This document shows positions 1 through 45,198 of a stretch of 45,198 nucleotides of DNA, one piece after another. Source of the DNA: an uncultured Streptomycetaceae bacterium (GTDB lineage: Bacteria > Pseudomonadota > Gammaproteobacteria > Burkholderiales > SG8-41); contig CAZMBS010000001.1 in NCBI GenBank assembly GCA_964564295.1, forward strand, positions 12,182-57,379, in the 5' to 3' direction. The position numbers and the translations under genes are program-made. The number at the start of each line of letters is the position of its first letter. Within the stretch, counting starts at the first letter, position 1. The notes under the pieces were generated by a model. The model did not search any database. It saw nothing but the letters and a program-made list of their open reading frames with translations, and was not told where the DNA came from.

Positions 1-968
1 TTCGCGTACAGGCGCAGGAAGCGTTCCTGGTCGGGACCGGGCGCATGAAATACCAGGTGCCGGAATCCCAGGTCCACATACGGACGGATCTTCTCGACGT
101 GTTCGTCAGGGTCGGTCGACACGATCCATCGCGTCGCGGTGCGCTCGAGCGGCAACGCGTCCGCGAGTTTCTCCATGGCCATCGGGTCTTCCACCGATAC
201 TTTTTCTTCCGGAGACAGGGCGAGCGCACCCCAATACCGGGTATCGTTCAGCGCGCGCCCGGCGTCGGTATCGAACGACACCTTCATCTCGATCATGCGA
301 TCGAAACCGGGTTTCCCGCTTCCGGAAATCCGGATGCCCTCGTCGACGTTGGGCAACAGCTTTTCCGTGTACAGCGTCATGGCCTTGCCGCTGGTGCAGA
401 TGAATCCGTCGCCGGCGCGCCCGGCGTACTTGGCAACCATGGGCCCGGCGGCCGCCACATAGATCGGAACCGGCCGCTCGGGACGATCGTAGATCGTGGC
501 ACGCTCGGTCCGGTAATACTCGCCCGCGAACGACACGCGGTCCTCGGCCCACAGTTTTCGTATCAGCGTGACCGACTCGCGCAACCGCGCAAACCGTTCC
601 TTCATTTCCGGCCAGGGCTGTCCCGTCGCCGGTACCTCGTTTAGCGACTCCCCGCTGCCCACGCCGAGCACGAAGCGGCCGGGAAACATCGCGCCCAGCG
701 TTCCGAACGCCTGCGCGACGATCGAGGGGTGATAGCGCATCGTGGGCGTCAGCACGCTCGTGCCGAGCATGACGCGCGAGGTCCGTGCCGCCGCCGCGCC
801 CAGCCAGGCGATGCACGACGGCGCATGCCCGCCGGTATGCCGCCACGGCTGAAAATGATCGCTCGTGAAAACAGAATCGAAGCCGCACTCTTCGGCGATG
901 CACGCGTAGCGCAACAACTCCGCCGGTCCGAACTGTTCGGCGGACGCCTTGTATCCCAGTTTGATCAT
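1..968 (-). CDS. fgd: F420-dependent glucose-6-phosphate (sugar-6-phosphate) dehydrogenase, LLM family; 3' end truncated by window edge
   Basis: Not in the ORF track because it has no stop in the window. Manual translation from ATG 968 gives [15 protein letters not shown]...[15 protein letters not shown]...[13 protein letters not shown]...GSGESLNE...[14 protein letters not shown]...[17 protein letters not shown]...[15 protein letters not shown], collinear with mycobacterial Fgd as I recall it. Confidence 0.93.
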
Positions 969-987
969 GCGGCGTATCCGGGGCGCA

Positions 988-1386
988 TCAGACCTGGCCG
1001 AGTTCCCGCGCGCGATCCTCCGCGGCCTTCAAGGCGCGCTGCCCCGACACGATGTACGTCATCATGCCGCCCAGCAATATGCAGAGGCTCACGACGTCCG
1101 CCACCTGCTGCACGGTGGCGCCCGCCTCGATCGCGAGCTTCGCGTGGCGGTCGGGATTCGGCTTGTGCGCGATGATTTCAACGGCCGTGGAGATGAGCTC
1201 GAGGTCTTTCAGACTCAGGCCTTTCGAGTCGTTCGACTCAAAGATCGTCCGGCGCAGCTGTATCCAGTCGACGAGCACTTCCGGACGGTAGCGGGCCAGG
1301 CGTTCGTAGGATTCAAGCACCTCGCCGTAATACGTCATGCTGTACTGCCGCACTGCGGCGAGGTCCGCGGCGTTGTCGCGTTCCAT
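988..1386 (-). CDS. Carboxymuconolactone decarboxylase (CMD/AhpD-like) family protein
   Basis: 132 aa with [13 protein letters not shown]...[16 protein letters not shown], a CMD-fold pattern. TAATG stop/start overlap with the upstream LLM gene. Confidence 0.75.
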
Positions 1387-2393
1387 TATTCAGTTCTCCC
1401 GGATTGGTTGGTGAATGCCGGCACGACTTCCGCCGCGATGAGGCGCATCATCGCCAGCTGATCTTCAAGACTTTTCGCGATGAATTTGAGCTCGAAGTGC
1501 GTCACGCCGATGTCCACGTAACGCTTCATTTGCCGTACGACCATCGCAGGTGTGCCGATGAAATTGCAGTCGAGCCCCTTCTGCATGTCCTTGTACCAGT
1601 ACATGAGCGTCGATTCGGCATCCCGGGTCGCCTCGCCGGCATCGCCGCGTATCAGCACGAATAGCTCGAGGCCGCAGACGACGTCGCGGCGGGACCGGCC
1701 GACGAGCGCCAGTTGCTGGTCGAGCTGGGGCAGCTTTTCCCGGTATACGTCCAGCGTGAAACCCGCTGGGAGGAACCCTTCGCCGTAAACCGCGACTCTG
1801 CGCATGGCGGCCTCGACCTTGCCGCAGATCCAGATCGGCAGCGCGCGCGGCTTGGGATAAAACTCGCCGTTTTGAAACCGTATCGTGCGGCCCTCGTGGG
1901 TCGTAAGGGGCGTCGCGTCGAATATGCGCCGAATGACCTCGAGGTACTCGTCGGTGCGTTTGCCGCGCTCGTTGAACGGCACCTGCATGACATCGAACTC
2001 ATCTGCCGACGCGCCGATGGTCACGCCCAGCATGAAGCGCCCGCCGGAGAGTTCGTGCAGCGTTGCCGCCTGCTTGGCGAGCAGACGCGGATCGCGGGTC
2101 GGCAACGTGATGCCGGTCGGAAACAAGCGAATGCGCCGGGTCAACGCAGCGGCATAGGTGAGCACCGTCATCGCCTCGTACAGCACGGGATCCTGATCGT
2201 CCCGGACCATGTCCACGCTGCCTGCGGAGAAATGCCGGTTCTGTTTGCGGCTGCGCGGGATATGGTCGTGGACGGTCAGGGCCTCGAAACCCAGCTGGTC
2301 CGCGAGAACTGCGACAGCCTCCACCGCAGGGCGCGTGGTATAGGGCCCGGAGTTGGGCAGACGGATGCTGAATGTGACGGGGTGGGTCGACAT
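1386..2393 (-). CDS. LLM-class (luciferase-like) oxidoreductase, probably F420-dependent
   Basis: AxLADQLGF..LTVHDH, AAALTRRIRL, RDPRLLAKQAATLHELSGGRFMLGV, RGKRTDEYLE, PKP..LPIWI motifs. Same operon as fgd. Confidence 0.85.
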   Translation of the reverse strand: MSTHPVTFSIRLPNSGPYTTRPAVEAVAVLADQLGFEALTVHDHIPRSRKQNRHFSAGSVDMVRDDQDPVLYEAMTVLTYAAALTRRIRLFPTGITLPTRDPRLLAKQAATLHELSGGRFMLGVTIGASADEFDVMQVPFNERGKRTDEYLEVIRRIFDATPLTTHEGRTIRFQNGEFYPKPRALPIWICGKVEAAMRRVAVYGEGFLPAGFTLDVYREKLPQLDQQLALVGRSRRDVVCGLELFVLIRGDAGEATRDAESTLMYWYKDMQKGLDCNFIGTPAMVVRQMKRYVDIGVTHFELKFIAKSLEDQLAMMRLIAAEVVPAFTNQSGRTE

Positions 2394-2449
2394 GTCGGCG
2401 CGGTTACGGTCGGTTCTTGGGAAAGGAATCGATACGGCGCAGGGCGGTG

Positions 2450-3439
2450 TCAGTCATCGGCCCGCGCTCCTGAAGCCTTGACCACTTCAGCCCAGCGCAC
2501 AGTTTCCTCGCGCACGAACGCGCCGAACTCCGACCTGCTGCTGCCGACGGGCGTCACACCGATGTCCAGCATGCGCGTCGCAACATCCGGCTGGCGCATG
2601 ATGCCCCGGATTTCACCGGACAGCCTGTCGAGGATGATCGCCGGCGTTCCGGCTGGAGCGAAGAATCCCTGCCACGACGTCACCTGGAAGCCGGGAACCG
2701 TTTCGCCCACCGTCGGCAACTCCGGCACGATGGGAGAGCGCTGCGCGCCGGTGACTGCGATCGCGCGCAGCTTTCCGATCTTTGCCTGCGCGTGCGCGGT
2801 TGGCATGTTGTCGAATGCTACGTGCACGTGTCCGCCCACGAGGTCAATGATCATCGGACCGCTGCCCTTGTACGGTACGTGCAGCATCGATGCTCCGGTT
2901 TTCATTTTAAGCAGCTCCGCCGCAAGGTGGCTCGAGGTGCCCGCGCCGCCCGCCGAGCCGTACGAGTACTTGCCCGGGTGGGTCTTGAGCATTTGAACCA
3001 ATTCCGGAACCGTCGCTGCCGTCACGCTGGGGTGGGCCACCAGCATCAGCGGCTGCGAGGTCGCGAGCGACAGTGGCGCAAAATCCTTCAGATTGTCGTA
3101 GCGCAACTTCCGATAAAGGGACGCGTTGATCGCATGGGTACCGACGGTCCCGACCATCAACGTATATCCGTCCGCCTGCGCCCTTGCGACGTATTCCGAA
3201 CCTACCGCACCGGCCGCCCCCGTCCGATGTTCGACGACGACCGGCTGGCCCAGTCGTTCGCTCAATTTCTGTCCGACGACACGTCCGACAAGATCGGCGA
3301 TTCCGCCCGGCGCATGCACGACGACGATGCGCAGCGGCTTTCTCGGGAACGGTTCCTCGCGCTGCGCGAGCGCCACGCCGCTACCGCCGGCGGCAACCAG
3401 CGCAATCAGCAGCCGCAAAAAACAGTTGTGATGGTGCAT
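2450..3439 (-). CDS. Bug/TctC family tripartite tricarboxylate transporter substrate-binding protein
   Basis: Signal peptide, FPRKPLRIVV..APGG..D, GAAGAVG, DGYTL, HVPYKGSGP. Start reassigned to ATG 3439 (GGAGG SD upstream); the ORF-track extension overlaps the LysR gene. Confidence 0.9.
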   Translation of the reverse strand: MHHHNCFLRLLIALVAAGGSGVALAQREEPFPRKPLRIVVVHAPGGIADLVGRVVGQKLSERLGQPVVVEHRTGAAGAVGSEYVARAQADGYTLMVGTVGTHAINASLYRKLRYDNLKDFAPLSLATSQPLMLVAHPSVTAATVPELVQMLKTHPGKYSYGSAGGAGTSSHLAAELLKMKTGASMLHVPYKGSGPMIIDLVGGHVHVAFDNMPTAHAQAKIGKLRAIAVTGAQRSPIVPELPTVGETVPGFQVTSWQGFFAPAGTPAIILDRLSGEIRGIMRQPDVATRMLDIGVTPVGSSRSEFGAFVREETVRWAEVVKASGARADD

Positions 3440-3571
3440 CACCCGACCTCCCGGCAACCGTGCGACGACGGGCGGCCGCCCGGCGCGGCTGCCGTGGTGG
3501 GTCGCAGACGTCTGCCCCGCCAAGCTATACGTCCAGTATAATAATCCATCTCGATTGATACATGGCAAGTA
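3440..3571. promoter_or_regulatory. Divergent promoter region between the tctC-LLM-CMD-fgd operon and the LysR gene
   Basis: AT-rich stretch with TATAAT at 3537-3542 and a perfect palindrome GCAGACGTCTGC at 3504-3515. Classic divergent LysR layout. Confidence 0.5.
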
Positions 3572-4510
3572 TTGTTCGTGGACTTGCGACAACTGACCCA
3601 GTTCGCTGCCGTGGCCGAGGCCAGAAGCTTCCGGCGCGCGGCTGAACGCCTGCAGATGACGCAACCGCCGTTGAGCTTCGCCGTGCGAAGGCTCGAAGAG
3701 GAGCTGAACGTCCGGTTATTCGATCGCACGAGCCGTTCCGTACAGTTGACCGAGGCCGGAAAGGCGCTGCTCGAAGGGTCGAGGACCGTCATGGCCGCGC
3801 TCGATGCCGCGATCCAGTCGACCCGGCGCACCGCGCAGGGGTTCGCCGGCAAACTTTCCGTGGCGCTGTCGGTGCCCTGGGCCTACGACGTCGCGCCAGC
3901 GGTGCTGCGAAATTTTCGCGCGACCCACCCGGGAGTCGTGATCGGGCTGCATGAAGTGCCGTCGTCCGAGCAGGCGAGGCGCATACTCAACGGCAGCCTG
4001 GACATCGGTTTTCTGCGACTTCCCGACCGCTACGCGACACCCGGCCTGAAGACCGTGACATTGCGCGAGGACCGCCTGACCGTGGTGTTGCCCGCGAAGC
4101 ATGCGCTCGCTGCACGCAAGACGTTGTCGCCACGGGATCTGCGCGACGCGGCATTTGTTCTGCCGCCATTCCCGGCCGTGCCGGGTATCGAGCGTTTCAG
4201 TTTCCGAATCCAGGTCGAGAATCTGTGCCTGGGGGCGGGCTACGCACCGCGAGTCGCGCAGGAAGCGAGCCAGATGCAGTCCATCGTCCGGCTGGTGGAA
4301 ACCGGGCTCGGGATTTCGATCGTGCCGGGCTGGGCGCGCACGCACTTTTCGTCGCGCGCCGTGTTCCGGAGATTGTCGTCGCCGTCGCCGGCGTGCCGTC
4401 TCCGCTTGGTGGCTGCCTGGAACGCCGACAATCCTTCCCCGGTATTGCAGGCGTTTGTCCAGGCTGTGCGCCGCGCCGAGGTGTCGTCGCGAGCGCGCCA
4501 GGTCGCATGA
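3572..4510 (+). CDS. LysR family transcriptional regulator
   Basis: N-terminal HTH DLRQLTQFAAVAEARSFRRAAERLQMTQPPLS..RRLEEEL..LFDRTSRSVQLTEAG plus substrate-binding domain. Start may be GTG 3578. Confidence 0.95.
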   Translation: MFVDLRQLTQFAAVAEARSFRRAAERLQMTQPPLSFAVRRLEEELNVRLFDRTSRSVQLTEAGKALLEGSRTVMAALDAAIQSTRRTAQGFAGKLSVALSVPWAYDVAPAVLRNFRATHPGVVIGLHEVPSSEQARRILNGSLDIGFLRLPDRYATPGLKTVTLREDRLTVVLPAKHALAARKTLSPRDLRDAAFVLPPFPAVPGIERFSFRIQVENLCLGAGYAPRVAQEASQMQSIVRLVETGLGISIVPGWARTHFSSRAVFRRLSSPSPACRLRLVAAWNADNPSPVLQAFVQAVRRAEVSSRARQVA

Positions 4511-4539
4511 ATGCAACTTCGCCGAAGGAGGGTATCGCC

Positions 4540-5598
4540 ATGCTCACATCGTGTTCGCAATTCCTCCGGTGCGGTGTTGCCCGAGTCGCCGGCAGCCCCA
4601 ACCCGGTTCGCCGAATCCGCTTGCTCAGCGCGACCGCGCTTGCGACCCTGATAGTCTCGGCTGGAGCCGCGCCGCCCGCTGCGCACGCGCAATCACCGGC
4701 ATATCCGTCCAAGACGGTGCGCGTTGTCGCGCCGTTCCCGCCCGGCGGGACCACCGATCTGGTGGGCCGGTTGATCGCGCAAGGACTGGGAAAGCGATTG
4801 GGGCAGAACTTCATCATCGACAATCGCGGCGGCGCCGGCGGCTTGATCGGAACGGACATCGTGGCGAAAGCGCAAGCCGATGGCTATACGCTGCTCGTCG
4901 GTGCATCGGGACCCATCATGATGCTCCCGGGACTCACGAAAAAACTTCCCTACGACGTGCTCGGGGACTTCGAGACGATCGCGAATATCGTGACGGTCCC
5001 CAACCTCATGGTCGTTCCGGCAGGCTCCCGGTTCGGCACGCTGAAAGATCTGATCGACCATGCGAAGTCGAATCCCGGTCGGGTACGATACGCGTCCGGC
5101 GGGGTGGGCTCCTCGGGCCATGTCGCGGGCGCCTTGCTGGGCTCGATCGCCGGCATCGACATGCAGCATGTGCCGTACCGTGGCGCGGGCGTCTCGCTCG
5201 TCGGCGTCATGGCGGGAGAGGCCGACGTGATATTCGTCAATCTGCCGTCCGCCCTGCCGCTCACGCGCAGCGGGAAACTGCGCGGGATCGTCGTCATGAG
5301 CGACAAACGGGCATCAACCGCGCCGGAATATCCCACGACGGCGGAAGTCGGCATGCCGCGATTCGTGCTCGGCAGTTCGACCGGGCTTCTCGCGCCAAAG
5401 CGCACATCGAGGAAGATCGTGGCGCTGCTCGATGAAGCGATGAAAGCATTGGCGGAGGAACCCGAGTACACCAGGCAATTCGCACTCTCTGGCGCCGACA
5501 TCGATTTCATGAACGCGGCGCGGTACCGCGCATTTATCTCCGCCGAAATCGCGCGCTTCACGGATCTGGGCAAAAAAGCAAACATCACGGCGGAATAA
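4540..5598 (+). CDS. Bug/TctC family substrate-binding protein
   Basis: YPSKTVRVVAPFPPGGTTD, NRGGAGG, DGYTL, HVPYRGAG. AAGGAGG SD before ATG 4540. Confidence 0.9.
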   Translation: MLTSCSQFLRCGVARVAGSPNPVRRIRLLSATALATLIVSAGAAPPAAHAQSPAYPSKTVRVVAPFPPGGTTDLVGRLIAQGLGKRLGQNFIIDNRGGAGGLIGTDIVAKAQADGYTLLVGASGPIMMLPGLTKKLPYDVLGDFETIANIVTVPNLMVVPAGSRFGTLKDLIDHAKSNPGRVRYASGGVGSSGHVAGALLGSIAGIDMQHVPYRGAGVSLVGVMAGEADVIFVNLPSALPLTRSGKLRGIVVMSDKRASTAPEYPTTAEVGMPRFVLGSSTGLLAPKRTSRKIVALLDEAMKALAEEPEYTRQFALSGADIDFMNAARYRAFISAEIARFTDLGKKANITAE

Positions 5599-5636
5599 GC
5601 GATCGCAATTCGGGAAACGGGAAAAGGAACAGCCTC

Positions 5637-7019
5637 ATGGCGAAAATCGACATGTTGTTTACCGGTGGAGAAATACTGACCCCTGCGGGCAGAATCCACG
5701 CAACGCTGGGGGTGGAGAATGGAAGAATCGCGTTCATTTCCTCCGCTCACTGGACACCACCGGCCGCCGAAACGGTCGACGTTTCCGGGAAGTTGCTGGT
5801 TCCCGGATTCATCGACTCGCACGTTCATTTTCGGGATCCGGGACTCACCTATAAGGAAGATTTTCTGACCGGCTCGCGCGCGGCGGCAGCTGGCGGTGTC
5901 ACGTGCGTGGCGGACATGCCGAACAACAAGCCGGCGCTGACGACAGCCGCGCGGTTTCGTGACAAGCTCGACGCCATACGGTCGAAAGCCGTTGTCGACT
6001 ATGCGCTTTACGGCGGATCGACGAACCACGCGGAAATTCCCGGCATGCTGCGGGCGGGCGCCATCGGCATCAAGGTGTTCATGGTCTGCGACCCCAAGTC
6101 GCACTATCCGCACGACCCCGAGCTTTTCACGGGCGATCATGGCGTGCTGTACGACACGCTGAAAGTCGTGGGCGCCGAAGGCGGCTACTGCGCGGTTCAC
6201 CCCACGAATCAGCAGATATTCGAACACGAATCCCGCAAGCGCTGGGCCGCCGGGACGCTTGCCCCGCGCGATTTCATGAATGCGTATTTCGGGGAAAATT
6301 ACGTTTCCGATCATACGGCAATCGTCACTTTGATCGAAATGGCGCGCGCCTCGGGCACGCGCACTCACATTCTTCATCTGCGTTCGGAGCCGGGCATACG
6401 CGCGATTCAGCACGCCAAAGAGGAGGGCGTGCCGGTGACCATGGAGGTCAACCCGAAGTACATGTTCACCAGCTTCGAGGACCTCGACAGGAAAGGGCCG
6501 CTATGCGTGCCGTATGCCATGACTCCGGCCGGCCAGCAGATGCTGCTGGACTGCGCGAACCGCGGCTGGGTGGATGTGTACGGGACGGATCACGCGCCGC
6601 ACACTAAGGAAGAGATGGAGCCGGGTTGGAAAGACGCCTGGAGCATCCCGTTCGGCAATCCACAGGTGGAGCACTACATCACGGCGCTGATGACGCACGT
6701 GAGCGCCGGGCGCATGAGTCTGGAAACGCTGGTTCGCCTGTGTGCGGAGAATCCGGCCAAAGTCATGGGCGTGTGGCCGCGCAAGGGCATCATTCAGGTC
6801 GATTCGGACGCGGATATCACGGTGCTCGACCTCGATGCGCGTGGAACGCTGTCCGACAAGGACGTGTACACGAAGGTAGGTTGGTCGCCTTATTCGGGCC
6901 TCCAGTACCATGGCCGGCCGGTGATGACGGTCGTGCGGGGCCGCATCGTCATGCGGGATGGAAAAGTCATCGGCGAACCGGGTTGGGGAAGGCTGGTCCC
7001 CGGGAGGGCCGCAAAATGA
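5637..7019 (+). CDS. Cyclic amidohydrolase (dihydroorotase/allantoinase/dihydropyrimidinase superfamily)
   Basis: PGFIDSHVHFRDPG, GSRAAAAGGVT..DMPN, carboxylatable Lys (GIKVFM), HILH, GTDHAPH, ENPAK, DADI metal-centre motifs. Confidence 0.88.
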   Translation: MAKIDMLFTGGEILTPAGRIHATLGVENGRIAFISSAHWTPPAAETVDVSGKLLVPGFIDSHVHFRDPGLTYKEDFLTGSRAAAAGGVTCVADMPNNKPALTTAARFRDKLDAIRSKAVVDYALYGGSTNHAEIPGMLRAGAIGIKVFMVCDPKSHYPHDPELFTGDHGVLYDTLKVVGAEGGYCAVHPTNQQIFEHESRKRWAAGTLAPRDFMNAYFGENYVSDHTAIVTLIEMARASGTRTHILHLRSEPGIRAIQHAKEEGVPVTMEVNPKYMFTSFEDLDRKGPLCVPYAMTPAGQQMLLDCANRGWVDVYGTDHAPHTKEEMEPGWKDAWSIPFGNPQVEHYITALMTHVSAGRMSLETLVRLCAENPAKVMGVWPRKGIIQVDSDADITVLDLDARGTLSDKDVYTKVGWSPYSGLQYHGRPVMTVVRGRIVMRDGKVIGEPGWGRLVPGRAAK

Positions 7020-7393
7020 GCGCGGACGTGGAGGTGCCGGGCTGTTCGCCCGAGGTGGTATCCGATGCAACGCGCATATTGTCCGAGGCGCGGGCTCAAT
7101 GCGCTGCCCTGGGCGTTCCGCCGGAGGCGTTCGCGGCGTTGCTGTTGCCGGAGGCCCTTCTCGCCATGATGGTGGCTGGCATGCGGCAGGAAGAGGTCGA
7201 GGATGAATTTGCGCGCTTCGCGCGGGAGAACATTCCGGCGTGGTTTCTGCAGGTGAAACGCACCGCCGGCTATTGCGACTGCGAGCGCGAAGCGCGGGGT
7301 GAACATGCGGCGTACTGCGACGTTCGGCGGGCGCCCGGATTGCCGCGGCCGCTGTTCGACAGGATCCGGCAACAAATCGGCGCCGAAAAATGA
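7016..7393 (+). CDS. Hypothetical protein (125 aa) with a C-terminal CxC...H...C cluster
   Basis: ATGA overlap with the amidohydrolase stop; fills the gap up to the convergent pgl. Confidence 0.6.
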   Translation: MSADVEVPGCSPEVVSDATRILSEARAQCAALGVPPEAFAALLLPEALLAMMVAGMRQEEVEDEFARFARENIPAWFLQVKRTAGYCDCEREARGEHAAYCDVRRAPGLPRPLFDRIRQQIGAEK

Positions 7394-7424
7394 CGGGAGG
7401 AGCGCCGACTGCCGGTTTCAGTTA

Positions 7425-8150
7425 TCAAACGCCGGCAAGCGCTGCCTCGTCCACGAATACTTGCACCGGGCAGCGAATCCGGCTTGCAGGAATGGACGGG
7501 TCGCGCTGCAACAGGCGTTTCACCGCAGCCGCCTTGTCGGCGCCGGTAATTACGAACATGACCTGACGGGCGCGATTGAGCGCGGGAAAGGTGAGGGTCA
7601 TGCGCCGCGTTCCCTGGTACAGGCCGGTGACGGCGACGTCCGATCCGGTCATATCCAGGACCGGATCACCGGGAACCAAAGAAGCTGTGTGTCCGTCGGC
7701 CCCCAACCCCAATTGAACCAGATCCAGCACCGGGGGAGATCCCGCGATTTCCGCGAGCGTTGTCGCGTACAGTGCCGCCGCCGCGACGGGATCGGCAGCC
7801 GTCACCGGCATGGCGTGCACGTTGTCGGGCGGGACGGGCGCGCGATCCAGAAAACTCTGCTGAAGTTGCGTCAGATTTCGATCCGGATGCCGGTCGGGTG
7901 CCAGGCGCTCGTCCACCTGGACCACATGTACGGCATTCCACGGCAAGTCTTCTGCCGCGAGCACGCGCAGCATGATCCAGGGCGTGCGGCCGCCACTGAC
8001 ACCCAGCACGAAACGGCCACGATTCCGTGCGGCTGTTCTTGCCGCCTCGGCGATGCGCCTCGCCGCCGCACGCGCAACTGTTTCAGCGTCGGGATGGACC
8101 TGCGTATCCCACACCGGATTACCGATGCGCATTTCGGGCGCATCAGCCAT
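7425..8150 (-). CDS. pgl: 6-phosphogluconolactonase
   Basis: [38 protein letters not shown] motifs. Start reassigned to ATG 8150, overlapping the gnd stop. Confidence 0.9.
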
Positions 8151-9162
8151 CCGAGCGTTTCTCCAGATGCCCGCCGAAAGCATGCCGCATCGCCGACAAG
8201 ACCTTGTTCTGAAACTCCGCGTTTCCACGTGAGCTGAACCGCCCGAACAGTGCAGCAGCGAGGACCGGCGTCGGCACGCCCTCGTCGATGCCCGCCTTGA
8301 TCGTCCAGCGCCCTTCGCCCGAGTCCGAGACGCGCCCGGCAAATCCGGTCAGCCCCGGGTCCTTGTGCAGCGCGGCAGCAGTGAGATCCAGCAGCCAGGA
8401 ACTGATCACGCTGCCGCGACGCCACACTTCGGCGATGTCCGCGACGTTGAAATCGTACTGATAGTGCTCCGGATGAGACAGCGGCGTGGTTTCCGCATCG
8501 GCCGCGTGCGAGATCAAGCCCGCATTTGCCGCCTGCAGTATGCCGAATCCTTCCGCATACGCGGCCATGACGCCGTACTCGATCCCATTGTGAATCATCT
8601 TGACAAAATGTCCGGCGCCATTTGGGCCGCAGTGCAGGTAACCCGCCTCCACGGCGCCGCCGGTGCCGGCGCGTCCCGGCGTGCGCGGGATTTCGCCCCG
8701 ACCCGGAGAAAGCGTCGCGAATATGGCATCGAGGTGACGAACCGTCGCTGCATCGCCACCAATCATCATGCAATAACCGCGTTCGAGGCCCCAGACACCG
8801 CCGCTGGTGCCGACATCAACGTAGCGTATGCCCTTGGCGGCGAGCGCTTTCGCGCGCCGCAAGTCGTCGACGTAGTGCGAGTTGCCGCCGTCGATCAGGA
8901 TGTCCCCCGTGCCCAGGTGCGGCACCAGCGCATCGATTGTTTCGTCCACCACACCGGCCGGAACCATGAGCCAGATCGCGCGGGGCGATTCGAGCCGCCT
9001 GGCCAGCTCCTGCATGCTTGCCGCGCCGGTCACGTTGTCGAGCTTCAATCCCGCGACCGCGTCGGCCGATCGGTCGAACGCCACGCAGCGATGCCCTCCC
9101 GCCGCGAGCCGGCGCACCATGTTGGCGCCCATGCGCCCCAGTCCTATCATTCCGAGTTGCAT
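8143..9162 (-). CDS. gnd: Decarboxylating 6-phosphogluconate dehydrogenase, short (YqeC/GntZ) type
   Basis: [58 protein letters not shown]. Confidence 0.95.
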
Positions 9163-9239
9163 CGGTGACTCCCCGCGCGAGTTCCTCGCGTATCATGTAT
9201 CGCGATAATATATTGATTCGACGACGATAAGGAGCAAGC

Positions 9240-10220
9240 ATGGCATTTCGAGTCTTTGCCGCGGTATGGTCCGTCGTGTTGTCGCTTGTCAGCCCCGCCG
9301 GGATCCCGGAAAGCGCCGCGCAAAATTATCCTGTTCGATCGATTCGCCTCGTTGCGCCTTCCGGGGCCGGAGGGCCCGTGGATGTCGTTTGCAGGGTGGT
9401 GGCTCAGCGCCTTGGAGAAGTGCTCGGTCAACAGGTCGTGGTCGAAAATCGCGTAGGCGCTGCCGGGCTGATCGGCACCGACATAGTTGTTCGCAGCGCG
9501 CCCGACGGCTATACGCTGCTCTGCGGATTCTCGGGGCCGCTCGCGATCGTGCCGAACCTCAACGCCAAGACGCCGTACCAGGTGTCACGCGACCTTCAGC
9601 CCATCACTCAGGTTGCGGTGGCGCCGTACGTGCTGCTCACGCATCCGAGCGTTCCCGCCAGAAACGTGAAGGAACTGGTGGCGCTTGCCAAGGCACGACC
9701 GGGGAAAATGAACTTCGGCTCCGGCGGCGTGGGCGTGGGCATTCACATGGCCGGCGAATTGTTCAAGGTCGCTGCCGGCGTAAACATCGTGCACGTGCCG
9801 TACGGCGGCGCGGCGCCCGCGATGACTGCGCTCATGGCCGGCGAAGTGGATATGATGTTCAACGGGCTTTCGGCTGCGGCATCGCACATGACGAGCAACA
9901 AGGTGCGCGCGATCGCCGTGGGCGGCGAGAAGCGCGCGGCACTTTTCCCCGAAATTCCGACGATTCAGGAATCCGGCTACGAGTTCAAGACCGGCGGGTG
10001 GTACGGCCTGCTTGCACCGCGCGGCACGCCGCAGCCGGTTGTCAATATGCTGCAGCAGGCAACCGTCAAGGCCATGGATTCAGCCGACACGCGGCAGACG
10101 CTGGCCAAGATCGTAACGGAGGTCGTGACGGGGACGCCGCAGGCGTTCGCGGACCTGATCAGTCAGGAACACGCATTATGGGCCCGGGTCATCAAGGCTG
10201 CGGGGATCAACGTGCAATAG
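9240..10220 (+). CDS. Bug/TctC family substrate-binding protein
   Basis: Signal peptide, YPVRSIRLV...GG, ENRVGAAG, PDGYTL, HVPY. TAAGGAG SD. Confidence 0.9.
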   Translation: MAFRVFAAVWSVVLSLVSPAGIPESAAQNYPVRSIRLVAPSGAGGPVDVVCRVVAQRLGEVLGQQVVVENRVGAAGLIGTDIVVRSAPDGYTLLCGFSGPLAIVPNLNAKTPYQVSRDLQPITQVAVAPYVLLTHPSVPARNVKELVALAKARPGKMNFGSGGVGVGIHMAGELFKVAAGVNIVHVPYGGAAPAMTALMAGEVDMMFNGLSAAASHMTSNKVRAIAVGGEKRAALFPEIPTIQESGYEFKTGGWYGLLAPRGTPQPVVNMLQQATVKAMDSADTRQTLAKIVTEVVTGTPQAFADLISQEHALWARVIKAAGINVQ

Positions 10221-10233
10221 GCGTCGCGCCGCG

Positions 10234-10821
10234 TCACAGGCGCTTGATCCACCCGGGCAAGGCCTCGAAGCGCCGCAACCATTCCACGACGCGCGGTGAG
10301 CCGTCGAGCGCGATGCCACCTTCGGGGGCCAGCGCGACGTAGGGGTAGCATGCCACATCGGCAATCGTCGGCCGGTCGAGCGCAAGCCATCTTTCCCGCG
10401 CGAAGTGTTGTTCGAGTAGTGCCAGGCCCGCGCGGCCGTACCCGCGATACTCTTCGATGTCCCCGGACTTCAGTTTCAGCGCGACCGCGCGTGCCCACTG
10501 CAGCCCGTACAGTACTTCGTTCTGCGCAAACGCCATCCATTGCATGACGGTGGCGAGCCCGACCGCGTCCGTGGGCAGCCATTGCTCGCCGCCGTGCTTG
10601 CGCGCGAGATACACCATCGCGCCGGTGGACTCCCAGAATATCCGGCCCTCGTCCTCGAGCACCGGCACCAGGCCGCGCGGGTTGATCGCCAGAAATGACG
10701 CACGCTTGTGTTCGCCCGCCGCGATGTCCATGAGCACCTTGTCGTACGGCACGCCGAGCATGGACAACAGCAGGCGCACCTTGTAGGCGTTGCCGGAGCG
10801 TTCGAACATGTAGAGTTTCAC
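10234..10821 (-). CDS. Glutathione S-transferase family protein
   Basis: SGNAYKVRLLL, FLAINPRGLVPVL, ES, PTIADVACYPY. Confidence 0.9.
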   Translation of the reverse strand: MKLYMFERSGNAYKVRLLLSMLGVPYDKVLMDIAAGEHKRASFLAINPRGLVPVLEDEGRIFWESTGAMVYLARKHGGEQWLPTDAVGLATVMQWMAFAQNEVLYGLQWARAVALKLKSGDIEEYRGYGRAGLALLEQHFARERWLALDRPTIADVACYPYVALAPEGGIALDGSPRVVEWLRRFEALPGWIKRL

Positions 10822-10833
10822 GATGCCAACTCC

Positions 10834-11832
10834 TCAGAGCTTCAAGAGCTTCGCTGCGTTGTCCCAGAGTATCTGCTGCTTCGCGGCGCTGCTCAGCGAA
10901 CTGACGCCGTTCAGAAACTTCACCGGCTCCTCGTACGCGATGTCGAAGCAGTAGTCGCTGCCGATCATGATGCGATCCGCGCCGACGAGCTTCACGAGAT
11001 CGTCCAGGATGTCCTCGTTGTAGCTGATCGTGTCGTAGGTGAAGCGCTTGAGGTACGTGCTCGGCGGCTTCGCGATTGTCTTGCATTCTGCGCGCGTGTG
11101 GAATCCGCGGTCGAGCCGGCCGCGCAATATCGGCAGCACGCCGCCCGCATGCGGCAGGCTGATCTCCAGCTTCGGAAACGCGTCGAGCACGCCGCCGTAA
11201 ATGAGGTGCGATGCGGCGATCGCGGTGTCGAACGGATTTCCGCACAGATTGATGAGATAGAACTGCTTCAGGCGCTCGTTGTTGATCATCATCGGGTGCA
11301 GAAAAATCGGCAATCCGAGTGCCTCGCAACGCTCGTAGACCGGGAAAAAGCTCCGGTCGGACAACTCGCGGTCGCGCACCGCGGTCGCCATGTAAACGCC
11401 GCGTATGCCGGGCAGCTTCGCCGCGCGCTCCAGTTCCGCCAGCGCGAGCTGTGGATTCTGGAACGGCAGACACGCGAATCCGATCAGCCGTTCCGGATGA
11501 GCGACATGCGCAGTGCTGACGGCGTCGTTGAAGGCCACGCAAAGCTGCGCCCCCAGGTCATCATCGGCCCAGTAGACCATCGGCTGGGTCAGCGACAGCG
11601 CATGCATGCCCACGCCCTGGCGGTCCATGATCCGCAGGCGCTCGTCGATGTCGATGAACGTGCGCGTGATGGGTCCCGTGCGCAGCAGCAGTCCGACCTG
11701 GATGAACGTCACCCCCTTGTCATCGACCGTGACCGTGGTGCCGCAGCGCTTGCCGTGCCGGGCGATGAGGTCGATGTACGTCTGCGGGAAGTAGTGCGTG
11801 TGGGTGTCGATGGTCTGGAAGGGCCGGGCCAT
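10834..11832 (-). CDS. Amidohydrolase_2 family protein (ACMSD-like decarboxylase/hydratase)
   Basis: IDTHTH, RLRIMDRQGV, ND, IFLHP, HAGGVLP, YDT, GSDY. Confidence 0.88.
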   Translation of the reverse strand: MARPFQTIDTHTHYFPQTYIDLIARHGKRCGTTVTVDDKGVTFIQVGLLLRTGPITRTFIDIDERLRIMDRQGVGMHALSLTQPMVYWADDDLGAQLCVAFNDAVSTAHVAHPERLIGFACLPFQNPQLALAELERAAKLPGIRGVYMATAVRDRELSDRSFFPVYERCEALGLPIFLHPMMINNERLKQFYLINLCGNPFDTAIAASHLIYGGVLDAFPKLEISLPHAGGVLPILRGRLDRGFHTRAECKTIAKPPSTYLKRFTYDTISYNEDILDDLVKLVGADRIMIGSDYCFDIAYEEPVKFLNGVSSLSSAAKQQILWDNAAKLLKL

Positions 11833-11845
11833 GAAGGATCTCCGG

Positions 11846-12295
11846 TTACAGGTGCTTCATGATGTGCTGCCAGTGCGCCGGATCGACCGGCGTGATCGAC
11901 AACCGGTTGCCGCGCGCGAGCACGAGCATGTTGCGCAAGGGCTTGTGCCCGCGCATTTCCGACAGCGGCATCAAGCGCGTTTTCTTCACGAACCGGATTT
12001 CGACATGCAGCCAGCGCGGATTCTCGCGCGTGGCCGCGGGGTCGAAGTACCGGCTCTTGCGGTCGAACTGCGTTTCGTCCGGGTAGGCGGAGTGGCACAC
12101 TTCGGCGATGCCCACGATGCCGGGCTCGTCGCAGTTGGAGTGGTAAAACAGCACCGGGTCGCCCACCGTCATCTGGTCACGCATGAAGTTGCGCGCCTGG
12201 TAGTTGCGTATTCCGGTCCACGGCGTGCGCCTGTCGCGCGCGAGCGCGTCGATGGAATAGGTTTCGGGCTCCGATTTCATCAACCAGTAACGCAT
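11846..12295 (-). CDS. EVE domain protein
   Basis: MRYWLMKSEP, WTGIRNYQARN, FYHS, RLSITPV. Start at ATG 12295; the ORF-track extension runs into the terminator and 6S RNA. Confidence 0.95.
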   Translation of the reverse strand: MRYWLMKSEPETYSIDALARDRRTPWTGIRNYQARNFMRDQMTVGDPVLFYHSNCDEPGIVGIAEVCHSAYPDETQFDRKSRYFDPAATRENPRWLHVEIRFVKKTRLMPLSEMRGHKPLRNMLVLARGNRLSITPVDPAHWQHIMKHL

Positions 12296-12317
12296 GTCTC
12301 CACCCGCCGAGAGCACC

Positions 12318-12348
12318 AAAAAAAATGCGGCTGGGCCGCATTCTTTTC
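12318..12348 (-). terminator. Rho-independent terminator after 6S RNA
   Basis: Minus strand reads AATGCGGC-CCA-GCCGCATT followed by a T run. Confidence 0.75.
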
Positions 12349-12357
12349 CGCTGAGAA

Positions 12358-12534
12358 GATCCCCCACCTGTGCCGCCAGGCCCGCATCTTGAACCAAAGG
12401 GTCCAAGGTGGTCGCCTTCCGAGCCCTTCAGGCGCTTCCGCGTGGGACGCGCACACCGGCGCTGCTTGAGTCGGCAACCTGTACTGACTTATCGGTTCAA
12501 AGAATTAAAGACCTTGACGAACACCGCAGGGGAA
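12358..12534 (-). ncRNA. ssrS: 6S RNA
   Basis: About 177 nt directly downstream of zapA. 5' TTCCCCTGCGGTG pairs with 3' CAGGTGGGGGA, and it has TTGAACC...GGTTCAAG stems typical of proteobacterial 6S. Ends approximate. Confidence 0.88.
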
Positions 12535-12564
12535 ACACTGAACGGCCGTCCCGCGCCGGCAATT

Positions 12565-12876
12565 TCAGAACAGTTTGTTCTGTTCCGACATCGCCTGATC
12601 GAGCGCCGTTTCCATGTGACCGATTCTACGCTTTACTTCCGCGATGTCAAAGTTGCCGCCAACCTTGGTGGTCAGCAATTCGTGCGCGACGTTGAGCGCC
12701 GCCATGATCGCGATGCGCTCGAGCCCGATGATCTTGCCGTGGTCCCGGATCTCCTGCATTTTCCGGTTCAGGTAATCGACGGCTTCCAGCAGGCCCTTCT
12801 GCTCGTTCTCCGGGCAGGCGACGCGAAAGTCGCGCCCCATGATGTTGATCTGCAGACCCTTGGGTTCGGCGCTCAT
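12565..12876 (-). CDS. zapA: Cell division protein ZapA
   Basis: INIMGRDFRVAC, AVDYLNRKM, ERIAIMAALNVAHE. Confidence 0.95.
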   Translation of the reverse strand: MSAEPKGLQINIMGRDFRVACPENEQKGLLEAVDYLNRKMQEIRDHGKIIGLERIAIMAALNVAHELLTTKVGGNFDIAEVKRRIGHMETALDQAMSEQNKLF

Positions 12877-13073
12877 GCGGCGTCGTCGGGAATCTGTTGA
12901 AGCAGGTTTTCGAGCCGTCCGGTTGCGCTGCCGATTTTCTCCTCCAACTGCTTGTTGGCGTTCAACGCAGAAGCGAGTTGCTGGCGCAGTTGCTGGTTGT
13001 CCGCACGCAGTCGGTGGGTGTGCTCGACGAACTGATTGATCTTGTCCTCGAGCGATTTCAGTTCCGCTTCCAT
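12873..13073 (-). CDS. zapB: ZapB-like coiled-coil protein (TIGR02449-like)
   Basis: 66-aa coiled coil MEAELKSLEDKINQ...ARL-like end, ATGA-coupled to zapA. Confidence 0.75.
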   Translation of the reverse strand: MEAELKSLEDKINQFVEHTHRLRADNQQLRQQLASALNANKQLEEKIGSATGRLENLLQQIPDDAA

Positions 13074-13079
13074 CCGCAC

Positions 13080-13109
13080 ACTATAGGCGAAAAAAATCAT
13101 TTAAGTCAA
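13080..13109 (-). promoter_or_regulatory. Sigma70 promoter of zapB-zapA-ssrS
   Basis: TTGACT (13109-13104), 18-nt spacer, TATAGT (13085-13080). Confidence 0.7.
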
Positions 13110-13344
13110 CCAATAACACGTAACTTTGAATGTGATTTGGCACATATGGAAGCCGGCAGAGCCGGCCCTGGAATCCATGTGCGATGCCGGCGCTTGAGGC
13201 GCGCTGTTGAACTGATAACAGCCTGATCTGCAAGGCCTTTTGCCAGGAGTTTCCGCAGTGAGCGGTCGCTTTGCTGAATCCGTCGCGATACAATGCGTTT
13301 GCCAGGGTGATTGCGCGTTCGCGTAACGGATGCGCGTACCCAGG

Positions 13345-13537
13345 CGGTTTCGGGTGCCCTGCGCAGTGCCAACGCGCGGGTTAAACGGGAAACAGGTGCA
13401 ACACCTGTGCTGCCCCCGCAACGGTAAGTGAACGCGGTTGCAAAACCGCAGCGAATGCCATTCAGCCACTGGGTATAACCATGCCCGGGAAGGCGGCACG
13501 AGCCATGTTCACGAGCCCGTATACCGGCCCGAAACCG
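13345..13537 (+). ncRNA. Cobalamin riboswitch
   Basis: P1 CGGTTTCGGG/CCCGAAACCG, AACGGGAA-CAGGTG, CTGCCCCCGCAACGGTAA, GCCACTG, GGGAAGG and a B12-box-like GAGCCCG..ACCGGCC. Lies upstream of a TonB receptor. Confidence 0.93.
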
Positions 13538-13684
13538 GCGGTCTCCATACGCGTGGAGATCCGGGTGCGGACATGCTGCGGATGGGCGGCGGGCCGGTCG
13601 GTCACGGTTTTCTATCCTCTTTTCGCAGCGGGCCTGCGTAATGCAATCGGCGCGCGGCGGGCGCGCATTGAACGAGGACGAAAC

Positions 13685-15631
13685 GTGAACACAGTGAAGT
13701 GGATTGTTGCCCTATTGGCGGCTTGCGCGTGCGCGAGTCATGCCGCCGAAGTATCGATAACCCGGACCGAGCCCGTCGTCGTCATCGCGACACGCTTCGA
13801 GCAGCCAAGCAGCGAATCCGGCGTGACCGTGATCGACCGCGCAGCCATCGAGCGCAGCACCGCGCGCAGTGTGATCGAGTTGTTGTCTCTTCAGGCGGGC
13901 ATCCAGTCCCGCGACAGCACGGGCAGCCCCGACCTTCAGATCGACATGCGCGGCTTCGGCCAGACCGGCGACCTCAATACCGCGGTGTTGATCGATGGAC
14001 AGCGTTTCAACGAGATCGATACCGGTCCGGTCAAGTGGTCTTCGATTCCGCTCTTGGCGGTGGAGCGCATCGAGATTCTGCGCGGCAGCGGTGCCGTCCT
14101 GTATGGTGGCGGCGCAACCGGCGGCGTAATCAATATCGTGACGCGACGTCCCCGTGCCGGCGAGAAACAGGCCGAAGCGCACGTCGGCCTGGGCAGTTAC
14201 CGGACGACCGACCTTCACGGGGGACTCACCGTCGCCGGCGAGCGCATAGGGTTGCGCCTTCACGTAACGGATCGCCGGTCGGACAACTACCGGGAAAACA
14301 ACCGCATCGAGCAGCGCAACGTGCTCTTGGACATGCGCACGCTGGGTGCGGGCAGCCACGCGTACGTGAAACTTGCCACCGACGATCAGGATCTGCGCAA
14401 TCCCGGCCAGTTGACGCTCGCGGAACTCGCAGTCAACCGGCGCGGCACCAGCACGCCGAACGACTTCAGCGCACGCGAGGGCGTGCGCGCGGATGTCGGA
14501 GGCGTGCTGTTTGCCGGCCCGTTCGAACTGGCTGCCAACCTTGCTTACCGCAAGCAGGACACGCGCGCGCACTTCGCGGCGTTCGGGGCCGACGTGAACA
14601 ACGGTACAGACGGCATTGCTTTCGCGCCGCGCGCGAAACTTCCCTACACGCTGGGCGGACTCGCGCAATCACTGGTCGCGGGCCTCGATGTTGAGGAAGG
14701 GCGCCTAGACCGAGACGTCACGGGTTCGTTCTTTTCGGGACGCAGCAAGGCACGGCAGGACAAGCGCGCAATCTACCTTCAGCATCACGCCGCTTTCGGC
14801 GGCGGCTGGTTCGCGACAATCGGGGCGCGCGCGCAGCACGCCGAGAACGCCCTTGACGATCCGGCGACCGCGCCCATGCCGATTCGCAAACGCTATTCAC
14901 TGACCGCCTCGGAACTGGCCGTGCGCTACGAAGTGATTCCCGCGCTGGCGTTCACCGGCAAGACCGGGCGCAGCTTCCGCCTGCCGTCAGTCGAAGAAAC
15001 GAATTTCTCGAGTCCGGCGCTGCTGGAACCGCAAACCTCGCGCGACCGGGAAGTCGGGCTGGAATATCGCGCGCCGGCGGCACGGGTGCGGCTCGCGGCC
15101 TATCGCATTGATCTGGAGAACGAAATTGCATTCAACCCGGTCCTGTTCGACAACGTCAATCTCGCTCCGACGCGACGCGAGGGCGCGGAACTCGAAACGC
15201 GCTGGCGCACCACTCCGGATCTGGAGCTGTTCGTGAACTACGCGCACGTGCTCGCCCGCTTTCGCAGCGGCGTTTATGGCGGCGCAAGCCTCGCGGGCAA
15301 CGCGGTGCCGCTGGTGCCGCGAAACACTGTGAGCACCGGACTGTCCTGGCGCGTGCGTGACAAGACCCGGTTGGGCGCCACCGTGCGATTTGTGGGCGCG
15401 CAGCGACTGGCCAACGACGAGACCAACCTGCTCGCGCAGGACATTCCGGCGTACACGACAGCGGACGTCAAGATTGCGCATGAATCCGGCGACTGGATGT
15501 TTGACGCAACCGTGCTCAACCTGTTCGACAGGAGCTACTACACGCAGGGCGGCGTCAACGCGCTGGGACTCATCCGGGTGTTCCCGGCGCCGAAACGCAG
15601 CATCCACGCGACCGTGCGCCGCGCGTTCTGA
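13685..15631 (+). CDS. btuB: TonB-dependent receptor, BtuB-like (cobalamin uptake)
   Basis: Signal peptide, TonB box EPVVVIATRF, plug motifs IDMRGFG / VLIDG / VERIEILRGSGAVLYG..ATGGVINI, C-terminal Phe. GTG start with GAGGA SD; riboswitch upstream. Confidence 0.85.
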   Translation: MNTVKWIVALLAACACASHAAEVSITRTEPVVVIATRFEQPSSESGVTVIDRAAIERSTARSVIELLSLQAGIQSRDSTGSPDLQIDMRGFGQTGDLNTAVLIDGQRFNEIDTGPVKWSSIPLLAVERIEILRGSGAVLYGGGATGGVINIVTRRPRAGEKQAEAHVGLGSYRTTDLHGGLTVAGERIGLRLHVTDRRSDNYRENNRIEQRNVLLDMRTLGAGSHAYVKLATDDQDLRNPGQLTLAELAVNRRGTSTPNDFSAREGVRADVGGVLFAGPFELAANLAYRKQDTRAHFAAFGADVNNGTDGIAFAPRAKLPYTLGGLAQSLVAGLDVEEGRLDRDVTGSFFSGRSKARQDKRAIYLQHHAAFGGGWFATIGARAQHAENALDDPATAPMPIRKRYSLTASELAVRYEVIPALAFTGKTGRSFRLPSVEETNFSSPALLEPQTSRDREVGLEYRAPAARVRLAAYRIDLENEIAFNPVLFDNVNLAPTRREGAELETRWRTTPDLELFVNYAHVLARFRSGVYGGASLAGNAVPLVPRNTVSTGLSWRVRDKTRLGATVRFVGAQRLANDETNLLAQDIPAYTTADVKIAHESGDWMFDATVLNLFDRSYYTQGGVNALGLIRVFPAPKRSIHATVRRAF

Positions 15632-15643
15632 ATGCCGGAATCT

Positions 15644-15682
15644 TCCGGGGAAAGCCGTGCACGGCGCCCGGTTTTTCTTTTT
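15644..15682 (+). terminator. Probable intrinsic terminator after btuB
   Basis: CCGGG...GCCGTGCACGGC.CCCGG stem followed by TTTTTCTTTTT. Confidence 0.6.
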
Positions 15683-15708
15683 GTTCGGAACTTTGGTATC
15701 GTTCGCCG

Positions 15709-17478
15709 ATGTCCAGCAAAGCGCTTTACGCGCGCCTGCTTCGGCACGTTGCGCCGTACTGGCGCGTGTTCGGGCTCGGCATATTCGCCACCGTCGTGGT
15801 GGCCGCAACCGAACCGGCGCTTCCTGCCCTTCTGAAACCTCTGCTCGACGGTGTGTTTGTTGCGCGCGACAACACCGTGATTCTGTGGACGCCGGCCATC
15901 ATACTCGGGCTGTTCATGGTCCGGGGCGTCGCCGAGTATGTGGCGCAGTACGCCATCGGCTGGATCGGCAGCCGTGTCGTCATGGACTTGCGCAACCTGA
16001 TGTTCCGCAAGCTGCTCGAACTGCCCGCCACGTACTACGAGAATCAGCCGTCCGGCCATCTCGTGTCGAAACTTACCTATGACGTAACGCAGGTCGCTTC
16101 AGCCGGAACGAGTGTATTGACCGCCATTTTCAAGGATACGCTCGTCATTATCGGCCTCGTGAGCTGGATGCTGTGGCTCAACTGGAAACTCACGCTGCTC
16201 GCAGTCGTGATGGCGCCGGTCATCATCGGCATCGTCCGGGCGATCAGCATCCGACTGCGCAACTCGAGCCGGGACGTGCAGCGCAGCATGGGCGACATGA
16301 CCCAGGTGCTGCACGAAGCCATCGACGGCCACAAAGTGGTCAAGCTGTTCGGCGGACAACAGTACGAGGCCGCGCGCTTCGATGCTGAAGCCAACAACGT
16401 GCGCCGATTTCTGATGAAGCAGGTGGCGGCAGCCGCGGCGAGCGTTCCACTGGTGCAGTTTATCGCCGCCGCGGCCCTCGCCGTGATCGTCTACCTCGCG
16501 ACGCGACAGACCCACGGCGACGCGGTCACGGTCGGCGCATTCGTGTCCTTCATCGCGGCAATGCTGATGTTGACGGCGCCGTTGAAGCGCATCACGAATG
16601 TCAACGAGCCGTTGCAACGCGGCCTCGCCGCGGCGGAGTCCGTGTTTGCACTCATCGACCACGAAGGGGAGGCAGATCCGGGCACGATGACGCTGGGGCG
16701 CGCGCGAGGCGCACTGCGTTTCGAGGACGTGTCGTTTTCGTACGACGGCAGTGCGGTTCCGGCGCTGGTCGCAGTCGACCTGGATATCGCACCCGGAGAA
16801 ACGGTGGCTCTGGTCGGCGCATCCGGCGCCGGGAAAACCACATTGGCAAATCTGGTGCCGCGCTTTTACCGGCCCACGCGAGGCCGTATCCTGCTCGACG
16901 GTCACGACCTCGGCACGTTACAGCTTGCAAGCCTGCGCGGCAATATCGCGCTGGTCAGCCAGGACATCGTGCTGTTCAACGACACGCTTGCCGCCAATAT
17001 TGCCTACGGCCTGGCGGACAAGGCGTCGCCGGAAGAAATCGCCGCTGCCGCGGAAGCTGCGCATGCGATGGAGTTCATACAACAAATGCCCGAAGGTCTC
17101 GGCACGAAGATCGGCGAGAACGGCGTGAAGCTTTCCGGGGGACAACGGCAGCGCCTGGCCATCGCGCGTGCTCTGCTCAAAAACGCACCCGTCCTGGTGC
17201 TCGATGAGGCGACCTCGGCGCTCGACGCGGAATCCGAACGCCACGTTCAGGCGGCGCTGGAGGCGCTCATGCGCAACCGCACCACGATCGTCATTGCCCA
17301 CCGATTGTCTACGATCGAACGGGCCGACCGTATCATCGTTCTCGATGCCGGCCGCGTCGTGGAAACGGGCACGCACCGCGAACTTCTGGATCGCGAGGGT
17401 GCCTACGCAAAGCTCTATCAGATCCAGTTCAGGAATGAATCCGTCCATGGCGCGCCGGCAACCGGCGGAAGATCGTGA
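15709..17478 (+). CDS. msbA: Lipid A export ABC transporter MsbA
   Basis: TMD plus NBD with GASGAGKT, LSGGQRQRLAIARA, LDEATSALD, IAHRLST. Sits at the head of the LPS locus. Confidence 0.93.
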   Translation: MSSKALYARLLRHVAPYWRVFGLGIFATVVVAATEPALPALLKPLLDGVFVARDNTVILWTPAIILGLFMVRGVAEYVAQYAIGWIGSRVVMDLRNLMFRKLLELPATYYENQPSGHLVSKLTYDVTQVASAGTSVLTAIFKDTLVIIGLVSWMLWLNWKLTLLAVVMAPVIIGIVRAISIRLRNSSRDVQRSMGDMTQVLHEAIDGHKVVKLFGGQQYEAARFDAEANNVRRFLMKQVAAAAASVPLVQFIAAAALAVIVYLATRQTHGDAVTVGAFVSFIAAMLMLTAPLKRITNVNEPLQRGLAAAESVFALIDHEGEADPGTMTLGRARGALRFEDVSFSYDGSAVPALVAVDLDIAPGETVALVGASGAGKTTLANLVPRFYRPTRGRILLDGHDLGTLQLASLRGNIALVSQDIVLFNDTLAANIAYGLADKASPEEIAAAAEAAHAMEFIQQMPEGLGTKIGENGVKLSGGQRQRLAIARALLKNAPVLVLDEATSALDAESERHVQAALEALMRNRTTIVIAHRLSTIERADRIIVLDAGRVVETGTHRELLDREGAYAKLYQIQFRNESVHGAPATGGRS

Positions 17479-17495
17479 CTTGAAGATGGTGCCGG

Positions 17496-18263
17496 ATGTC
17501 GTACCGATCGATTAACCTGCTGCTTCGAAGCCATGTTCCGGCGGCAGTGCTGGCCACGTATCTTTGCGGTCGCGCGAACCGCGCATGGCGCCGCGTGTTT
17601 GCCGATCGCGAGCGGAGCGAGCGGACAGACGATGCGCGGCGCGCTTTCGAAAAATGCACCGAATCCGGGCGTTACTCGAACACCTGGTTCGACGGCAGCA
17701 TCGCGCTGTGGGTCGATTGGCTGGCGCCGCTGAAGGCTTCGGCCCGGGCGCCCGCGTTGCTTGAAGTCGGGTCGTGGGAAGGCCGGTCGACCACGTTTCT
17801 GCTGAGCTACCTGCCGCAGGCGCAACTTACCGCTGTGGATACCTGGGAGGGCGGCATAGAGCACCAGGAGCGCCCGGATCTTGCGACGCTGGAACAACGG
17901 TTTGATCTCAATCTGTCCGCATTCCGTGACCGCCTGACCAAGCGCAAGGGACTGTCGTCCGTCGTGCTCGCGCAACTGGCGGCGGAGGGAAAAGAGCGTT
18001 TCGATTTCATTTTCGTCGACGGATCGCATTTTGCCGACGATGTCCTGGTCGACGCCGTGCTGGCGTGGCAGCTGCTGCGCGAAGGCGGTGTCGTGGTATT
18101 CGACGACTACCTGTGGAAGCTCGAGCGCTACGGTTGGAAGAGAAATCCGGCGCCGGCGATCAACCTGTTTCTGCGACTCAATCGCGGCGATTACGACCTC
18201 TTGCACGTCGGGCACCAGCTCGCCATCCGCAAGTCGGTCTCGCTGCGCCGCTACTTGTCCTGA
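17496..18263 (+). CDS. Class I SAM-dependent methyltransferase (Methyltransf_24-like)
   Basis: LEVGSWEGRST, VDTW, FDFIFVDGSH, GGVVVFDDY. Confidence 0.85.
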   Translation: MSYRSINLLLRSHVPAAVLATYLCGRANRAWRRVFADRERSERTDDARRAFEKCTESGRYSNTWFDGSIALWVDWLAPLKASARAPALLEVGSWEGRSTTFLLSYLPQAQLTAVDTWEGGIEHQERPDLATLEQRFDLNLSAFRDRLTKRKGLSSVVLAQLAAEGKERFDFIFVDGSHFADDVLVDAVLAWQLLREGGVVVFDDYLWKLERYGWKRNPAPAINLFLRLNRGDYDLLHVGHQLAIRKSVSLRRYLS

Positions 18264-19507
18264 GGCGGCGGTTGTCCGCTCGCCGCATTTCCGCGCGGCG
18301 CGAGCAGTGCGCCCAGGAACAGTCCGATCAGGTGACCTTCCGAAAACGTGCGGAAATGCGAGCTGAACAGGCTTGTCACACACCAGATCGCGAGCGCGCC
18401 GCCGGCGATCCATCCGTAGGGACTCAAGCGCGCCGCACAGAATCCCGTCACGAGGATGGCGCAGAACGCGAGCAGTCCGACAACACCCGATTGCATCGCA
18501 ATAAACAGGTACTGGTTGTGCGGGTCGGTGGTCGGCGTCGCACGCCAGTCGTTGTAGCGTCCGCTTACGACTTTCGCATATTCCCTGCCGAAACTGCCGG
18601 TGCCATAGCCGACCAGCGGTCGCTCCAGTATCAATTCCACGGCGGTTCTGTAAAACACGACGCGTGCGCCCATCGACGTGAGTTCGGCGCTCTGGTCGGC
18701 ATGGGCCACTTCGTTTACTGCCTGCGTTATCCGGTCGCGAAACTGGGGCGCTGTTGCGTAAGCGATCAGGCCGGACACGACGAGTATCAACACCGAAACG
18801 TGCATGCGGCGCCAGCCCCATATCATGACGACGGACACGAAGGTGGCGATGGCGAGCGCCACGTAACCGCTGCGGCCGGGCGTGACGTAAATGATATTGA
18901 TCGCGAAAGCGAGCGCGGTTGCGCCGAGCACCCATGGCAGCCGGCCTGTGGCGCCGCGGGCAAAGTGCGCCGCGCACAGAATGGCCAGACTGAACACCAT
19001 GCCCTGGACCGAGTGGTTCTGGAGCACCACGCCCTGAATCGTGCCCGCGATCTGGTTGGACTTGGGCGGCACGACGCCAAGCACGGTGAGAAAGGAAATC
19101 GTCACGCCGATAGCGGCGACCACGAGAAACGCCGCCACAAACCGCTGCTGCCACTGTTCGGGCGCGAACAGACCCAGCAACAGCAGTGCGAACGCGAGTT
19201 TGCGCCAGCCCCATAGGTCGTGCCAGCGTTCCGCCCACGTCGCCGAACCGTACAGCATGCCGATGGCAGCGAGCGCGAGAAAAGCGGTCAACGCGATTCC
19301 GAACGGATTTCGGAGACTCGCCCGCAGCGTGGATAGCGCCTCGCCGGACATCATCCAGCTCGCGAGCATGACAGCGCAGGCGAGGCTCGTCAGCGCAGTG
19401 GAAAAGGTTGCAGCGCAGGCGCCGCTGATGGCCGCTCCGCGGCTCACCGCGAGACAGCGGGCGCGCCATGCGGGGCCGGCGGGCAATGCGATTCCGGGAT
19501 TATTCAA
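18251..19507 (-). CDS. waaL: O-antigen ligase (Wzy_C) family protein
   Basis: Multi-TM protein with GRSGY, SMGARV, PLVGYGTGSF, DPHNQYL...GVVGL. Start uncertain; TTG 19507 chosen to avoid overlap with the GT25 gene. Confidence 0.82.
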   Translation of the reverse strand: MNNPGIALPAGPAWRARCLAVSRGAAISGACAATFSTALTSLACAVMLASWMMSGEALSTLRASLRNPFGIALTAFLALAAIGMLYGSATWAERWHDLWGWRKLAFALLLLGLFAPEQWQQRFVAAFLVVAAIGVTISFLTVLGVVPPKSNQIAGTIQGVVLQNHSVQGMVFSLAILCAAHFARGATGRLPWVLGATALAFAINIIYVTPGRSGYVALAIATFVSVVMIWGWRRMHVSVLILVVSGLIAYATAPQFRDRITQAVNEVAHADQSAELTSMGARVVFYRTAVELILERPLVGYGTGSFGREYAKVVSGRYNDWRATPTTDPHNQYLFIAMQSGVVGLLAFCAILVTGFCAARLSPYGWIAGGALAIWCVTSLFSSHFRTFSEGHLIGLFLGALLAPRGNAASGQPPPQDK

Positions 19508-19553
19508 ATTGGTATCCGATTTCCGGGAGCCCTGGTGCCGCGCGACCGGAGTC

Positions 19554-20279
19554 TCAGCGCCACAGCTGATACAGGTATTTTCGGCGCAGCTTCTCCCACC
19601 GGAATATGAACGCCTGCACCCAGGTGGGCCATTGTGAGTCGGGCTCAAGGGTGGTGTCGAACAAGCCGGTCTTGCTGCCTTGTTCGACGACGGGGTCTTC
19701 GAGCCACAACATCATGATGCCGGCATCGCGGTCGATGATTTCGAACTGATTGTCTATCGGATTCGAGACGCGATGTACCGAAACCCAGTCGAGCCGGGCT
19801 TGCGCGGCGGGCATGCCGATGATGTAGGAGTCTGCGAGCCGGCCGCGAGCCCCGGCGTAGAGCCGCTGGCCGGGCCGGCGCATGCTGTGCGGAGTGTAGA
19901 AGTTGCCCCCGCAACCGATAAACACGACGGAGGGCTGCGGGAACCGGGGCCACTCGGACAGTGCGGCACTGACGCCGTCCGCGAATCCTTCTGCGAGCAA
20001 CGCATCATCTTCGAGAACGAGGGCCTGTTGTTGCCCGCGCGCGACGATGCGGCGCAATGCCGTAAGGTGTTTGAGGCCGCATGACTTCTGGCGGATATTC
20101 AGATCACCCTTGAACGTCTGTGCCTCGATTTCCGGTGTAATGTCTTCCGTATCCCACGCGTCAATGAACTCGGGGACGAGTCCGAATCGCGCGAGCTGCG
20201 TGCTGACGCTGCGGCGGCGCGCATCGGAGGTGCGGACGCTGACCACGTAGACGGCATCAAGGCCGGAGGAAGCGCTCAT
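19554..20279 (-). CDS. Glycosyltransferase family 25 (LPS biosynthesis)
   Basis: C-terminal part of ORF 19554..21071: VYVVS...RRR, FIDA, SCGLKH, LVLEDDA, PID. Confidence 0.85.
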   Translation of the reverse strand: MSASSGLDAVYVVSVRTSDARRRSVSTQLARFGLVPEFIDAWDTEDITPEIEAQTFKGDLNIRQKSCGLKHLTALRRIVARGQQQALVLEDDALLAEGFADGVSAALSEWPRFPQPSVVFIGCGGNFYTPHSMRRPGQRLYAGARGRLADSYIIGMPAAQARLDWVSVHRVSNPIDNQFEIIDRDAGIMMLWLEDPVVEQGSKTGLFDTTLEPDSQWPTWVQAFIFRWEKLRRKYLYQLWR

Positions 20280-20341
20280 GGATGGGTATGCGTTTTCAAT
20301 GACCGTGCGCCGCCACTGATACCGTGGTGGCGCGATTGTCG

Positions 20342-21439
20342 CTACGCCGGCGCATTGTACCGCGCATCCAGCAGTCGTTCCGCCGCATGAATTACACGCG
20401 CAGCGGACAATTGCTGCAGGCAATCGCTCAAGCTGCTGATGTGCCGCTCGCAGCCTTCCAGATGGCAGGGCACGCAGGCGCCGGTGCCCTGCAGCAGGAT
20501 CACGTTGCCCCTGTGCTGGGTGCCGCACCGCTGCCAGGGGTTCTCGGATGCCGGGTGCCCCTTGGGCCATGGTCCCCATTTGACCGCATTGGTCGGACCG
20601 AAAAGAGCCAGTACCGGGACTCCGAGTGCCGCGGCCATATGCGTCATCGCGGTGTCCGGGCCGACGTAGATGCGCGACCGGCCGGCAAGGCAGCTTGCCG
20701 CCGGCAGGGAGATTTTGCCGGCAAGATTGACCGTGTCGGCGGGCAGGGCCGCAGCGATGCGCTGCACGTACTGCAACTCTTCCGTCTCCGAGCCGCCGGT
20801 CAGCACGATACGCAGGCCACGCGCGGCGAGATGCTGCGCGAGTGCAGCCCAGCCATCGGCGCGCCACATTTTGTAGCTGAACTTCGGAAATACATGCAGC
20901 ACGGCAAACGCGGTATGCCTGGTGTCGAACCCCGCGGCGGCGGCAAGTTCGGCCTCGTGCCGCGGTTGCCACGCGGGCACGACTCTCGCGCGAGGCGCGA
21001 TGCCCAGGATGTCCGCAAGCGCGAGGTGCGTGCGTACCGTGTGTGTGTTGAGCCCGTCGAAATCCGCCCACCGGTCAAGCAGGCGACGCTTCCAATGCTG
21101 TTGTGCTTCGTCGATCAGCAAACCGGCGCGCCAGCGTCCGGCCGCCCAAGCGTAAAGCGTCGGACGGTCACCCGGAACCAGCGATACGGCCGCGTCGTAC
21201 CGGTTCCATAAACCGGCAATAAAAACAACATGTTGCAAAACTCCGGGTCGCTCGCGTACTGCGATGACCCGGCGTACGCGCGGATGCGCCTGTACCACGC
21301 TCCCGGTTCCATTGAACACCAGCATGTCAATCGCGGTGTCGGTCCAGGCCTCGGCGATGGACTCGATGAGCGGCGTCGCGAGCAGCACGTCGCCGATCCG
21401 GCGCGTAATCACGAGCAGGATGTTTGCGGGCGGCTTCAT
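20342..21439 (-). CDS. GT9 family LPS heptosyltransferase (RfaQ/WaaQ-like)
   Basis: ILLVITRRIGDVLLATPLI, YKMW, NLAGKISL, GPDTAMTHMAAALGVPVLALFGPT. Confidence 0.88.
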   Translation of the reverse strand: MKPPANILLVITRRIGDVLLATPLIESIAEAWTDTAIDMLVFNGTGSVVQAHPRVRRVIAVRERPGVLQHVVFIAGLWNRYDAAVSLVPGDRPTLYAWAAGRWRAGLLIDEAQQHWKRRLLDRWADFDGLNTHTVRTHLALADILGIAPRARVVPAWQPRHEAELAAAAGFDTRHTAFAVLHVFPKFSYKMWRADGWAALAQHLAARGLRIVLTGGSETEELQYVQRIAAALPADTVNLAGKISLPAASCLAGRSRIYVGPDTAMTHMAAALGVPVLALFGPTNAVKWGPWPKGHPASENPWQRCGTQHRGNVILLQGTGACVPCHLEGCERHISSLSDCLQQLSAARVIHAAERLLDARYNAPA

Positions 21440-22251
21440 TACAGATATCGATCGACGCCGACGCGCGCGCGCCTGCGGCCGGAAGCGATGAGTTCGTCCA
21501 GCAGCCGCTGATTGTCGTCGAACCCGCGCTTGTCCGCTTCGCGATGCCACAGGTGAAACACGGAAGCGGCGAAGCGGGCGCTCTTGTGCCGGATTCCCGC
21601 GTGGATGAGACGAATCGCCAGATCGGAATCTTCGAGCCCCCATTTTCCCGCAAAGGACTCGTCGAATCCGTTCACTGCGACCAGGTCCTCGCGCCACGCC
21701 GAGAGGTTGCAGGTTTTCACGCCCTTCCAGCGGTCAGGCGCACGCTTGCGGAACGCGCCGTCCGGCAGCCGCAGCAACGGCAGCCAGCGATTGATATCGC
21801 GTTTCAACCAGGAGCCAAACCAGCGCCCCGTGCTTCGATCGTGCAACGGCAGGCATTGCGCCAGGGCGCGCCTTGTGAATCCTTCGCTCAACAGCACGCG
21901 ATTGCCCGACAGGAACCACCCCGGCTCCGCGAGCCGCCGGTGCTGCGCCAGGAAATCGCGCGGCGGGACGCAATCGTGATCCGTAAACACGATGTATTCC
22001 GCATCGGTCGCTGCGATCCCGCGATTGCGCATCACGGATGCGCCGAAACCGCGGTTTTCCTGCCACAGATGGGTCACCCGGAACGGCGCGCGCGCGGCGT
22101 ATTCGGACACCACGGCGCGAACCGTGTCCTGCGAGCCGTCGTCTGCGACGATGATCTCAAAATCGCCCGATGCCTGCTGCAGATAACCTTCCAGCAGCGC
22201 GGCGAGAGTATCGGGGCGGTTATAGGCCGCGACGACAACCGCGATCTTCAC
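21439..22251 (-). CDS. Glycosyltransferase family 2
   Basis: AYNRP, EIIVADDGS, RNRG, FTDHDC, NGFDE, WGLEDSD. GTG start overlaps the upstream stop. Confidence 0.88.
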   Translation of the reverse strand: MKIAVVVAAYNRPDTLAALLEGYLQQASGDFEIIVADDGSQDTVRAVVSEYAARAPFRVTHLWQENRGFGASVMRNRGIAATDAEYIVFTDHDCVPPRDFLAQHRRLAEPGWFLSGNRVLLSEGFTRRALAQCLPLHDRSTGRWFGSWLKRDINRWLPLLRLPDGAFRKRAPDRWKGVKTCNLSAWREDLVAVNGFDESFAGKWGLEDSDLAIRLIHAGIRHKSARFAASVFHLWHREADKRGFDDNQRLLDELIASGRRRARVGVDRYL

Positions 22252-23000
22252 GGCCTGCGCTCTCCGAGAAACATGAGTTTCACGTAGCGGTAGTAGGTGC
22301 CCTCCGCATTGCCGATCGCAAGCAGCAATCCCTCGCGGCCGTCGAGAAACCCGAGCCGCAGCACATAGGTGCGGAAAAAGGCCCAGGCGCCGTGCAGCAG
22401 CGCGGTACACAGCGATGCGCGCCTGCCGCGATCGTGCGCCATGATCGCGCCTGCCGTGGAATAGCCGTTCATCTTGACGAGCATCATGTCGAGATCAGTG
22501 ATGGCCTCGTGCATGAGATGCTCGCGCAGCTTGCCGACCGGCCCGTCGGGCACCAGGTGGTCGTGTACGATGCCGCCGCCGTACTGCGCGTGCCCGCGAC
22601 GGAACAGACGCGACACGTAGTCCGGCCACCAGCCGCTGTGGCGCATGTAGCGCCCGCAGAAGCTCGACGATCGCGGCATGCGAAAGGCCACCACGGCGCC
22701 AGGTGATTGCACGACGGCCTCGATTTCGCGGCGCGACGCCTCGGTTACCCACTCGTCCGCGTCAAGGGCCAGTATCCATTCTCCGGTTGCGCGTGCAATC
22801 GCGCGATTGCGCTGCGGGCCGGGCCCGGGCCAGTCGTCCGTGACGTGGGTTTTCGCGCGCAGAGCCTGCGCGATATGCAATGTGTCGTCCGTGCTTCCCG
22901 AGTCGACGACGATGATTTCGTCGGCCCATTGCACCGACTCCAGGCATCGGCGGATGGTTGCGCCGGCATTCTTGGTGATGACGATCGCCGAGATGCTCAT
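22248..23000 (-). CDS. GT2 LPS core glycosyltransferase (KdtX/WaaE-like)
   Basis: ITKN, IIVVDSGSTDDT, QRN, LDADE, WWPDY..RLF, GFLDGREG. Confidence 0.88.
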   Translation of the reverse strand: MSISAIVITKNAGATIRRCLESVQWADEIIVVDSGSTDDTLHIAQALRAKTHVTDDWPGPGPQRNRAIARATGEWILALDADEWVTEASRREIEAVVQSPGAVVAFRMPRSSSFCGRYMRHSGWWPDYVSRLFRRGHAQYGGGIVHDHLVPDGPVGKLREHLMHEAITDLDMMLVKMNGYSTAGAIMAHDRGRRASLCTALLHGAWAFFRTYVLRLGFLDGREGLLLAIGNAEGTYYRYVKLMFLGERRP

Positions 23001-23081
23001 ATCACCGTCCTGGGAACTTCCGGCCCGCCCCGCGTCCAGAACGGAGACGTCGTCGCCACGGACACCCGCGGTACAGCCATG

Positions 23082-24899
23082 TCACCGCGCCGTGTATTCG
23101 GGAATCCATTGCGTCAGCCCTGCCTTCACCGCACTATCGTCCAGGTTGCGGACCGTGTCCAGCCACGGAATCAGCGCAACGAACAAGGTCTCCCGATCCT
23201 CGCGTGCCCGCGCAATGCGCAGCATCGGGTGCGGCGTCGGCAGCGAGTTCTCTGCGGATGCGAGCACTTCCTCGTACAGTTTTTCGCCCGGCCGCAGTCC
23301 GGTGTAAACGATGCGGATCTCGTTCTCGCTGAACCCGGAAAGACGGATCATGTCTCGCGCGAGTTCGGCAATTTTCACCGGCTCTCCCATGTCGAGCACG
23401 AATATTTCGCGACCCGCGCCCATGAGACCCGCCTGCATCACGAGCTGCACGGCCTCCGGTATCGACATGAAGAACCGCGTGATTTCCGGATGCGTCACGG
23501 TAACGGGGCCGCCTTTCGCGATTTGTTCGCGAAATCTGGGAATGACGCTGCCGGTGCTCCCGAGCACGTTGCCGAACCGGACGATCACGAATCGCGTGCC
23601 GCCGCGCTGCTGCGTGGCCTGGCAGACCATTTCGGCGAGCCGTTTGCTCGCGCCCATCACGCTCGTCGGATTTACCGCCTTGTCGGTTGAAACGAATACG
23701 AATTTGTCCACGCCATGTTTGACCGCGGCCTGTGCGATGACCTGCGTGCCGAGCACATTGTTGAGCACGGCCTGCGCGGCGTTGTCCCGCTCCATCAACG
23801 GAACGTGCTTGTAGGCCGCCGCGTGAAAAACTGCCGCCGGACGGCTGGACGACATGATTTGCTCGACCCGCGCGACGTCCTTGACATCGCCTATGGCGCA
23901 GGTCAACGGTACCGCGGGAAACCGCTCGGCAAATTCCTGTTCGATCGTGTACAGCGCGTACTCGTTGAGTTCGAACAGCACGAGGCGCGCCGGCCCGTAT
24001 CGGGCAATCTGCCGCGCAAGCTCGGCGCCGATGGAGCCACCCGCGCCGGTGATCAGGATGACGCTGCCGCCGATCCATGCGCGCAGCCCGCTTGCATCCA
24101 GCTCGACCGGATCGCGCCCCAACAGGTCGTCGAGCTCCACATGACGCACCTGGGAGACCGTCACGCGGCCGCTCAACAGGTCATCGTACGACGGTACTGT
24201 AAGGACTTTGAGTTCCGCGGCGCGGCAACGCTCAACTGCGCGGCGACGGGCCGCATGGCCGGCCTCGGGCATGGCGATGATGGCGTGTTGGACCGACAGA
24301 TCCCGAGCCATTGTCGCCAGCTGCGCGAGTCCTCCGAGAACCCTGGTGCCCTGCAATTCACGACCATGCCGGCTGACGTCGTCGTCAAATACGCCGCATA
24401 CCCGCCACTGAGGGCTGCGCGCGAGTTCCTTTATGAGGCTGGCCGCCGCACCGTCGGCCCCGATGACGAATACCGGTTCACGATCCGCATTGCCGAGCGC
24501 CGCGAAGCTGCGCTCTTTCCAGGCCCGGTATGCAAACCGGCTGCCACCCATCAACATCACCAGAAACACCGGCGAAATGATGAACACCGATCGGGGCACT
24601 CCGAGCTGAAGCATGGTCATGAGGGCCGGCACTGCCAGCGCCGCGGTTCCGACAGCCAGCACGATGCGCCGCAGATCGGGAAGGCTCGCGAAACGCCAGA
24701 TGCCTCGATAAAGTCCGAAGCCGAAAAACAGCAGTCCGTTCGCCGCCACGACCAGCGGCAGCGACAGCACGGCATTGTCGACGAAGACGACCGGAATCTC
24801 GAAATTGAATCGCAATGCATAAGCGATCAGCCAGGCCAGCGCGCAGGCCACGAGATCGTGCGAAAACGCAAGCAGCGTGCGCCAGTTCGCGCGCATCAT
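23082..24899 (-). CDS. Membrane-bound UDP-GlcNAc 4,6-dehydratase (WbpM/CapD/PglF family)
   Basis: N-terminal TMs, DLLGR, TGAGGSIG, HAAAYKHVP, STDKAVNPTSVMGASK, VRFGNVLGS, GLRPGEKLYEE. Confidence 0.93.
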   Translation of the reverse strand: MMRANWRTLLAFSHDLVACALAWLIAYALRFNFEIPVVFVDNAVLSLPLVVAANGLLFFGFGLYRGIWRFASLPDLRRIVLAVGTAALAVPALMTMLQLGVPRSVFIISPVFLVMLMGGSRFAYRAWKERSFAALGNADREPVFVIGADGAAASLIKELARSPQWRVCGVFDDDVSRHGRELQGTRVLGGLAQLATMARDLSVQHAIIAMPEAGHAARRRAVERCRAAELKVLTVPSYDDLLSGRVTVSQVRHVELDDLLGRDPVELDASGLRAWIGGSVILITGAGGSIGAELARQIARYGPARLVLFELNEYALYTIEQEFAERFPAVPLTCAIGDVKDVARVEQIMSSSRPAAVFHAAAYKHVPLMERDNAAQAVLNNVLGTQVIAQAAVKHGVDKFVFVSTDKAVNPTSVMGASKRLAEMVCQATQQRGGTRFVIVRFGNVLGSTGSVIPRFREQIAKGGPVTVTHPEITRFFMSIPEAVQLVMQAGLMGAGREIFVLDMGEPVKIAELARDMIRLSGFSENEIRIVYTGLRPGEKLYEEVLASAENSLPTPHPMLRIARAREDRETLFVALIPWLDTVRNLDDSAVKAGLTQWIPEYTAR

Positions 24900-25879
24900 T
24901 TGACGGGAGCCTGACGACGGTGCCAGGCAAGTTCAATTGCGCCGAGCATGACCGCATACAAGACCGCGAGGACCGTGACCACGGTTGTTGTGGCCGTGTC
25001 GCTGCCGGCCAGCGCGAGCAACCCGGCGATGCCGCAGGCGCCCATCAGCGCGTACTCCACGAGCGCGGTCAAACCATGTCCCCAACCCAGTTGCACGAGT
25101 CGCTGGTAGTAGTGATCGCGATGGGCTTCCCAGACCTTTTCTCGGGAAAGCAAGCGCCGCGCGAGCGTAACGCTGGCATCGACGATGAACGGCGAGAACA
25201 CGAGCAGCGGAAACCACCATGGCCAGTCACGTTGCAGCCAGCCGACCAGGCCGAAGCTCGCTGCCAGAAATCCCAGGGGCACCGATCCGACGTCGCCCAT
25301 GAAAATCCGCGCCGGATGAAAATTGAATGCCAGGAAGCCTGCCGCAGCGGCTGCCACGCTGAGATTCAGCATCGCGAATTCGGTGCTGCCCGAAAGCCAG
25401 GCGGCAATTCCGTAGAACGAAAATCCGAACAAGGCCATGCCGCCCGCAAGTCCGTCGGAACCGTCCATGAAGTTGTAGAGATTGATCATCCACGCGACTG
25501 CAAGCGCCACGACCATTGCCGCCGGCCAACCGAAGCCCGGCGTTACCATCTCCCAGGCCACCGCACCCGCGGCGACCACATGCGCGACCAAGCGTACAAC
25601 GACCGACAGTCCGCCGACATCATCGAGCATCGAAACACCCAGCAACGCGAGAAACGCCGCACCGACGGTTGCGGGCAGGTTCGGGGACAGCAGTAGCCAC
25701 GCAAGCAGGATGCCGGCGTGCAATCCGATGCCACCGGTGCGCGGCATCGGTCGCACATGCAGCGAACGGTCGTTAGGAAGATCCAGCGCGAGCGATGCCA
25801 ATCCGCCGCGCGCAAGCCACCAGACGATCAGGAGCGAAGCTGCAAATGCCGCCAGCGGGGCATGGGTAGCCAAGGGCAA
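24896..25879 (-). CDS. Undecaprenyl-phosphate HexNAc-1-phosphate transferase (WecA/WbpL, MraY-like)
   Basis: RSLH..P.PRTGG, LDD, NLYNFMDGSDG, FNF.PARIFMGDVGS, AHRDHYYQ. Confidence 0.92.
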   Translation of the reverse strand: MPLATHAPLAAFAASLLIVWWLARGGLASLALDLPNDRSLHVRPMPRTGGIGLHAGILLAWLLLSPNLPATVGAAFLALLGVSMLDDVGGLSVVVRLVAHVVAAGAVAWEMVTPGFGWPAAMVVALAVAWMINLYNFMDGSDGLAGGMALFGFSFYGIAAWLSGSTEFAMLNLSVAAAAAGFLAFNFHPARIFMGDVGSVPLGFLAASFGLVGWLQRDWPWWFPLLVFSPFIVDASVTLARRLLSREKVWEAHRDHYYQRLVQLGWGHGLTALVEYALMGACGIAGLLALAGSDTATTTVVTVLAVLYAVMLGAIELAWHRRQAPVK

Positions 25880-25951
25880 TATGCGTTATGTGATTGATTT
25901 ATATTGACTTGTGGATGATACCATCAACGCGCAAACGGCAGCAGGCCCGGC

Positions 25952-26893
25952 CTATCCCGGCAGCGTACGAAACCACCTTGCCGTTTGCGCGAGTCCCTCG
26001 TCAAGCGTGCGATGCGGACGCCAGCCGAGTTCGACGCGTATGCGCGACGCGTCAATCTGCAACGATCCGGTCAGCCGCGCCAACGCATCGTTCCTGCCCA
26101 GCACGCTTCCGGCGAGTTCGAGCAACGCGGTCGGGCAAGGCAGCAACCGCGGCTTGACGCCCAGCGCAACCGCGATCGCGCGCACGAGATCCGGCGTGGA
26201 AACATCTTCGCCGTCGCTGACAAGGTAGGTCTTGCCTGCGGCAGCCGGCGTGTCGATACAGGCGACGACGGCATCGACGAGATTTTCCAGATACACCAGG
26301 CTTCGGCGATTGCCGATCGAGCCCAGCGGCAGCAGTGCGCCGCGCGCAATCCACTGCATCAGGCGCAAGAAATTGCCTTTGACGCCGGGGCCGTAAACCA
26401 GCGGGGATCGGAGTACCACCAGCTCCATCGTGGAACCCGCGGCAAGATCACGCAACACGTCTTCCGCTTCGAGTTTGCTGATTCCATATGCATCTATGGG
26501 CGCGGGCGTATCCGTTTCGGAGTAGCGTTGCCCCTCGGCCGTGGATTCTCCATTGACCTTGATCGAACTCAGAAAGACGAACCGGCGCACGCCGGCCGCG
26601 ATAGCCTGCTGCGCAAGCCGGCGTGTCGCGTCGACATTGACCCGCCGGTACGCGGACAACGGGTCGGCTTCATGTTCATGCAGTACATGCGTGCGAGCGG
26701 CGAGGTGCACGACGTATTCGACGCCCTCGAGCGCGACGCGCCAGTCGGTTTGCTCGTCGATTTCACCAACAACGCAGTCATTGGCAGTGAATGCGGACGG
26801 CTCGCGCCTGAGCGCGCGCCGCATGCCGAGTAACATCTGCCGGGCGAGCAGCGCACGCGCAACGAATCCCTCGGCGCCCGTAACGAGTATCAC
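25952..26893 (-). CDS. NAD-dependent epimerase/reductase (WbpV/WbpK-like)
   Basis: LVTGAEGFVA, VVHLAARTH, FLSSIKVNGE, YGISK, PLVYGPGVKGN. Start uncertain (GTG 26893). Confidence 0.85.
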   Translation of the reverse strand: MILVTGAEGFVARALLARQMLLGMRRALRREPSAFTANDCVVGEIDEQTDWRVALEGVEYVVHLAARTHVLHEHEADPLSAYRRVNVDATRRLAQQAIAAGVRRFVFLSSIKVNGESTAEGQRYSETDTPAPIDAYGISKLEAEDVLRDLAAGSTMELVVLRSPLVYGPGVKGNFLRLMQWIARGALLPLGSIGNRRSLVYLENLVDAVVACIDTPAAAGKTYLVSDGEDVSTPDLVRAIAVALGVKPRLLPCPTALLELAGSVLGRNDALARLTGSLQIDASRIRVELGWRPHRTLDEGLAQTARWFRTLPG

Positions 26894-27072
26894 AACACGA
26901 TCCAAATGTTGCACCGGCCGCGGCGCGATGGGAACGGAGATATGCGCACAAGCCACGTTCGCGGTATGCGGTAAAACGCTATCATGACGTTCGGGAATCC
27001 GGACCGGTGAATACGATTCGCAGTGGGCCGTAGCATAATGACTTTCCGGGCCGCGAGGTAGGCTGTCACTCG

Positions 27073-27825
27073 ATGCAAGACAAGGTTGACCTCAGCATCT
27101 CAGTCGTTAGCCACGGGCAGGAGGCGCTCGTGGGGTGCCTGCTCGCCGACCTGGAGCAATATTGCTCCGGCGCCATGGAGGTGATACTGACACTCAATAT
27201 CCCGGAGTCCCTCTCGTTCAGCGCAGACGCTTTCCGTTTTCCATTGCGCATTTTAAAAAATGAGCGCGCCAGGGGATTTGGCGCCAATCACAATGCCGCG
27301 TTTGCGCATGCTCGGGCCGATCGCTTTTGCGTCCTCAATCCGGATCTCCGGTTTACGATGGATCCATTTCCGTCCCTGTTGCAAAAGTGCGCCGAACCGC
27401 GAGTCGGTGCAGTGTCCGCGGTGGTAACGGGTCCGGATGGCACCCTCGAAGATCATGCCAGACCGTTTCCCCGGGTCGGGCATCTATTCGGAAAAGCGCT
27501 GCGTGGCGGGGCGCCGGACACGAATGTCACGGTGGACGTCAACCAGCGGCCGGACTGGATTGCCGGCATGTTCATGATGTTCCGATCGGATGTGTATCGG
27601 GCGATCGGTGGGTTCGACGAGCGCTATTTTCTGTATTACGAGGATGTGGACCTTTGCGCAAGGCTCCGGGCGTCGGGGTACGACATACAGGTGGATCCGG
27701 CTGTTCGTGTCGTACACTTCGCGCGACGGACCAGCCGCAGAAATCTCCGGTACTTCCTGTGGCATTTCCGCAGCATGCTGCAGTTCCTGTTTACAAAGGC
27801 GCGGCGCCTGCCGCCGCGTCCGTGA
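27073..27825 (+). CDS. Glycosyltransferase family 2 (rhamnosyltransferase-like)
   Basis: SVVSH, GFGANHN, LNPD, DWIAGMFM, GFDERYFLYYEDVDLC. Confidence 0.88.
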   Translation: MQDKVDLSISVVSHGQEALVGCLLADLEQYCSGAMEVILTLNIPESLSFSADAFRFPLRILKNERARGFGANHNAAFAHARADRFCVLNPDLRFTMDPFPSLLQKCAEPRVGAVSAVVTGPDGTLEDHARPFPRVGHLFGKALRGGAPDTNVTVDVNQRPDWIAGMFMMFRSDVYRAIGGFDERYFLYYEDVDLCARLRASGYDIQVDPAVRVVHFARRTSRRNLRYFLWHFRSMLQFLFTKARRLPPRP

Positions 27826-27856
27826 CGCGCCGATACGCTTTGGAGCCCGGGCGGAA

Positions 27857-28867
27857 ATGAACGGTTCATTGTTGGACATCGTCAGGGTACCGTGGGTCAA
27901 GAGCATCATCGTGAAAGCCGTGGTGCCGGTTCTCGACTGGGTACTGGCGCCGGCCGTTTTCGTCGCGGCCGTCCTGTTGAAGTCGGTGCGGCGCGTGGGT
28001 GTCTATCGAATGACGGTGTGCCGGTCGATTTTTTTCAGGGTGGGCGTGTTTCCGATACGCGACCATTATTACGAACCGCTGTTCAACCCCGCGCACCTGC
28101 ACGAACCGCTCGATCGCGACCGGCGCCTGCCCGCGCTCGACATGAACGTGCCGGAGCAACTTGCCACCCTCCGGCGGTTCGTCTATGCGAACGAATTGCT
28201 GGCACTGCCGTTGGTGCCGGCCGGGCCGGGGGAGTTTGGTTACCTGAATGACAACTTTGGTCCCGGAGATGCCGAGTTTTACTATAGCCTGATCAGATCG
28301 TGCAAACCCTCCCGCATCGTCGAAATCGGCAGTGGCTTTTCGACGCTGATCGGGCGGAAAGCAATTGCTGCCAACGTAGTCGAGAACGGCGATTATCGCT
28401 GCCAATATACCTGCATCGAACCCTTCGAGATGCCGTGGCTGGAACGCATCGACGGAATCGAAGTTGTCCGAAAGCAGTTACAGGAGGTCGATCCTGCGCT
28501 GTTCGGAGCGTTGCGGGAAAACGATATTCTGTTCATCGACTCCTCCCATGTCGTTCGACCGCAAGGCGACGTCGTGCGGGAGTACCTGGAACTGCTGCCC
28601 ATGATCGGAAGCGGTACCTACGTGCATGTCCATGACATGTTCACGCCCAGGGACTATCCGGCGGTATGGATGAAGGACCAGCTTCGGCTGTGGAACGAGC
28701 AGTATCTGGTGGAGGCATTCCTGAGTTTCAATCCGGAATTTCGAGTGGTAGGTGCGCTGAGTTTTCTGCGATATCACCACCCCGCCGCGCTGGCGGCCGC
28801 ATTCCCCATGTTCGCGAAGCGCATCGAAGGCTACGAACCGGTATCGTTCTGGATGCGGCGGCGTTGA
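27857..28867 (+). CDS. Class I SAM-dependent methyltransferase
   Basis: HYYEP, IVEIGSGFST, IEP, DILFIDSSH, HVHD, WNEQY. Start reassigned to ATG 27857. Confidence 0.82.
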   Translation: MNGSLLDIVRVPWVKSIIVKAVVPVLDWVLAPAVFVAAVLLKSVRRVGVYRMTVCRSIFFRVGVFPIRDHYYEPLFNPAHLHEPLDRDRRLPALDMNVPEQLATLRRFVYANELLALPLVPAGPGEFGYLNDNFGPGDAEFYYSLIRSCKPSRIVEIGSGFSTLIGRKAIAANVVENGDYRCQYTCIEPFEMPWLERIDGIEVVRKQLQEVDPALFGALRENDILFIDSSHVVRPQGDVVREYLELLPMIGSGTYVHVHDMFTPRDYPAVWMKDQLRLWNEQYLVEAFLSFNPEFRVVGALSFLRYHHPAALAAAFPMFAKRIEGYEPVSFWMRRR

Positions 28868-28950
28868 TTGAAGACCGCGGAGCACCGCCGGGGTGCGCGA
28901 GATATAATATGATGATTATGCTGGGTAATTTCCTCCCGGGACTTTGAATC

Positions 28951-29757
28951 TTGGCTGCCAGTTCTCAGCCCGGCAATTTTCGCTTGGCATTGCGTGATCT
29001 TTCGAGCGGTATTGGCAGCATTTACATCTGGCCCATGCTGGGCTGGCAGGAAATCCGGCAACGCTATCGTCGATCGATGATCGGACCGTTCTGGCTCACG
29101 ATCAGCAACGGAGCGCTGGTTTGTGGCATGGGCCCCCTGTACGGCCGGCTTTTCGGAATGGACATTTCCACCTATTTTCCGTTCCTCGCCGTGAGCTTTG
29201 TGGTGTGGCTCCTGATCGCCAACTTGATCAATGAATCCTGCACGGCCTTTATCGCTGCCGAAGGCTACGTCAAACAGATCAAGCTTCCATTATCCGTGCA
29301 CGTGCTGCGGCTGGTTTGGAAGAACTTGATTATTTTTGCGCACAACCTTGTCATTGTCGTGATCGTGCTCTTTTTTTTCCCGCCGGCGCTTACATGGCAA
29401 CTTCTCCTGGTTCCCCTTGCTGTTCTGGTCATCGCCGCGAACGGCATCTGGGTGGGATTGTTGCTGGGCCTCTTGTGCGCCCGATTCAGGGACATTCCAC
29501 AAATCGTCGCAAGCCTGATGCAAGTGGCGCTCTTTCTTACCCCGGTCATGTGGAAAGCCGACATGCTTGGCCGGCATATCTGGGCTGCGAAGGCAAATCC
29601 GCTTTTTCATTTTCTCGAGATTGTGAGGCAACCGTTGCTGGGGGGCGGGTCGGCCGCAGCCTCGTGGACGTTCGTTCTGGTGATCACTTTGCTCGGATTC
29701 GCGGCAACGCTGTTCGTGTTTGGCCGCTTCCGCGCCAGAATCGCATACTGGTTGTAG
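28951..29757 (+). CDS. wzm: O-antigen/polysaccharide ABC transporter permease
   Basis: EIRQRYRRSMIGPFW, six TMs, RFRDI, LTPVMW, NP. Confidence 0.92.
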   Translation: MAASSQPGNFRLALRDLSSGIGSIYIWPMLGWQEIRQRYRRSMIGPFWLTISNGALVCGMGPLYGRLFGMDISTYFPFLAVSFVVWLLIANLINESCTAFIAAEGYVKQIKLPLSVHVLRLVWKNLIIFAHNLVIVVIVLFFFPPALTWQLLLVPLAVLVIAANGIWVGLLLGLLCARFRDIPQIVASLMQVALFLTPVMWKADMLGRHIWAAKANPLFHFLEIVRQPLLGGGSAAASWTFVLVITLLGFAATLFVFGRFRARIAYWL

Positions 29758-29764
29758 GGCAAAA

Positions 29765-30547
29765 ATGGCCCGTGTAACTGCTCGTGACGTGGTGGTCGAG
29801 TTCCCGATCTACGGGACGCAGAGCCGTTCGCTCAAAAACACGTTCATTCGGACAGCGACAGGTGGCATGCTCGCGCGCGATGCGGCTGACCGCGTCATCG
29901 TGAGGGCGCTGGATCGGGTGAGTTTTGATTTTCGGGAGGGCGACCGCGTCGGCATCGTGGGACACAACGGCTCCGGAAAATCCACGTTGCTGAGAGTGAT
30001 TGCGGGAACTTACGAGCCCATCCGCGGCGCGATTGAGGTTCAGGGCAGGGTCGCCTCAATGCTGAGCATCGTGCTTGGCATGGAAGCCGAGGCAACGGGC
30101 TACGAGAACATTTTTCTGCGCGGCACCATCATGGGTCTGCGACCCAAACAGATCCGTTCGCTCGTCGACGACATCGTCGAGTTTTCGGAGTTGGGCGACT
30201 ATATGGGAATGCCGCTGCGGACGTATTCGAGTGGCATGTACATGCGCCTCGCATTCGCGATTTCGACCAGCGTTCCGGCCGAAATTATCGTCATGGACGA
30301 GTGGCTCAGTGTGGGCGATGCCTCTTTTTACGAAAAGGCGCAGCAACGGCTGCACGCCCTCATCGGCCGCGCGAAAATTCTTTTTCTTGCCTCGCATGAC
30401 AAGACGCTGCTCGAGAAAAACTGCAATGTCATCATGCAGCTGGACCACGGCATTCTTAAGGATGTCTGGCGCGTCGACAGTGCGACCTCACCCGGAGACG
30501 ATGCGACGCGCGCCGGCAACAATCAGGCGTCTGACGAACTTCATTAG
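29765..30547 (+). CDS. wzt: O-antigen/polysaccharide ABC transporter ATPase (no C-terminal carbohydrate-binding domain)
   Basis: GHNGSGKST, YSSGM..RLAF, DE.LSVGD, SH. 260 aa. Confidence 0.93.
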   Translation: MARVTARDVVVEFPIYGTQSRSLKNTFIRTATGGMLARDAADRVIVRALDRVSFDFREGDRVGIVGHNGSGKSTLLRVIAGTYEPIRGAIEVQGRVASMLSIVLGMEAEATGYENIFLRGTIMGLRPKQIRSLVDDIVEFSELGDYMGMPLRTYSSGMYMRLAFAISTSVPAEIIVMDEWLSVGDASFYEKAQQRLHALIGRAKILFLASHDKTLLEKNCNVIMQLDHGILKDVWRVDSATSPGDDATRAGNNQASDELH

Positions 30548-31297
30548 CGAGTATAGGCAAAACAGCCAGGCTAACGGCCACGGCAGGTGCCCGCTTTCAG
30601 CCAACAGACGGTAGTTGCCAAGTTCCGCCCGCTCCATTGATCCCAGAGCCGCACTCAGGCCCCGGGCGCCGTAGGGCGGCTTGAAGGTATACGCCAGCAC
30701 GGCGTCGATCCGCGCGACCATTCCGCCTTCGGCTGCGATCTGCAGCCACAGCAGATGGTCCTCCATGTGGCGACGTCCCTCGACAAACCGATGACGCCCG
30801 TCACGTCTCACCATGGCTGCCGGCGTCACGAAGCGATTGGAGAGCAGCAGCTGCCGGAACGTGATGTTCTCAATCGCTCCAGAACCGACTACCGCCGGAC
30901 TTGCGTCGGGCGCGGCAAGTTGCGCAGCGCGATGGCCGGAAAGCGCCAGTCGCGGCTCGCGCTGCATCAATGCCGTCTGTATTTCCAGTTTCCGCGGATG
31001 CCATGCGTCGTCCGCGTCCAGAAAGGCCACGAAGTCGCCCCGCGCAGCGTTCCATCCGGTATTGCGCGCCGTTGCCGGCCCGCTGTTCACCGGCAACGCG
31101 ATGATTCTCACGCGCTCCGGACCGACGCTGTTCAGAATCCGGAAGAGCTCGACGCGAGTTTGCGCGTCGCTCGCATCGTCAACCAGAATGATTTCGAGCG
31201 CACGGGAAGTCTGTTGCTCGACCGAATTCACGGCGCGCGCGATGGTTTCCGCGCAGCCGTAGCACGGAATCACGACGCTGACCGGAACCGATTTCAT
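30488..31297 (-). CDS. Glycosyltransferase family 2
   Basis: SVVIPCY, VDDAS, NSGPATARN, AFLDADD.W.P.KL, ED. Confidence 0.88.
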   Translation of the reverse strand: MKSVPVSVVIPCYGCAETIARAVNSVEQQTSRALEIILVDDASDAQTRVELFRILNSVGPERVRIIALPVNSGPATARNTGWNAARGDFVAFLDADDAWHPRKLEIQTALMQREPRLALSGHRAAQLAAPDASPAVVGSGAIENITFRQLLLSNRFVTPAAMVRRDGRHRFVEGRRHMEDHLLWLQIAAEGGMVARIDAVLAYTFKPPYGARGLSAALGSMERAELGNYRLLAESGHLPWPLAWLFCLYSLMKFVRRLIVAGARRIVSG

Positions 31298-31318
31298 CCG
31301 AACGCCGTGGATGCGATC

Positions 31319-31999
31319 TCAAAGATTACGCTGCGCGTCCGAGTACCGTTGCGGGGTGCCGATATCGGTCAGCTCCGAATCCACTGCGAAGCCGAAACAG
31401 CGCCCTGTCGCTACCAAGCCGGGAATAACGTCAAGCTCCAGCGAAAACGGGCTCGGCATGACCCATTCCCGCGGCAACCCCGCCTGAACCAGATATATAC
31501 CCGCGCTGATGAACGTGCCGACACCGGATTTTTCGCTGAATCGCTTGACCCGGCCGTCGGGGCCGAGTTCCACGGTGCCGCCGTCGGCGCGCCCGCGGGA
31601 GCCCGCCAGCACGACGGAAAACGGGCTGGACTTTCTCGCGTGGAACGCCCGGAGCGCGCCCAAGTCCACGCGGCAAAGCGAATCGCCATTCATGGCCAGA
31701 AAGGGATCGCCTTGAACCAGCCCGGCGGCCTGACGAATCGCGCCTCCGGTCCCCATCGGGACGGATTCCTCTGAAAACAGAAATTCAACATCGTGCCGCT
31801 GCCGGCAGTGCTCGATAATCTTGTGCCGCCCGTGGCTCACGCACATGATAATCCGGTGCGTACCCTGGTCCCGGAGGTAGTCGATCAGGATGTCCAGGAA
31901 TGGACGCCCCCTGATTTCAGCGAGCGGCTTCGGCAACTGGTCACCGATGGTGCTGCGTAGCCGGGTGCCAAGGCCACCGGCCAGAATAACGGCGTCCAT
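31319..31999 (-). CDS. hddC: Heptose-1-phosphate guanylyltransferase (HddC/WcbM-like)
   Basis: ILAGGLGTRL, PKP, GTGGA, NGD, DIGTP. Adjacent to hddA. Confidence 0.8.
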   Translation of the reverse strand: MDAVILAGGLGTRLRSTIGDQLPKPLAEIRGRPFLDILIDYLRDQGTHRIIMCVSHGRHKIIEHCRQRHDVEFLFSEESVPMGTGGAIRQAAGLVQGDPFLAMNGDSLCRVDLGALRAFHARKSSPFSVVLAGSRGRADGGTVELGPDGRVKRFSEKSGVGTFISAGIYLVQAGLPREWVMPSPFSLELDVIPGLVATGRCFGFAVDSELTDIGTPQRYSDAQRNL

Positions 32000-32079
32000 A
32001 ACGAATCGTCGCGTGTTATCGAGCGGTCGCTCGATGCAGGGGGATCGGCGCGACGAACGAAAGCGGCGCCGGGCGGGAT

Positions 32080-33078
32080 CTATCCATGCCCGTCTCTCGC
32101 GAAGTAAATGATTTGCGATCCAAGATGATCGAAGCGGGCAGGCACATGAAGCAGGCCCGCCAACGCTTTCCGTATGGCCTCCTGACGATCAGGCTCCGCA
32201 AAGAACAACATGAACCCACCACCGCCGGCGCCAAGCAGTTTTCCGCCCAGAGCGCCCGCATTGATGCCGGAAGCGTAAATGCGATCAATTTCATCGTTGG
32301 AAATCAGGGACGATACTTTTCTCTTTATGACCCACTGTTCGTGCAGGAGCTGCCCGAATCCGCTCAGGCCGCCCTGCTTGTCGAACAGAATTTTCTCCGC
32401 TTCGTCCACAATGCGCACCATTTCGCCGAGATCCACCTTCTTCTTCGCAATATTCGAGATTTGCTCCTGCGCGATCTCCGAAGCAATTCGAGGCAGGCCG
32501 GTATAAAACAGCATGACATGCTGCTGAAGCTGTTCCATCCTTTCCGGCGGCAATATGAGCGGCTTGACCTGAAATTCGGTTGCGCCGCCGAACTCAATGC
32601 GATTCAGTCCGCCAAAAGCCGCCGCAGTCTGGTCCTGAGAGCCGACATGCTCGCCGATCTCGTCCTGCTCGATCCGGATGGCATTGATCGCCAACTGGCG
32701 CTTTGTCGGCATTTCATGCTTGAGCGCATATAACGCATGCAGCAAGCCGACTGTAAAAGTCGAACTGGATCCCAGTCCCGATCTTGCAGGAACATCGCCG
32801 TGATGCACGATGTCTACGCCCTGATCGATCTCGAGATACTTGAGGCAGGTCCGCACGGCCGGATGCTGAATATCATCGACCGACTGCGTTTCTTCGCGCT
32901 TGTAATATCGAATCAGATTCTTGTAGCCGTGAAAAGGCGGCAGATAGCGGCAGGTGATGTAGCAATACTTGTTAATCGCGGCACTGAGTACCGCGCCTCC
33001 GTGTTCCCGATACCAGACCGGGTAGTCGGTTCCGCCGCCGAAGAAGGAAACCCGATAGGGTGTTCTGCTGATAATCAT
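32080..33078 (-). CDS. hddA: GHMP kinase, D-glycero-D-manno-heptose-7-phosphate kinase (HddA/WcbL-like)
   Basis: SRTPYRVSFFGGGTD, PARSGLGSSS, GSQDQ..AAFGG, GGKLLGAGGGGF. Confidence 0.85.
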   Translation of the reverse strand: MIISRTPYRVSFFGGGTDYPVWYREHGGAVLSAAINKYCYITCRYLPPFHGYKNLIRYYKREETQSVDDIQHPAVRTCLKYLEIDQGVDIVHHGDVPARSGLGSSSTFTVGLLHALYALKHEMPTKRQLAINAIRIEQDEIGEHVGSQDQTAAAFGGLNRIEFGGATEFQVKPLILPPERMEQLQQHVMLFYTGLPRIASEIAQEQISNIAKKKVDLGEMVRIVDEAEKILFDKQGGLSGFGQLLHEQWVIKRKVSSLISNDEIDRIYASGINAGALGGKLLGAGGGGFMLFFAEPDRQEAIRKALAGLLHVPARFDHLGSQIIYFARDGHG

Positions 33079-33123
33079 GTTTTGTCCGTGAGCTATCCGG
33101 GCGTGCGCGCCCGGGAAATTTCG

Positions 33124-33639
33124 TCAGTCGACAAAGCGCCCTATTTCATCGCGTTGCGACAGAACGGGACTCCTGGTCGGCCACCAGATATTCAGTTCCG
33201 GATCGTTCCAGACATAGGTGAATTGCCCTTTCGGGTTGTAGTACGTATTCTGCTTGTAGTGGAAAATCGCCAGTTTGCTGAGAACCAGGTGGCCGTTGCC
33301 GTGCTGTGGCGGAATCAGCACCTGGTGACGATTTGAATCTGACAGCACGAACGACTGCCAACGACCGAATTCCTTCGATTTTCTGTCGGCATTCACGACG
33401 ACCAGATAGAGCCTGCCAAAATGGCAGGAGACCAGCTTCCAGGTTTCCTCGTCGCCGTGGATTCCGCGCAGCACGTTGTGCGAAGAAACGGAAATATCGT
33501 CCTGCACAAACGTGACGTCAATGCCTTGTTCACGGTAAAGCTTCTCGTTGTAGGTTTCCACGTATTGGCCGCGAAAATCCTCGAATATTTCCGGCTTGAT
33601 CAGCAGCACGCCTTCCAGTTTCGTTTTCACGATCTGCAT
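33124..33639 (-). CDS. RmlC-family cupin 3(,5)-epimerase, resembling Campylobacter GDP-heptose epimerases MlghB/DdahB
   Basis: FEDFRG, NVLRGIHGD..TWKLVSC, PP..GNGH. Start at ATG 33639. Confidence 0.85.
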   Translation of the reverse strand: MQIVKTKLEGVLLIKPEIFEDFRGQYVETYNEKLYREQGIDVTFVQDDISVSSHNVLRGIHGDEETWKLVSCHFGRLYLVVVNADRKSKEFGRWQSFVLSDSNRHQVLIPPQHGNGHLVLSKLAIFHYKQNTYYNPKGQFTYVWNDPELNIWWPTRSPVLSQRDEIGRFVD

Positions 33640-33652
33640 GGTATCCCGGACA

Positions 33653-34603
33653 TCAGTTGACTGGTGAATTTGCGGGTTGCCATACCACGAACGAATATCC
33701 TTCATGGTACAGGCTGCCAAAATACATCCGTCGCGTGTCGATAATCCTGATTCGGCCCGAATCGGAAAGTTCTCTGAGATAGGGCAGGAAACCCGTGAGG
33801 TAACCCCGTTTGCAATGATAGCGAACGGCAAGATGATCGAGGAGGCAATTCTTATCGTACAAGTCCAGCAGCGGTTCCATATGCACACAAATCTTCGGCT
33901 GCTGGCTCAGCAGATAATCCACAAATGCCCTGTGCCGGGGACCGACCTGCTCAAGAGCGCACATGGTAAGCACTCCGCAGCCGTTCTCAAGTTGCAGGGA
34001 CGGGTCAGGCCTGAAAAAATCGAATTGCCGGCCTGAAATGTCTATGCCGAGTTTGCCTCTCAACAGGTTCACCGTATCGTTGGAGGACTTCGACCAGTCG
34101 AGTCCATGCAGGCGCACTCCCGGGAACTGTTCTGCGAGCGCCACCAGGTTGAATCCGCTGCCGCAGCCAAACTCATACGCGGCTTCGACATTTCGAAAAT
34201 ACCGGTCAAACAGGTAAGTCCGGATTACTTTCAGGAATGAAGCCTCAAACCCGGGTTTCCGGGGAATCGCGAACTGCTGCCGCAAGCGAACGGGCTGTCC
34301 CGAGCGGATGAACTCCGGAAGCAGTTTGCCCGGATCATGTGAGCCATCCACAAACCGTCGCAGATTCTCCGCCCAGCATCGCTCCCAAATGTCTGCCCGC
34401 TGTTCACCGACGCGCGTCGGCTTGTCTGATTCAAGATGCCGCAGCACCTCGAGGATGATCAGGTCCCGAGTTCCCTGATCCGGCAGGTCGAAACCAAAAT
34501 CCAGGCTTTCCACAAGCGTCTTGCAGGCGCCCGGGAACTCCTGCTGTGTGACACCGAGGAGCTCACAGAAATCGGGCGTGCTCAGCCGCATGGCTGCATT
34601 CAT
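33653..34603 (-). CDS. SAM-dependent methyltransferase-like protein
   Basis: YEFGCGSGFN, GLDWS, ALEQ, HMEP. ATGA-coupled to the NUDIX gene. Confidence 0.7.
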   Translation of the reverse strand: MNAAMRLSTPDFCELLGVTQQEFPGACKTLVESLDFGFDLPDQGTRDLIILEVLRHLESDKPTRVGEQRADIWERCWAENLRRFVDGSHDPGKLLPEFIRSGQPVRLRQQFAIPRKPGFEASFLKVIRTYLFDRYFRNVEAAYEFGCGSGFNLVALAEQFPGVRLHGLDWSKSSNDTVNLLRGKLGIDISGRQFDFFRPDPSLQLENGCGVLTMCALEQVGPRHRAFVDYLLSQQPKICVHMEPLLDLYDKNCLLDHLAVRYHCKRGYLTGFLPYLRELSDSGRIRIIDTRRMYFGSLYHEGYSFVVWQPANSPVN

Positions 34604-35214
34604 GGGTACTGCGAGCCTACTCGCGCCGGCGCTGCCGTCGCGGGATGCGTGGGCCGCATGGTCAGCAGAAATGTCGCCAGGATTGCCACCGGAGCGGCGA
34701 CATAGATATCGCCAGCCACGATGCGCCGGGTGAGCTCGTCCAGCGGGAAGCACTCGACACCGGCAATCTCGTCATCATGGGGCCCACGACGTTGATATTC
34801 CTCGTGCGTGATATCGACGCGAAATACGTTCATGGCCATGGATATGCGATTGGGAGACGGCGACAGGGGCGGCAACGGGGTGAGGCGGGCAATATCCGAA
34901 ATGAATATGCCGGTCTCCTCGCGCAGTTCACGCGCGGCGGCCGACGCGAGCGACTCGCCGACGCTCACCCCGCCAGCGGGCAATTCGAGCGGCGTGTCGT
35001 CGATTATCGGCCGCTTTACCCTTACCAGCACCACGGCCTCGCGGCCGACAACCGGCAGGATGATCACCTGAGGCTGGCGGTACTCGACAGTATAGTAAGT
35101 GTCGCGCAAGCATACCGAAAACCAGGGATTCTCATGCAGGATTACGCGCTGAAACCGGTCCGTACTCTCGGGGATTACGCCGGGTAGCGGGGTGGGAGGG
35201 GAACCGGAGTTCAT
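34600..35214 (-). CDS. NUDIX hydrolase (ADP-ribose/NDP-sugar pyrophosphatase-like)
   Basis: Nudix box ELPAGGVSVGESLASAAARELREETG. Confidence 0.88.
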   Translation of the reverse strand: MNSGSPPTPLPGVIPESTDRFQRVILHENPWFSVCLRDTYYTVEYRQPQVIILPVVGREAVVLVRVKRPIIDDTPLELPAGGVSVGESLASAAARELREETGIFISDIARLTPLPPLSPSPNRISMAMNVFRVDITHEEYQRRGPHDDEIAGVECFPLDELTRRIVAGDIYVAAPVAILATFLLTMRPTHPATAAPARVGSQYP

Positions 35215-36227
35215 CGCGTGAGGTATGTCCCGCCGGCGCCAATTTTCAGGCGCCAGTAGTCGAGCAAGTCGCGGATCGTCTGCTCAAAGGAGAATTTCGG
35301 CGCCCATCCGGTATGCGCGCGAAACTTGGAGGTGTCGGGAATCTGCAGGTCTGCATCTATAGGGCGCAGACGCTCTGGGTCTACTTCGATGCGTATTCCC
35401 GGATGCGTGGACAGCGACAGCAACCGGTCAAGCATTTCGCCGATCGTGCACGACCATTCGCCTCCGATATTGTAGTAAGCCCCGGGCTGGGGATTCACCG
35501 TGACCAGCATGTGATAGGCACGAACTGCGTCGCGCACGTCGGACCAGGTTCGCAGCGACTTCAGATTTCCAACCTTGATCACGGGGTGAATCTGGCCCGC
35601 TTCGATCATTGCGATCTGCTTGGCGAACGTTGACTCCGCGAAGACGTCCCCGCGGCGCGGGCCAGTATGCGTAAACATGCGCGTCGTCATGACTTTCTGG
35701 CCATAGGCCTCGGCATGAAAGCGACCCACCAGATCGGTTCCGACCTTGGAGATGGCGTAAGGGGATGCCGGGTGAAAGGTGCAATCCTCGTGTATCGGCA
35801 CCTTCTCCTTGGGGACACGGCCATACACCTCCGACGACGCGCAAACGTGTATAACCGGGGCGATACCCGGGCATCGACGAAGCGATTCCAACAGCCGCGC
35901 AGTGCCTTGAATATTGGTGTCGTACGTATCCAGCGGGGACGCGAAACTCGTGGTGGGATAGCTTTGTGCGGCCAGATGGAACACGTAGTCCGGCCGGCAC
36001 TGCTCCACGACATTCTGAAGAGAGATGTAATCCCGCAGATCGCAATAGACGAAAAAAACCCGGTCCTTCCTGTTTGCTCTCGGCACCAGATGCTGAACGT
36101 TGTCCAGCGGACTGCGCCAACGGCAGGCGCCGTATACATCCCAGTCCGTATGCTCCAGCAGGTAGTCTGCCAGATGCGAACCGACCATACCGGTGATGCC
36201 GGTTATCAGGGCGCGAACCTTCGTCAT
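35211..36227 (-). CDS. GDP-heptose/GDP-mannose 4,6-dehydratase (WcbK/DmhA-like)
   Basis: LITGITGMVGSHL, CRWRSPLDN, HLAAQS, SSEVYG, SPYAISK, TRMFTHTGPRRG, RLRPID. Closely resembles Burkholderia WcbK as I recall it. Confidence 0.9.
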   Translation of the reverse strand: MTKVRALITGITGMVGSHLADYLLEHTDWDVYGACRWRSPLDNVQHLVPRANRKDRVFFVYCDLRDYISLQNVVEQCRPDYVFHLAAQSYPTTSFASPLDTYDTNIQGTARLLESLRRCPGIAPVIHVCASSEVYGRVPKEKVPIHEDCTFHPASPYAISKVGTDLVGRFHAEAYGQKVMTTRMFTHTGPRRGDVFAESTFAKQIAMIEAGQIHPVIKVGNLKSLRTWSDVRDAVRAYHMLVTVNPQPGAYYNIGGEWSCTIGEMLDRLLSLSTHPGIRIEVDPERLRPIDADLQIPDTSKFRAHTGWAPKFSFEQTIRDLLDYWRLKIGAGGTYLTR

Positions 36228-36395
36228 GAAACGTCAACTTCCTGCATTTCGCCAAACAACCGATTTGCCAATTGAATACGCCGCTTACCCGTTTGGCGAG
36301 CGGGCCAAGGTGAACAAAAGGGCGCAAGGCATCATGGTGCCGCCTGCTGCGGATTATAATGGAAAACGTGATCAAAGCCTCAGACGCAACCTGAG

Positions 36396-37466
36396 ATGCG
36401 TCAACATCTGGCGCTGGCGTCCGCCGATTGTCCGCTGATCTTGAACAGTGTTCCGGACTCGGAAGGAGCCACACGTGTCGATACGGTGTTGTCGGCGTCG
36501 ATCGGCGAAGACAGAGGAACTGCCCGAGGCGCGGCCGGTGCCCCGGGCGCGGTATCACCTCCCGTGATTAGCGTGATCGTCTTCGTGCTGAATGCGGTGA
36601 ATACGATCGAGAAAGCCCTGCAAAGCGTCACTGCTGGAAAGCAACCGTTCGTGGAATTGCTCGTAATGGACGGTGGTTCGAATGACGGAACAGTGGAGAT
36701 AATCAAGCGGTACGAGCCCAAGATCACCTTCTGGCGCAGTCATCCCGATGGCAATGCTTCGAATGCGGTAAACGAGGGCGTGCGGCGTGCAACCGGAGAG
36801 ATCGTTTGTCTCTTGCCGGCGGACGATTGGATAGAGCCCGGCGGGCTGAATCTCGTACGCAATGCTTTTGCGGGTGACCCGGACCTCGACGTGCTGTCTT
36901 GCGGAACGCGAATCGTCTCCGTAGGAGAAAGCGGCGATTTGCGCATCGAGGAGGAGTTTCTGTCACCGTCGAAACTGGATTTCCGGCTGGAAAACGTGCT
37001 GCGTCATCCGCTTACCGCGGCGCGCTTCGTCCGACGCAGGCTGTTTCTCGAGGTTGGCGACTATGATTCCACATTCGGCTCGTCCAACGACTTGGACTTT
37101 TTGATCAGAGTTCTGAGGCGGGAGCCGCGATCAAGAGTACTGCCGGACCTGGTGTATAACTATCGTTGTCATCCGGGCTCGCAGACGATCAGCGGCAAAC
37201 CCAAGGCGGTCATGGCGATGATGCGCAATAATATTCGTGTTGCGGAACACCACCTTGCATGCGTCGACCTCAGCCCACGCGATCGGGCGTCGTTGCTCGG
37301 GCTGCACGGCCGCGCATCCACGCGGCTTGGGGTAATGCTTACGTTGCGCGCCGAATGGTCCGAGGCAATCTCGGTAGTTTTCCGGGCGTTGTCGGTGAAT
37401 CCCCTGTTGCCCATGAAGGTGATTGTCTGGATAGCGCATAAGTGGACGGGATACATCCCCAGGTGA
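36396..37466 (+). CDS. Glycosyltransferase family 2
   Basis: ISVIV..LNA, MDGGSNDGT, NEG..RATGE, ADD. True start may be downstream. Confidence 0.8.
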   Translation: MRQHLALASADCPLILNSVPDSEGATRVDTVLSASIGEDRGTARGAAGAPGAVSPPVISVIVFVLNAVNTIEKALQSVTAGKQPFVELLVMDGGSNDGTVEIIKRYEPKITFWRSHPDGNASNAVNEGVRRATGEIVCLLPADDWIEPGGLNLVRNAFAGDPDLDVLSCGTRIVSVGESGDLRIEEEFLSPSKLDFRLENVLRHPLTAARFVRRRLFLEVGDYDSTFGSSNDLDFLIRVLRREPRSRVLPDLVYNYRCHPGSQTISGKPKAVMAMMRNNIRVAEHHLACVDLSPRDRASLLGLHGRASTRLGVMLTLRAEWSEAISVVFRALSVNPLLPMKVIVWIAHKWTGYIPR

Positions 37467-37521
37467 CGATATTCCGGGATTGACAGCTAAGCGCTGATGT
37501 AGGGTTGCCAAGGAGAGAGAA

Positions 37522-38487
37522 TTGTTTTTCGCGGGCAAGCGTGTTCTTGTGACGGGGGGCGCCGGGTTCGTTGGAACCCATTTCGTTCAGGCGCTGCTTG
37601 AGGCTGACGCGGTGGTGCGGGTGCCGGTGCACAGTCGTCCCCTGATCGTCGATGATCCTCGAATCGAGATCGTGCAAGCCGATCTTACCCGCATCGAAGA
37701 CTGTCGCCGGGTTTGCGAAGGAATGGACCATGTTGTTCACGCCGCCGGTGCGGTCGCCGCGGCCGGAGTGACCGCGACCAACCCCATGTCGGCGATTGCG
37801 GTAAACCTGATATTGACGACGCAGATGTTGCAGGCGGCATGGGACACCGGCGTCAAGCGATTTCTGGTTTTCGGAAGCAGCACGGGCTATCCGGTTACGA
37901 CGCATCCCGTAAGAGAGGAGGAGATGTGGGACGGGCCGACGCACGCTTCGTATTTCGGTTATGGATGGATGCGCCGTTATCTGGAGCGCATAAGCGAGTT
38001 TGCGGCCTCCAAGACGGATATCGGAATCGCGCTGGTTCGTCCGACCGCCGTATATGGTCGCCACGACAATTTTGATCCGGCGACGAGCCACGTGATTCCT
38101 GCCCTGATTCGCCGCGCTGTCGCCGGGGAGTCACCGCTTGTGGTGTGGGGCACGGGCAACGAGGTTCGAGACTTCCTGCACGTCACCGATCTGGTCCGCG
38201 GCTCGTTGTTGCTCCTGGAGAAACATGCGACCTGCGACCCCGTGAATATCGGATACGGCGGGACCGTTACAATCGCAGAGGTGCTCGCCGCGATACTCAA
38301 GGCCGCCGGGCGTGAAGGAGCCGATGTGCGGTTCGATGCGTCCAAACCCACCGCGATTCCAGTGCGCATGGTCAATACCGAGAAGGCAAGCCGGTTGCTT
38401 GGCTTCGAACCCAGAGTCTCGCTCGAATACGGCATTGCCGATACGGTGGAGTGGTACCGCGCGAGCGCGGGACAAAAAATCGCGTAG
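37522..38487 (+). CDS. Extended SDR, GDP-fucose-synthase/MlghC-like (YxxxR)
   Basis: VTGGAGFVG, YG.HDNF...SHVIPALI, VWGTG..RDFLHV. Confidence 0.85.
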   Translation: MFFAGKRVLVTGGAGFVGTHFVQALLEADAVVRVPVHSRPLIVDDPRIEIVQADLTRIEDCRRVCEGMDHVVHAAGAVAAAGVTATNPMSAIAVNLILTTQMLQAAWDTGVKRFLVFGSSTGYPVTTHPVREEEMWDGPTHASYFGYGWMRRYLERISEFAASKTDIGIALVRPTAVYGRHDNFDPATSHVIPALIRRAVAGESPLVVWGTGNEVRDFLHVTDLVRGSLLLLEKHATCDPVNIGYGGTVTIAEVLAAILKAAGREGADVRFDASKPTAIPVRMVNTEKASRLLGFEPRVSLEYGIADTVEWYRASAGQKIA

Positions 38488-38585
38488 AGGAGAAGCAAAA
38501 GTGCCTGAAATGCACCCGATAATCTGTACTGCGCATCGGTCGCGAACGGTATGCAGTGCCGTATTACCTGAATCATGGAGCGCCG

Positions 38586-39584
38586 GTGGCCATTAAAGAC
38601 GAAGTGTTGCGCAGCTTTGCGTCGAAAAACGTCCTGGTGACCGGCGGCACCGGCCTCATCGGTAGACAGGTTGTTGACATCCTGGTGCGCGCGGGCGCAC
38701 ACGTCCGGATTGTTTCTCTGGACAGGGTAACCGTGAGTGATCGGGCCGATCATGTCATCGGAGACCTGACGAGTTTTGAGTTGTGCAAGGAGGTCACGAA
38801 TGGCATGGACTGCGTTTTCCATCTTGCCGGCATCAAGGGCTCGGCTGGGGTATCGCAGTCACACCTTGCCAGCCACTTTGTTCCGACACTGATGTTTAAC
38901 GTCAACGTACTGGAGGCGTGCCGCCGCAATAAGGTCGGAAAGATTGTCTATACCAGTTCCATCGGAGCCTACGCGAACGCGGAGGTGTTTAAGGAGGGTG
39001 AGCCCGGAAACTTCCATGATGCACCGATGGATTTTGCGGGCTGGGCAAAACGCATGGCCGAACTGCAGGTGCATGCATACAAGCTGCAATATCAGTTAGA
39101 GAACTTTTCCATAGTGCGTCCGTCGAACGTCTTCGGGCCCGGGGACAATTTTGATCCCGAAAACGCGATGGTCGTTCCCACGTTGCTGTATCGGGTCTTT
39201 CACAAGGAGGACCCGGTGGTGGTTTGGGGCGATGGTTCTGCAATCCGGGATATCGTGTTCAGTCGGGACGTGGCCGAGGGGGTTATTCTGGCGCTTCACC
39301 ACGGCACGAAGGGTGGATACGTGAATCTTGGCGCCGGTCGCGGCTACTCTGTAAAGGAGCTTGTCGAGTCGATCCGAAGTATCGTTTCATTCAATTACCG
39401 ATTCGACGCGACCAAGCCATCTGGATTTCCCATGCGAGTCATGGATATTTCTCTGGCAAGGCGTCTCATCGAATACAACCCGACCACATCTCTGGCGCAG
39501 GGGCTGCGCGAGACGTGGGACTGGTATCTGGGCCATCAGAACGAGCATCTCCTGAAAAAGAATTACTTCAGGGAAACGGAATGA
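38586..39584 (+). CDS. Extended SDR, GDP-fucose-synthase-like (catalytic Tyr absent)
   Basis: VTGGTGLIG, FHLAG, YTSSIG, FGPGDNF, VWGDG..RD. GTG 38586 has a GGAG SD. Confidence 0.85.
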   Translation: MAIKDEVLRSFASKNVLVTGGTGLIGRQVVDILVRAGAHVRIVSLDRVTVSDRADHVIGDLTSFELCKEVTNGMDCVFHLAGIKGSAGVSQSHLASHFVPTLMFNVNVLEACRRNKVGKIVYTSSIGAYANAEVFKEGEPGNFHDAPMDFAGWAKRMAELQVHAYKLQYQLENFSIVRPSNVFGPGDNFDPENAMVVPTLLYRVFHKEDPVVVWGDGSAIRDIVFSRDVAEGVILALHHGTKGGYVNLGAGRGYSVKELVESIRSIVSFNYRFDATKPSGFPMRVMDISLARRLIEYNPTTSLAQGLRETWDWYLGHQNEHLLKKNYFRETE

Positions 39585-39682
39585 AAGTGACCACGCGGCA
39601 TGACCGACGCGTTGCGGACGCCTGATTTCGTCGAGGGTTTTCGCGATCTGCATTCCGGTGCGCCGCGTGGAGGTGCCGGCCC

Positions 39683-40663
39683 ATGAACCTCGATGGTAAA
39701 CGCGTCTTGCTCGCCGGTGGCACCGGTCTCGCCGGCAGTGCTGTGTTGCGATCTTTGCTGTCCAGCAGCCTTGGCGTGCACGTGCGCGTGCCGCACCGCA
39801 GCCGCACCGGCATTTTTTTGAAGGACGAGCGGATCGAGTATGTGGAGGCGGACCTCTGCGTCGCTGCGGACTGCGCACGTGTCGCCGCCGGGTGCCATTG
39901 CGCCGTGCTTGCTGCGGCGCGAACCGGCGGCGCGCAGCAGGCTCGCGATTTCCCCTGGGTGCAGGTTACTCCCAACATCGTGATGGATGCCCTGTTGCTG
40001 CAGGCATTGGGAGACGCGGGTGTCGAACGCGTTGTCTATGTGGGAACCGCAAGCGTTTATCAGGAACGGGAAGGCGCCATTCGCGAGGAGGAGCTCGACT
40101 GGGGAATCGACCCGCCGGCGGCGCACTTTGGAGTCGGCTGGGCAAAGCGCAGCGCCGAAAAGCTGTGTCAGTTCTGGCACGCCCGCGGAAACATGGAAGT
40201 CATCATCGCGAGACTGGCGAACGTGTTCGGGCCGTTTGCCCAGTTCTCGCCTGCCAGCTCGAATTTTGTAGCGGCGCTCGTGCGCAAGGCCGTCAATGCG
40301 GATGATCCGTTTATCGTCTGGGGGAATCCGGCCGTCGGGCGTGACATTCTCTATGCCGACGACTTCGGCAGAGCGGTCGTCTCGATGCTGGAGAACTCGA
40401 GCGTGTCATTCGGCGTATTCAACATCGGCTCCGGAAGGATCACGACCGTGCAGGAAGTCGCGAACCTCGCCCTGCGGTTCGCCGGACATCGCCCATCACG
40501 TATAATATTTGACGAGTCATCTCCCGGCACAATTTCTTATCGACTGCTTGACTGCGCCAAGGCTGCGGATGTGTTGGGGTGGGTGCCCCAGGTATCCACC
40601 GAAGAGGGTATTCGCCGAACGGTAGAATGGTGGCGCGCGAACAAGGAAAGTTGGCGAAGATGA
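39683..40663 (+). CDS. Extended SDR, GDP-fucose-synthase-like (catalytic Tyr absent)
   Basis: AGGTGLAG, NVFGP, VWG...RD.LY.DD, FNIGSG. GGAGG SD. Confidence 0.85.
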   Translation: MNLDGKRVLLAGGTGLAGSAVLRSLLSSSLGVHVRVPHRSRTGIFLKDERIEYVEADLCVAADCARVAAGCHCAVLAAARTGGAQQARDFPWVQVTPNIVMDALLLQALGDAGVERVVYVGTASVYQEREGAIREEELDWGIDPPAAHFGVGWAKRSAEKLCQFWHARGNMEVIIARLANVFGPFAQFSPASSNFVAALVRKAVNADDPFIVWGNPAVGRDILYADDFGRAVVSMLENSSVSFGVFNIGSGRITTVQEVANLALRFAGHRPSRIIFDESSPGTISYRLLDCAKAADVLGWVPQVSTEEGIRRTVEWWRANKESWRR

Positions 40664-41418
40664 AGACCGAGCAACATGACGCGATTGTCTTGTCCAGCCA
40701 GAGCGAAAAGGACATTCAATCTGAGCTGATTCGGCACTTCCGCGAGTCGACATTGCCTGCGGATGAGGTCTTGCCGAACTTGGGCCTGTTTCTGACCTCC
40801 AAAGCGTTGTCGCGCATTCTGTTCTTCAATGAAATTTACCGAAAGATACTTGGAACCCATGGCGTTATCATGGAGTTTGGCGTGCGATGGGGACAATCGC
40901 TCGCGCTAATGTCCGCGCTGCGCGGCATCTATGAGCCCTTCAATCGCCACAGGAAGGTAATCGGGTTCGATACTTTCGATGGCTTTCGGGGGATGGGTCC
41001 GGAAGACGGCAGCCGGTGCAATTCTGTCGATGGCTCTTTTTCCGTATCCAGGGATTACGATGCCTACCTGGAGAAACTGCTTGCACTTGCGGATGGCTTG
41101 AATCCGATCCCCCATCTCAAGAAGTTTGATCTGGTCAGGGGTGACGCGACTTCGACCGTGCCCGACTATCTGGCGCGGCATCCCGAGACGATTATTTCGC
41201 TAGCGATATTCGATTTCGATATCTACAAGCCGACCCGGGCTGCGCTGCAGGCAATCAAACCACATGTGATGCGCGGCACCGTGCTGGTCTTTGACGAACT
41301 GTGCGACGATATCTTTCCCGGGGAGACCGTGGCGTTGCGGGAGGTCTTTGACCTGAATTCCCTGCGAATCGAGCGCATGCCAATGACCGCGCGCGTCTCT
41401 TACGCGGTGCTCGATTGA
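40660..41418 (+). CDS. TylF/MycF/NovP-family sugar O-methyltransferase
   Basis: MEFGVRWG, GFDTFDGF, LVRGD, FDFDIYKPT, G.VLVFDE...FPGET. ATGA-coupled. Confidence 0.8.
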   Translation: MKTEQHDAIVLSSQSEKDIQSELIRHFRESTLPADEVLPNLGLFLTSKALSRILFFNEIYRKILGTHGVIMEFGVRWGQSLALMSALRGIYEPFNRHRKVIGFDTFDGFRGMGPEDGSRCNSVDGSFSVSRDYDAYLEKLLALADGLNPIPHLKKFDLVRGDATSTVPDYLARHPETIISLAIFDFDIYKPTRAALQAIKPHVMRGTVLVFDELCDDIFPGETVALREVFDLNSLRIERMPMTARVSYAVLD

Positions 41419-42197
41419 ATCCCGCCTGCAAGAGGATACGCGCGAACGTCCTTTTGGCCTCCAGCGCCAGTGGCCACGGCCATATTCCCACCGGATTTTC
41501 CGTCATCGAGTGCATTTACGCCGCCTACGGCGTCATGCGACATGATCCAGCGCGCCCGGACTGGCAGGAGCGGGACCTGTTCATTCTCAGCAAGGGGCAC
41601 GCCGCGTTGGGATATTACGGCGTGCTTGCGGAGCTCGGCTATTTTCCGGAAAGCGACCTCTCCCGGTTTGGTGCTTATGAATCGCCGTTGGGATGTCATC
41701 CCGACAGGCTGAAAGTGCCGGGCGTGGAAGCGTCCACCGGATCTCTCGGGCACGGCATTAGTCTCGCCGTGGGGATGGCGCTGGGTATTCGAATCGCGGG
41801 GGAGAATCGCCGCGTGTTCACGCTGATTGGCGACGGGGAAAGCAACGAGGGATCCGTGTGGGAAGCCGTAATGGTCGCCGTGCATCTGCGCCTGACGAAC
41901 CTCACGGTAATTTATGACCACAACAAATCACAGGGCCGTTGCCTTCCGATTCCCAATCCGGGAGATCGGTTTCGTGCATTCGGGTGTGATGTGCTTGAGG
42001 TGCCGGGGCACGATATGGAATCGTTGAGCCGGGCTATGTCTGCTGCAACCGAATTGCCGCGGGTCGTTGTCGCCGACACGCAAAAGGGGTACGGCTGCGA
42101 GACGCTGGTGAGGAATATGTACGAGTGGCATCGCCGTTCTCCGAACAAAGAGGAACTGCCGAGGTTGCTGGAGGAACTTGATGCGACGGCAGTTTAA
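41415..42197 (+). CDS. Transketolase, N-terminal (ThDP-binding) subunit
   Basis: GH, LSKGHA, GCHP, STGSLGHG, GDGE..EGSVWEA...N. Confidence 0.9.
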   Translation: MNPACKRIRANVLLASSASGHGHIPTGFSVIECIYAAYGVMRHDPARPDWQERDLFILSKGHAALGYYGVLAELGYFPESDLSRFGAYESPLGCHPDRLKVPGVEASTGSLGHGISLAVGMALGIRIAGENRRVFTLIGDGESNEGSVWEAVMVAVHLRLTNLTVIYDHNKSQGRCLPIPNPGDRFRAFGCDVLEVPGHDMESLSRAMSAATELPRVVVADTQKGYGCETLVRNMYEWHRRSPNKEELPRLLEELDATAV

Positions 42198-43050
42198 GGA
42201 GACCGTTTCCGGTATTGCGGAGCATGATGCGCGCGTAATCGTGGTGCTGGGCGACGTCAGCGTCTACATGTTCAAGGATTTCCAGGAACGCTGGCCCGAT
42301 CGCTTCTACAACATGGGCATCTGCGAGAACGCGCTGATCAGCGTTAGCGCGGGACTTGCCTCGCAGGGTTTTTTTCCGTTTGCGCATACGATTGCGCCGT
42401 TTCTGACGGAGCGCAGCCTGGAACAGATCAAGCTCGACATGTGCTACAACCGGTTCGGCGGAAATATTGTGACCTGCGGCGCGTCGTTTGATTACGCCTG
42501 GGACGGCTCCACGCATCATTGTTATACGGAACTCGCGGCGTTGAGAATGATTCCGCACATGGATGTCTTGCAGCCGGGTTCTAGGCGCGAGGTGGACGCG
42601 CTGATCCGCGCCACATATAACAACGGCCGAGCGACGTATTTTCGGTTGTCCGATCACCCGCATGATCTGGAAACTTGCACCGAATTTGGTCGGGGAACCG
42701 TCATGAAGACCGGTACATCCGGAGTCGCGGTCGCTACGGCCGGACCGCTACTGCCCAATGTGATCGAAGCGTGTCGTGATCAGAATGTCGATGTCCTGTA
42801 TTTTCATACGCTCAAGCCCATCGACCGGGAGCTCATCGAACGATTCCGAGACAGGCGCATTCTGGTCGTGCATGACGCGCACGGCCTGCGTGAGGCCATT
42901 AACGAGGTTCCAGGTCTTCGCAGTTCCTACCACGGCCTGCCGGATGAATTCTGTTCTTGGTACGGAACCGTGCACGACATTCGGCGCCACATCGGGCTCG
43001 ATCCCTCCGGTATTCGGGCGGCTGTGACCCGGCTGCTCTCGACCGGTTAA
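42181..43050 (+). CDS. Transketolase, C-terminal (pyrimidine-binding) subunit
   Basis: RFYNMGICE, AGLA, FL.ERSLEQIK.D, GSTHH, TLKPID. Confidence 0.88.
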   Translation: MRRQFKETVSGIAEHDARVIVVLGDVSVYMFKDFQERWPDRFYNMGICENALISVSAGLASQGFFPFAHTIAPFLTERSLEQIKLDMCYNRFGGNIVTCGASFDYAWDGSTHHCYTELAALRMIPHMDVLQPGSRREVDALIRATYNNGRATYFRLSDHPHDLETCTEFGRGTVMKTGTSGVAVATAGPLLPNVIEACRDQNVDVLYFHTLKPIDRELIERFRDRRILVVHDAHGLREAINEVPGLRSSYHGLPDEFCSWYGTVHDIRRHIGLDPSGIRAAVTRLLSTG

Positions 43051-43102
43051 TGGAGTCGTAGCCGCCGTATTGCCTGTCGTCTCGGCGTGCGGAAACGTGC
43101 CT

Positions 43103-43768
43103 ATGAAAAAAAATCTCGTCATATTTGGCAACGGACAGTTTGCACAGATCGCCTGCTACATGTTCAGGCACGACGGGTCACACCAGCCGGCGGCCTTTAC
43201 GGTGGATCGGGAGTATTTGAAATGCGCGGAATTGCTTGGATTGCCGGTGGTGCCGCTGGACGAAATCGTGCAGCGATTTCCCCCGGGAGAATTTGACGCC
43301 TTTGTAGCGGCAAGTTATTCGGAGGTCAACCGGTTGCGCGCCAGGAAGGTGGCGGAAATGAAAAACCTGGGATACCGTCTTGCGAGCTATGTATCGCCTC
43401 GCGCCACGACTTTCCCGGATTTATCCGTCGGCGAAAACTGCTTGATACTGGAAGACAACACGATACAGCCGTTTACCCGGATCGGAAACAACGTCTTCAT
43501 GTGGAGCGGAAATCATCTGGGCCACCACAGCCAGATCAGGGACAACTGCTTCATTGCGTCGCACGTGGTGATTTCCGGCGCTGTCGAAATCGGCGAATTT
43601 TCGTTCATCGGAGTCAATGCGACAATCCGGGACAACATCAAGATTGGAAAAGCAAACGTGATTGGCGCCGGATGCGTGATATTGAAGGATACCGAGGACA
43701 ATCAGGTGTTCATGTCATCAGCAACAGAGCCGTCCCGGGTGCCCAGCAATCGCCTAAGGGGAATTTGA
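43103..43768 (+). CDS. Sugar O/N-acyltransferase (NeuD/PglD-type, hexapeptide repeats)
   Basis: VIFGNG N-terminal domain plus left-handed beta-helix repeats (VGENC, IGNNV, GHHS.I, IGEFSFIG, IGAG). Confidence 0.88.
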   Translation: MKKNLVIFGNGQFAQIACYMFRHDGSHQPAAFTVDREYLKCAELLGLPVVPLDEIVQRFPPGEFDAFVAASYSEVNRLRARKVAEMKNLGYRLASYVSPRATTFPDLSVGENCLILEDNTIQPFTRIGNNVFMWSGNHLGHHSQIRDNCFIASHVVISGAVEIGEFSFIGVNATIRDNIKIGKANVIGAGCVILKDTEDNQVFMSSATEPSRVPSNRLRGI

Positions 43769-43889
43769 CCCGCAATACGTGAGGCGCGTAAAAGCTTACG
43801 TGCGATGACGATATCCGGAAGACGCCGAGCTCGAGCCAGGTGATTTGCCGATCGAGTTGCCGCCCGACCGGCGCTGCCCCTGTCAAATC

Positions 43890-44642
43890 CTATCGAGCCC
43901 CACCTTTTCCACAAAGCAGGTAAATGCTAGCGCAAAGATCGGGATAAATCATGCCGAGCTGGTAGCAGCCGTCTAGGTAATCCTGATCGACGATTTTCGC
44001 CCGTAGCAGCTTGTCGAATTGAAAATTGGCAAAGGGCTTGAAGAATACACCGCCTCGGTGCAACACATTCATGCCGCTCATCCGGGCATCGCGTTCCAGA
44101 GTGTCCAGCGTATACGTGCAACGATGGCCGTGCGCAGCCTCGCCTTCCGTCACGGCTGCATTATGGGAGATCAGCCCCATTTTTACTGCAATCTGCCGTG
44201 ATGGAGCGTTTGCGTTGGGAACGACCAGAAACAATCGTCCGTGATCGGACAACCATCGGTTGATTCGTTTCAGCACGCGTATCGGCTCGTCCAGATGCTC
44301 CAGCGTGTGCATCAGGAATATGGCGTCGAACTGCTCGTCCAGGGTGACGCTTTCAAACATCCCTTCGATAAACCGTACCCCGGCCCCGACGTTTGCGCGT
44401 GCCGCCTCAATCAGGTCGCCCGCACCCTCGACCACGGTGATGTCGTCATAGTGCGCACGGAGTTTCTTCGTGAACTCACCTTTGTAGCACCCCAGTTCGA
44501 GCGCTCGGCCTTTCCGGAAATGCGGGGCGAACGTTTGCACCATGTAATCGCGCAGTATGTAATCAAAATCATAGGCATACTTGCGGTCCGCCGTATCCTG
44601 ATGCTCCTGGGTCAGGTCGCGGGTGCTTGTTACAGGGGGCAT
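43890..44642 (-). CDS. Class I SAM-dependent methyltransferase
   Basis: ALELGCYKG, VEG, FD.IFL.HTLEHL, G.LFLVVPN. Confidence 0.85.
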   Translation of the reverse strand: MPPVTSTRDLTQEHQDTADRKYAYDFDYILRDYMVQTFAPHFRKGRALELGCYKGEFTKKLRAHYDDITVVEGAGDLIEAARANVGAGVRFIEGMFESVTLDEQFDAIFLMHTLEHLDEPIRVLKRINRWLSDHGRLFLVVPNANAPSRQIAVKMGLISHNAAVTEGEAAHGHRCTYTLDTLERDARMSGMNVLHRGGVFFKPFANFQFDKLLRAKIVDQDYLDGCYQLGMIYPDLCASIYLLCGKGGAR

Positions 44643-44671
44643 GGTGCTCGTGTGTTCCTGATGGTCGGCGG

Positions 44672-45196
44672 TCAGCCCTGATCCGGCCGGTACATGCGCT
44701 TTTCCGGCGGCTGGTACCATTCGTCCAAGGTCGCCGGTATGCGCGCGTTGTAACCGAGTATCTGACGAAGTTCCGGCGACAAACTATCCGCCTTGTCGTA
44801 TCCCAGTGCGCGCGGGTAGTCGAACTGTGGCTTGAAGAAAGGCTTCGAAAACATCGGCGTCACCGAGCGCCGGGGTTTGTCCGTCTGGTTGTCGCCGCCT
44901 GCGTGCCAGAGGTTGGAGTTGAACACCAGTATGCTGCCGGCAGGGCCAAGCGCGCGTTCCGCGGTTGCAAAGAATGTCTTCGGATCGGGTCGCTGCGCCA
45001 GATAGTGACCGCCGGGCATCAGGAAGGTCGCGCCATTGTCTTCGGTAAAGTCATCAAACATGACCAGCGTATTCAACAGCAGCGGCATGTCGCCTGAAAA
45101 CGCCCGTATGTCCCGATGAATGTTGTGCGCATACGAGCGGCTGTGCGCGGAGTTGATGGCACCGCCGAACGAATTGAGTATGTACTTTCCGCCAAA
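44672..45196 (-). CDS. PhyH-family Fe(II)/2-oxoglutarate dioxygenase; 5' end outside window
   Basis: The frame stays open to the right edge. Manual translation gives ...HNIHRD (HxD)...DDFTEDNGAT..PG.H...AGS..F...LWHAGG.N...R. Confidence 0.85.
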   Translation of the reverse strand, partial: FGGKYILNSFGGAINSAHSRSYAHNIHRDIRAFSGDMPLLLNTLVMFDDFTEDNGATFLMPGGHYLAQRPDPKTFFATAERALGPAGSILVFNSNLWHAGGDNQTDKPRRSVTPMFSKPFFKPQFDYPRALGYDKADSLSPELRQILGYNARIPATLDEWYQPPEKRMYRPDQG

Positions 45197-45198
45197 AT

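Follow-up and report, generated by a model that had tools for sequence, protein, structure and literature searches.

Whether the genes at the start of this stretch of DNA form a catabolic system powered by F420, a rare redox cofactor, as a sequence-only reading had proposed, was the question addressed here. The window (the whole stretch analyzed, 45,198 nt) corresponds to positions 12,182-57,379 of contig CAZMBS010000001.1 (C1) in assembly GCA_964564295.1, a MAG that is 76% complete, and its attribution to a probable betaproteobacterium holds. The first 9.2 kb of the window correspond to the right two thirds of a block of 14.2 kb, which spans C1:7100-21343. Based on profile searches and ORFs, every gene named previously was found where it had been placed (Table 1), and the TAATG overlap between the luciferase-like oxidoreductase (LLM) and CMD genes and the 19-bp gap between the CMD gene and fgd were both read directly, exactly as claimed.

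Table 1. Features of the block, in window coordinates unless contig C1 is given; scores in bits, with cut-offs in brackets.
Feature	Position	Strand	Evidence
cofE, cofD, cofC, fbiC	C1:7100-11974	same as fgd, directly downstream	profile matches
fgd	1-968 (residues 1-322 within the window)	-	TIGR03554 478.6 (420)
CMD-family protein (AhpD-like fold), 132 aa	988-1386	-	PF02627 30.2 (23)
LLM, luciferase-like oxidoreductase, 335 aa, predicted F420-dependent	1386-2393	-	TIGR03619 177.4 (166.9)
tctC, periplasmic binding protein, tripartite tricarboxylate transporter family	2450-3439 (ORF 2450-3664)	-	PF03401 223.7
Divergent control region with conserved LysR-type box and promoter (predicted)	3440-3571		aligned loci
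lysR	3572-4510	+	PF00126 79.7; PF03466 137.1
Second tctC binding protein	ORF from 4225, likely start near 4540 (approximate), end 5598	+	PF03401 217
Cyclic amidohydrolase, binuclear-metal	5637-7019	+	dihydroorotase-type substrate pocket, L-hydantoinase-like scaffold
Orphan, 125 aa, all-helical, conserved cysteines	7016-7393	+	ATG overlaps amidohydrolase stop codon (ATGA)
pgl, 6-phosphogluconolactonase	7425 to about 8150 (start uncertain: 8132, 8150 or 8183)	-	TIGR01198 185.2 (124.45)
gnd-like, short-form 6-phosphogluconate dehydrogenase	8143-9162	-	NF007161 455.5 (271); TIGR00872 408.1 (297.2)

The leftward operon opens with tctC, the likely start of which (3439) is followed by a signal-peptide-like sequence (MHHHNCFLRLL...). 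It contains the genes previously assigned to it, but does not stop at fgd: it continues beyond the left edge of the window into cofE, cofD, cofC, and fbiC. The fgd gene itself runs off this edge by 217 bp, ending at C1:11965, and on sequence similarity its product is a close relative of the characterized actinobacterial FGDs (Rhodococcus jostii FGD1, PDB 5lxe, E 7.9e-137; Mycobacterium tuberculosis FGD1, 3b4y, E 3.6e-133). The four genes downstream, all of which scored above the curated cut-offs (cofE, PF01996, 258 bits; cofD, TIGR01819, 288 vs. 257; cofC, TIGR03552, 133 vs. 105; fused fbiC, NF006687, 1160 vs. 1018), make up what the profiles identify as a full F420 biosynthesis set. No Fno above its cut-off was detected by profile search in this assembly.

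The flanks of the block are collinear with those of related genomes on both sides. LLM2 is present on the left (74-79% identity to the relatives), Amidohydro_2 (77-81%) and an ABC gene (66-69%) on the right, and synteny with the relatives restarts at a tctC gene (9240-10220), the next gene after gnd. In the relatives, the interval holds fbiC-fno-cofE-cofD-cofC, with fno present in 9/9 such loci fetched. The Fno-type F420 locus of the host's family (LLM2-tctC-fbiC-fno-cofE-cofD-cofC) resembles the host block in its site, its flanking genes, and its four biosynthesis genes, whereas the host has fgd and no fno, a different and inverted gene order, and in addition the LLM-CMD-lysR-tctC-amidohydrolase-orphan set and pgl-gnd, the segment measuring 14.2 kb as compared with about 5.4-5.9 kb. 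The locus has been swapped: a block with fgd instead of fno, a catabolic module, and pgl-gnd replaces the shorter Fno-type cluster. In the FbiC tree, the host FbiC is sister to that of a module-bearing metagenome locus, L023 (support 100/99).

The conservation of the module was studied in 12 metagenome loci carrying LLM orthologues, the counts being limited to the loci reaching far enough. The CMD gene follows that of the LLM in 7/7 loci extending past the LLM, the amidohydrolase gene (75-83% identity) comes after it in the 4/4 loci extending further, and lysR lies divergently upstream in 10/11 loci with enough upstream sequence (46-65% identity in the 10 loci). The gene previously described as an orphan is a real one, conserved downstream of the amidohydrolase gene in the 2/2 other loci reaching that far (49% identity in L021, 64% in L023). 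The module genes usually form one operon, and the GC content of the loci ranges from 57 to 67%. Since the same five-gene set (LysR, LLM, CMD, amidohydrolase, and orphan) recurs in independent metagenome loci, its arrangement is more than a matter of chance. The co-occurrence does not extend to pgl-gnd, the link with which is seen in this genome only, or to orthologous tctC genes: those of different loci share only 27-29% identity. TctC proteins recur within the operon in L020, L021, and L026, but given this lack of orthology and about 350 TctC matches in the host genome, a tctC neighbor carries little weight. F420 genes are adjacent to the module in three loci, L021, L023, and L026; the two loci exceeding 12 kb both have them alongside. 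In L029, a more distant LLM homologue directly follows fbiC. The LLM orthologues form a tight group (61-84% identity) known from metagenomes and MAGs only. In the control region, the element GTATCAAT-N~12-GATTATATTGGAC was found to be conserved in 11/11 aligned loci, this window among them, and a promoter-like site, TTGCCA-16-GATTAT, is present on the minus strand at 3568-3541.

The CMD protein, which is translationally coupled to the LLM by the overlap mentioned above, carries an invariant block (AHK.NPDRHA) and no CxxC motif; among solved structures, it is matched best by 2qeu, a putative carboxymuconolactone decarboxylase (E 6.8e-7). None of the NCBIfam cut-offs is reached by the amidohydrolase, which comes closest to that of TIGR00857 (275.7 vs. 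279.05). Over its full length, its best match among solved structures is with the L-hydantoinase 1gkr (E 8.7e-70), and its active-site segment is best matched by dihydroorotases (E 1e-16). The metal ligands are present in full, and R66, N96, K146, and H322 do not vary across 32 family members (39-100% identity). Since the protein keeps the arginine aligned with Arg65 of the Aquifex aeolicus dihydroorotase, which is reported to be essential for substrate binding (PMC12524618), its likely substrate is a cyclic ureide or amide bearing a carboxyl group, dihydroorotate being one example. Separate pyrC genes lie elsewhere in the genome. The orphan has two invariant cysteines, C87 and C89, and a nearly invariant one, C29. 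Its family numbers only 34 cluster representatives among 1.84 billion proteins, without any match in Pfam, NCBIfam, or the ESM Atlas, and its AlphaFold2 model (pLDDT 89.6) gave no PDB match at E <= 0.001 with Foldseek.

The explanation that we favor, and hold to be on balance probable, is that the block is a cofactor-plus-pathway cassette combining F420 synthesis, recharging by Fgd, Pgl, and Gnd, LysR-controlled uptake, and reduction by the LLM followed by ring opening by the amidohydrolase. The products of cofE-cofD-cofC-fbiC would make F420, which Fgd would reduce with glucose-6-phosphate, while Pgl and Gnd would take the lactone product on to ribulose-5-phosphate. LysR, acting at the conserved operator, would switch on TctC uptake, the LLM, the CMD protein, the cyclic amidohydrolase, and the small cysteine-bearing helical protein. 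With F420H2 as the hydride donor, the LLM would saturate a double bond in a carboxylated N-heterocycle, the model case being the conversion of orotate to dihydroorotate, and the saturated ring would then be opened by the dihydroorotase-like amidohydrolase; the CMD and the small protein may act on or beside these two steps. The fact that no carbamoylase or ureidosuccinase able to finish a ureide pathway was found in the module counts against this explanation, as do the failure of the amidohydrolase to reach any NCBIfam cut-off and the incompleteness of the MAG.

The predicted use of F420H2 depends on the LLM, which exceeds the TIGR03619 cut-off by just 10.5 bits. The F420 label of that family itself comes from genomic association and is not known to be backed by assays. 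The proposed comparison with FMN models nevertheless came out on the side of F420 as the predicted cofactor: SsuD (TIGR03565), which scores highest of the explicitly FMN-type models, gives 62.2 bits, and the others about that or less. It is unlikely, in our opinion, that the LLM is of the RutA/SsuD type, a two-component, FMN-dependent monooxygenase attacking the ring oxidatively, with F420 genes adjacent to it incidentally. This possibility is suggested by the barely sufficient TIGR03619 score and by the closest solved relatives in terms of both sequence and fold, MsuD, SsuD, and SfnG, along with RutA, an enzyme cleaving a pyrimidine ring, among the matches. The nearest structures by sequence are FMN-dependent sulfonate monooxygenases (MsuD, E 3.1e-14), and such enzymes occupy Foldseek ranks 1-12 with the AlphaFold2 model (pLDDT 88.9), F420 enzymes appearing from rank 38 with equal TM-scores. 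No flavin reductase occurs within the module in any of the loci, however, and the LLM adjoins F420 genes in four independent loci. In a set of 41 related genomes, proteins exceeding the TIGR03619 cut-off are present in 10/15 of those with cofD above its cut-off and 0/26 of those without cofD, which also argues against FMN, as does the length of 335 aa, which we take to be that of F420-type LLMs.

If the LLM does use F420, it might do so as a dehydrogenase or after ring opening, for instance by oxidizing or reducing the opened product, with hydrolysis first and redox second, which we regard as quite improbable. The order of the genes is uninformative as to that of the reactions, an oxidized product could be decarboxylated by the CMD protein, and the LLM family includes both F420 reductases and F420 dehydrogenases (PMC6279831). 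On the contrary, the operon has its own dedicated Fgd for reducing F420, which speaks for F420H2 consumption by the pathway; among solved F420 enzymes the LLM scores higher with Mer, a reductase (49.6 bits), than with FGD, a dehydrogenase (30.4 bits), and it is also closer to Mer than to Adf. The amidohydrolase pocket resembles those of enzymes that act on rings already saturated, dihydroorotate for example. The occurrence of full F420 clusters lacking the module in nine related loci, the absence of the LLM orthologue from the 158 other genomes of the host family (0/158), and a LysR regulator with periplasmic binding proteins, suggestive of an imported inducer, make it very doubtful that the module serves the cofactor itself, in the salvage, modification, or degradation of the deazaflavin or its pyrimidine precursors. 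This idea would fit the fact that the module and the cof genes share one operon here and in L023, and that FO derives from ribitylamino-uracil, a pyrimidine, by an established pathway described in a review (PMC8498797). Lastly, it is hardly credible that unrelated genes without a common pathway simply gathered in a variable region, pgl-gnd being ordinary pentose-phosphate genes. Both pgl and gnd run convergently to the plus-strand unit, and the swapped block ends on the right with the gnd-like gene. Neither was found next to the module in any of the other metagenome loci; they may be housekeeping genes, since no further homologue of either was found in the assembly and zwf is present elsewhere in it. 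Within the family, the gnd-like gene has a patchy distribution (4/24 genomes), and tctC genes occur throughout the host genome. Against this stand the recurrence of the core set, together with the conserved operator, in independent loci that differ in GC content, the translational coupling of LLM with CMD and of amidohydrolase with orphan, and the location of pgl-gnd inside the swapped block, the other change in which is that of fgd for fno.

The cassette that we favor shares its logic with reductive pyrimidine catabolism (dihydropyrimidine dehydrogenase, dihydropyrimidinase, and beta-ureidopropionase) and with the fermentation of orotate by Clostridium oroticum via dihydroorotate and dihydroorotase: a ring double bond is reduced, and a binuclear-metal cyclic amidohydrolase then opens the ring. 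As in dihydroorotase, the substrate-binding arginine and the MPN and DHAPH motifs are kept. The module differs from these pathways in that its reductase is an LLM TIM-barrel with F420H2 as the predicted donor rather than an NAD(P)H/flavin/Fe-S enzyme, its amidohydrolase is below the curated cut-offs, and it has two extra conserved small proteins and no carbamoylase. The Rut pathway likewise uses an LLM-fold enzyme, the FMN-dependent pyrimidine monooxygenase RutA, on a pyrimidine ring, but the RutA model (TIGR03612) gives the LLM only 43.6 bits vs. a cut-off of 498.3, and the module has F420 genes as neighbors and neither RutB-F partners nor a flavin reductase. In the fermentation of nicotinate by Eubacterium barkeri, 6-hydroxynicotinate reductase is followed by enamidase, so that here too the reduction of a carboxylated N-heterocycle precedes its opening by an enzyme of the amidohydrolase superfamily. 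The likeness extends to a molybdenum hydroxylase gene near one module locus, L021, and in this respect rests on that single locus; the E. barkeri reductase is a ferredoxin-dependent Fe-S flavoprotein, unlike the LLM, and enamidase was not among the best 60 of 76 solved-structure matches of the module amidohydrolase. As in the actinobacterial systems, where mycobacterial and rhodococcal FGD1 feed FDOR and LLM reductases, glucose-6-phosphate would reduce F420 and a reductase would spend F420H2. Here, in contrast, the host is a betaproteobacterium, and supplier, consumer, cofactor synthesis, regulator, and transport are all in one block, while known betaproteobacterial F420 producers encode Fno only, according to the review (PMC8498797).

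The three checks named in the sequence-only reading, concerning F420 synthesis in the genome, the F420 or FMN type of the LLM, and the co-occurrence of the genes in relatives, were all run without any of them refuting the idea of an F420-powered catabolic system, which is supported. No printed description of the module was found in the literature. In this soil betaproteobacterium, one gene block appears to make F420, to recharge it from glucose-6-phosphate, and probably to use it; if this reading is true, it would give F420 a concrete, testable role in a bacterial group without a known one.

All the genes named in the sequence-only reading were found where it had placed them, on the basis of an ORF list and two profile scans, and both the TAATG overlap between the luciferase-like oxidoreductase gene (LLM) and the gene encoding the carboxymuconolactone-decarboxylase-family protein (CMD) and the 19-bp gap between CMD and fgd were read as claimed. 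The gene which had been labeled an orphan is a real one, with the same third-position GC (0.76) as its neighbor. The source assembly is a 3.35-Mb MAG, 76% complete, in which the window spans positions 12182-57379 of contig C1. Whether this genome can make F420 had been named as a decisive point: all four F420 biosynthesis genes, encoding CofC, CofD, CofE, and FbiC, are present, each scoring above its cut-off, and they follow fgd in the same operon. Since these genes lie on the strand of fgd and directly downstream of it, the leftward unit reads tctC-LLM-CMD-fgd-cofE-cofD-cofC-fbiC.

Features of the F420 locus (window positions, or side of the window on C1, the contig which carries it; profile scores in bits)
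Gene	Position	Strand	Model, score, and cut-off	Remark
fbiC, fused (cofGH)	C1, left of window	-	NF006687, 1160.1 vs 1018	
cofC	C1, left of window	-	TIGR03552, 133.3 vs 105	
cofD	C1, left of window	-	TIGR01819, 288.2 vs 257.45	
cofE	C1, left of window	-	PF01996, 258 vs 25	directly downstream of fgd
fgd	1-968	-	TIGR03554, 478.6 vs 420	
CMD-family protein	988-1386	-	PF02627, 30.2 vs 23	132 aa
LLM oxidoreductase	1386-2393	-	TIGR03619, 177.4 vs 166.9	335 aa
tctC	likely start 3439	-		
lysR	3572-4510	+		
second tctC	~4540-5598	+		
cyclic amidohydrolase	5637-7019	+		460 aa
orphan	7016-7393	+		125 aa; ATG overlaps the amidohydrolase stop codon
pgl	7425 to ~8150	-		convergent
gnd, short form	8143-9162	-		convergent

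The rpoB gene is not in the assembly, so the taxonomy was taken from the names of the close homologs of LLM2, a second LLM which flanks the locus on the left. Among the 120 matches listed, eight carry an NCBI organism name (78-81% identity), namely "Betaproteobacteria bacterium" three times, "Burkholderiales bacterium" four times, and "bacterium" once. These names and the abundance of TctC matches support the earlier assignment of the host to a probable Betaproteobacterium. The TctC-family binding-protein genes show an extreme expansion in this genome: about 350 matches to a single TctC protein were found by tblastn in the assembly, and six tctC genes lie inside the 22 kb around the locus. No tRNA genes or tandem repeats were found within the window. 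Further along, positions 17496-25879 hold a surface-polysaccharide cluster including a methyltransferase, a Wzy_C O-antigen ligase-like protein, and a Polysacc_synt_2 dehydratase, and the AT skew is unusual (0.233) in the 24-26 kb bin. From 26000 to 45198 the GC content is 0.54-0.60, down from about 0.63, and few ORFs pass the GC3-based gene filter; this part may be foreign or of different composition.

Fgd is a close homolog of the characterized F420-dependent enzymes of its type, and its sequence predicts glucose-6-phosphate-dependent reduction of F420: residues 2-325 align with the FGD of Rhodococcus jostii (PDB 5lxe, E 7.9e-137) and with that of M. tuberculosis (3b4y, E 3.6e-133), and in both alignments the SDHFQPWRH and GxGExLNE blocks are kept, in which we take the catalytic residues His40, Trp44, and Glu109 of the mycobacterial FGD1 to lie. 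The fgd ORF encodes 394 aa and ends in a low-complexity tail of about 65 aa extending past the family model and the solved FGDs (positions 11965-12170 of L004, the stretch of this genome left of the window); its last 10 nt overlap the start codon of cofE. No Fno scoring above its cut-off was found in this assembly.

The comparison with the related genomes shows that a block has been swapped at this site. Nine loci taken from relatives read LLM2-tctC-fbiC-fno-cofE-cofD-cofC-tctC, with a somewhat variable gene order; in them the gene between fbiC and cofE encodes Fno (TIGR01915, 196.4 bits vs 149.8 in L045, one of these loci; orthologs in 9/9). Both flanks of our locus are collinear with theirs. 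On the left, LLM2 is 74-79% and tctC 60-71% identical; on the right come a tctC gene (window 9240-10220, 58-77%) and then genes for a GST, an Amidohydro_2 protein (77-81%), an EVE-domain protein, a TonB receptor, and an ABC protein (66-69%). The intervening segment measures about 5.4-5.9 kb in the relatives, as against 14.2 kb here (C1:7100-21343), and little sequence separates the block from its flanks, with 7 bp at its left junction and 77 bp at its right one. In contrast to the Fno-type locus, the F420 genes here are inverted and reordered, fgd stands instead of fno, and a catabolic module (lysR, tctC, LLM, CMD, amidohydrolase, and orphan) and pgl-gnd have been added. One other family genome, G016, also carries fgd: its cluster (L054, G016:C5:5500-25424) reads fbiC-cofE-cofD-cofC-fgd, without fno, the fgd being 73% identical to ours, and the contig ends after this gene. 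A maximum-likelihood tree of 11 FbiC sequences, midpoint-rooted for drawing only, places the FbiC of this genome as sister to that of L023, a metagenome locus bearing the module (support 100/99), and groups those of six Fno-type family loci in a clade of their own (100/99). The cofD gene is found above cut-off in 12/24 genomes of the family and in 2/16 genomes from other families of the order, G037 being a near miss. The unpublished genome G006 is one of the 41 related genomes included in our tallies, and none of the claims made here depends on its sequence.

The F420 locus of the family is always flanked by LLM2, along with a tctC gene (L004:1-7092 and the Fno-type loci L040-L048). LLM2 scores 149.9 bits with TIGR03619, which is under the cut-off, is 74-79% identical among the genomes, and has more than 100 clusters of close homologs in soil metagenomes. 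Near it, in this genome and some others, were identified a TRZ/ATZ-type, deaminase-like amidohydrolase, an MmgE/PrpD protein, and a family III CoA-transferase. This set may be a second, far commoner F420-linked pathway in these bacteria.

In favor of a link between pgl-gnd and fgd, the pgl and gnd genes are situated inside the swapped block, the other change in which is the replacement of fno by fgd, and the substrate of Pgl is the product of Fgd. Against it, they are the sole copies found in the assembly, neither gene was found beside the module in the other module loci, as far as these extend, and a gnd-like gene is patchily distributed in the family (4/24 genomes) and was not found in G016, which is 82% complete. 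The zwf gene is present on another contig of the assembly. The link is plausible but unproven.

The conservation of the neighborhood in other loci, on which the earlier interpretation had also been made to depend, was borne out in metagenomes. The LLM orthologs form a tight group (61-84% identity), found exclusively in metagenomes or MAGs, beyond which similarity does not exceed 45%. No LLM ortholog turned up among 40 relatives, where the best match was 36% identical, among 400 genomes from the order, or among 158 other family genomes, and a search of genome contigs with the single LLM protein gave only one, distant match, in an actinomycete (27% identity). Metagenome contigs were scanned with an alignment of the LLM orthologs, yielding 15 loci, 12 of which have orthologs. 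Counting only the loci with sequence extending far enough in each case, CMD follows LLM in 7/7, the amidohydrolase occurs in 4/4 (75-83% identity), twice immediately behind CMD and twice with a tctC gene preceding it, the orphan lies 3' of it in 2/2, and lysR is divergent upstream in 10/11, the exception being L026, where fbiC takes its place. In the spacer between lysR and the operon, the element GTATCAAT-N~12-GATTATATTGGAC is kept in 11/11 aligned loci, the window included, where a promoter-like site overlaps it. The amidohydrolase belongs to the LLM operon in most loci; it is the tctC-amidohydrolase-orphan unit which has moved across lysR to the other side in the present genome.

F420 genes adjoin the module in L021 (cofD), L023 (fgd, 76%; cofC; fbiC, 71% identity), and L026 (fbiC), and both loci longer than 12 kb are among these three. 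The other nine ortholog loci end within or just past the module, and upstream of it L027 carries housekeeping genes only. In L023, cofC and fbiC share one open frame of 1054 aa (L023:5743-8907), which could be a CofC-FbiC fusion or two genes without an intervening stop codon. Beside the module and cofD, L021 carries genes (286-5781) encoding a molybdenum hydroxylase large subunit of the xanthine dehydrogenase family, a creatinase/M24 peptidase, another LLM, and an IclR regulator; these neighbors hint at N-heterocycle catabolism, in one locus only.

Which cofactor the LLM uses was addressed by comparing family models, as the sequence-only reading had proposed, and the outcome agreed with it: the LLM passes the cut-off of TIGR03619, the model for Rv2161c-type F420-dependent LLM oxidoreductases, which is followed by TIGR03571 (89.6 bits), the explicit FMN model SsuD, the best of its kind (62.2 bits), and RutA (43.6 bits). 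Proteins above the TIGR03619 cut-off were found in 10/15 genomes with cofD above cut-off and in 0/26 without it, these 41 related genomes not being independent samples. The cof or fgd genes adjoin the LLM gene in four loci (this genome, L021, L023, and L026), and no flavin reductase was found in any LLM locus. An FMN enzyme is what the structural comparisons bring up first: by sequence, the nearest solved structure is the FMN enzyme MsuD (E 3.1e-14), followed by Mer (3e-12) and FGD (2e-6), and a Foldseek search with the AlphaFold2 model (pLDDT 88.9) lists MsuD, SsuD, and SfnG first, with FGD, Adf, and Mer from rank 38 onward. Since the TM-scores are the same for the FMN and the F420 relatives (0.74-0.78), the fold does not decide the cofactor, and the predicted assignment to F420 is based on the family model and the genomic context. 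A prediction of the LLM-CMD complex gave a score of 0.00, which bears on binding neither way.

The amidohydrolase has a complete set of binuclear-metal ligands, the DSHVH, IGIKVF, AVH, ILH, and GTDHAPH motifs aligning with hydantoinase and allantoinase. Among 32 members of its family (39-100% identity), H64, K146, H188, and H247 are invariant and H62 and D318 nearly so, and R66, N96, and H322 are likewise invariant. Compared over its entire length with solved structures, the protein comes nearest to the Arthrobacter L-hydantoinase (1gkr, E 8.7e-70), and the segment forming the substrate pocket, residues 46-111 (GFIDSHVHFRDPG...MPNN), matches dihydroorotases (E 1e-16) before allantoinase (1e-12) and L-hydantoinase (3.5e-8). 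In the TDHAPH motif the protein likewise agrees with the dihydroorotases 2z00 and 2gwn. Its Arg66 corresponds in the alignment to Arg65 of the A. aeolicus dihydroorotase, which is Arg20 in the E. coli enzyme; in the latter a companion Asn and His bind the substrate carboxylate. In an excerpt from PMC12524618, Arg65 is described as "essential for substrate binding", and its absence is used to reject mis-annotated dihydroorotases.

The protein scores under every curated cut-off. It narrowly misses the nearest model, pyrC_multi TIGR00857 (275.7 bits vs 279.05), and the other dihydroorotase models lie far off, as in the case of NF006559 (280.9 bits vs 482), so that it was not filed as a dihydroorotase; it also misses the hydantoinase/dihydropyrimidinase model TIGR02033 (245.2 bits vs 393.25) and the allantoinase model TIGR03178 (270.5 vs 357.85). 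A housekeeping dihydroorotase was rejected, the genome carrying elsewhere a type II pyrC fragment and two pyrC_multi genes above cut-off. We read the protein as a putative hydrolase dedicated to a cyclic ureide or amide which is saturated and bears a carboxyl group. Its named orthologs occur in MAGs labeled Vicinamibacterales, Casimicrobiaceae, and Burkholderiales, in Bradyrhizobium sp. NP1, and in Ferrovibrio sp. MS7, and its distribution is thus sparse but wide; a phylum-wide sample of 400 genomes yielded no ortholog. Judged by their lengths, two NCBI contigs (322,108 and 2,058,433 bp) may carry both the LLM and the amidohydrolase orthologs.

The CMD protein has one cysteine residue and an invariant AHK.NPDRHA block, and its best solved relative is an uncharacterized putative carboxymuconolactone decarboxylase. 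CxxC, the redox motif of AhpD-type peroxidases, is absent from it; at a guess, it may decarboxylate or isomerize one of the intermediates of the pathway. A search of 1.84 billion proteins gave 34 cluster representatives for the orphan, a rare family in which E46, L49, C87, and C89 are invariant and C29 nearly so. Its model consists of five helices (pLDDT 89.6), with no fold neighbor in the PDB at E <= 0.001; no match was found in Pfam, NCBIfam, or the ESM Atlas, apart from a single weak match with DUF2695 (E 0.16). Again as a guess, it may assist the amidohydrolase by handling metal or through redox chemistry.

The findings which the sequence-only reading itself had named as able to overturn it, on F420 synthesis, the LLM family scores, and gene co-occurrence, all went in its favor. 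The likeliest general mechanism, which we favor at slightly better than even odds, is that F420H2 drives the reduction of a carboxylated N-heterocycle and that the ring is then opened by hydrolysis; that orotate is the specific substrate is much less certain. The genes for F420 synthesis and for the Fgd-based recharge of the cofactor lie in the same exchanged block as those of the pathway. This module would work in the same way as the PydA-PydB-PydC reductive pyrimidine operon but is not a member of it, and no genes for dihydropyrimidine dehydrogenase or beta-ureidopropionase/carbamoylase were found in the block or the related loci. The reverse direction, with the LLM serving in biosynthesis as an F420-dependent dihydroorotate dehydrogenase, was rejected, as the reaction would run uphill: the orotate/dihydroorotate potential is such that dihydroorotate oxidation with F420 is unfavorable. 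The published potential of F420 is -340 mV.

A more specific and rather doubtful proposal is that of a horizontally exchanged cofactor-plus-pathway cassette, comprising a new F420H2-dependent LLM reductase (an F420H2:orotate reductase, for example), the product of which would go to a new dihydroorotase-like ring-opening hydrolase, along with two accessory proteins, likewise new, F420 synthesis, and a recharge loop made up of Fgd, Pgl, and Gnd. The LLM would stand in for the flavin or NAD(P)H enzyme of reductive ureide catabolism; of the accessory proteins, one would have the CMD fold but no cysteine redox chemistry, and the other would be helical, carry cysteines, and have no known fold relative. 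Since F420 synthesis and the recharge loop would travel with the pathway, the host could use F420 for one pathway.

The component families are all known, and their combination is undescribed in the literature searched. In full-text searches, no paper was found linking F420 to a hydantoinase-, dihydroorotase-, or allantoinase-type enzyme, nor to orotate, 6-hydroxynicotinate, or an operon of this kind. According to excerpts from a 2021 review (PMC8498797), no bacterial F420-dependent enzyme had been studied experimentally outside Actinobacteria, the betaproteobacterial F420 producers encode Fno only, and why Proteobacteria make F420 is an open question. The block provides candidates for bench work, namely an Fgd of a characterized type, an LLM consumer, a dihydroorotase-like hydrolase, and a regulator with its operator, and reduces the range of substrates to cyclic ureides or amides with a carboxyl group. 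If the chemistry holds, a new type of reaction would be added to the F420 enzymes of interest in biocatalysis, along with two families of small proteins to which no function has been assigned. The exchange of fno for fgd at the same locus in one member of the family looks like a natural rewiring of the source of electrons for F420, from NADPH to glucose-6-phosphate.

Follow-up and report, generated by a model that had tools for sequence, protein, structure and literature searches.

The window analysed in this study, a stretch of 45,198 nucleotides, opens within a gene (fgd) whose product is very probably a functional enzyme of the FGD/FSD branch. The gene heads a complete F420 operon, which its Burkholderiales host probably acquired by horizontal transfer. 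The enzyme would oxidise glucose-6-phosphate (G6P), its predicted substrate, to 6-phosphogluconolactone and transfer the hydride to F420, giving F420H2. A single unit would carry the genes to make F420 and to reduce it with a central sugar phosphate, together with a gene for at least one probable oxidoreductase that uses F420H2. The products of pgl and gnd, located 6.5 kb away, could process the lactone; Pgl would hydrolyse the Fgd product.

The fgd gene (3..968, (-); codons 1-322 of 334) is annotated as an F420-dependent (glucose/sugar)-6-phosphate dehydrogenase from its ORF, TIGR03554 and PDB matches. Its frame is read on the minus strand from the ATG at 968 to base 3, comprises 322 codons and is open past the window start. 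A sequence-only reading of this DNA had placed an Fgd gene at the window edge beginning at ATG 968 and had pointed to Fgd motifs in its product. A single open minus-strand frame was found there, and all four motifs are present (residues 3-13, 36-50, 179-195 and 304-314). The same reading held that the ORF track had missed the gene, which is correct: fgd is open-ended at the window edge and was therefore missed by a closed-ORF track, appearing only when open-ended ORFs are included. Closed-ORF tracks lose genes interrupted by window edges or scaffold gaps. The ORFs 45..644(+) and 106..903(-), which had been described as shadows of fgd, are indeed shadows, because both lie wholly inside the fgd frame, in other frames, and neither gave an NCBIfam or Pfam family match.

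The window corresponds to positions 12182-57379 of scaffold C1 in the source genome (G000:C1:12182-57379) and contains zero N. It is immediately preceded by 100 N (C1:12082-12181), and the 55 bases to its left recur unchanged as the opening 55 bases of the window; the gap flanks are two overlapping contig ends joined with a spacer. When the frame is read from the left copy, it gains 12 codons and ends in RLYAKTVLPKLRAAFG before a stop codon. These remaining 12 codons and the stop lie across the gap at approximately G000:C1:11990-12028. Collapsing the gap yields a protein of 334 aa that matches the full-length database protein P0002 at 100% identity, with the same C-terminus; P0002 is recorded on a contig of 9928 nt. 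The gene is considered intact because its frame reaches a normal stop over the collapsed gap and its product equals P0002. A pseudogene or truncated gene was rejected as a candidate on these same two observations.

The analysis shows that the gene is intact, to which family it belongs (by HMM and by residues), in what operon context it stands, how it is distributed and where it falls in trees; the G6P substrate, co-transcription and transfer as one unit are inferred. By profile and structure comparison the window ORF is an Fgd at the family level. The NCBIfam profile TIGR03554, an equivalog for coenzyme-F420 glucose-6-phosphate dehydrogenase with a cut-off of 420 bits, matched the 322-aa part in the window at 478.6 bits (E 8.5e-144, profile 2-322 of 331) and full-length P0002 at 485.7 bits. 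This HMM had been proposed as a check on the original Fgd call, which proved right at that level. Three mycobacterial-type Fgd proteins score about 710-718 bits on the same profile; where one of these reaches 718 bits, the window protein has 486. The sole Pfam match of the window protein was the luciferase-like domain PF00296 (210.6 bits, cut-off 27.9, residues 9-304). The best solved structure was PDB 5lxe, Rhodococcus jostii Fgd1 (E 1.8e-136), and M. tuberculosis FGD1, PDB 3b4y, also matched strongly (E 9.3e-133); both aligned end to end. The next structures were 9hav, a luciferase-family protein (223 bits), 1rhc, Adf (214 bits), and 9fp4, hydroxymycolic acid dehydrogenase (197 bits).

Active-site residues were compared using Mtb FGD1 numbering, with residue roles taken from the available text of PMC13434993 and PMC5352752. 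The window protein agrees with Mtb FGD1 (Rv0407, 3B4Y) and Rh-FGD1 (5LXE) in length, in TIGR03554 membership and in all ten contact residues, and it is about 60-64% identical to actinobacterial Fgd rows. The contacts to the C1-OH are retained as Glu11, His38 and Trp42 (Mtb Glu13, His40 and Trp44), the F420-ring contacts as Asp37, Val72, Glu107 and Asn110 (Mtb Asp39, Val74, Glu109 and Asn112), and the phosphate pocket as Lys195, Lys256 and Arg280 (Mtb Lys198, Lys259 and Arg283). Mutagenesis experiments on Rh-FGD1 confirmed the role of this phosphate triad, according to the available text of PMC5352752. To compare these positions among relatives, loci were sampled from one-genome-per-species contigs. 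At least 592 were confirmed among the 600 matches listed, and the best 80 were retained; these are the most similar loci, so the sample is biased toward the query. All 71 proteobacterial rows from these best 80 of at least 592 loci retain His40, Trp44, Glu109, Asn112, Lys198, Lys259 and Arg283.

Two other positions differ from Mtb FGD1. Mtb His260 is replaced by Val257 in the window protein. In Mtb FGD1, His260 reportedly has an active-site role (2008 structure); a literature search for a role of His260 or of H260A in F420 enzymes found nothing among the papers listed. His260 is present in 5/5 canonical actinobacterial rows. Among the 71 proteobacterial rows (best 80 of at least 592 loci) site 260 is Met in 32, Val in 15, Thr in 11 and His in 9, and the rarer states are Leu (2), Ala (1) and Ile (1). 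The second position is Mtb Gly177, which corresponds to Ala174 in the window protein, so that the FGD-type Gly is absent. As described in the available text of Mascotti et al. 2018 (PMC6279831), site 177 discriminates between FGD, with Gly (G6P-specific), FSD, with Ser (broad), and Adf, with Met. In the 71 proteobacterial rows, again from the best 80 of at least 592 loci, Ala predominates at this site (53 rows), and Gly and Ser occur in 9 rows each.

Trees were calculated in a quick form with 97 rows and a careful form with 53 rows, which were in agreement; support is given as ultrafast bootstrap/SH-aLRT. A search of 50%-identity representatives, in which the Fgd family collapsed to one full-length representative (P0122), served as an outgroup source only. 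Fgd-type proteins split from the TIGR03557-type outgroups with support of 100/99, and Dormibacterota and Ktedonobacteria rows branch earliest. The canonical actinobacterial clade (100/98) contains three mycobacterial-type proteins with those of Terrabacter and Intrasporangium, all of which have Gly177 and His260. Sister to it, with support of 98/90, is a 40-row clade that includes all proteobacterial rows and among them the window protein; the two clades together are supported at 99/96. Nested in the sister clade is a 9-row actinobacterial group (100/100) from Herbiconiux, Subtercola, Rhodoglobus, Nakamurella, Actinoplanes and Cellulomonas. The support for the nearest neighbour of the window protein is only 33/22. 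A topology that forced the window protein to group only with the canonical FGD rows was rejected (p-AU 0.0056). A phylogeny had been suggested as a check in the sequence-only reading; in it the protein stands apart from the TIGR03557-type outgroups (100/99), but it falls outside the canonical FGD clade. Because the window protein belongs to the sister clade and not to the clade of characterised FGDs, its substrate specificity is extrapolated over approximately 60-64% identity.

This placement bears on the possibility, which we regard as plausible yet doubtful, that the protein is of the FSD type, i.e. an F420-dependent sugar-6-phosphate dehydrogenase that uses G6P, fructose-6-phosphate and mannose-6-phosphate and is not G6P-specific. 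First, the window protein shares its clade, sister to canonical FGD, with the 9-row actinobacterial group, in which 8/9 rows have Ser177 and identity to mycobacterial-type Fgd is 58-61%. These values fit the FSD traits in the available text of PMC6279831, namely Ser at 177 and, for FSD-Noca, 59% identity to mycobacterial FGDs. Secondly, the window protein has Ala, not the FGD Gly, at site 177. Third, the Ser177 group also passes TIGR03554 with 463-493 bits, the range of the window protein; because of these scores TIGR03554 cannot separate FGD from FSD-like proteins. However, Ala at 177 is not the Ser of FSDs either, and the proteobacterial rows are likewise mostly Ala. We infer that the Ser177 actinobacterial group is FSD-like from published descriptions of FSD-Noca (EGD40158.1) and FSD-Cryar (WP_035860858.1), the form in which these reference enzymes entered the comparison; the organisms of both are absent from the 120 best database matches. 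Compared on that descriptive basis, the window protein belongs to the same FGD/FSD branch and has an unchanged phosphate-binding set (PMC6279831, available text), and it differs in having Ala where they have Ser. In addition, the published FSDs favour G6P, with a KM of 0.9 mM against 4.5-16 mM for the other substrates (PMC6279831, available text), so that the FGD and FSD readings may come down to one physiological reaction. For Rh-FGD1, by comparison, activity on F6P or M6P is reported to be less than 2% of that on G6P. Lastly, the gene order pgl-fgd-gnd found in one relative (L084, below) indicates G6P.

The preferred reading, a functional enzyme of the FGD/FSD branch in an F420 operon, draws on gene context as well. 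The fgd gene is part of a co-directional row, (TctC)-LLM-CMD-fgd-cofE-cofD-cofC-fbiC, that is transcribed leftward. Next to fgd in the window is a gene for a CMD/AhpD-like small protein of 132 aa (988..1386, (-); PF02627, E 4.5e-07, 30.2 bits, cut-off 23), for which an NCBIfam search gave no match. It is preceded by a gene for an LLM oxidoreductase of the TIGR03619 F420-dependent subfamily (1386..2393, (-); TIGR03619 177.4 bits, cut-off 166.9; PF00296 179.4 bits), which is a likely F420H2 user by sequence, and by a gene for a TctC/Bug-type periplasmic solute receptor (2450..3439, (-); PF03401 224.6 bits), which may be in the same transcription unit as the LLM gene. On the other side of fgd and co-directional with it are cofE (C1:11204-11974; 267.3 bits; a stand-alone CofE of 256 aa), cofD (inside ORF C1:10209-11471; 288.2 bits), cofC (C1:9514-10212; 133.3 bits) and a fused fbiC/cofGH (C1:7100-9517; 1160.1 bits). 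Because these four genes all score above cut-off and lie directly downstream of fgd, the genome is predicted to be able to make F420. The spacers are 19 nt between CMD and fgd, 15 nt between fgd and cofE and 56 nt between TctC and LLM; the LLM stop overlaps the CMD start, and the remaining junctions from LLM to fbiC overlap by 1-4 nt. This spacing suggests that the row is one transcription unit.

The window also contains pgl, for 6-phosphogluconolactonase (7425..8342, (-); TIGR01198 185.2 bits, cut-off 124.45), listed as an ORF of 305 aa. Its true start is probably downstream of 8142, because the domain spans residues 82-301 of the ORF. Directly upstream of pgl is a gnd-type 6-phosphogluconate dehydrogenase gene (8143..9162, (-); NF007161 455.5 bits, cut-off 271; TIGR00872 408.1 bits), and the pair is about 6.5 kb from fgd. 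A normal NADP-type zwf (635.5 bits) is located elsewhere in the genome, and Fgd would therefore be dispensable for the pentose-phosphate pathway. A search of the genome for Fno gave nothing above cut-off (best 48.6 bits against 149.8), which is weak evidence because the MAG is 76% complete.

The closest relatives of the protein are widespread. Its 120 best database matches share 74-100% identity with it and are 332-345 aa long, and JGI/NCBI annotation already calls many of them F420-dependent G6P dehydrogenase, for example in Acetobacteraceae MAGs and Enterovirga. The best 80 of the at least 592 loci comprise 71 from Pseudomonadota, mostly Alpha- but also Gamma- and Betaproteobacteria; the other nine are from Actinomycetota (4), Chloroflexota (3), Thermomicrobiota (1) and Dormibacterota (1). 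Within this sample (best 80 of at least 592), cofE is directly 3' of fgd on the same strand in 57 of the 71 proteobacterial loci, the order fgd-cofE-cofD is found in 49 and fgd-cofE-cofD-cofC in 41. One or more F420 biosynthesis genes occur at 67/71 proteobacterial loci against 2/9 of the others, and F420 biosynthesis genes lie directly downstream of fgd in 0/4 of the Actinomycetota loci, all counts being for the best 80 of at least 592. Thus, among these best 80 of at least 592 loci, proteobacterial fgd is usually the first gene of an F420 biosynthesis operon. Cultured organisms among the named loci with this operon include Ancylobacter, Falsiroseomonas oryzae, Devosia and Bradyrhizobium jicamae. 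Among 151 Actinomycetota genomes sampled, at least 5 have an Fgd over cut-off, a count in which several genomes had just 13 of up to 48 candidates scored. Two loci are of particular use for the substrate. In a Xanthomonadales MAG (L084) pgl, fgd and gnd are contiguous on one strand, with fgd scoring 493.1 bits, and in another locus (L089) fgd-cofE-cofD-cofC is followed by gnd and pgl. These gene orders appear to be the best indirect evidence for G6P as the substrate of the clade.

Gene order also enters into a reading that we consider very unlikely, in which the protein is not a sugar-phosphate dehydrogenase and has another F420-dependent LLM role, for example in a redox reaction of an F420 precursor or of some other phosphorylated alcohol. 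Such a role would be consistent with fgd standing first before cofE-cofD-cofC (41-57 of the 71 proteobacterial loci, best 80 of at least 592) and with the stand-alone CofE of 256 aa, which is without the fused second domain of mycobacterial FbiB (function described in the available text of PMC8498797). However, the full Fgd phosphate pocket and the set of C1-OH contacts are invariant, the identity to solved Fgd extends over the whole length of the protein, and pgl, fgd and gnd are contiguous in L084. Adf (1RHC), fHMAD/FGD2 (9FP4) and the TIGR03557 LLM paralogues have the same fold and keep His40, Trp44, Glu109 and Asn112, but they are without the Lys198/Lys259/Arg283 pocket, and Adf and fHMAD/FGD2 reach only 214 and 197 bits against the query. 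The triad-less TIGR03557 paralogues at two loci (L012 and L013) have Met177, are below the TIGR03554 cut-off (301.8 bits) and form an outgroup outside the clade in the tree.

The sequence-only reading had offered an unrecognised proteobacterial clade as one explanation for an Fgd gene in this setting. This does not hold, because databases already name the relatives, which are abundant, as Fgd and because a 2021 review (PMC8498797) predicts Fgd in Alphaproteobacteria. The clade is already recognised, though it is marked as unproven in the available text of that review, where the distribution of Fgd includes "Alphaproteobacteria?", question mark included. The legend of Figure 10 of the same review (PMC8498797, available text) shows Fgd among the genes beside F420 biosynthesis genes. 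No published assay of any proteobacterial Fgd was found in the literature covered, which took in neither Ney et al. 2017 nor the supplements of Mascotti et al. 2018.

The other explanation, horizontal acquisition relative to the host family, is supported by distribution and by AU tests and applies to the fgd-cofE-cofD cluster as a whole. By protein comparison the host is a Burkholderiales bacterium; all 12 of the 12 organism-named matches of the window MsbA are from Burkholderiales or Betaproteobacteria (71-76% identity). Family and order genomes numbered 41, including the source genome (G000) and G006, the latter without a match over cut-off. Fgd over cut-off was found in 2/41 of these genomes (G000 and G016) and in 2/25 within the family, whereas both cofE and cofD over cut-off were found in 15/41 genomes and in 13/25 within the family. 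In the family the usual order is fbiC-cofE-cofD with a TctC gene after it and no fgd, and TctC-like genes adjoin cofD in 11/14 same-family or same-order loci. In the CofE+CofD tree the window groups with fgd-linked clusters from Casimicrobiaceae and Alcaligenaceae MAGs (SH-aLRT 98) and lies outside a 12-row family/order clade (support 92). Forcing it into that clade cost 97.6 log-likelihood units and was rejected (p-AU 0.0035). In the Fgd tree, grouping the window protein with the Casimicrobiaceae (L057) and Alcaligenaceae (L070) proteins was not rejected (p-AU 0.43), and a clade with the sole other family copy (G016) was rejected (p-AU 9e-5); the G016 Fgd groups with Ferrovibrio (99/99). These three p-values are indicative only, because the groups were chosen once the trees had been seen. 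The cluster is of another lineage than the family's usual F420 cluster, and horizontal transfer of the whole unit is therefore its most likely origin. The cluster has a GC of 64-67% and a GC3 of 73-81%, and the flanking genes have 63-65% and 76-78%. These values are equal, and composition therefore adds nothing independent in favour of recent transfer.

A chimeric scaffold or binning artefact, in which an actinobacterial or Chloroflexi gene had been placed beside proteobacterial genes, is extremely improbable. The genome is a MAG of 344 contigs, 76% complete and with 3.07% contamination, and a scaffold gap falls inside fgd, as might be expected of such an artefact. However, codons 1-322 of fgd share one 45-kb stretch, free of N, with the genes for TctC, Pgl, Gnd, a TonB receptor and MsbA and with the LPS genes. 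The gap itself has a 55-base identical overlap, and the joined reading is that of P0002 from the 9928-nt contig. Among the matches listed, the closest relatives are proteobacterial and not actinobacterial. The order fgd-cofE-cofD-cofC over the gap is that of 41/71 proteobacterial loci (best 80 of at least 592), and the GC and GC3 of the cluster resemble those of its flanks. A check for a chimera had been advised at the outset; a chimeric contig is not supported, given the linkage to F420 genes, the even GC/GC3 and the N-free window.

We therefore retain the reading of an acquired, functional enzyme of the FGD/FSD branch. A more specific proposal, which as one joint reading is tentative and rather less than an even prospect, is that the proteobacterial "fgd-first" enzymes make up a third functional subgroup of FGD/FSD. 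These enzymes, mostly Ala177 and non-His260, would travel with cofE-cofD-cofC as a cassette to "make and charge F420". Carriers without Fno, including Burkholderiales, for which the literature gives Fno only, would have in them their chief or sole F420 reductase. In some Gammaproteobacteria they would replace Zwf in an oxidative pentose-phosphate operon (pgl-fgd-gnd, L084).

The additions made by this analysis are modest: the Burkholderiales host, the quantified fgd-first order, a signature of Ala177 with non-His260, and a tree position on the FSD side of the split. The window adds a Burkholderiales genome to the bacteria predicted to couple F420 reduction to G6P. According to the available text of PMC8498797, betaproteobacterial F420 producers encode only Fno, whereas the window host and the L057 and L070 organisms are Burkholderiales with Fgd; a literature search for Fgd in Burkholderiales with F420 returned no paper. 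The proteobacterial enzymes could be a useful pool of F420-regenerating biocatalysts because they are apparently unassayed and differ from the characterised enzymes at sites 177 and 260. Relative to Mtb FGD1, the window protein is set apart by Ala for Gly177, Val for His260 and its position in the sister clade, and relative to the four Actinomycetota loci sampled, by a gene that heads F420 biosynthesis genes; its host is a Burkholderiales bacterium. Compared with other predicted proteobacterial Fgd proteins, it belongs to the same clade at 70-81% identity and has the same fgd-cofE-cofD-cofC order.

The fgd gene is interrupted at the edge of the window by a scaffold gap of exactly 100 N, which lies immediately left of window position 1 (G000:C1:12082-12181, equivalent to 1399-1498 of locus L001). 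The two flanks of this gap share 55 identical bases. The gap is a spacer that was put between two overlapping contig ends without merging them, and fgd is split because the overlapping ends were joined in this manner.

Tripartite-tricarboxylate receptors and F420 genes are recurrently linked in the Burkholderiales family of the host. A TctC/Bug-type receptor gene adjoins cofD in 11 of 14 loci (L115-L126, from the family or order of the window genome), and the LLM-CMD-fgd row of the window starts with a TctC gene. In locus L009, a second LLM oxidoreductase (5148-6101, plus strand; TIGR03619 149.9 bits, slightly below the 166.9 cut-off) is followed by a further TctC gene (6073-7092, plus strand), and the pair lies about 1 kb past fbiC. 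This second LLM may be an additional F420-dependent enzyme of the same region.

Two paralogues from the same family, L012 (G011:C13) and L013 (G019:C496), scored 290-302 bits with TIGR03554, below its cut-off, and 310 bits with TIGR03557. Both have Met at Mtb position 177, as Adf does, and neither has the Lys/Lys/Arg phosphate pocket. These proteins are probably F420-dependent alcohol-type dehydrogenases.

In an uncultured Xanthomonadales MAG (L084), pgl, fgd and gnd are contiguous on one strand (5298-8573). This is an oxidative pentose-phosphate operon in which Fgd occupies the usual place of Zwf. The 13-kb locus contains no F420 biosynthesis gene.

The Fgd of L074, on a contig labelled “uncultured Actinomycetota,” paired with a Steroidobacteraceae row in the tree (100/99) and has Arg at Mtb position 259 and Glu at 260; either the gene was transferred or the contig was mis-binned. 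In addition, one actinobacterial genome contains two copies (L106, G153:C5:487401-488048, and L107, 180135-180782) whose match to the Fgd profile is confined to positions 1-216 of 331; their open frames are 249 and 226 amino acids long. These copies may be paralogues that are truncated or have different ends.

Elsewhere in the window, msbA (779.7 bits) precedes a polysaccharide/LPS-type cluster (together 15709-29000), and a TonB-dependent receptor gene occupies 13481-15631. The cluster encodes glycosyltransferases, a WecA/MraY-like transferase, an NAD-dependent epimerase and a fusion of a PseB/FnlA-like 4,6-dehydratase with a sugar transferase.

Follow-up and report, generated by a model that had tools for sequence, protein, structure and literature searches.

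The fgd and gnd-pgl region of the window

The window, by which we mean the whole stretch of DNA analysed, covers 45,198 nt of contig CAZMBS010000001.1 (assembly GCA_964564295.1, positions 12,182-57,379 of the forward strand; labelled G000:C1:12182-57379). Its source, genome G000, is a MAG of 3.35 Mb in 344 contigs, 76% complete and with 3% contamination. The GC content is 0.62-0.64 across the first 27 kb of the window. The ORFs of the window were profiled against Pfam and NCBIfam, with the curated cut-offs applied, and the left part of the window was found to carry the following genes:

3-968, minus strand: fgd (TIGR03554, 478.6 bits, cut-off 420); its C-terminus lies beyond the left edge of the window
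988-1386, minus strand: CMD (AhpD-like) family gene (PF02627, 30.2 bits; no match in NCBIfam)
1386-2393, minus strand: luciferase-like F420-dependent oxidoreductase of the Rv2161c family (TIGR03619, 177.4 bits, cut-off 166.9; PF00296)
2450-3664, minus strand: TctC receptor (PF03401)
3572-4510, plus strand: LysR regulator (PF00126 and PF03466)
4225-5598, plus strand: second TctC (PF03401)
5637-7019, plus strand: amidohydrolase (PF01979)
7425-8150, minus strand: pgl (TIGR01198, 185.2 bits, cut-off 124.45; PF01182)
8143-9162, minus strand: short-type gnd (TIGR00872, 408.1 bits, cut-off 297.2)

The CMD gene lies directly upstream of fgd, with a gap of 20 nt to the fgd start, and the product of the adjoining Rv2161c-family gene is likely to be a user of F420H2. 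The amidohydrolase has dihydroorotase-, allantoinase- and hydantoinase-like matches in NCBIfam, every one of them below its cut-off. An ORF at 6890-7375 on the minus strand was discarded as probably not a gene; it has no family match and extends over the final part of the amidohydrolase gene. Farther to the right the window codes for a TonB-dependent receptor, MsbA and an O-antigen ligase, and because of these genes we regard the host as Gram-negative.

Contig C1 extends to the left of the window, where fgd is directly followed, in the same orientation (G000:C1:7100-11974), by cofE (267.3 bits), cofD (288.2 bits), cofC (133.3 bits) and a fused cofGH/fbiC gene (1160.1 bits), all of which exceed their cut-offs. 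The order of this F420 island is LLM-CMD-fgd-cofE-cofD-cofC-fbiC, and the presence of the four biosynthetic genes beside fgd indicates that the cell can make F420. In the search of the genome, Fgd scored 478.8 bits against TIGR03554; its last ~10 residues fall outside the window, in a masked stretch. Residues 2-321 align (phmmer) to two Fgd enzymes of solved structure, 5LXE from Rhodococcus (E = 1.8e-136) and 3B4Y from M. tuberculosis (E = 9.3e-133). Trp44, Lys198, Lys259 and Arg283 (M. tuberculosis numbering) are kept in the window Fgd and in 79-80 of the 80 related loci described below; we take Lys198, Lys259 and Arg283 to form the phosphate-binding pocket, and assume that Trp44 is also important. 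Glu13, His40 and Glu109, given as the catalytic residues of Fgd in PMC12384609, are conserved to the same extent. We considered the replacement of His260 by valine as a mark of changed function and set it aside, as histidine is found in merely 8 of the 80 loci and the position does not define the family. Judged by its sequence, the predicted product of the window fgd is a true Fgd.

The longest ORF for pgl extends over 7425-8342 on the minus strand, with the pgl domain beginning at residue 82. As read from the sequence, the start is the ATG at 8150, which is preceded by GGAG at 8164-8161 and gives a Pgl of 241 aa. The TIGR01198 match spans positions 1-230 of the 234 in the profile (DevB type). 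The stop codon of gnd is the TGA at 8145-8143. Thus the two genes do overlap, as the initial annotation had it, and after correction of the start they do so by 8 nt, against roughly 200 nt for the longest ORFs. An overlap of this size suggests that translation of the two genes may be coupled. The gnd product has 339 aa, scores 455.5 bits with NF007161, matches both PF03446 and PF00393, and is assigned to the short type because its TIGR00872 score lies above the cut-off; its length also fits the 300-340 aa or so of that type. The two best models carry different cofactor names, and the motif F-D-R-S follows strand beta-2.

No family match to zwf was found among the ORFs of the window, and the classical gnd-zwf-pgl layout is absent there. 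A tblastn search of contig C1 with two types of zwf gave zero matches even at E ≤ 1, and at the same threshold no remnant of zwf was detected between gnd and fgd. The window is thus zwf-free, as first described. The distance of about 6.5 kb given for fgd was likewise correct: the stop of pgl and the start of fgd lie 6,457 nt apart, and the fgd product exceeds the equivalog cut-off of TIGR03554. In a genome of 3.3-4.4 Mb, the chance of one given gene pair falling within ~7 kb of fgd is roughly 0.3-0.4%. The gnd-pgl pair and the F420 island are on the same strand, but their co-transcription is impossible because the plus-strand LysR, TctC and amidohydrolase genes intervene. A scan of 6900-9400 for promoters and terminators returned one site of each kind, with no excess over shuffled sequence.

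An intact zwf elsewhere in the genome

A genome-wide inventory of paralogs found one fgd, one DevB-type pgl, one short gnd and one zwf in the assembled part of G000. The same contigs yielded no long-type gnd, and neither Fno nor Edd above cut-off. A weak YbhE-like match on contig C24 (24.6% identity, E = 6e-6) could represent a second lactonase. The MAG being 76% complete, the genome may contain further copies of pgl, gnd, zwf or fno.

The zwf gene is located at C76:8368-9906 (TIGR00871, 635.5 bits). It is full length, has no stops and stands alone beside fpg, with neither pgl nor gnd nearby, and it belongs to a subtype different from that found in the gnd-zwf-pgl operon. The gene is 83% identical to a zwf fragment from a relative of the same family, and the GC content of C76 equals the genome median; on both counts it looks native and not the result of contamination. 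The description of the pathway as being without zwf therefore does not extend from the window to the genome, and since this zwf is intact, the Pgl-Gnd branch of G000 is not headed by Fgd alone.

The closest relatives of gnd and pgl flank zwf

We searched 60 relatives of the genome, 36 from the same family and 24 from the same order. Fgd exceeded the cut-off in two of them (G016 and G056), short gnd was present in 21, zwf in 19 and DevB-type pgl in 14. In keeping with the initial statement that pgl and short gnd commonly travel with zwf, 12 of the 21 relatives having a short gnd had zwf no more than 1 kb away from it, and 8 of the 14 with pgl had zwf at a distance from pgl of about 1.3 kb or less. 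The gnd/zwf layouts seen were gnd-zwf-pgl, gnd-zwf, divergent gnd/zwf and gnd-pgl-zwf. G056, which is from the order of the window genome and 99% complete, has fgd and a cofE-gnd-cofD array, and lacks any match to zwf even at E ≤ 1e-3.

In a pgl tree of 33 rows (careful search), the window gene was one of 8 rows that formed a 100/100 clade, each row coming from an fgd-bearing genome. Four of these are fgd-adjacent genes from gammaproteobacterial arrays, and they are sister to a subclade in which the window pgl is joined by the zwf-linked L158, L169 and L174. The clade holds not one of the 11 pgl genes that the relatives of the genome contributed. In a gnd tree of 56 rows (quick search), the window gnd was grouped, at 96, with L158 and further genes, most of them linked to zwf. 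The rows linked to fgd or to cof genes required 7 changes for 8 rows on the gnd tree, which argues for repeated, independent recruitment of gnd.

A scan of metagenome contigs centred on pgl produced 49 loci, most at 55-65% identity, and zwf was directly upstream of pgl in 36 of the 39 informative ones, usually as gnd-zwf-pgl. Two loci had gnd directly before pgl, were zwf-free and showed no fgd, one of them reading pgi-gnd-pgl; of the remainder, one was ambiguous and 10 were too short to sort. Neither fgd nor cof genes were seen in any of the 49 loci, only four of which had full flanks. As the clade is mostly gnd-zwf-pgl in this sample, we dropped the notion of an "fgd-specific" pgl clade. The D-R motif after beta-2 was also rejected as a mark of fgd-linked gnd: it is present in 6 of 8 fgd/cof-linked rows and in 3 of 24 zwf-linked rows, but also in 10 of the 12 gnd genes that accompany zwf in the metagenome loci.

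Identity to members of gnd-zwf-pgl operons reaches 71% for gnd and about 57-66% for pgl. The initial proviso against an Fgd-linked branch, that pgl-gnd of relatives occur with zwf independently of fgd, holds for the nearest sequence relatives, whose gnd and pgl flank zwf with no fgd in view. The window genes belong to the same clades as those of the proteobacterial gnd-zwf-pgl operon and have the same order and orientation, but the central zwf is missing, an 8-nt overlap takes its place, and the zwf of the genome is of the other subtype, next to fpg. Because the closest relatives of gnd and pgl sit in gnd-zwf-pgl operons, the zwf-less junction looks derived, the direction of change being presumably a loss of the middle gene of the operon.

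Linkage of fgd to pgl and gnd in other genomes

We scanned the genomes of 185,579 species for Fgd and analysed the best 80 loci, which have 61-78% identity and are mostly in records titled Alpha-, Beta- or Gammaproteobacteria. At least one cof gene lies beside fgd in 57 of these 80 loci, and zwf in none. A gene for a lactonase and/or a 6PGDH is found within 10 kb of fgd in eight, and the arrays so linked comprise three types of 6PGDH, two unrelated types of lactonase and several gene orders:

L024: fgd-gnd-pgl
L039: fgd-cof genes-YbhE-like lactonase (NF008258, E = 8e-58, below cut-off)-gnd of 372 aa
L044: gnd-fbiC-fgd-cofE-cofD-cofC
L064: pgl-fgd
L079: pgl-fgd-gnd, with gnd of the long type (TIGR00873, 756.8 bits)
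L083: fgd-cofE-cofD-cofC-gnd-pgl
L099: cofE-cofD-cofC-fbiC-gnd-pgl-fgd
L100: gnd-pgl-fgd

The gene order allows co-transcription of fgd with pgl and gnd in L024, L079, L099 and L100. In two more genomes, G056 and G090, gnd lies at a cof locus that is remote from fgd, the distance to fbiC being 3.7 kb in G090. The proximity to fgd is thus not peculiar to the window genome, recurring at eight other Fgd loci besides the two cof loci with gnd. The proposed co-occurrence is seen, as a lactonase and/or a 6PGDH gene near fgd, at these eight of the best 80 loci; the other 72 have neither within 10 kb. These identities, copy numbers and gene orders, and the recurrence of the linkage in other genomes, are what we observe directly.

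Some of the arrays, L099 for example, bring together on one strand the same seven functions as are found in and beside the window. In those arrays, however, the genes abut, and most of the genomes that carry them lack zwf, whereas in the window an unrelated module of 6.5 kb intervenes and the genome retains a zwf. With this gap and its intervening plus-strand genes, the window is the loosest of the linked cases. Elsewhere, pgl is duplicated in G110, with one copy next to zwf and the other in a gnd-pgl-fgd array. Where gnd or pgl stands as a singleton in an fgd-bearing genome (20 cases), a cof gene was nearby in G090 alone; in G071 and G077, which lack zwf, gnd is surrounded by unrelated genes.

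For 50 of the 80 loci the genome was searched for zwf, the 16 non-proteobacterial loci and the 14 on short contigs being set aside; one of the 50, G068, enters the tallies only. Nine of these 50 lacked zwf, and at E ≤ 1e-3 it was still missing from the nine and from G056. In all, 10 other fgd-bearing genomes are zwf-free at E ≤ 1e-3, 7 of which keep a short-type gnd. The isolate named Caldovatus aquaticus in the record title of L041 is among the zwf-less cases, whereas Ancylobacter offers an example of fgd together with zwf. When G000, G056 and G016 are also counted, zwf is absent at this threshold from 8 of 11 linked genomes, as against 3 of the 42 that bear fgd but show no linkage (Fisher p = 2.5e-5, a value that is overstated, as the genomes are related, are mostly MAGs whose completeness is not established, and were grouped after inspection of the data).

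A putative Fgd-Pgl-Gnd branch

We consider it reasonably probable that in G000 Fgd acts as the only recognised F420 reductase and Pgl-Gnd, which would be shared with Zwf, as the only recognised sink for the lactone. Glucose-6-phosphate would be oxidised either by Fgd, which would turn F420 into F420H2, or by the single Zwf, encoded on another contig, with reduction of NADP+ to NADPH, and both enzymes would yield 6-phosphogluconolactone. Pgl would hydrolyse the lactone, and Gnd would decarboxylate the resulting 6-phosphogluconate to ribulose-5-phosphate with formation of NAD(P)H. Because Fgd is the only recognised reducer of F420 and Pgl and Gnd the only recognised enzymes that remove the lactone, the supply of F420H2 would depend on this short branch. 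On thermodynamic grounds, removal of the lactone might also pull the reduction of F420 forward, as first suggested. Enzyme activities and fluxes, the direction of the gene-order change and selection on the neighbourhood, as opposed to accident, are all things that we infer. Of the branch first proposed, the genes are real and single copy in the assembled genome and their linkage recurs in other Proteobacteria, but the genome has a zwf. The window by itself is a plausible functional neighbourhood and not a zwf-free pathway. A functional link from Fgd to Pgl and Gnd is likely whatever the map distance; we are less sure that the proximity of 6.5 kb is under selection.

It is also conceivable, although we think it unlikely, that the proximity reflects chance or hitch-hiking, with gnd-pgl an ordinary unit fed by Zwf and Fgd merely sharing a metabolite with it. 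The intact zwf could on its own feed Pgl-Gnd, and the genes that separate gnd-pgl from fgd are unrelated and oppositely oriented. Moreover, the nearest homologues of gnd and pgl occur with zwf and without fgd, most of the best Fgd loci (72 of 80) have no lactonase or 6PGDH gene in reach, and two metagenome contigs show that gnd can directly precede pgl with no fgd visible. However, a distance this short is expected at a frequency of only about 0.3-0.4%, and the zwf of the operon itself is gone precisely where fgd adjoins. Across genomes, the association has arisen several times over, with varying gene order and from non-orthologous enzymes, and it accompanies the absence of zwf.

The strict form of the initial proposal, in which the Pgl-Gnd branch is headed physiologically by Fgd instead of Zwf and the stand-alone zwf serves another role or other conditions, appears to us quite improbable for G000. 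It agrees with the loss of the zwf that normally lies between gnd and pgl in the closest homologues, with the status of Fgd as the only recognised F420 reductase in the assembled genome, and with the 10 zwf-free fgd-bearing genomes, 7 of them keeping short gnd, which indicate that an Fgd-only layout is viable. Yet the zwf on C76 is full length, has no stops and scores 635.5 bits, sequence alone is silent on which dehydrogenase carries the flux, and in mycobacteria the two activities are roughly equal according to PMC8498797. A branch that is shared between Fgd and Zwf is the reading that we retain.

On a wider scale, we put forward only tentatively, and with slightly more doubt than conviction, that Fgd displaced Zwf as the sole glucose-6-phosphate dehydrogenase in scattered Alpha-, Beta- and Gammaproteobacteria, and that the branch thereby became obligatorily F420-coupled. 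A lactonase or 6PGDH would have been recruited into the fgd/F420 operon at least six times, involving three types of 6PGDH and two lactonase folds. The window genome would then be an intermediate that lost the operon zwf and kept a second one.

Relation to known systems

The coexistence of two glucose-6-phosphate dehydrogenases in G000 resembles the dual entry of mycobacteria, in which Fgd1 and an NADP-dependent Zwf occur in one cell, and the window Fgd can be aligned from end to end to its counterparts in Mycobacterium and Rhodococcus, with the catalytic residues kept. It differs from the mycobacterial situation in that the host is Gram-negative and fgd heads the F420 biosynthesis genes, near gnd-pgl; we know of no clustering of mycobacterial fgd1 with pgl or gnd. 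A 2021 review describes Fgd as one of the two points at which mycobacteria enter the pentose-phosphate pathway, marks Fgd in Alphaproteobacteria with a question mark and states that betaproteobacterial F420 producers encode only Fno (PMC8498797). In Mascotti et al. (2018; PMC6279831) neither "Proteobacteria" nor "pentose" occurs. A literature search of partial coverage found no account of Fgd lineages that lack zwf, or of a cluster joining fgd, pgl and gnd.

Little of the biology of F420 has so far been charted in Gram-negative bacteria. The loci described here add Fgd in records of Alpha-, Beta- and Gammaproteobacteria, and in a subset of them join it to the next two steps of the pentose-phosphate pathway, in genomes from which zwf is missing. 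The compact seven-gene array could be a module for the production and regeneration of F420 in engineered hosts. If the proposed coupling is true, the organisms would draw low-potential F420H2 straight from a sugar phosphate, and they would be natural test beds for the use of F420H2 outside the Actinobacteria.

Lactonase and 6PGDH genes joined to fgd

The gene for Fgd, the glucose-6-phosphate dehydrogenase that uses F420, was found together with lactonase and 6PGDH genes in genomes in which no gene for the ordinary enzyme, Zwf, was found. The loci described here, including one cof-linked gnd and one gnd-pgl contig, are the following.

L079:8747-12022, all on the same strand: pgl-fgd-gnd, from the MAG of an uncultured Xanthomonadales bacterium
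L039:10001-20945: fgd and cof genes, then a YbhE-like beta-propeller lactonase gene, a 372-aa gnd and an Rv2161c-type luciferase-like oxidoreductase (LLM) gene, in an alphaproteobacterial MAG
L120 (G056:C18:41000-49000), genes at 2681-5867, on one strand: cofE-gnd-cofD
L185:2-3430: pgi-gnd-pgl, without zwf, on a metagenome contig

In the Xanthomonadales MAG gnd belongs to the long type, with 756.8 bits against TIGR00873; a zwf was not found in that genome. This array is predicted to be a complete three-step oxidative branch, with the place of Zwf taken by Fgd. The alphaproteobacterial genome likewise yielded no zwf. Its YbhE-like match (E 8e-58) falls under the family cut-off; the predicted lactonase is non-orthologous, in the same context as in the other fgd-linked arrays.

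Genome G110 carries two DevB-type pgl genes of distant clades (loci L156 and L100), one in a zwf-pgl context and the other in gnd-pgl-fgd. From this arrangement it looks as if a separate lactonase is kept for each dehydrogenase. G056, a 99% complete genome from the same order as the window, has gnd placed among its cof genes and also has fgd; neither zwf nor a DevB-type pgl was found in this genome. The gnd of the metagenome contig L185 shows 71% identity to that of the window over its first 69 residues.

Surroundings of gnd-pgl and of the F420 genes

A masked stretch at window positions 1-12 and leftwards on contig C1 covers the last residues of Fgd, which read as X in the translation, and hides the exact fgd stop as well as the fgd-cofE spacer. 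Other features of the source MAG (G000) are:

window 2450-3664, 4225-5598 and 9240-10220: three TctC/Bug-family periplasmic receptors
window 15709-45198: large lipopolysaccharide/O-antigen region
window 41352-43050: split transketolase-like pair, within the O-antigen region
G000:C1:5148-6101 and window 1386-2393: two Rv2161c-family LLM genes, on either side of the F420 biosynthesis genes

The space around gnd-pgl (window 2450-10220) is taken up by the TctC receptors, a LysR regulator and an amidohydrolase resembling cyclic amidases; these genes may form a carboxylate uptake and catabolic module. Besides MsbA and an O-antigen ligase, the O-antigen region includes an ABC-2 exporter pair, several glycosyltransferases and many sugar-nucleotide epimerases and dehydratases. 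The GC content of the window falls from 0.63 to 0.57-0.60 past about 27 kb.

Of the two flanking LLM copies, only the one inside the window passes the Rv2161c-family cut-off. Similar LLM genes adjoin gnd in three other genomes (G090, G092 and G081). These LLM genes are candidate users of F420H2.
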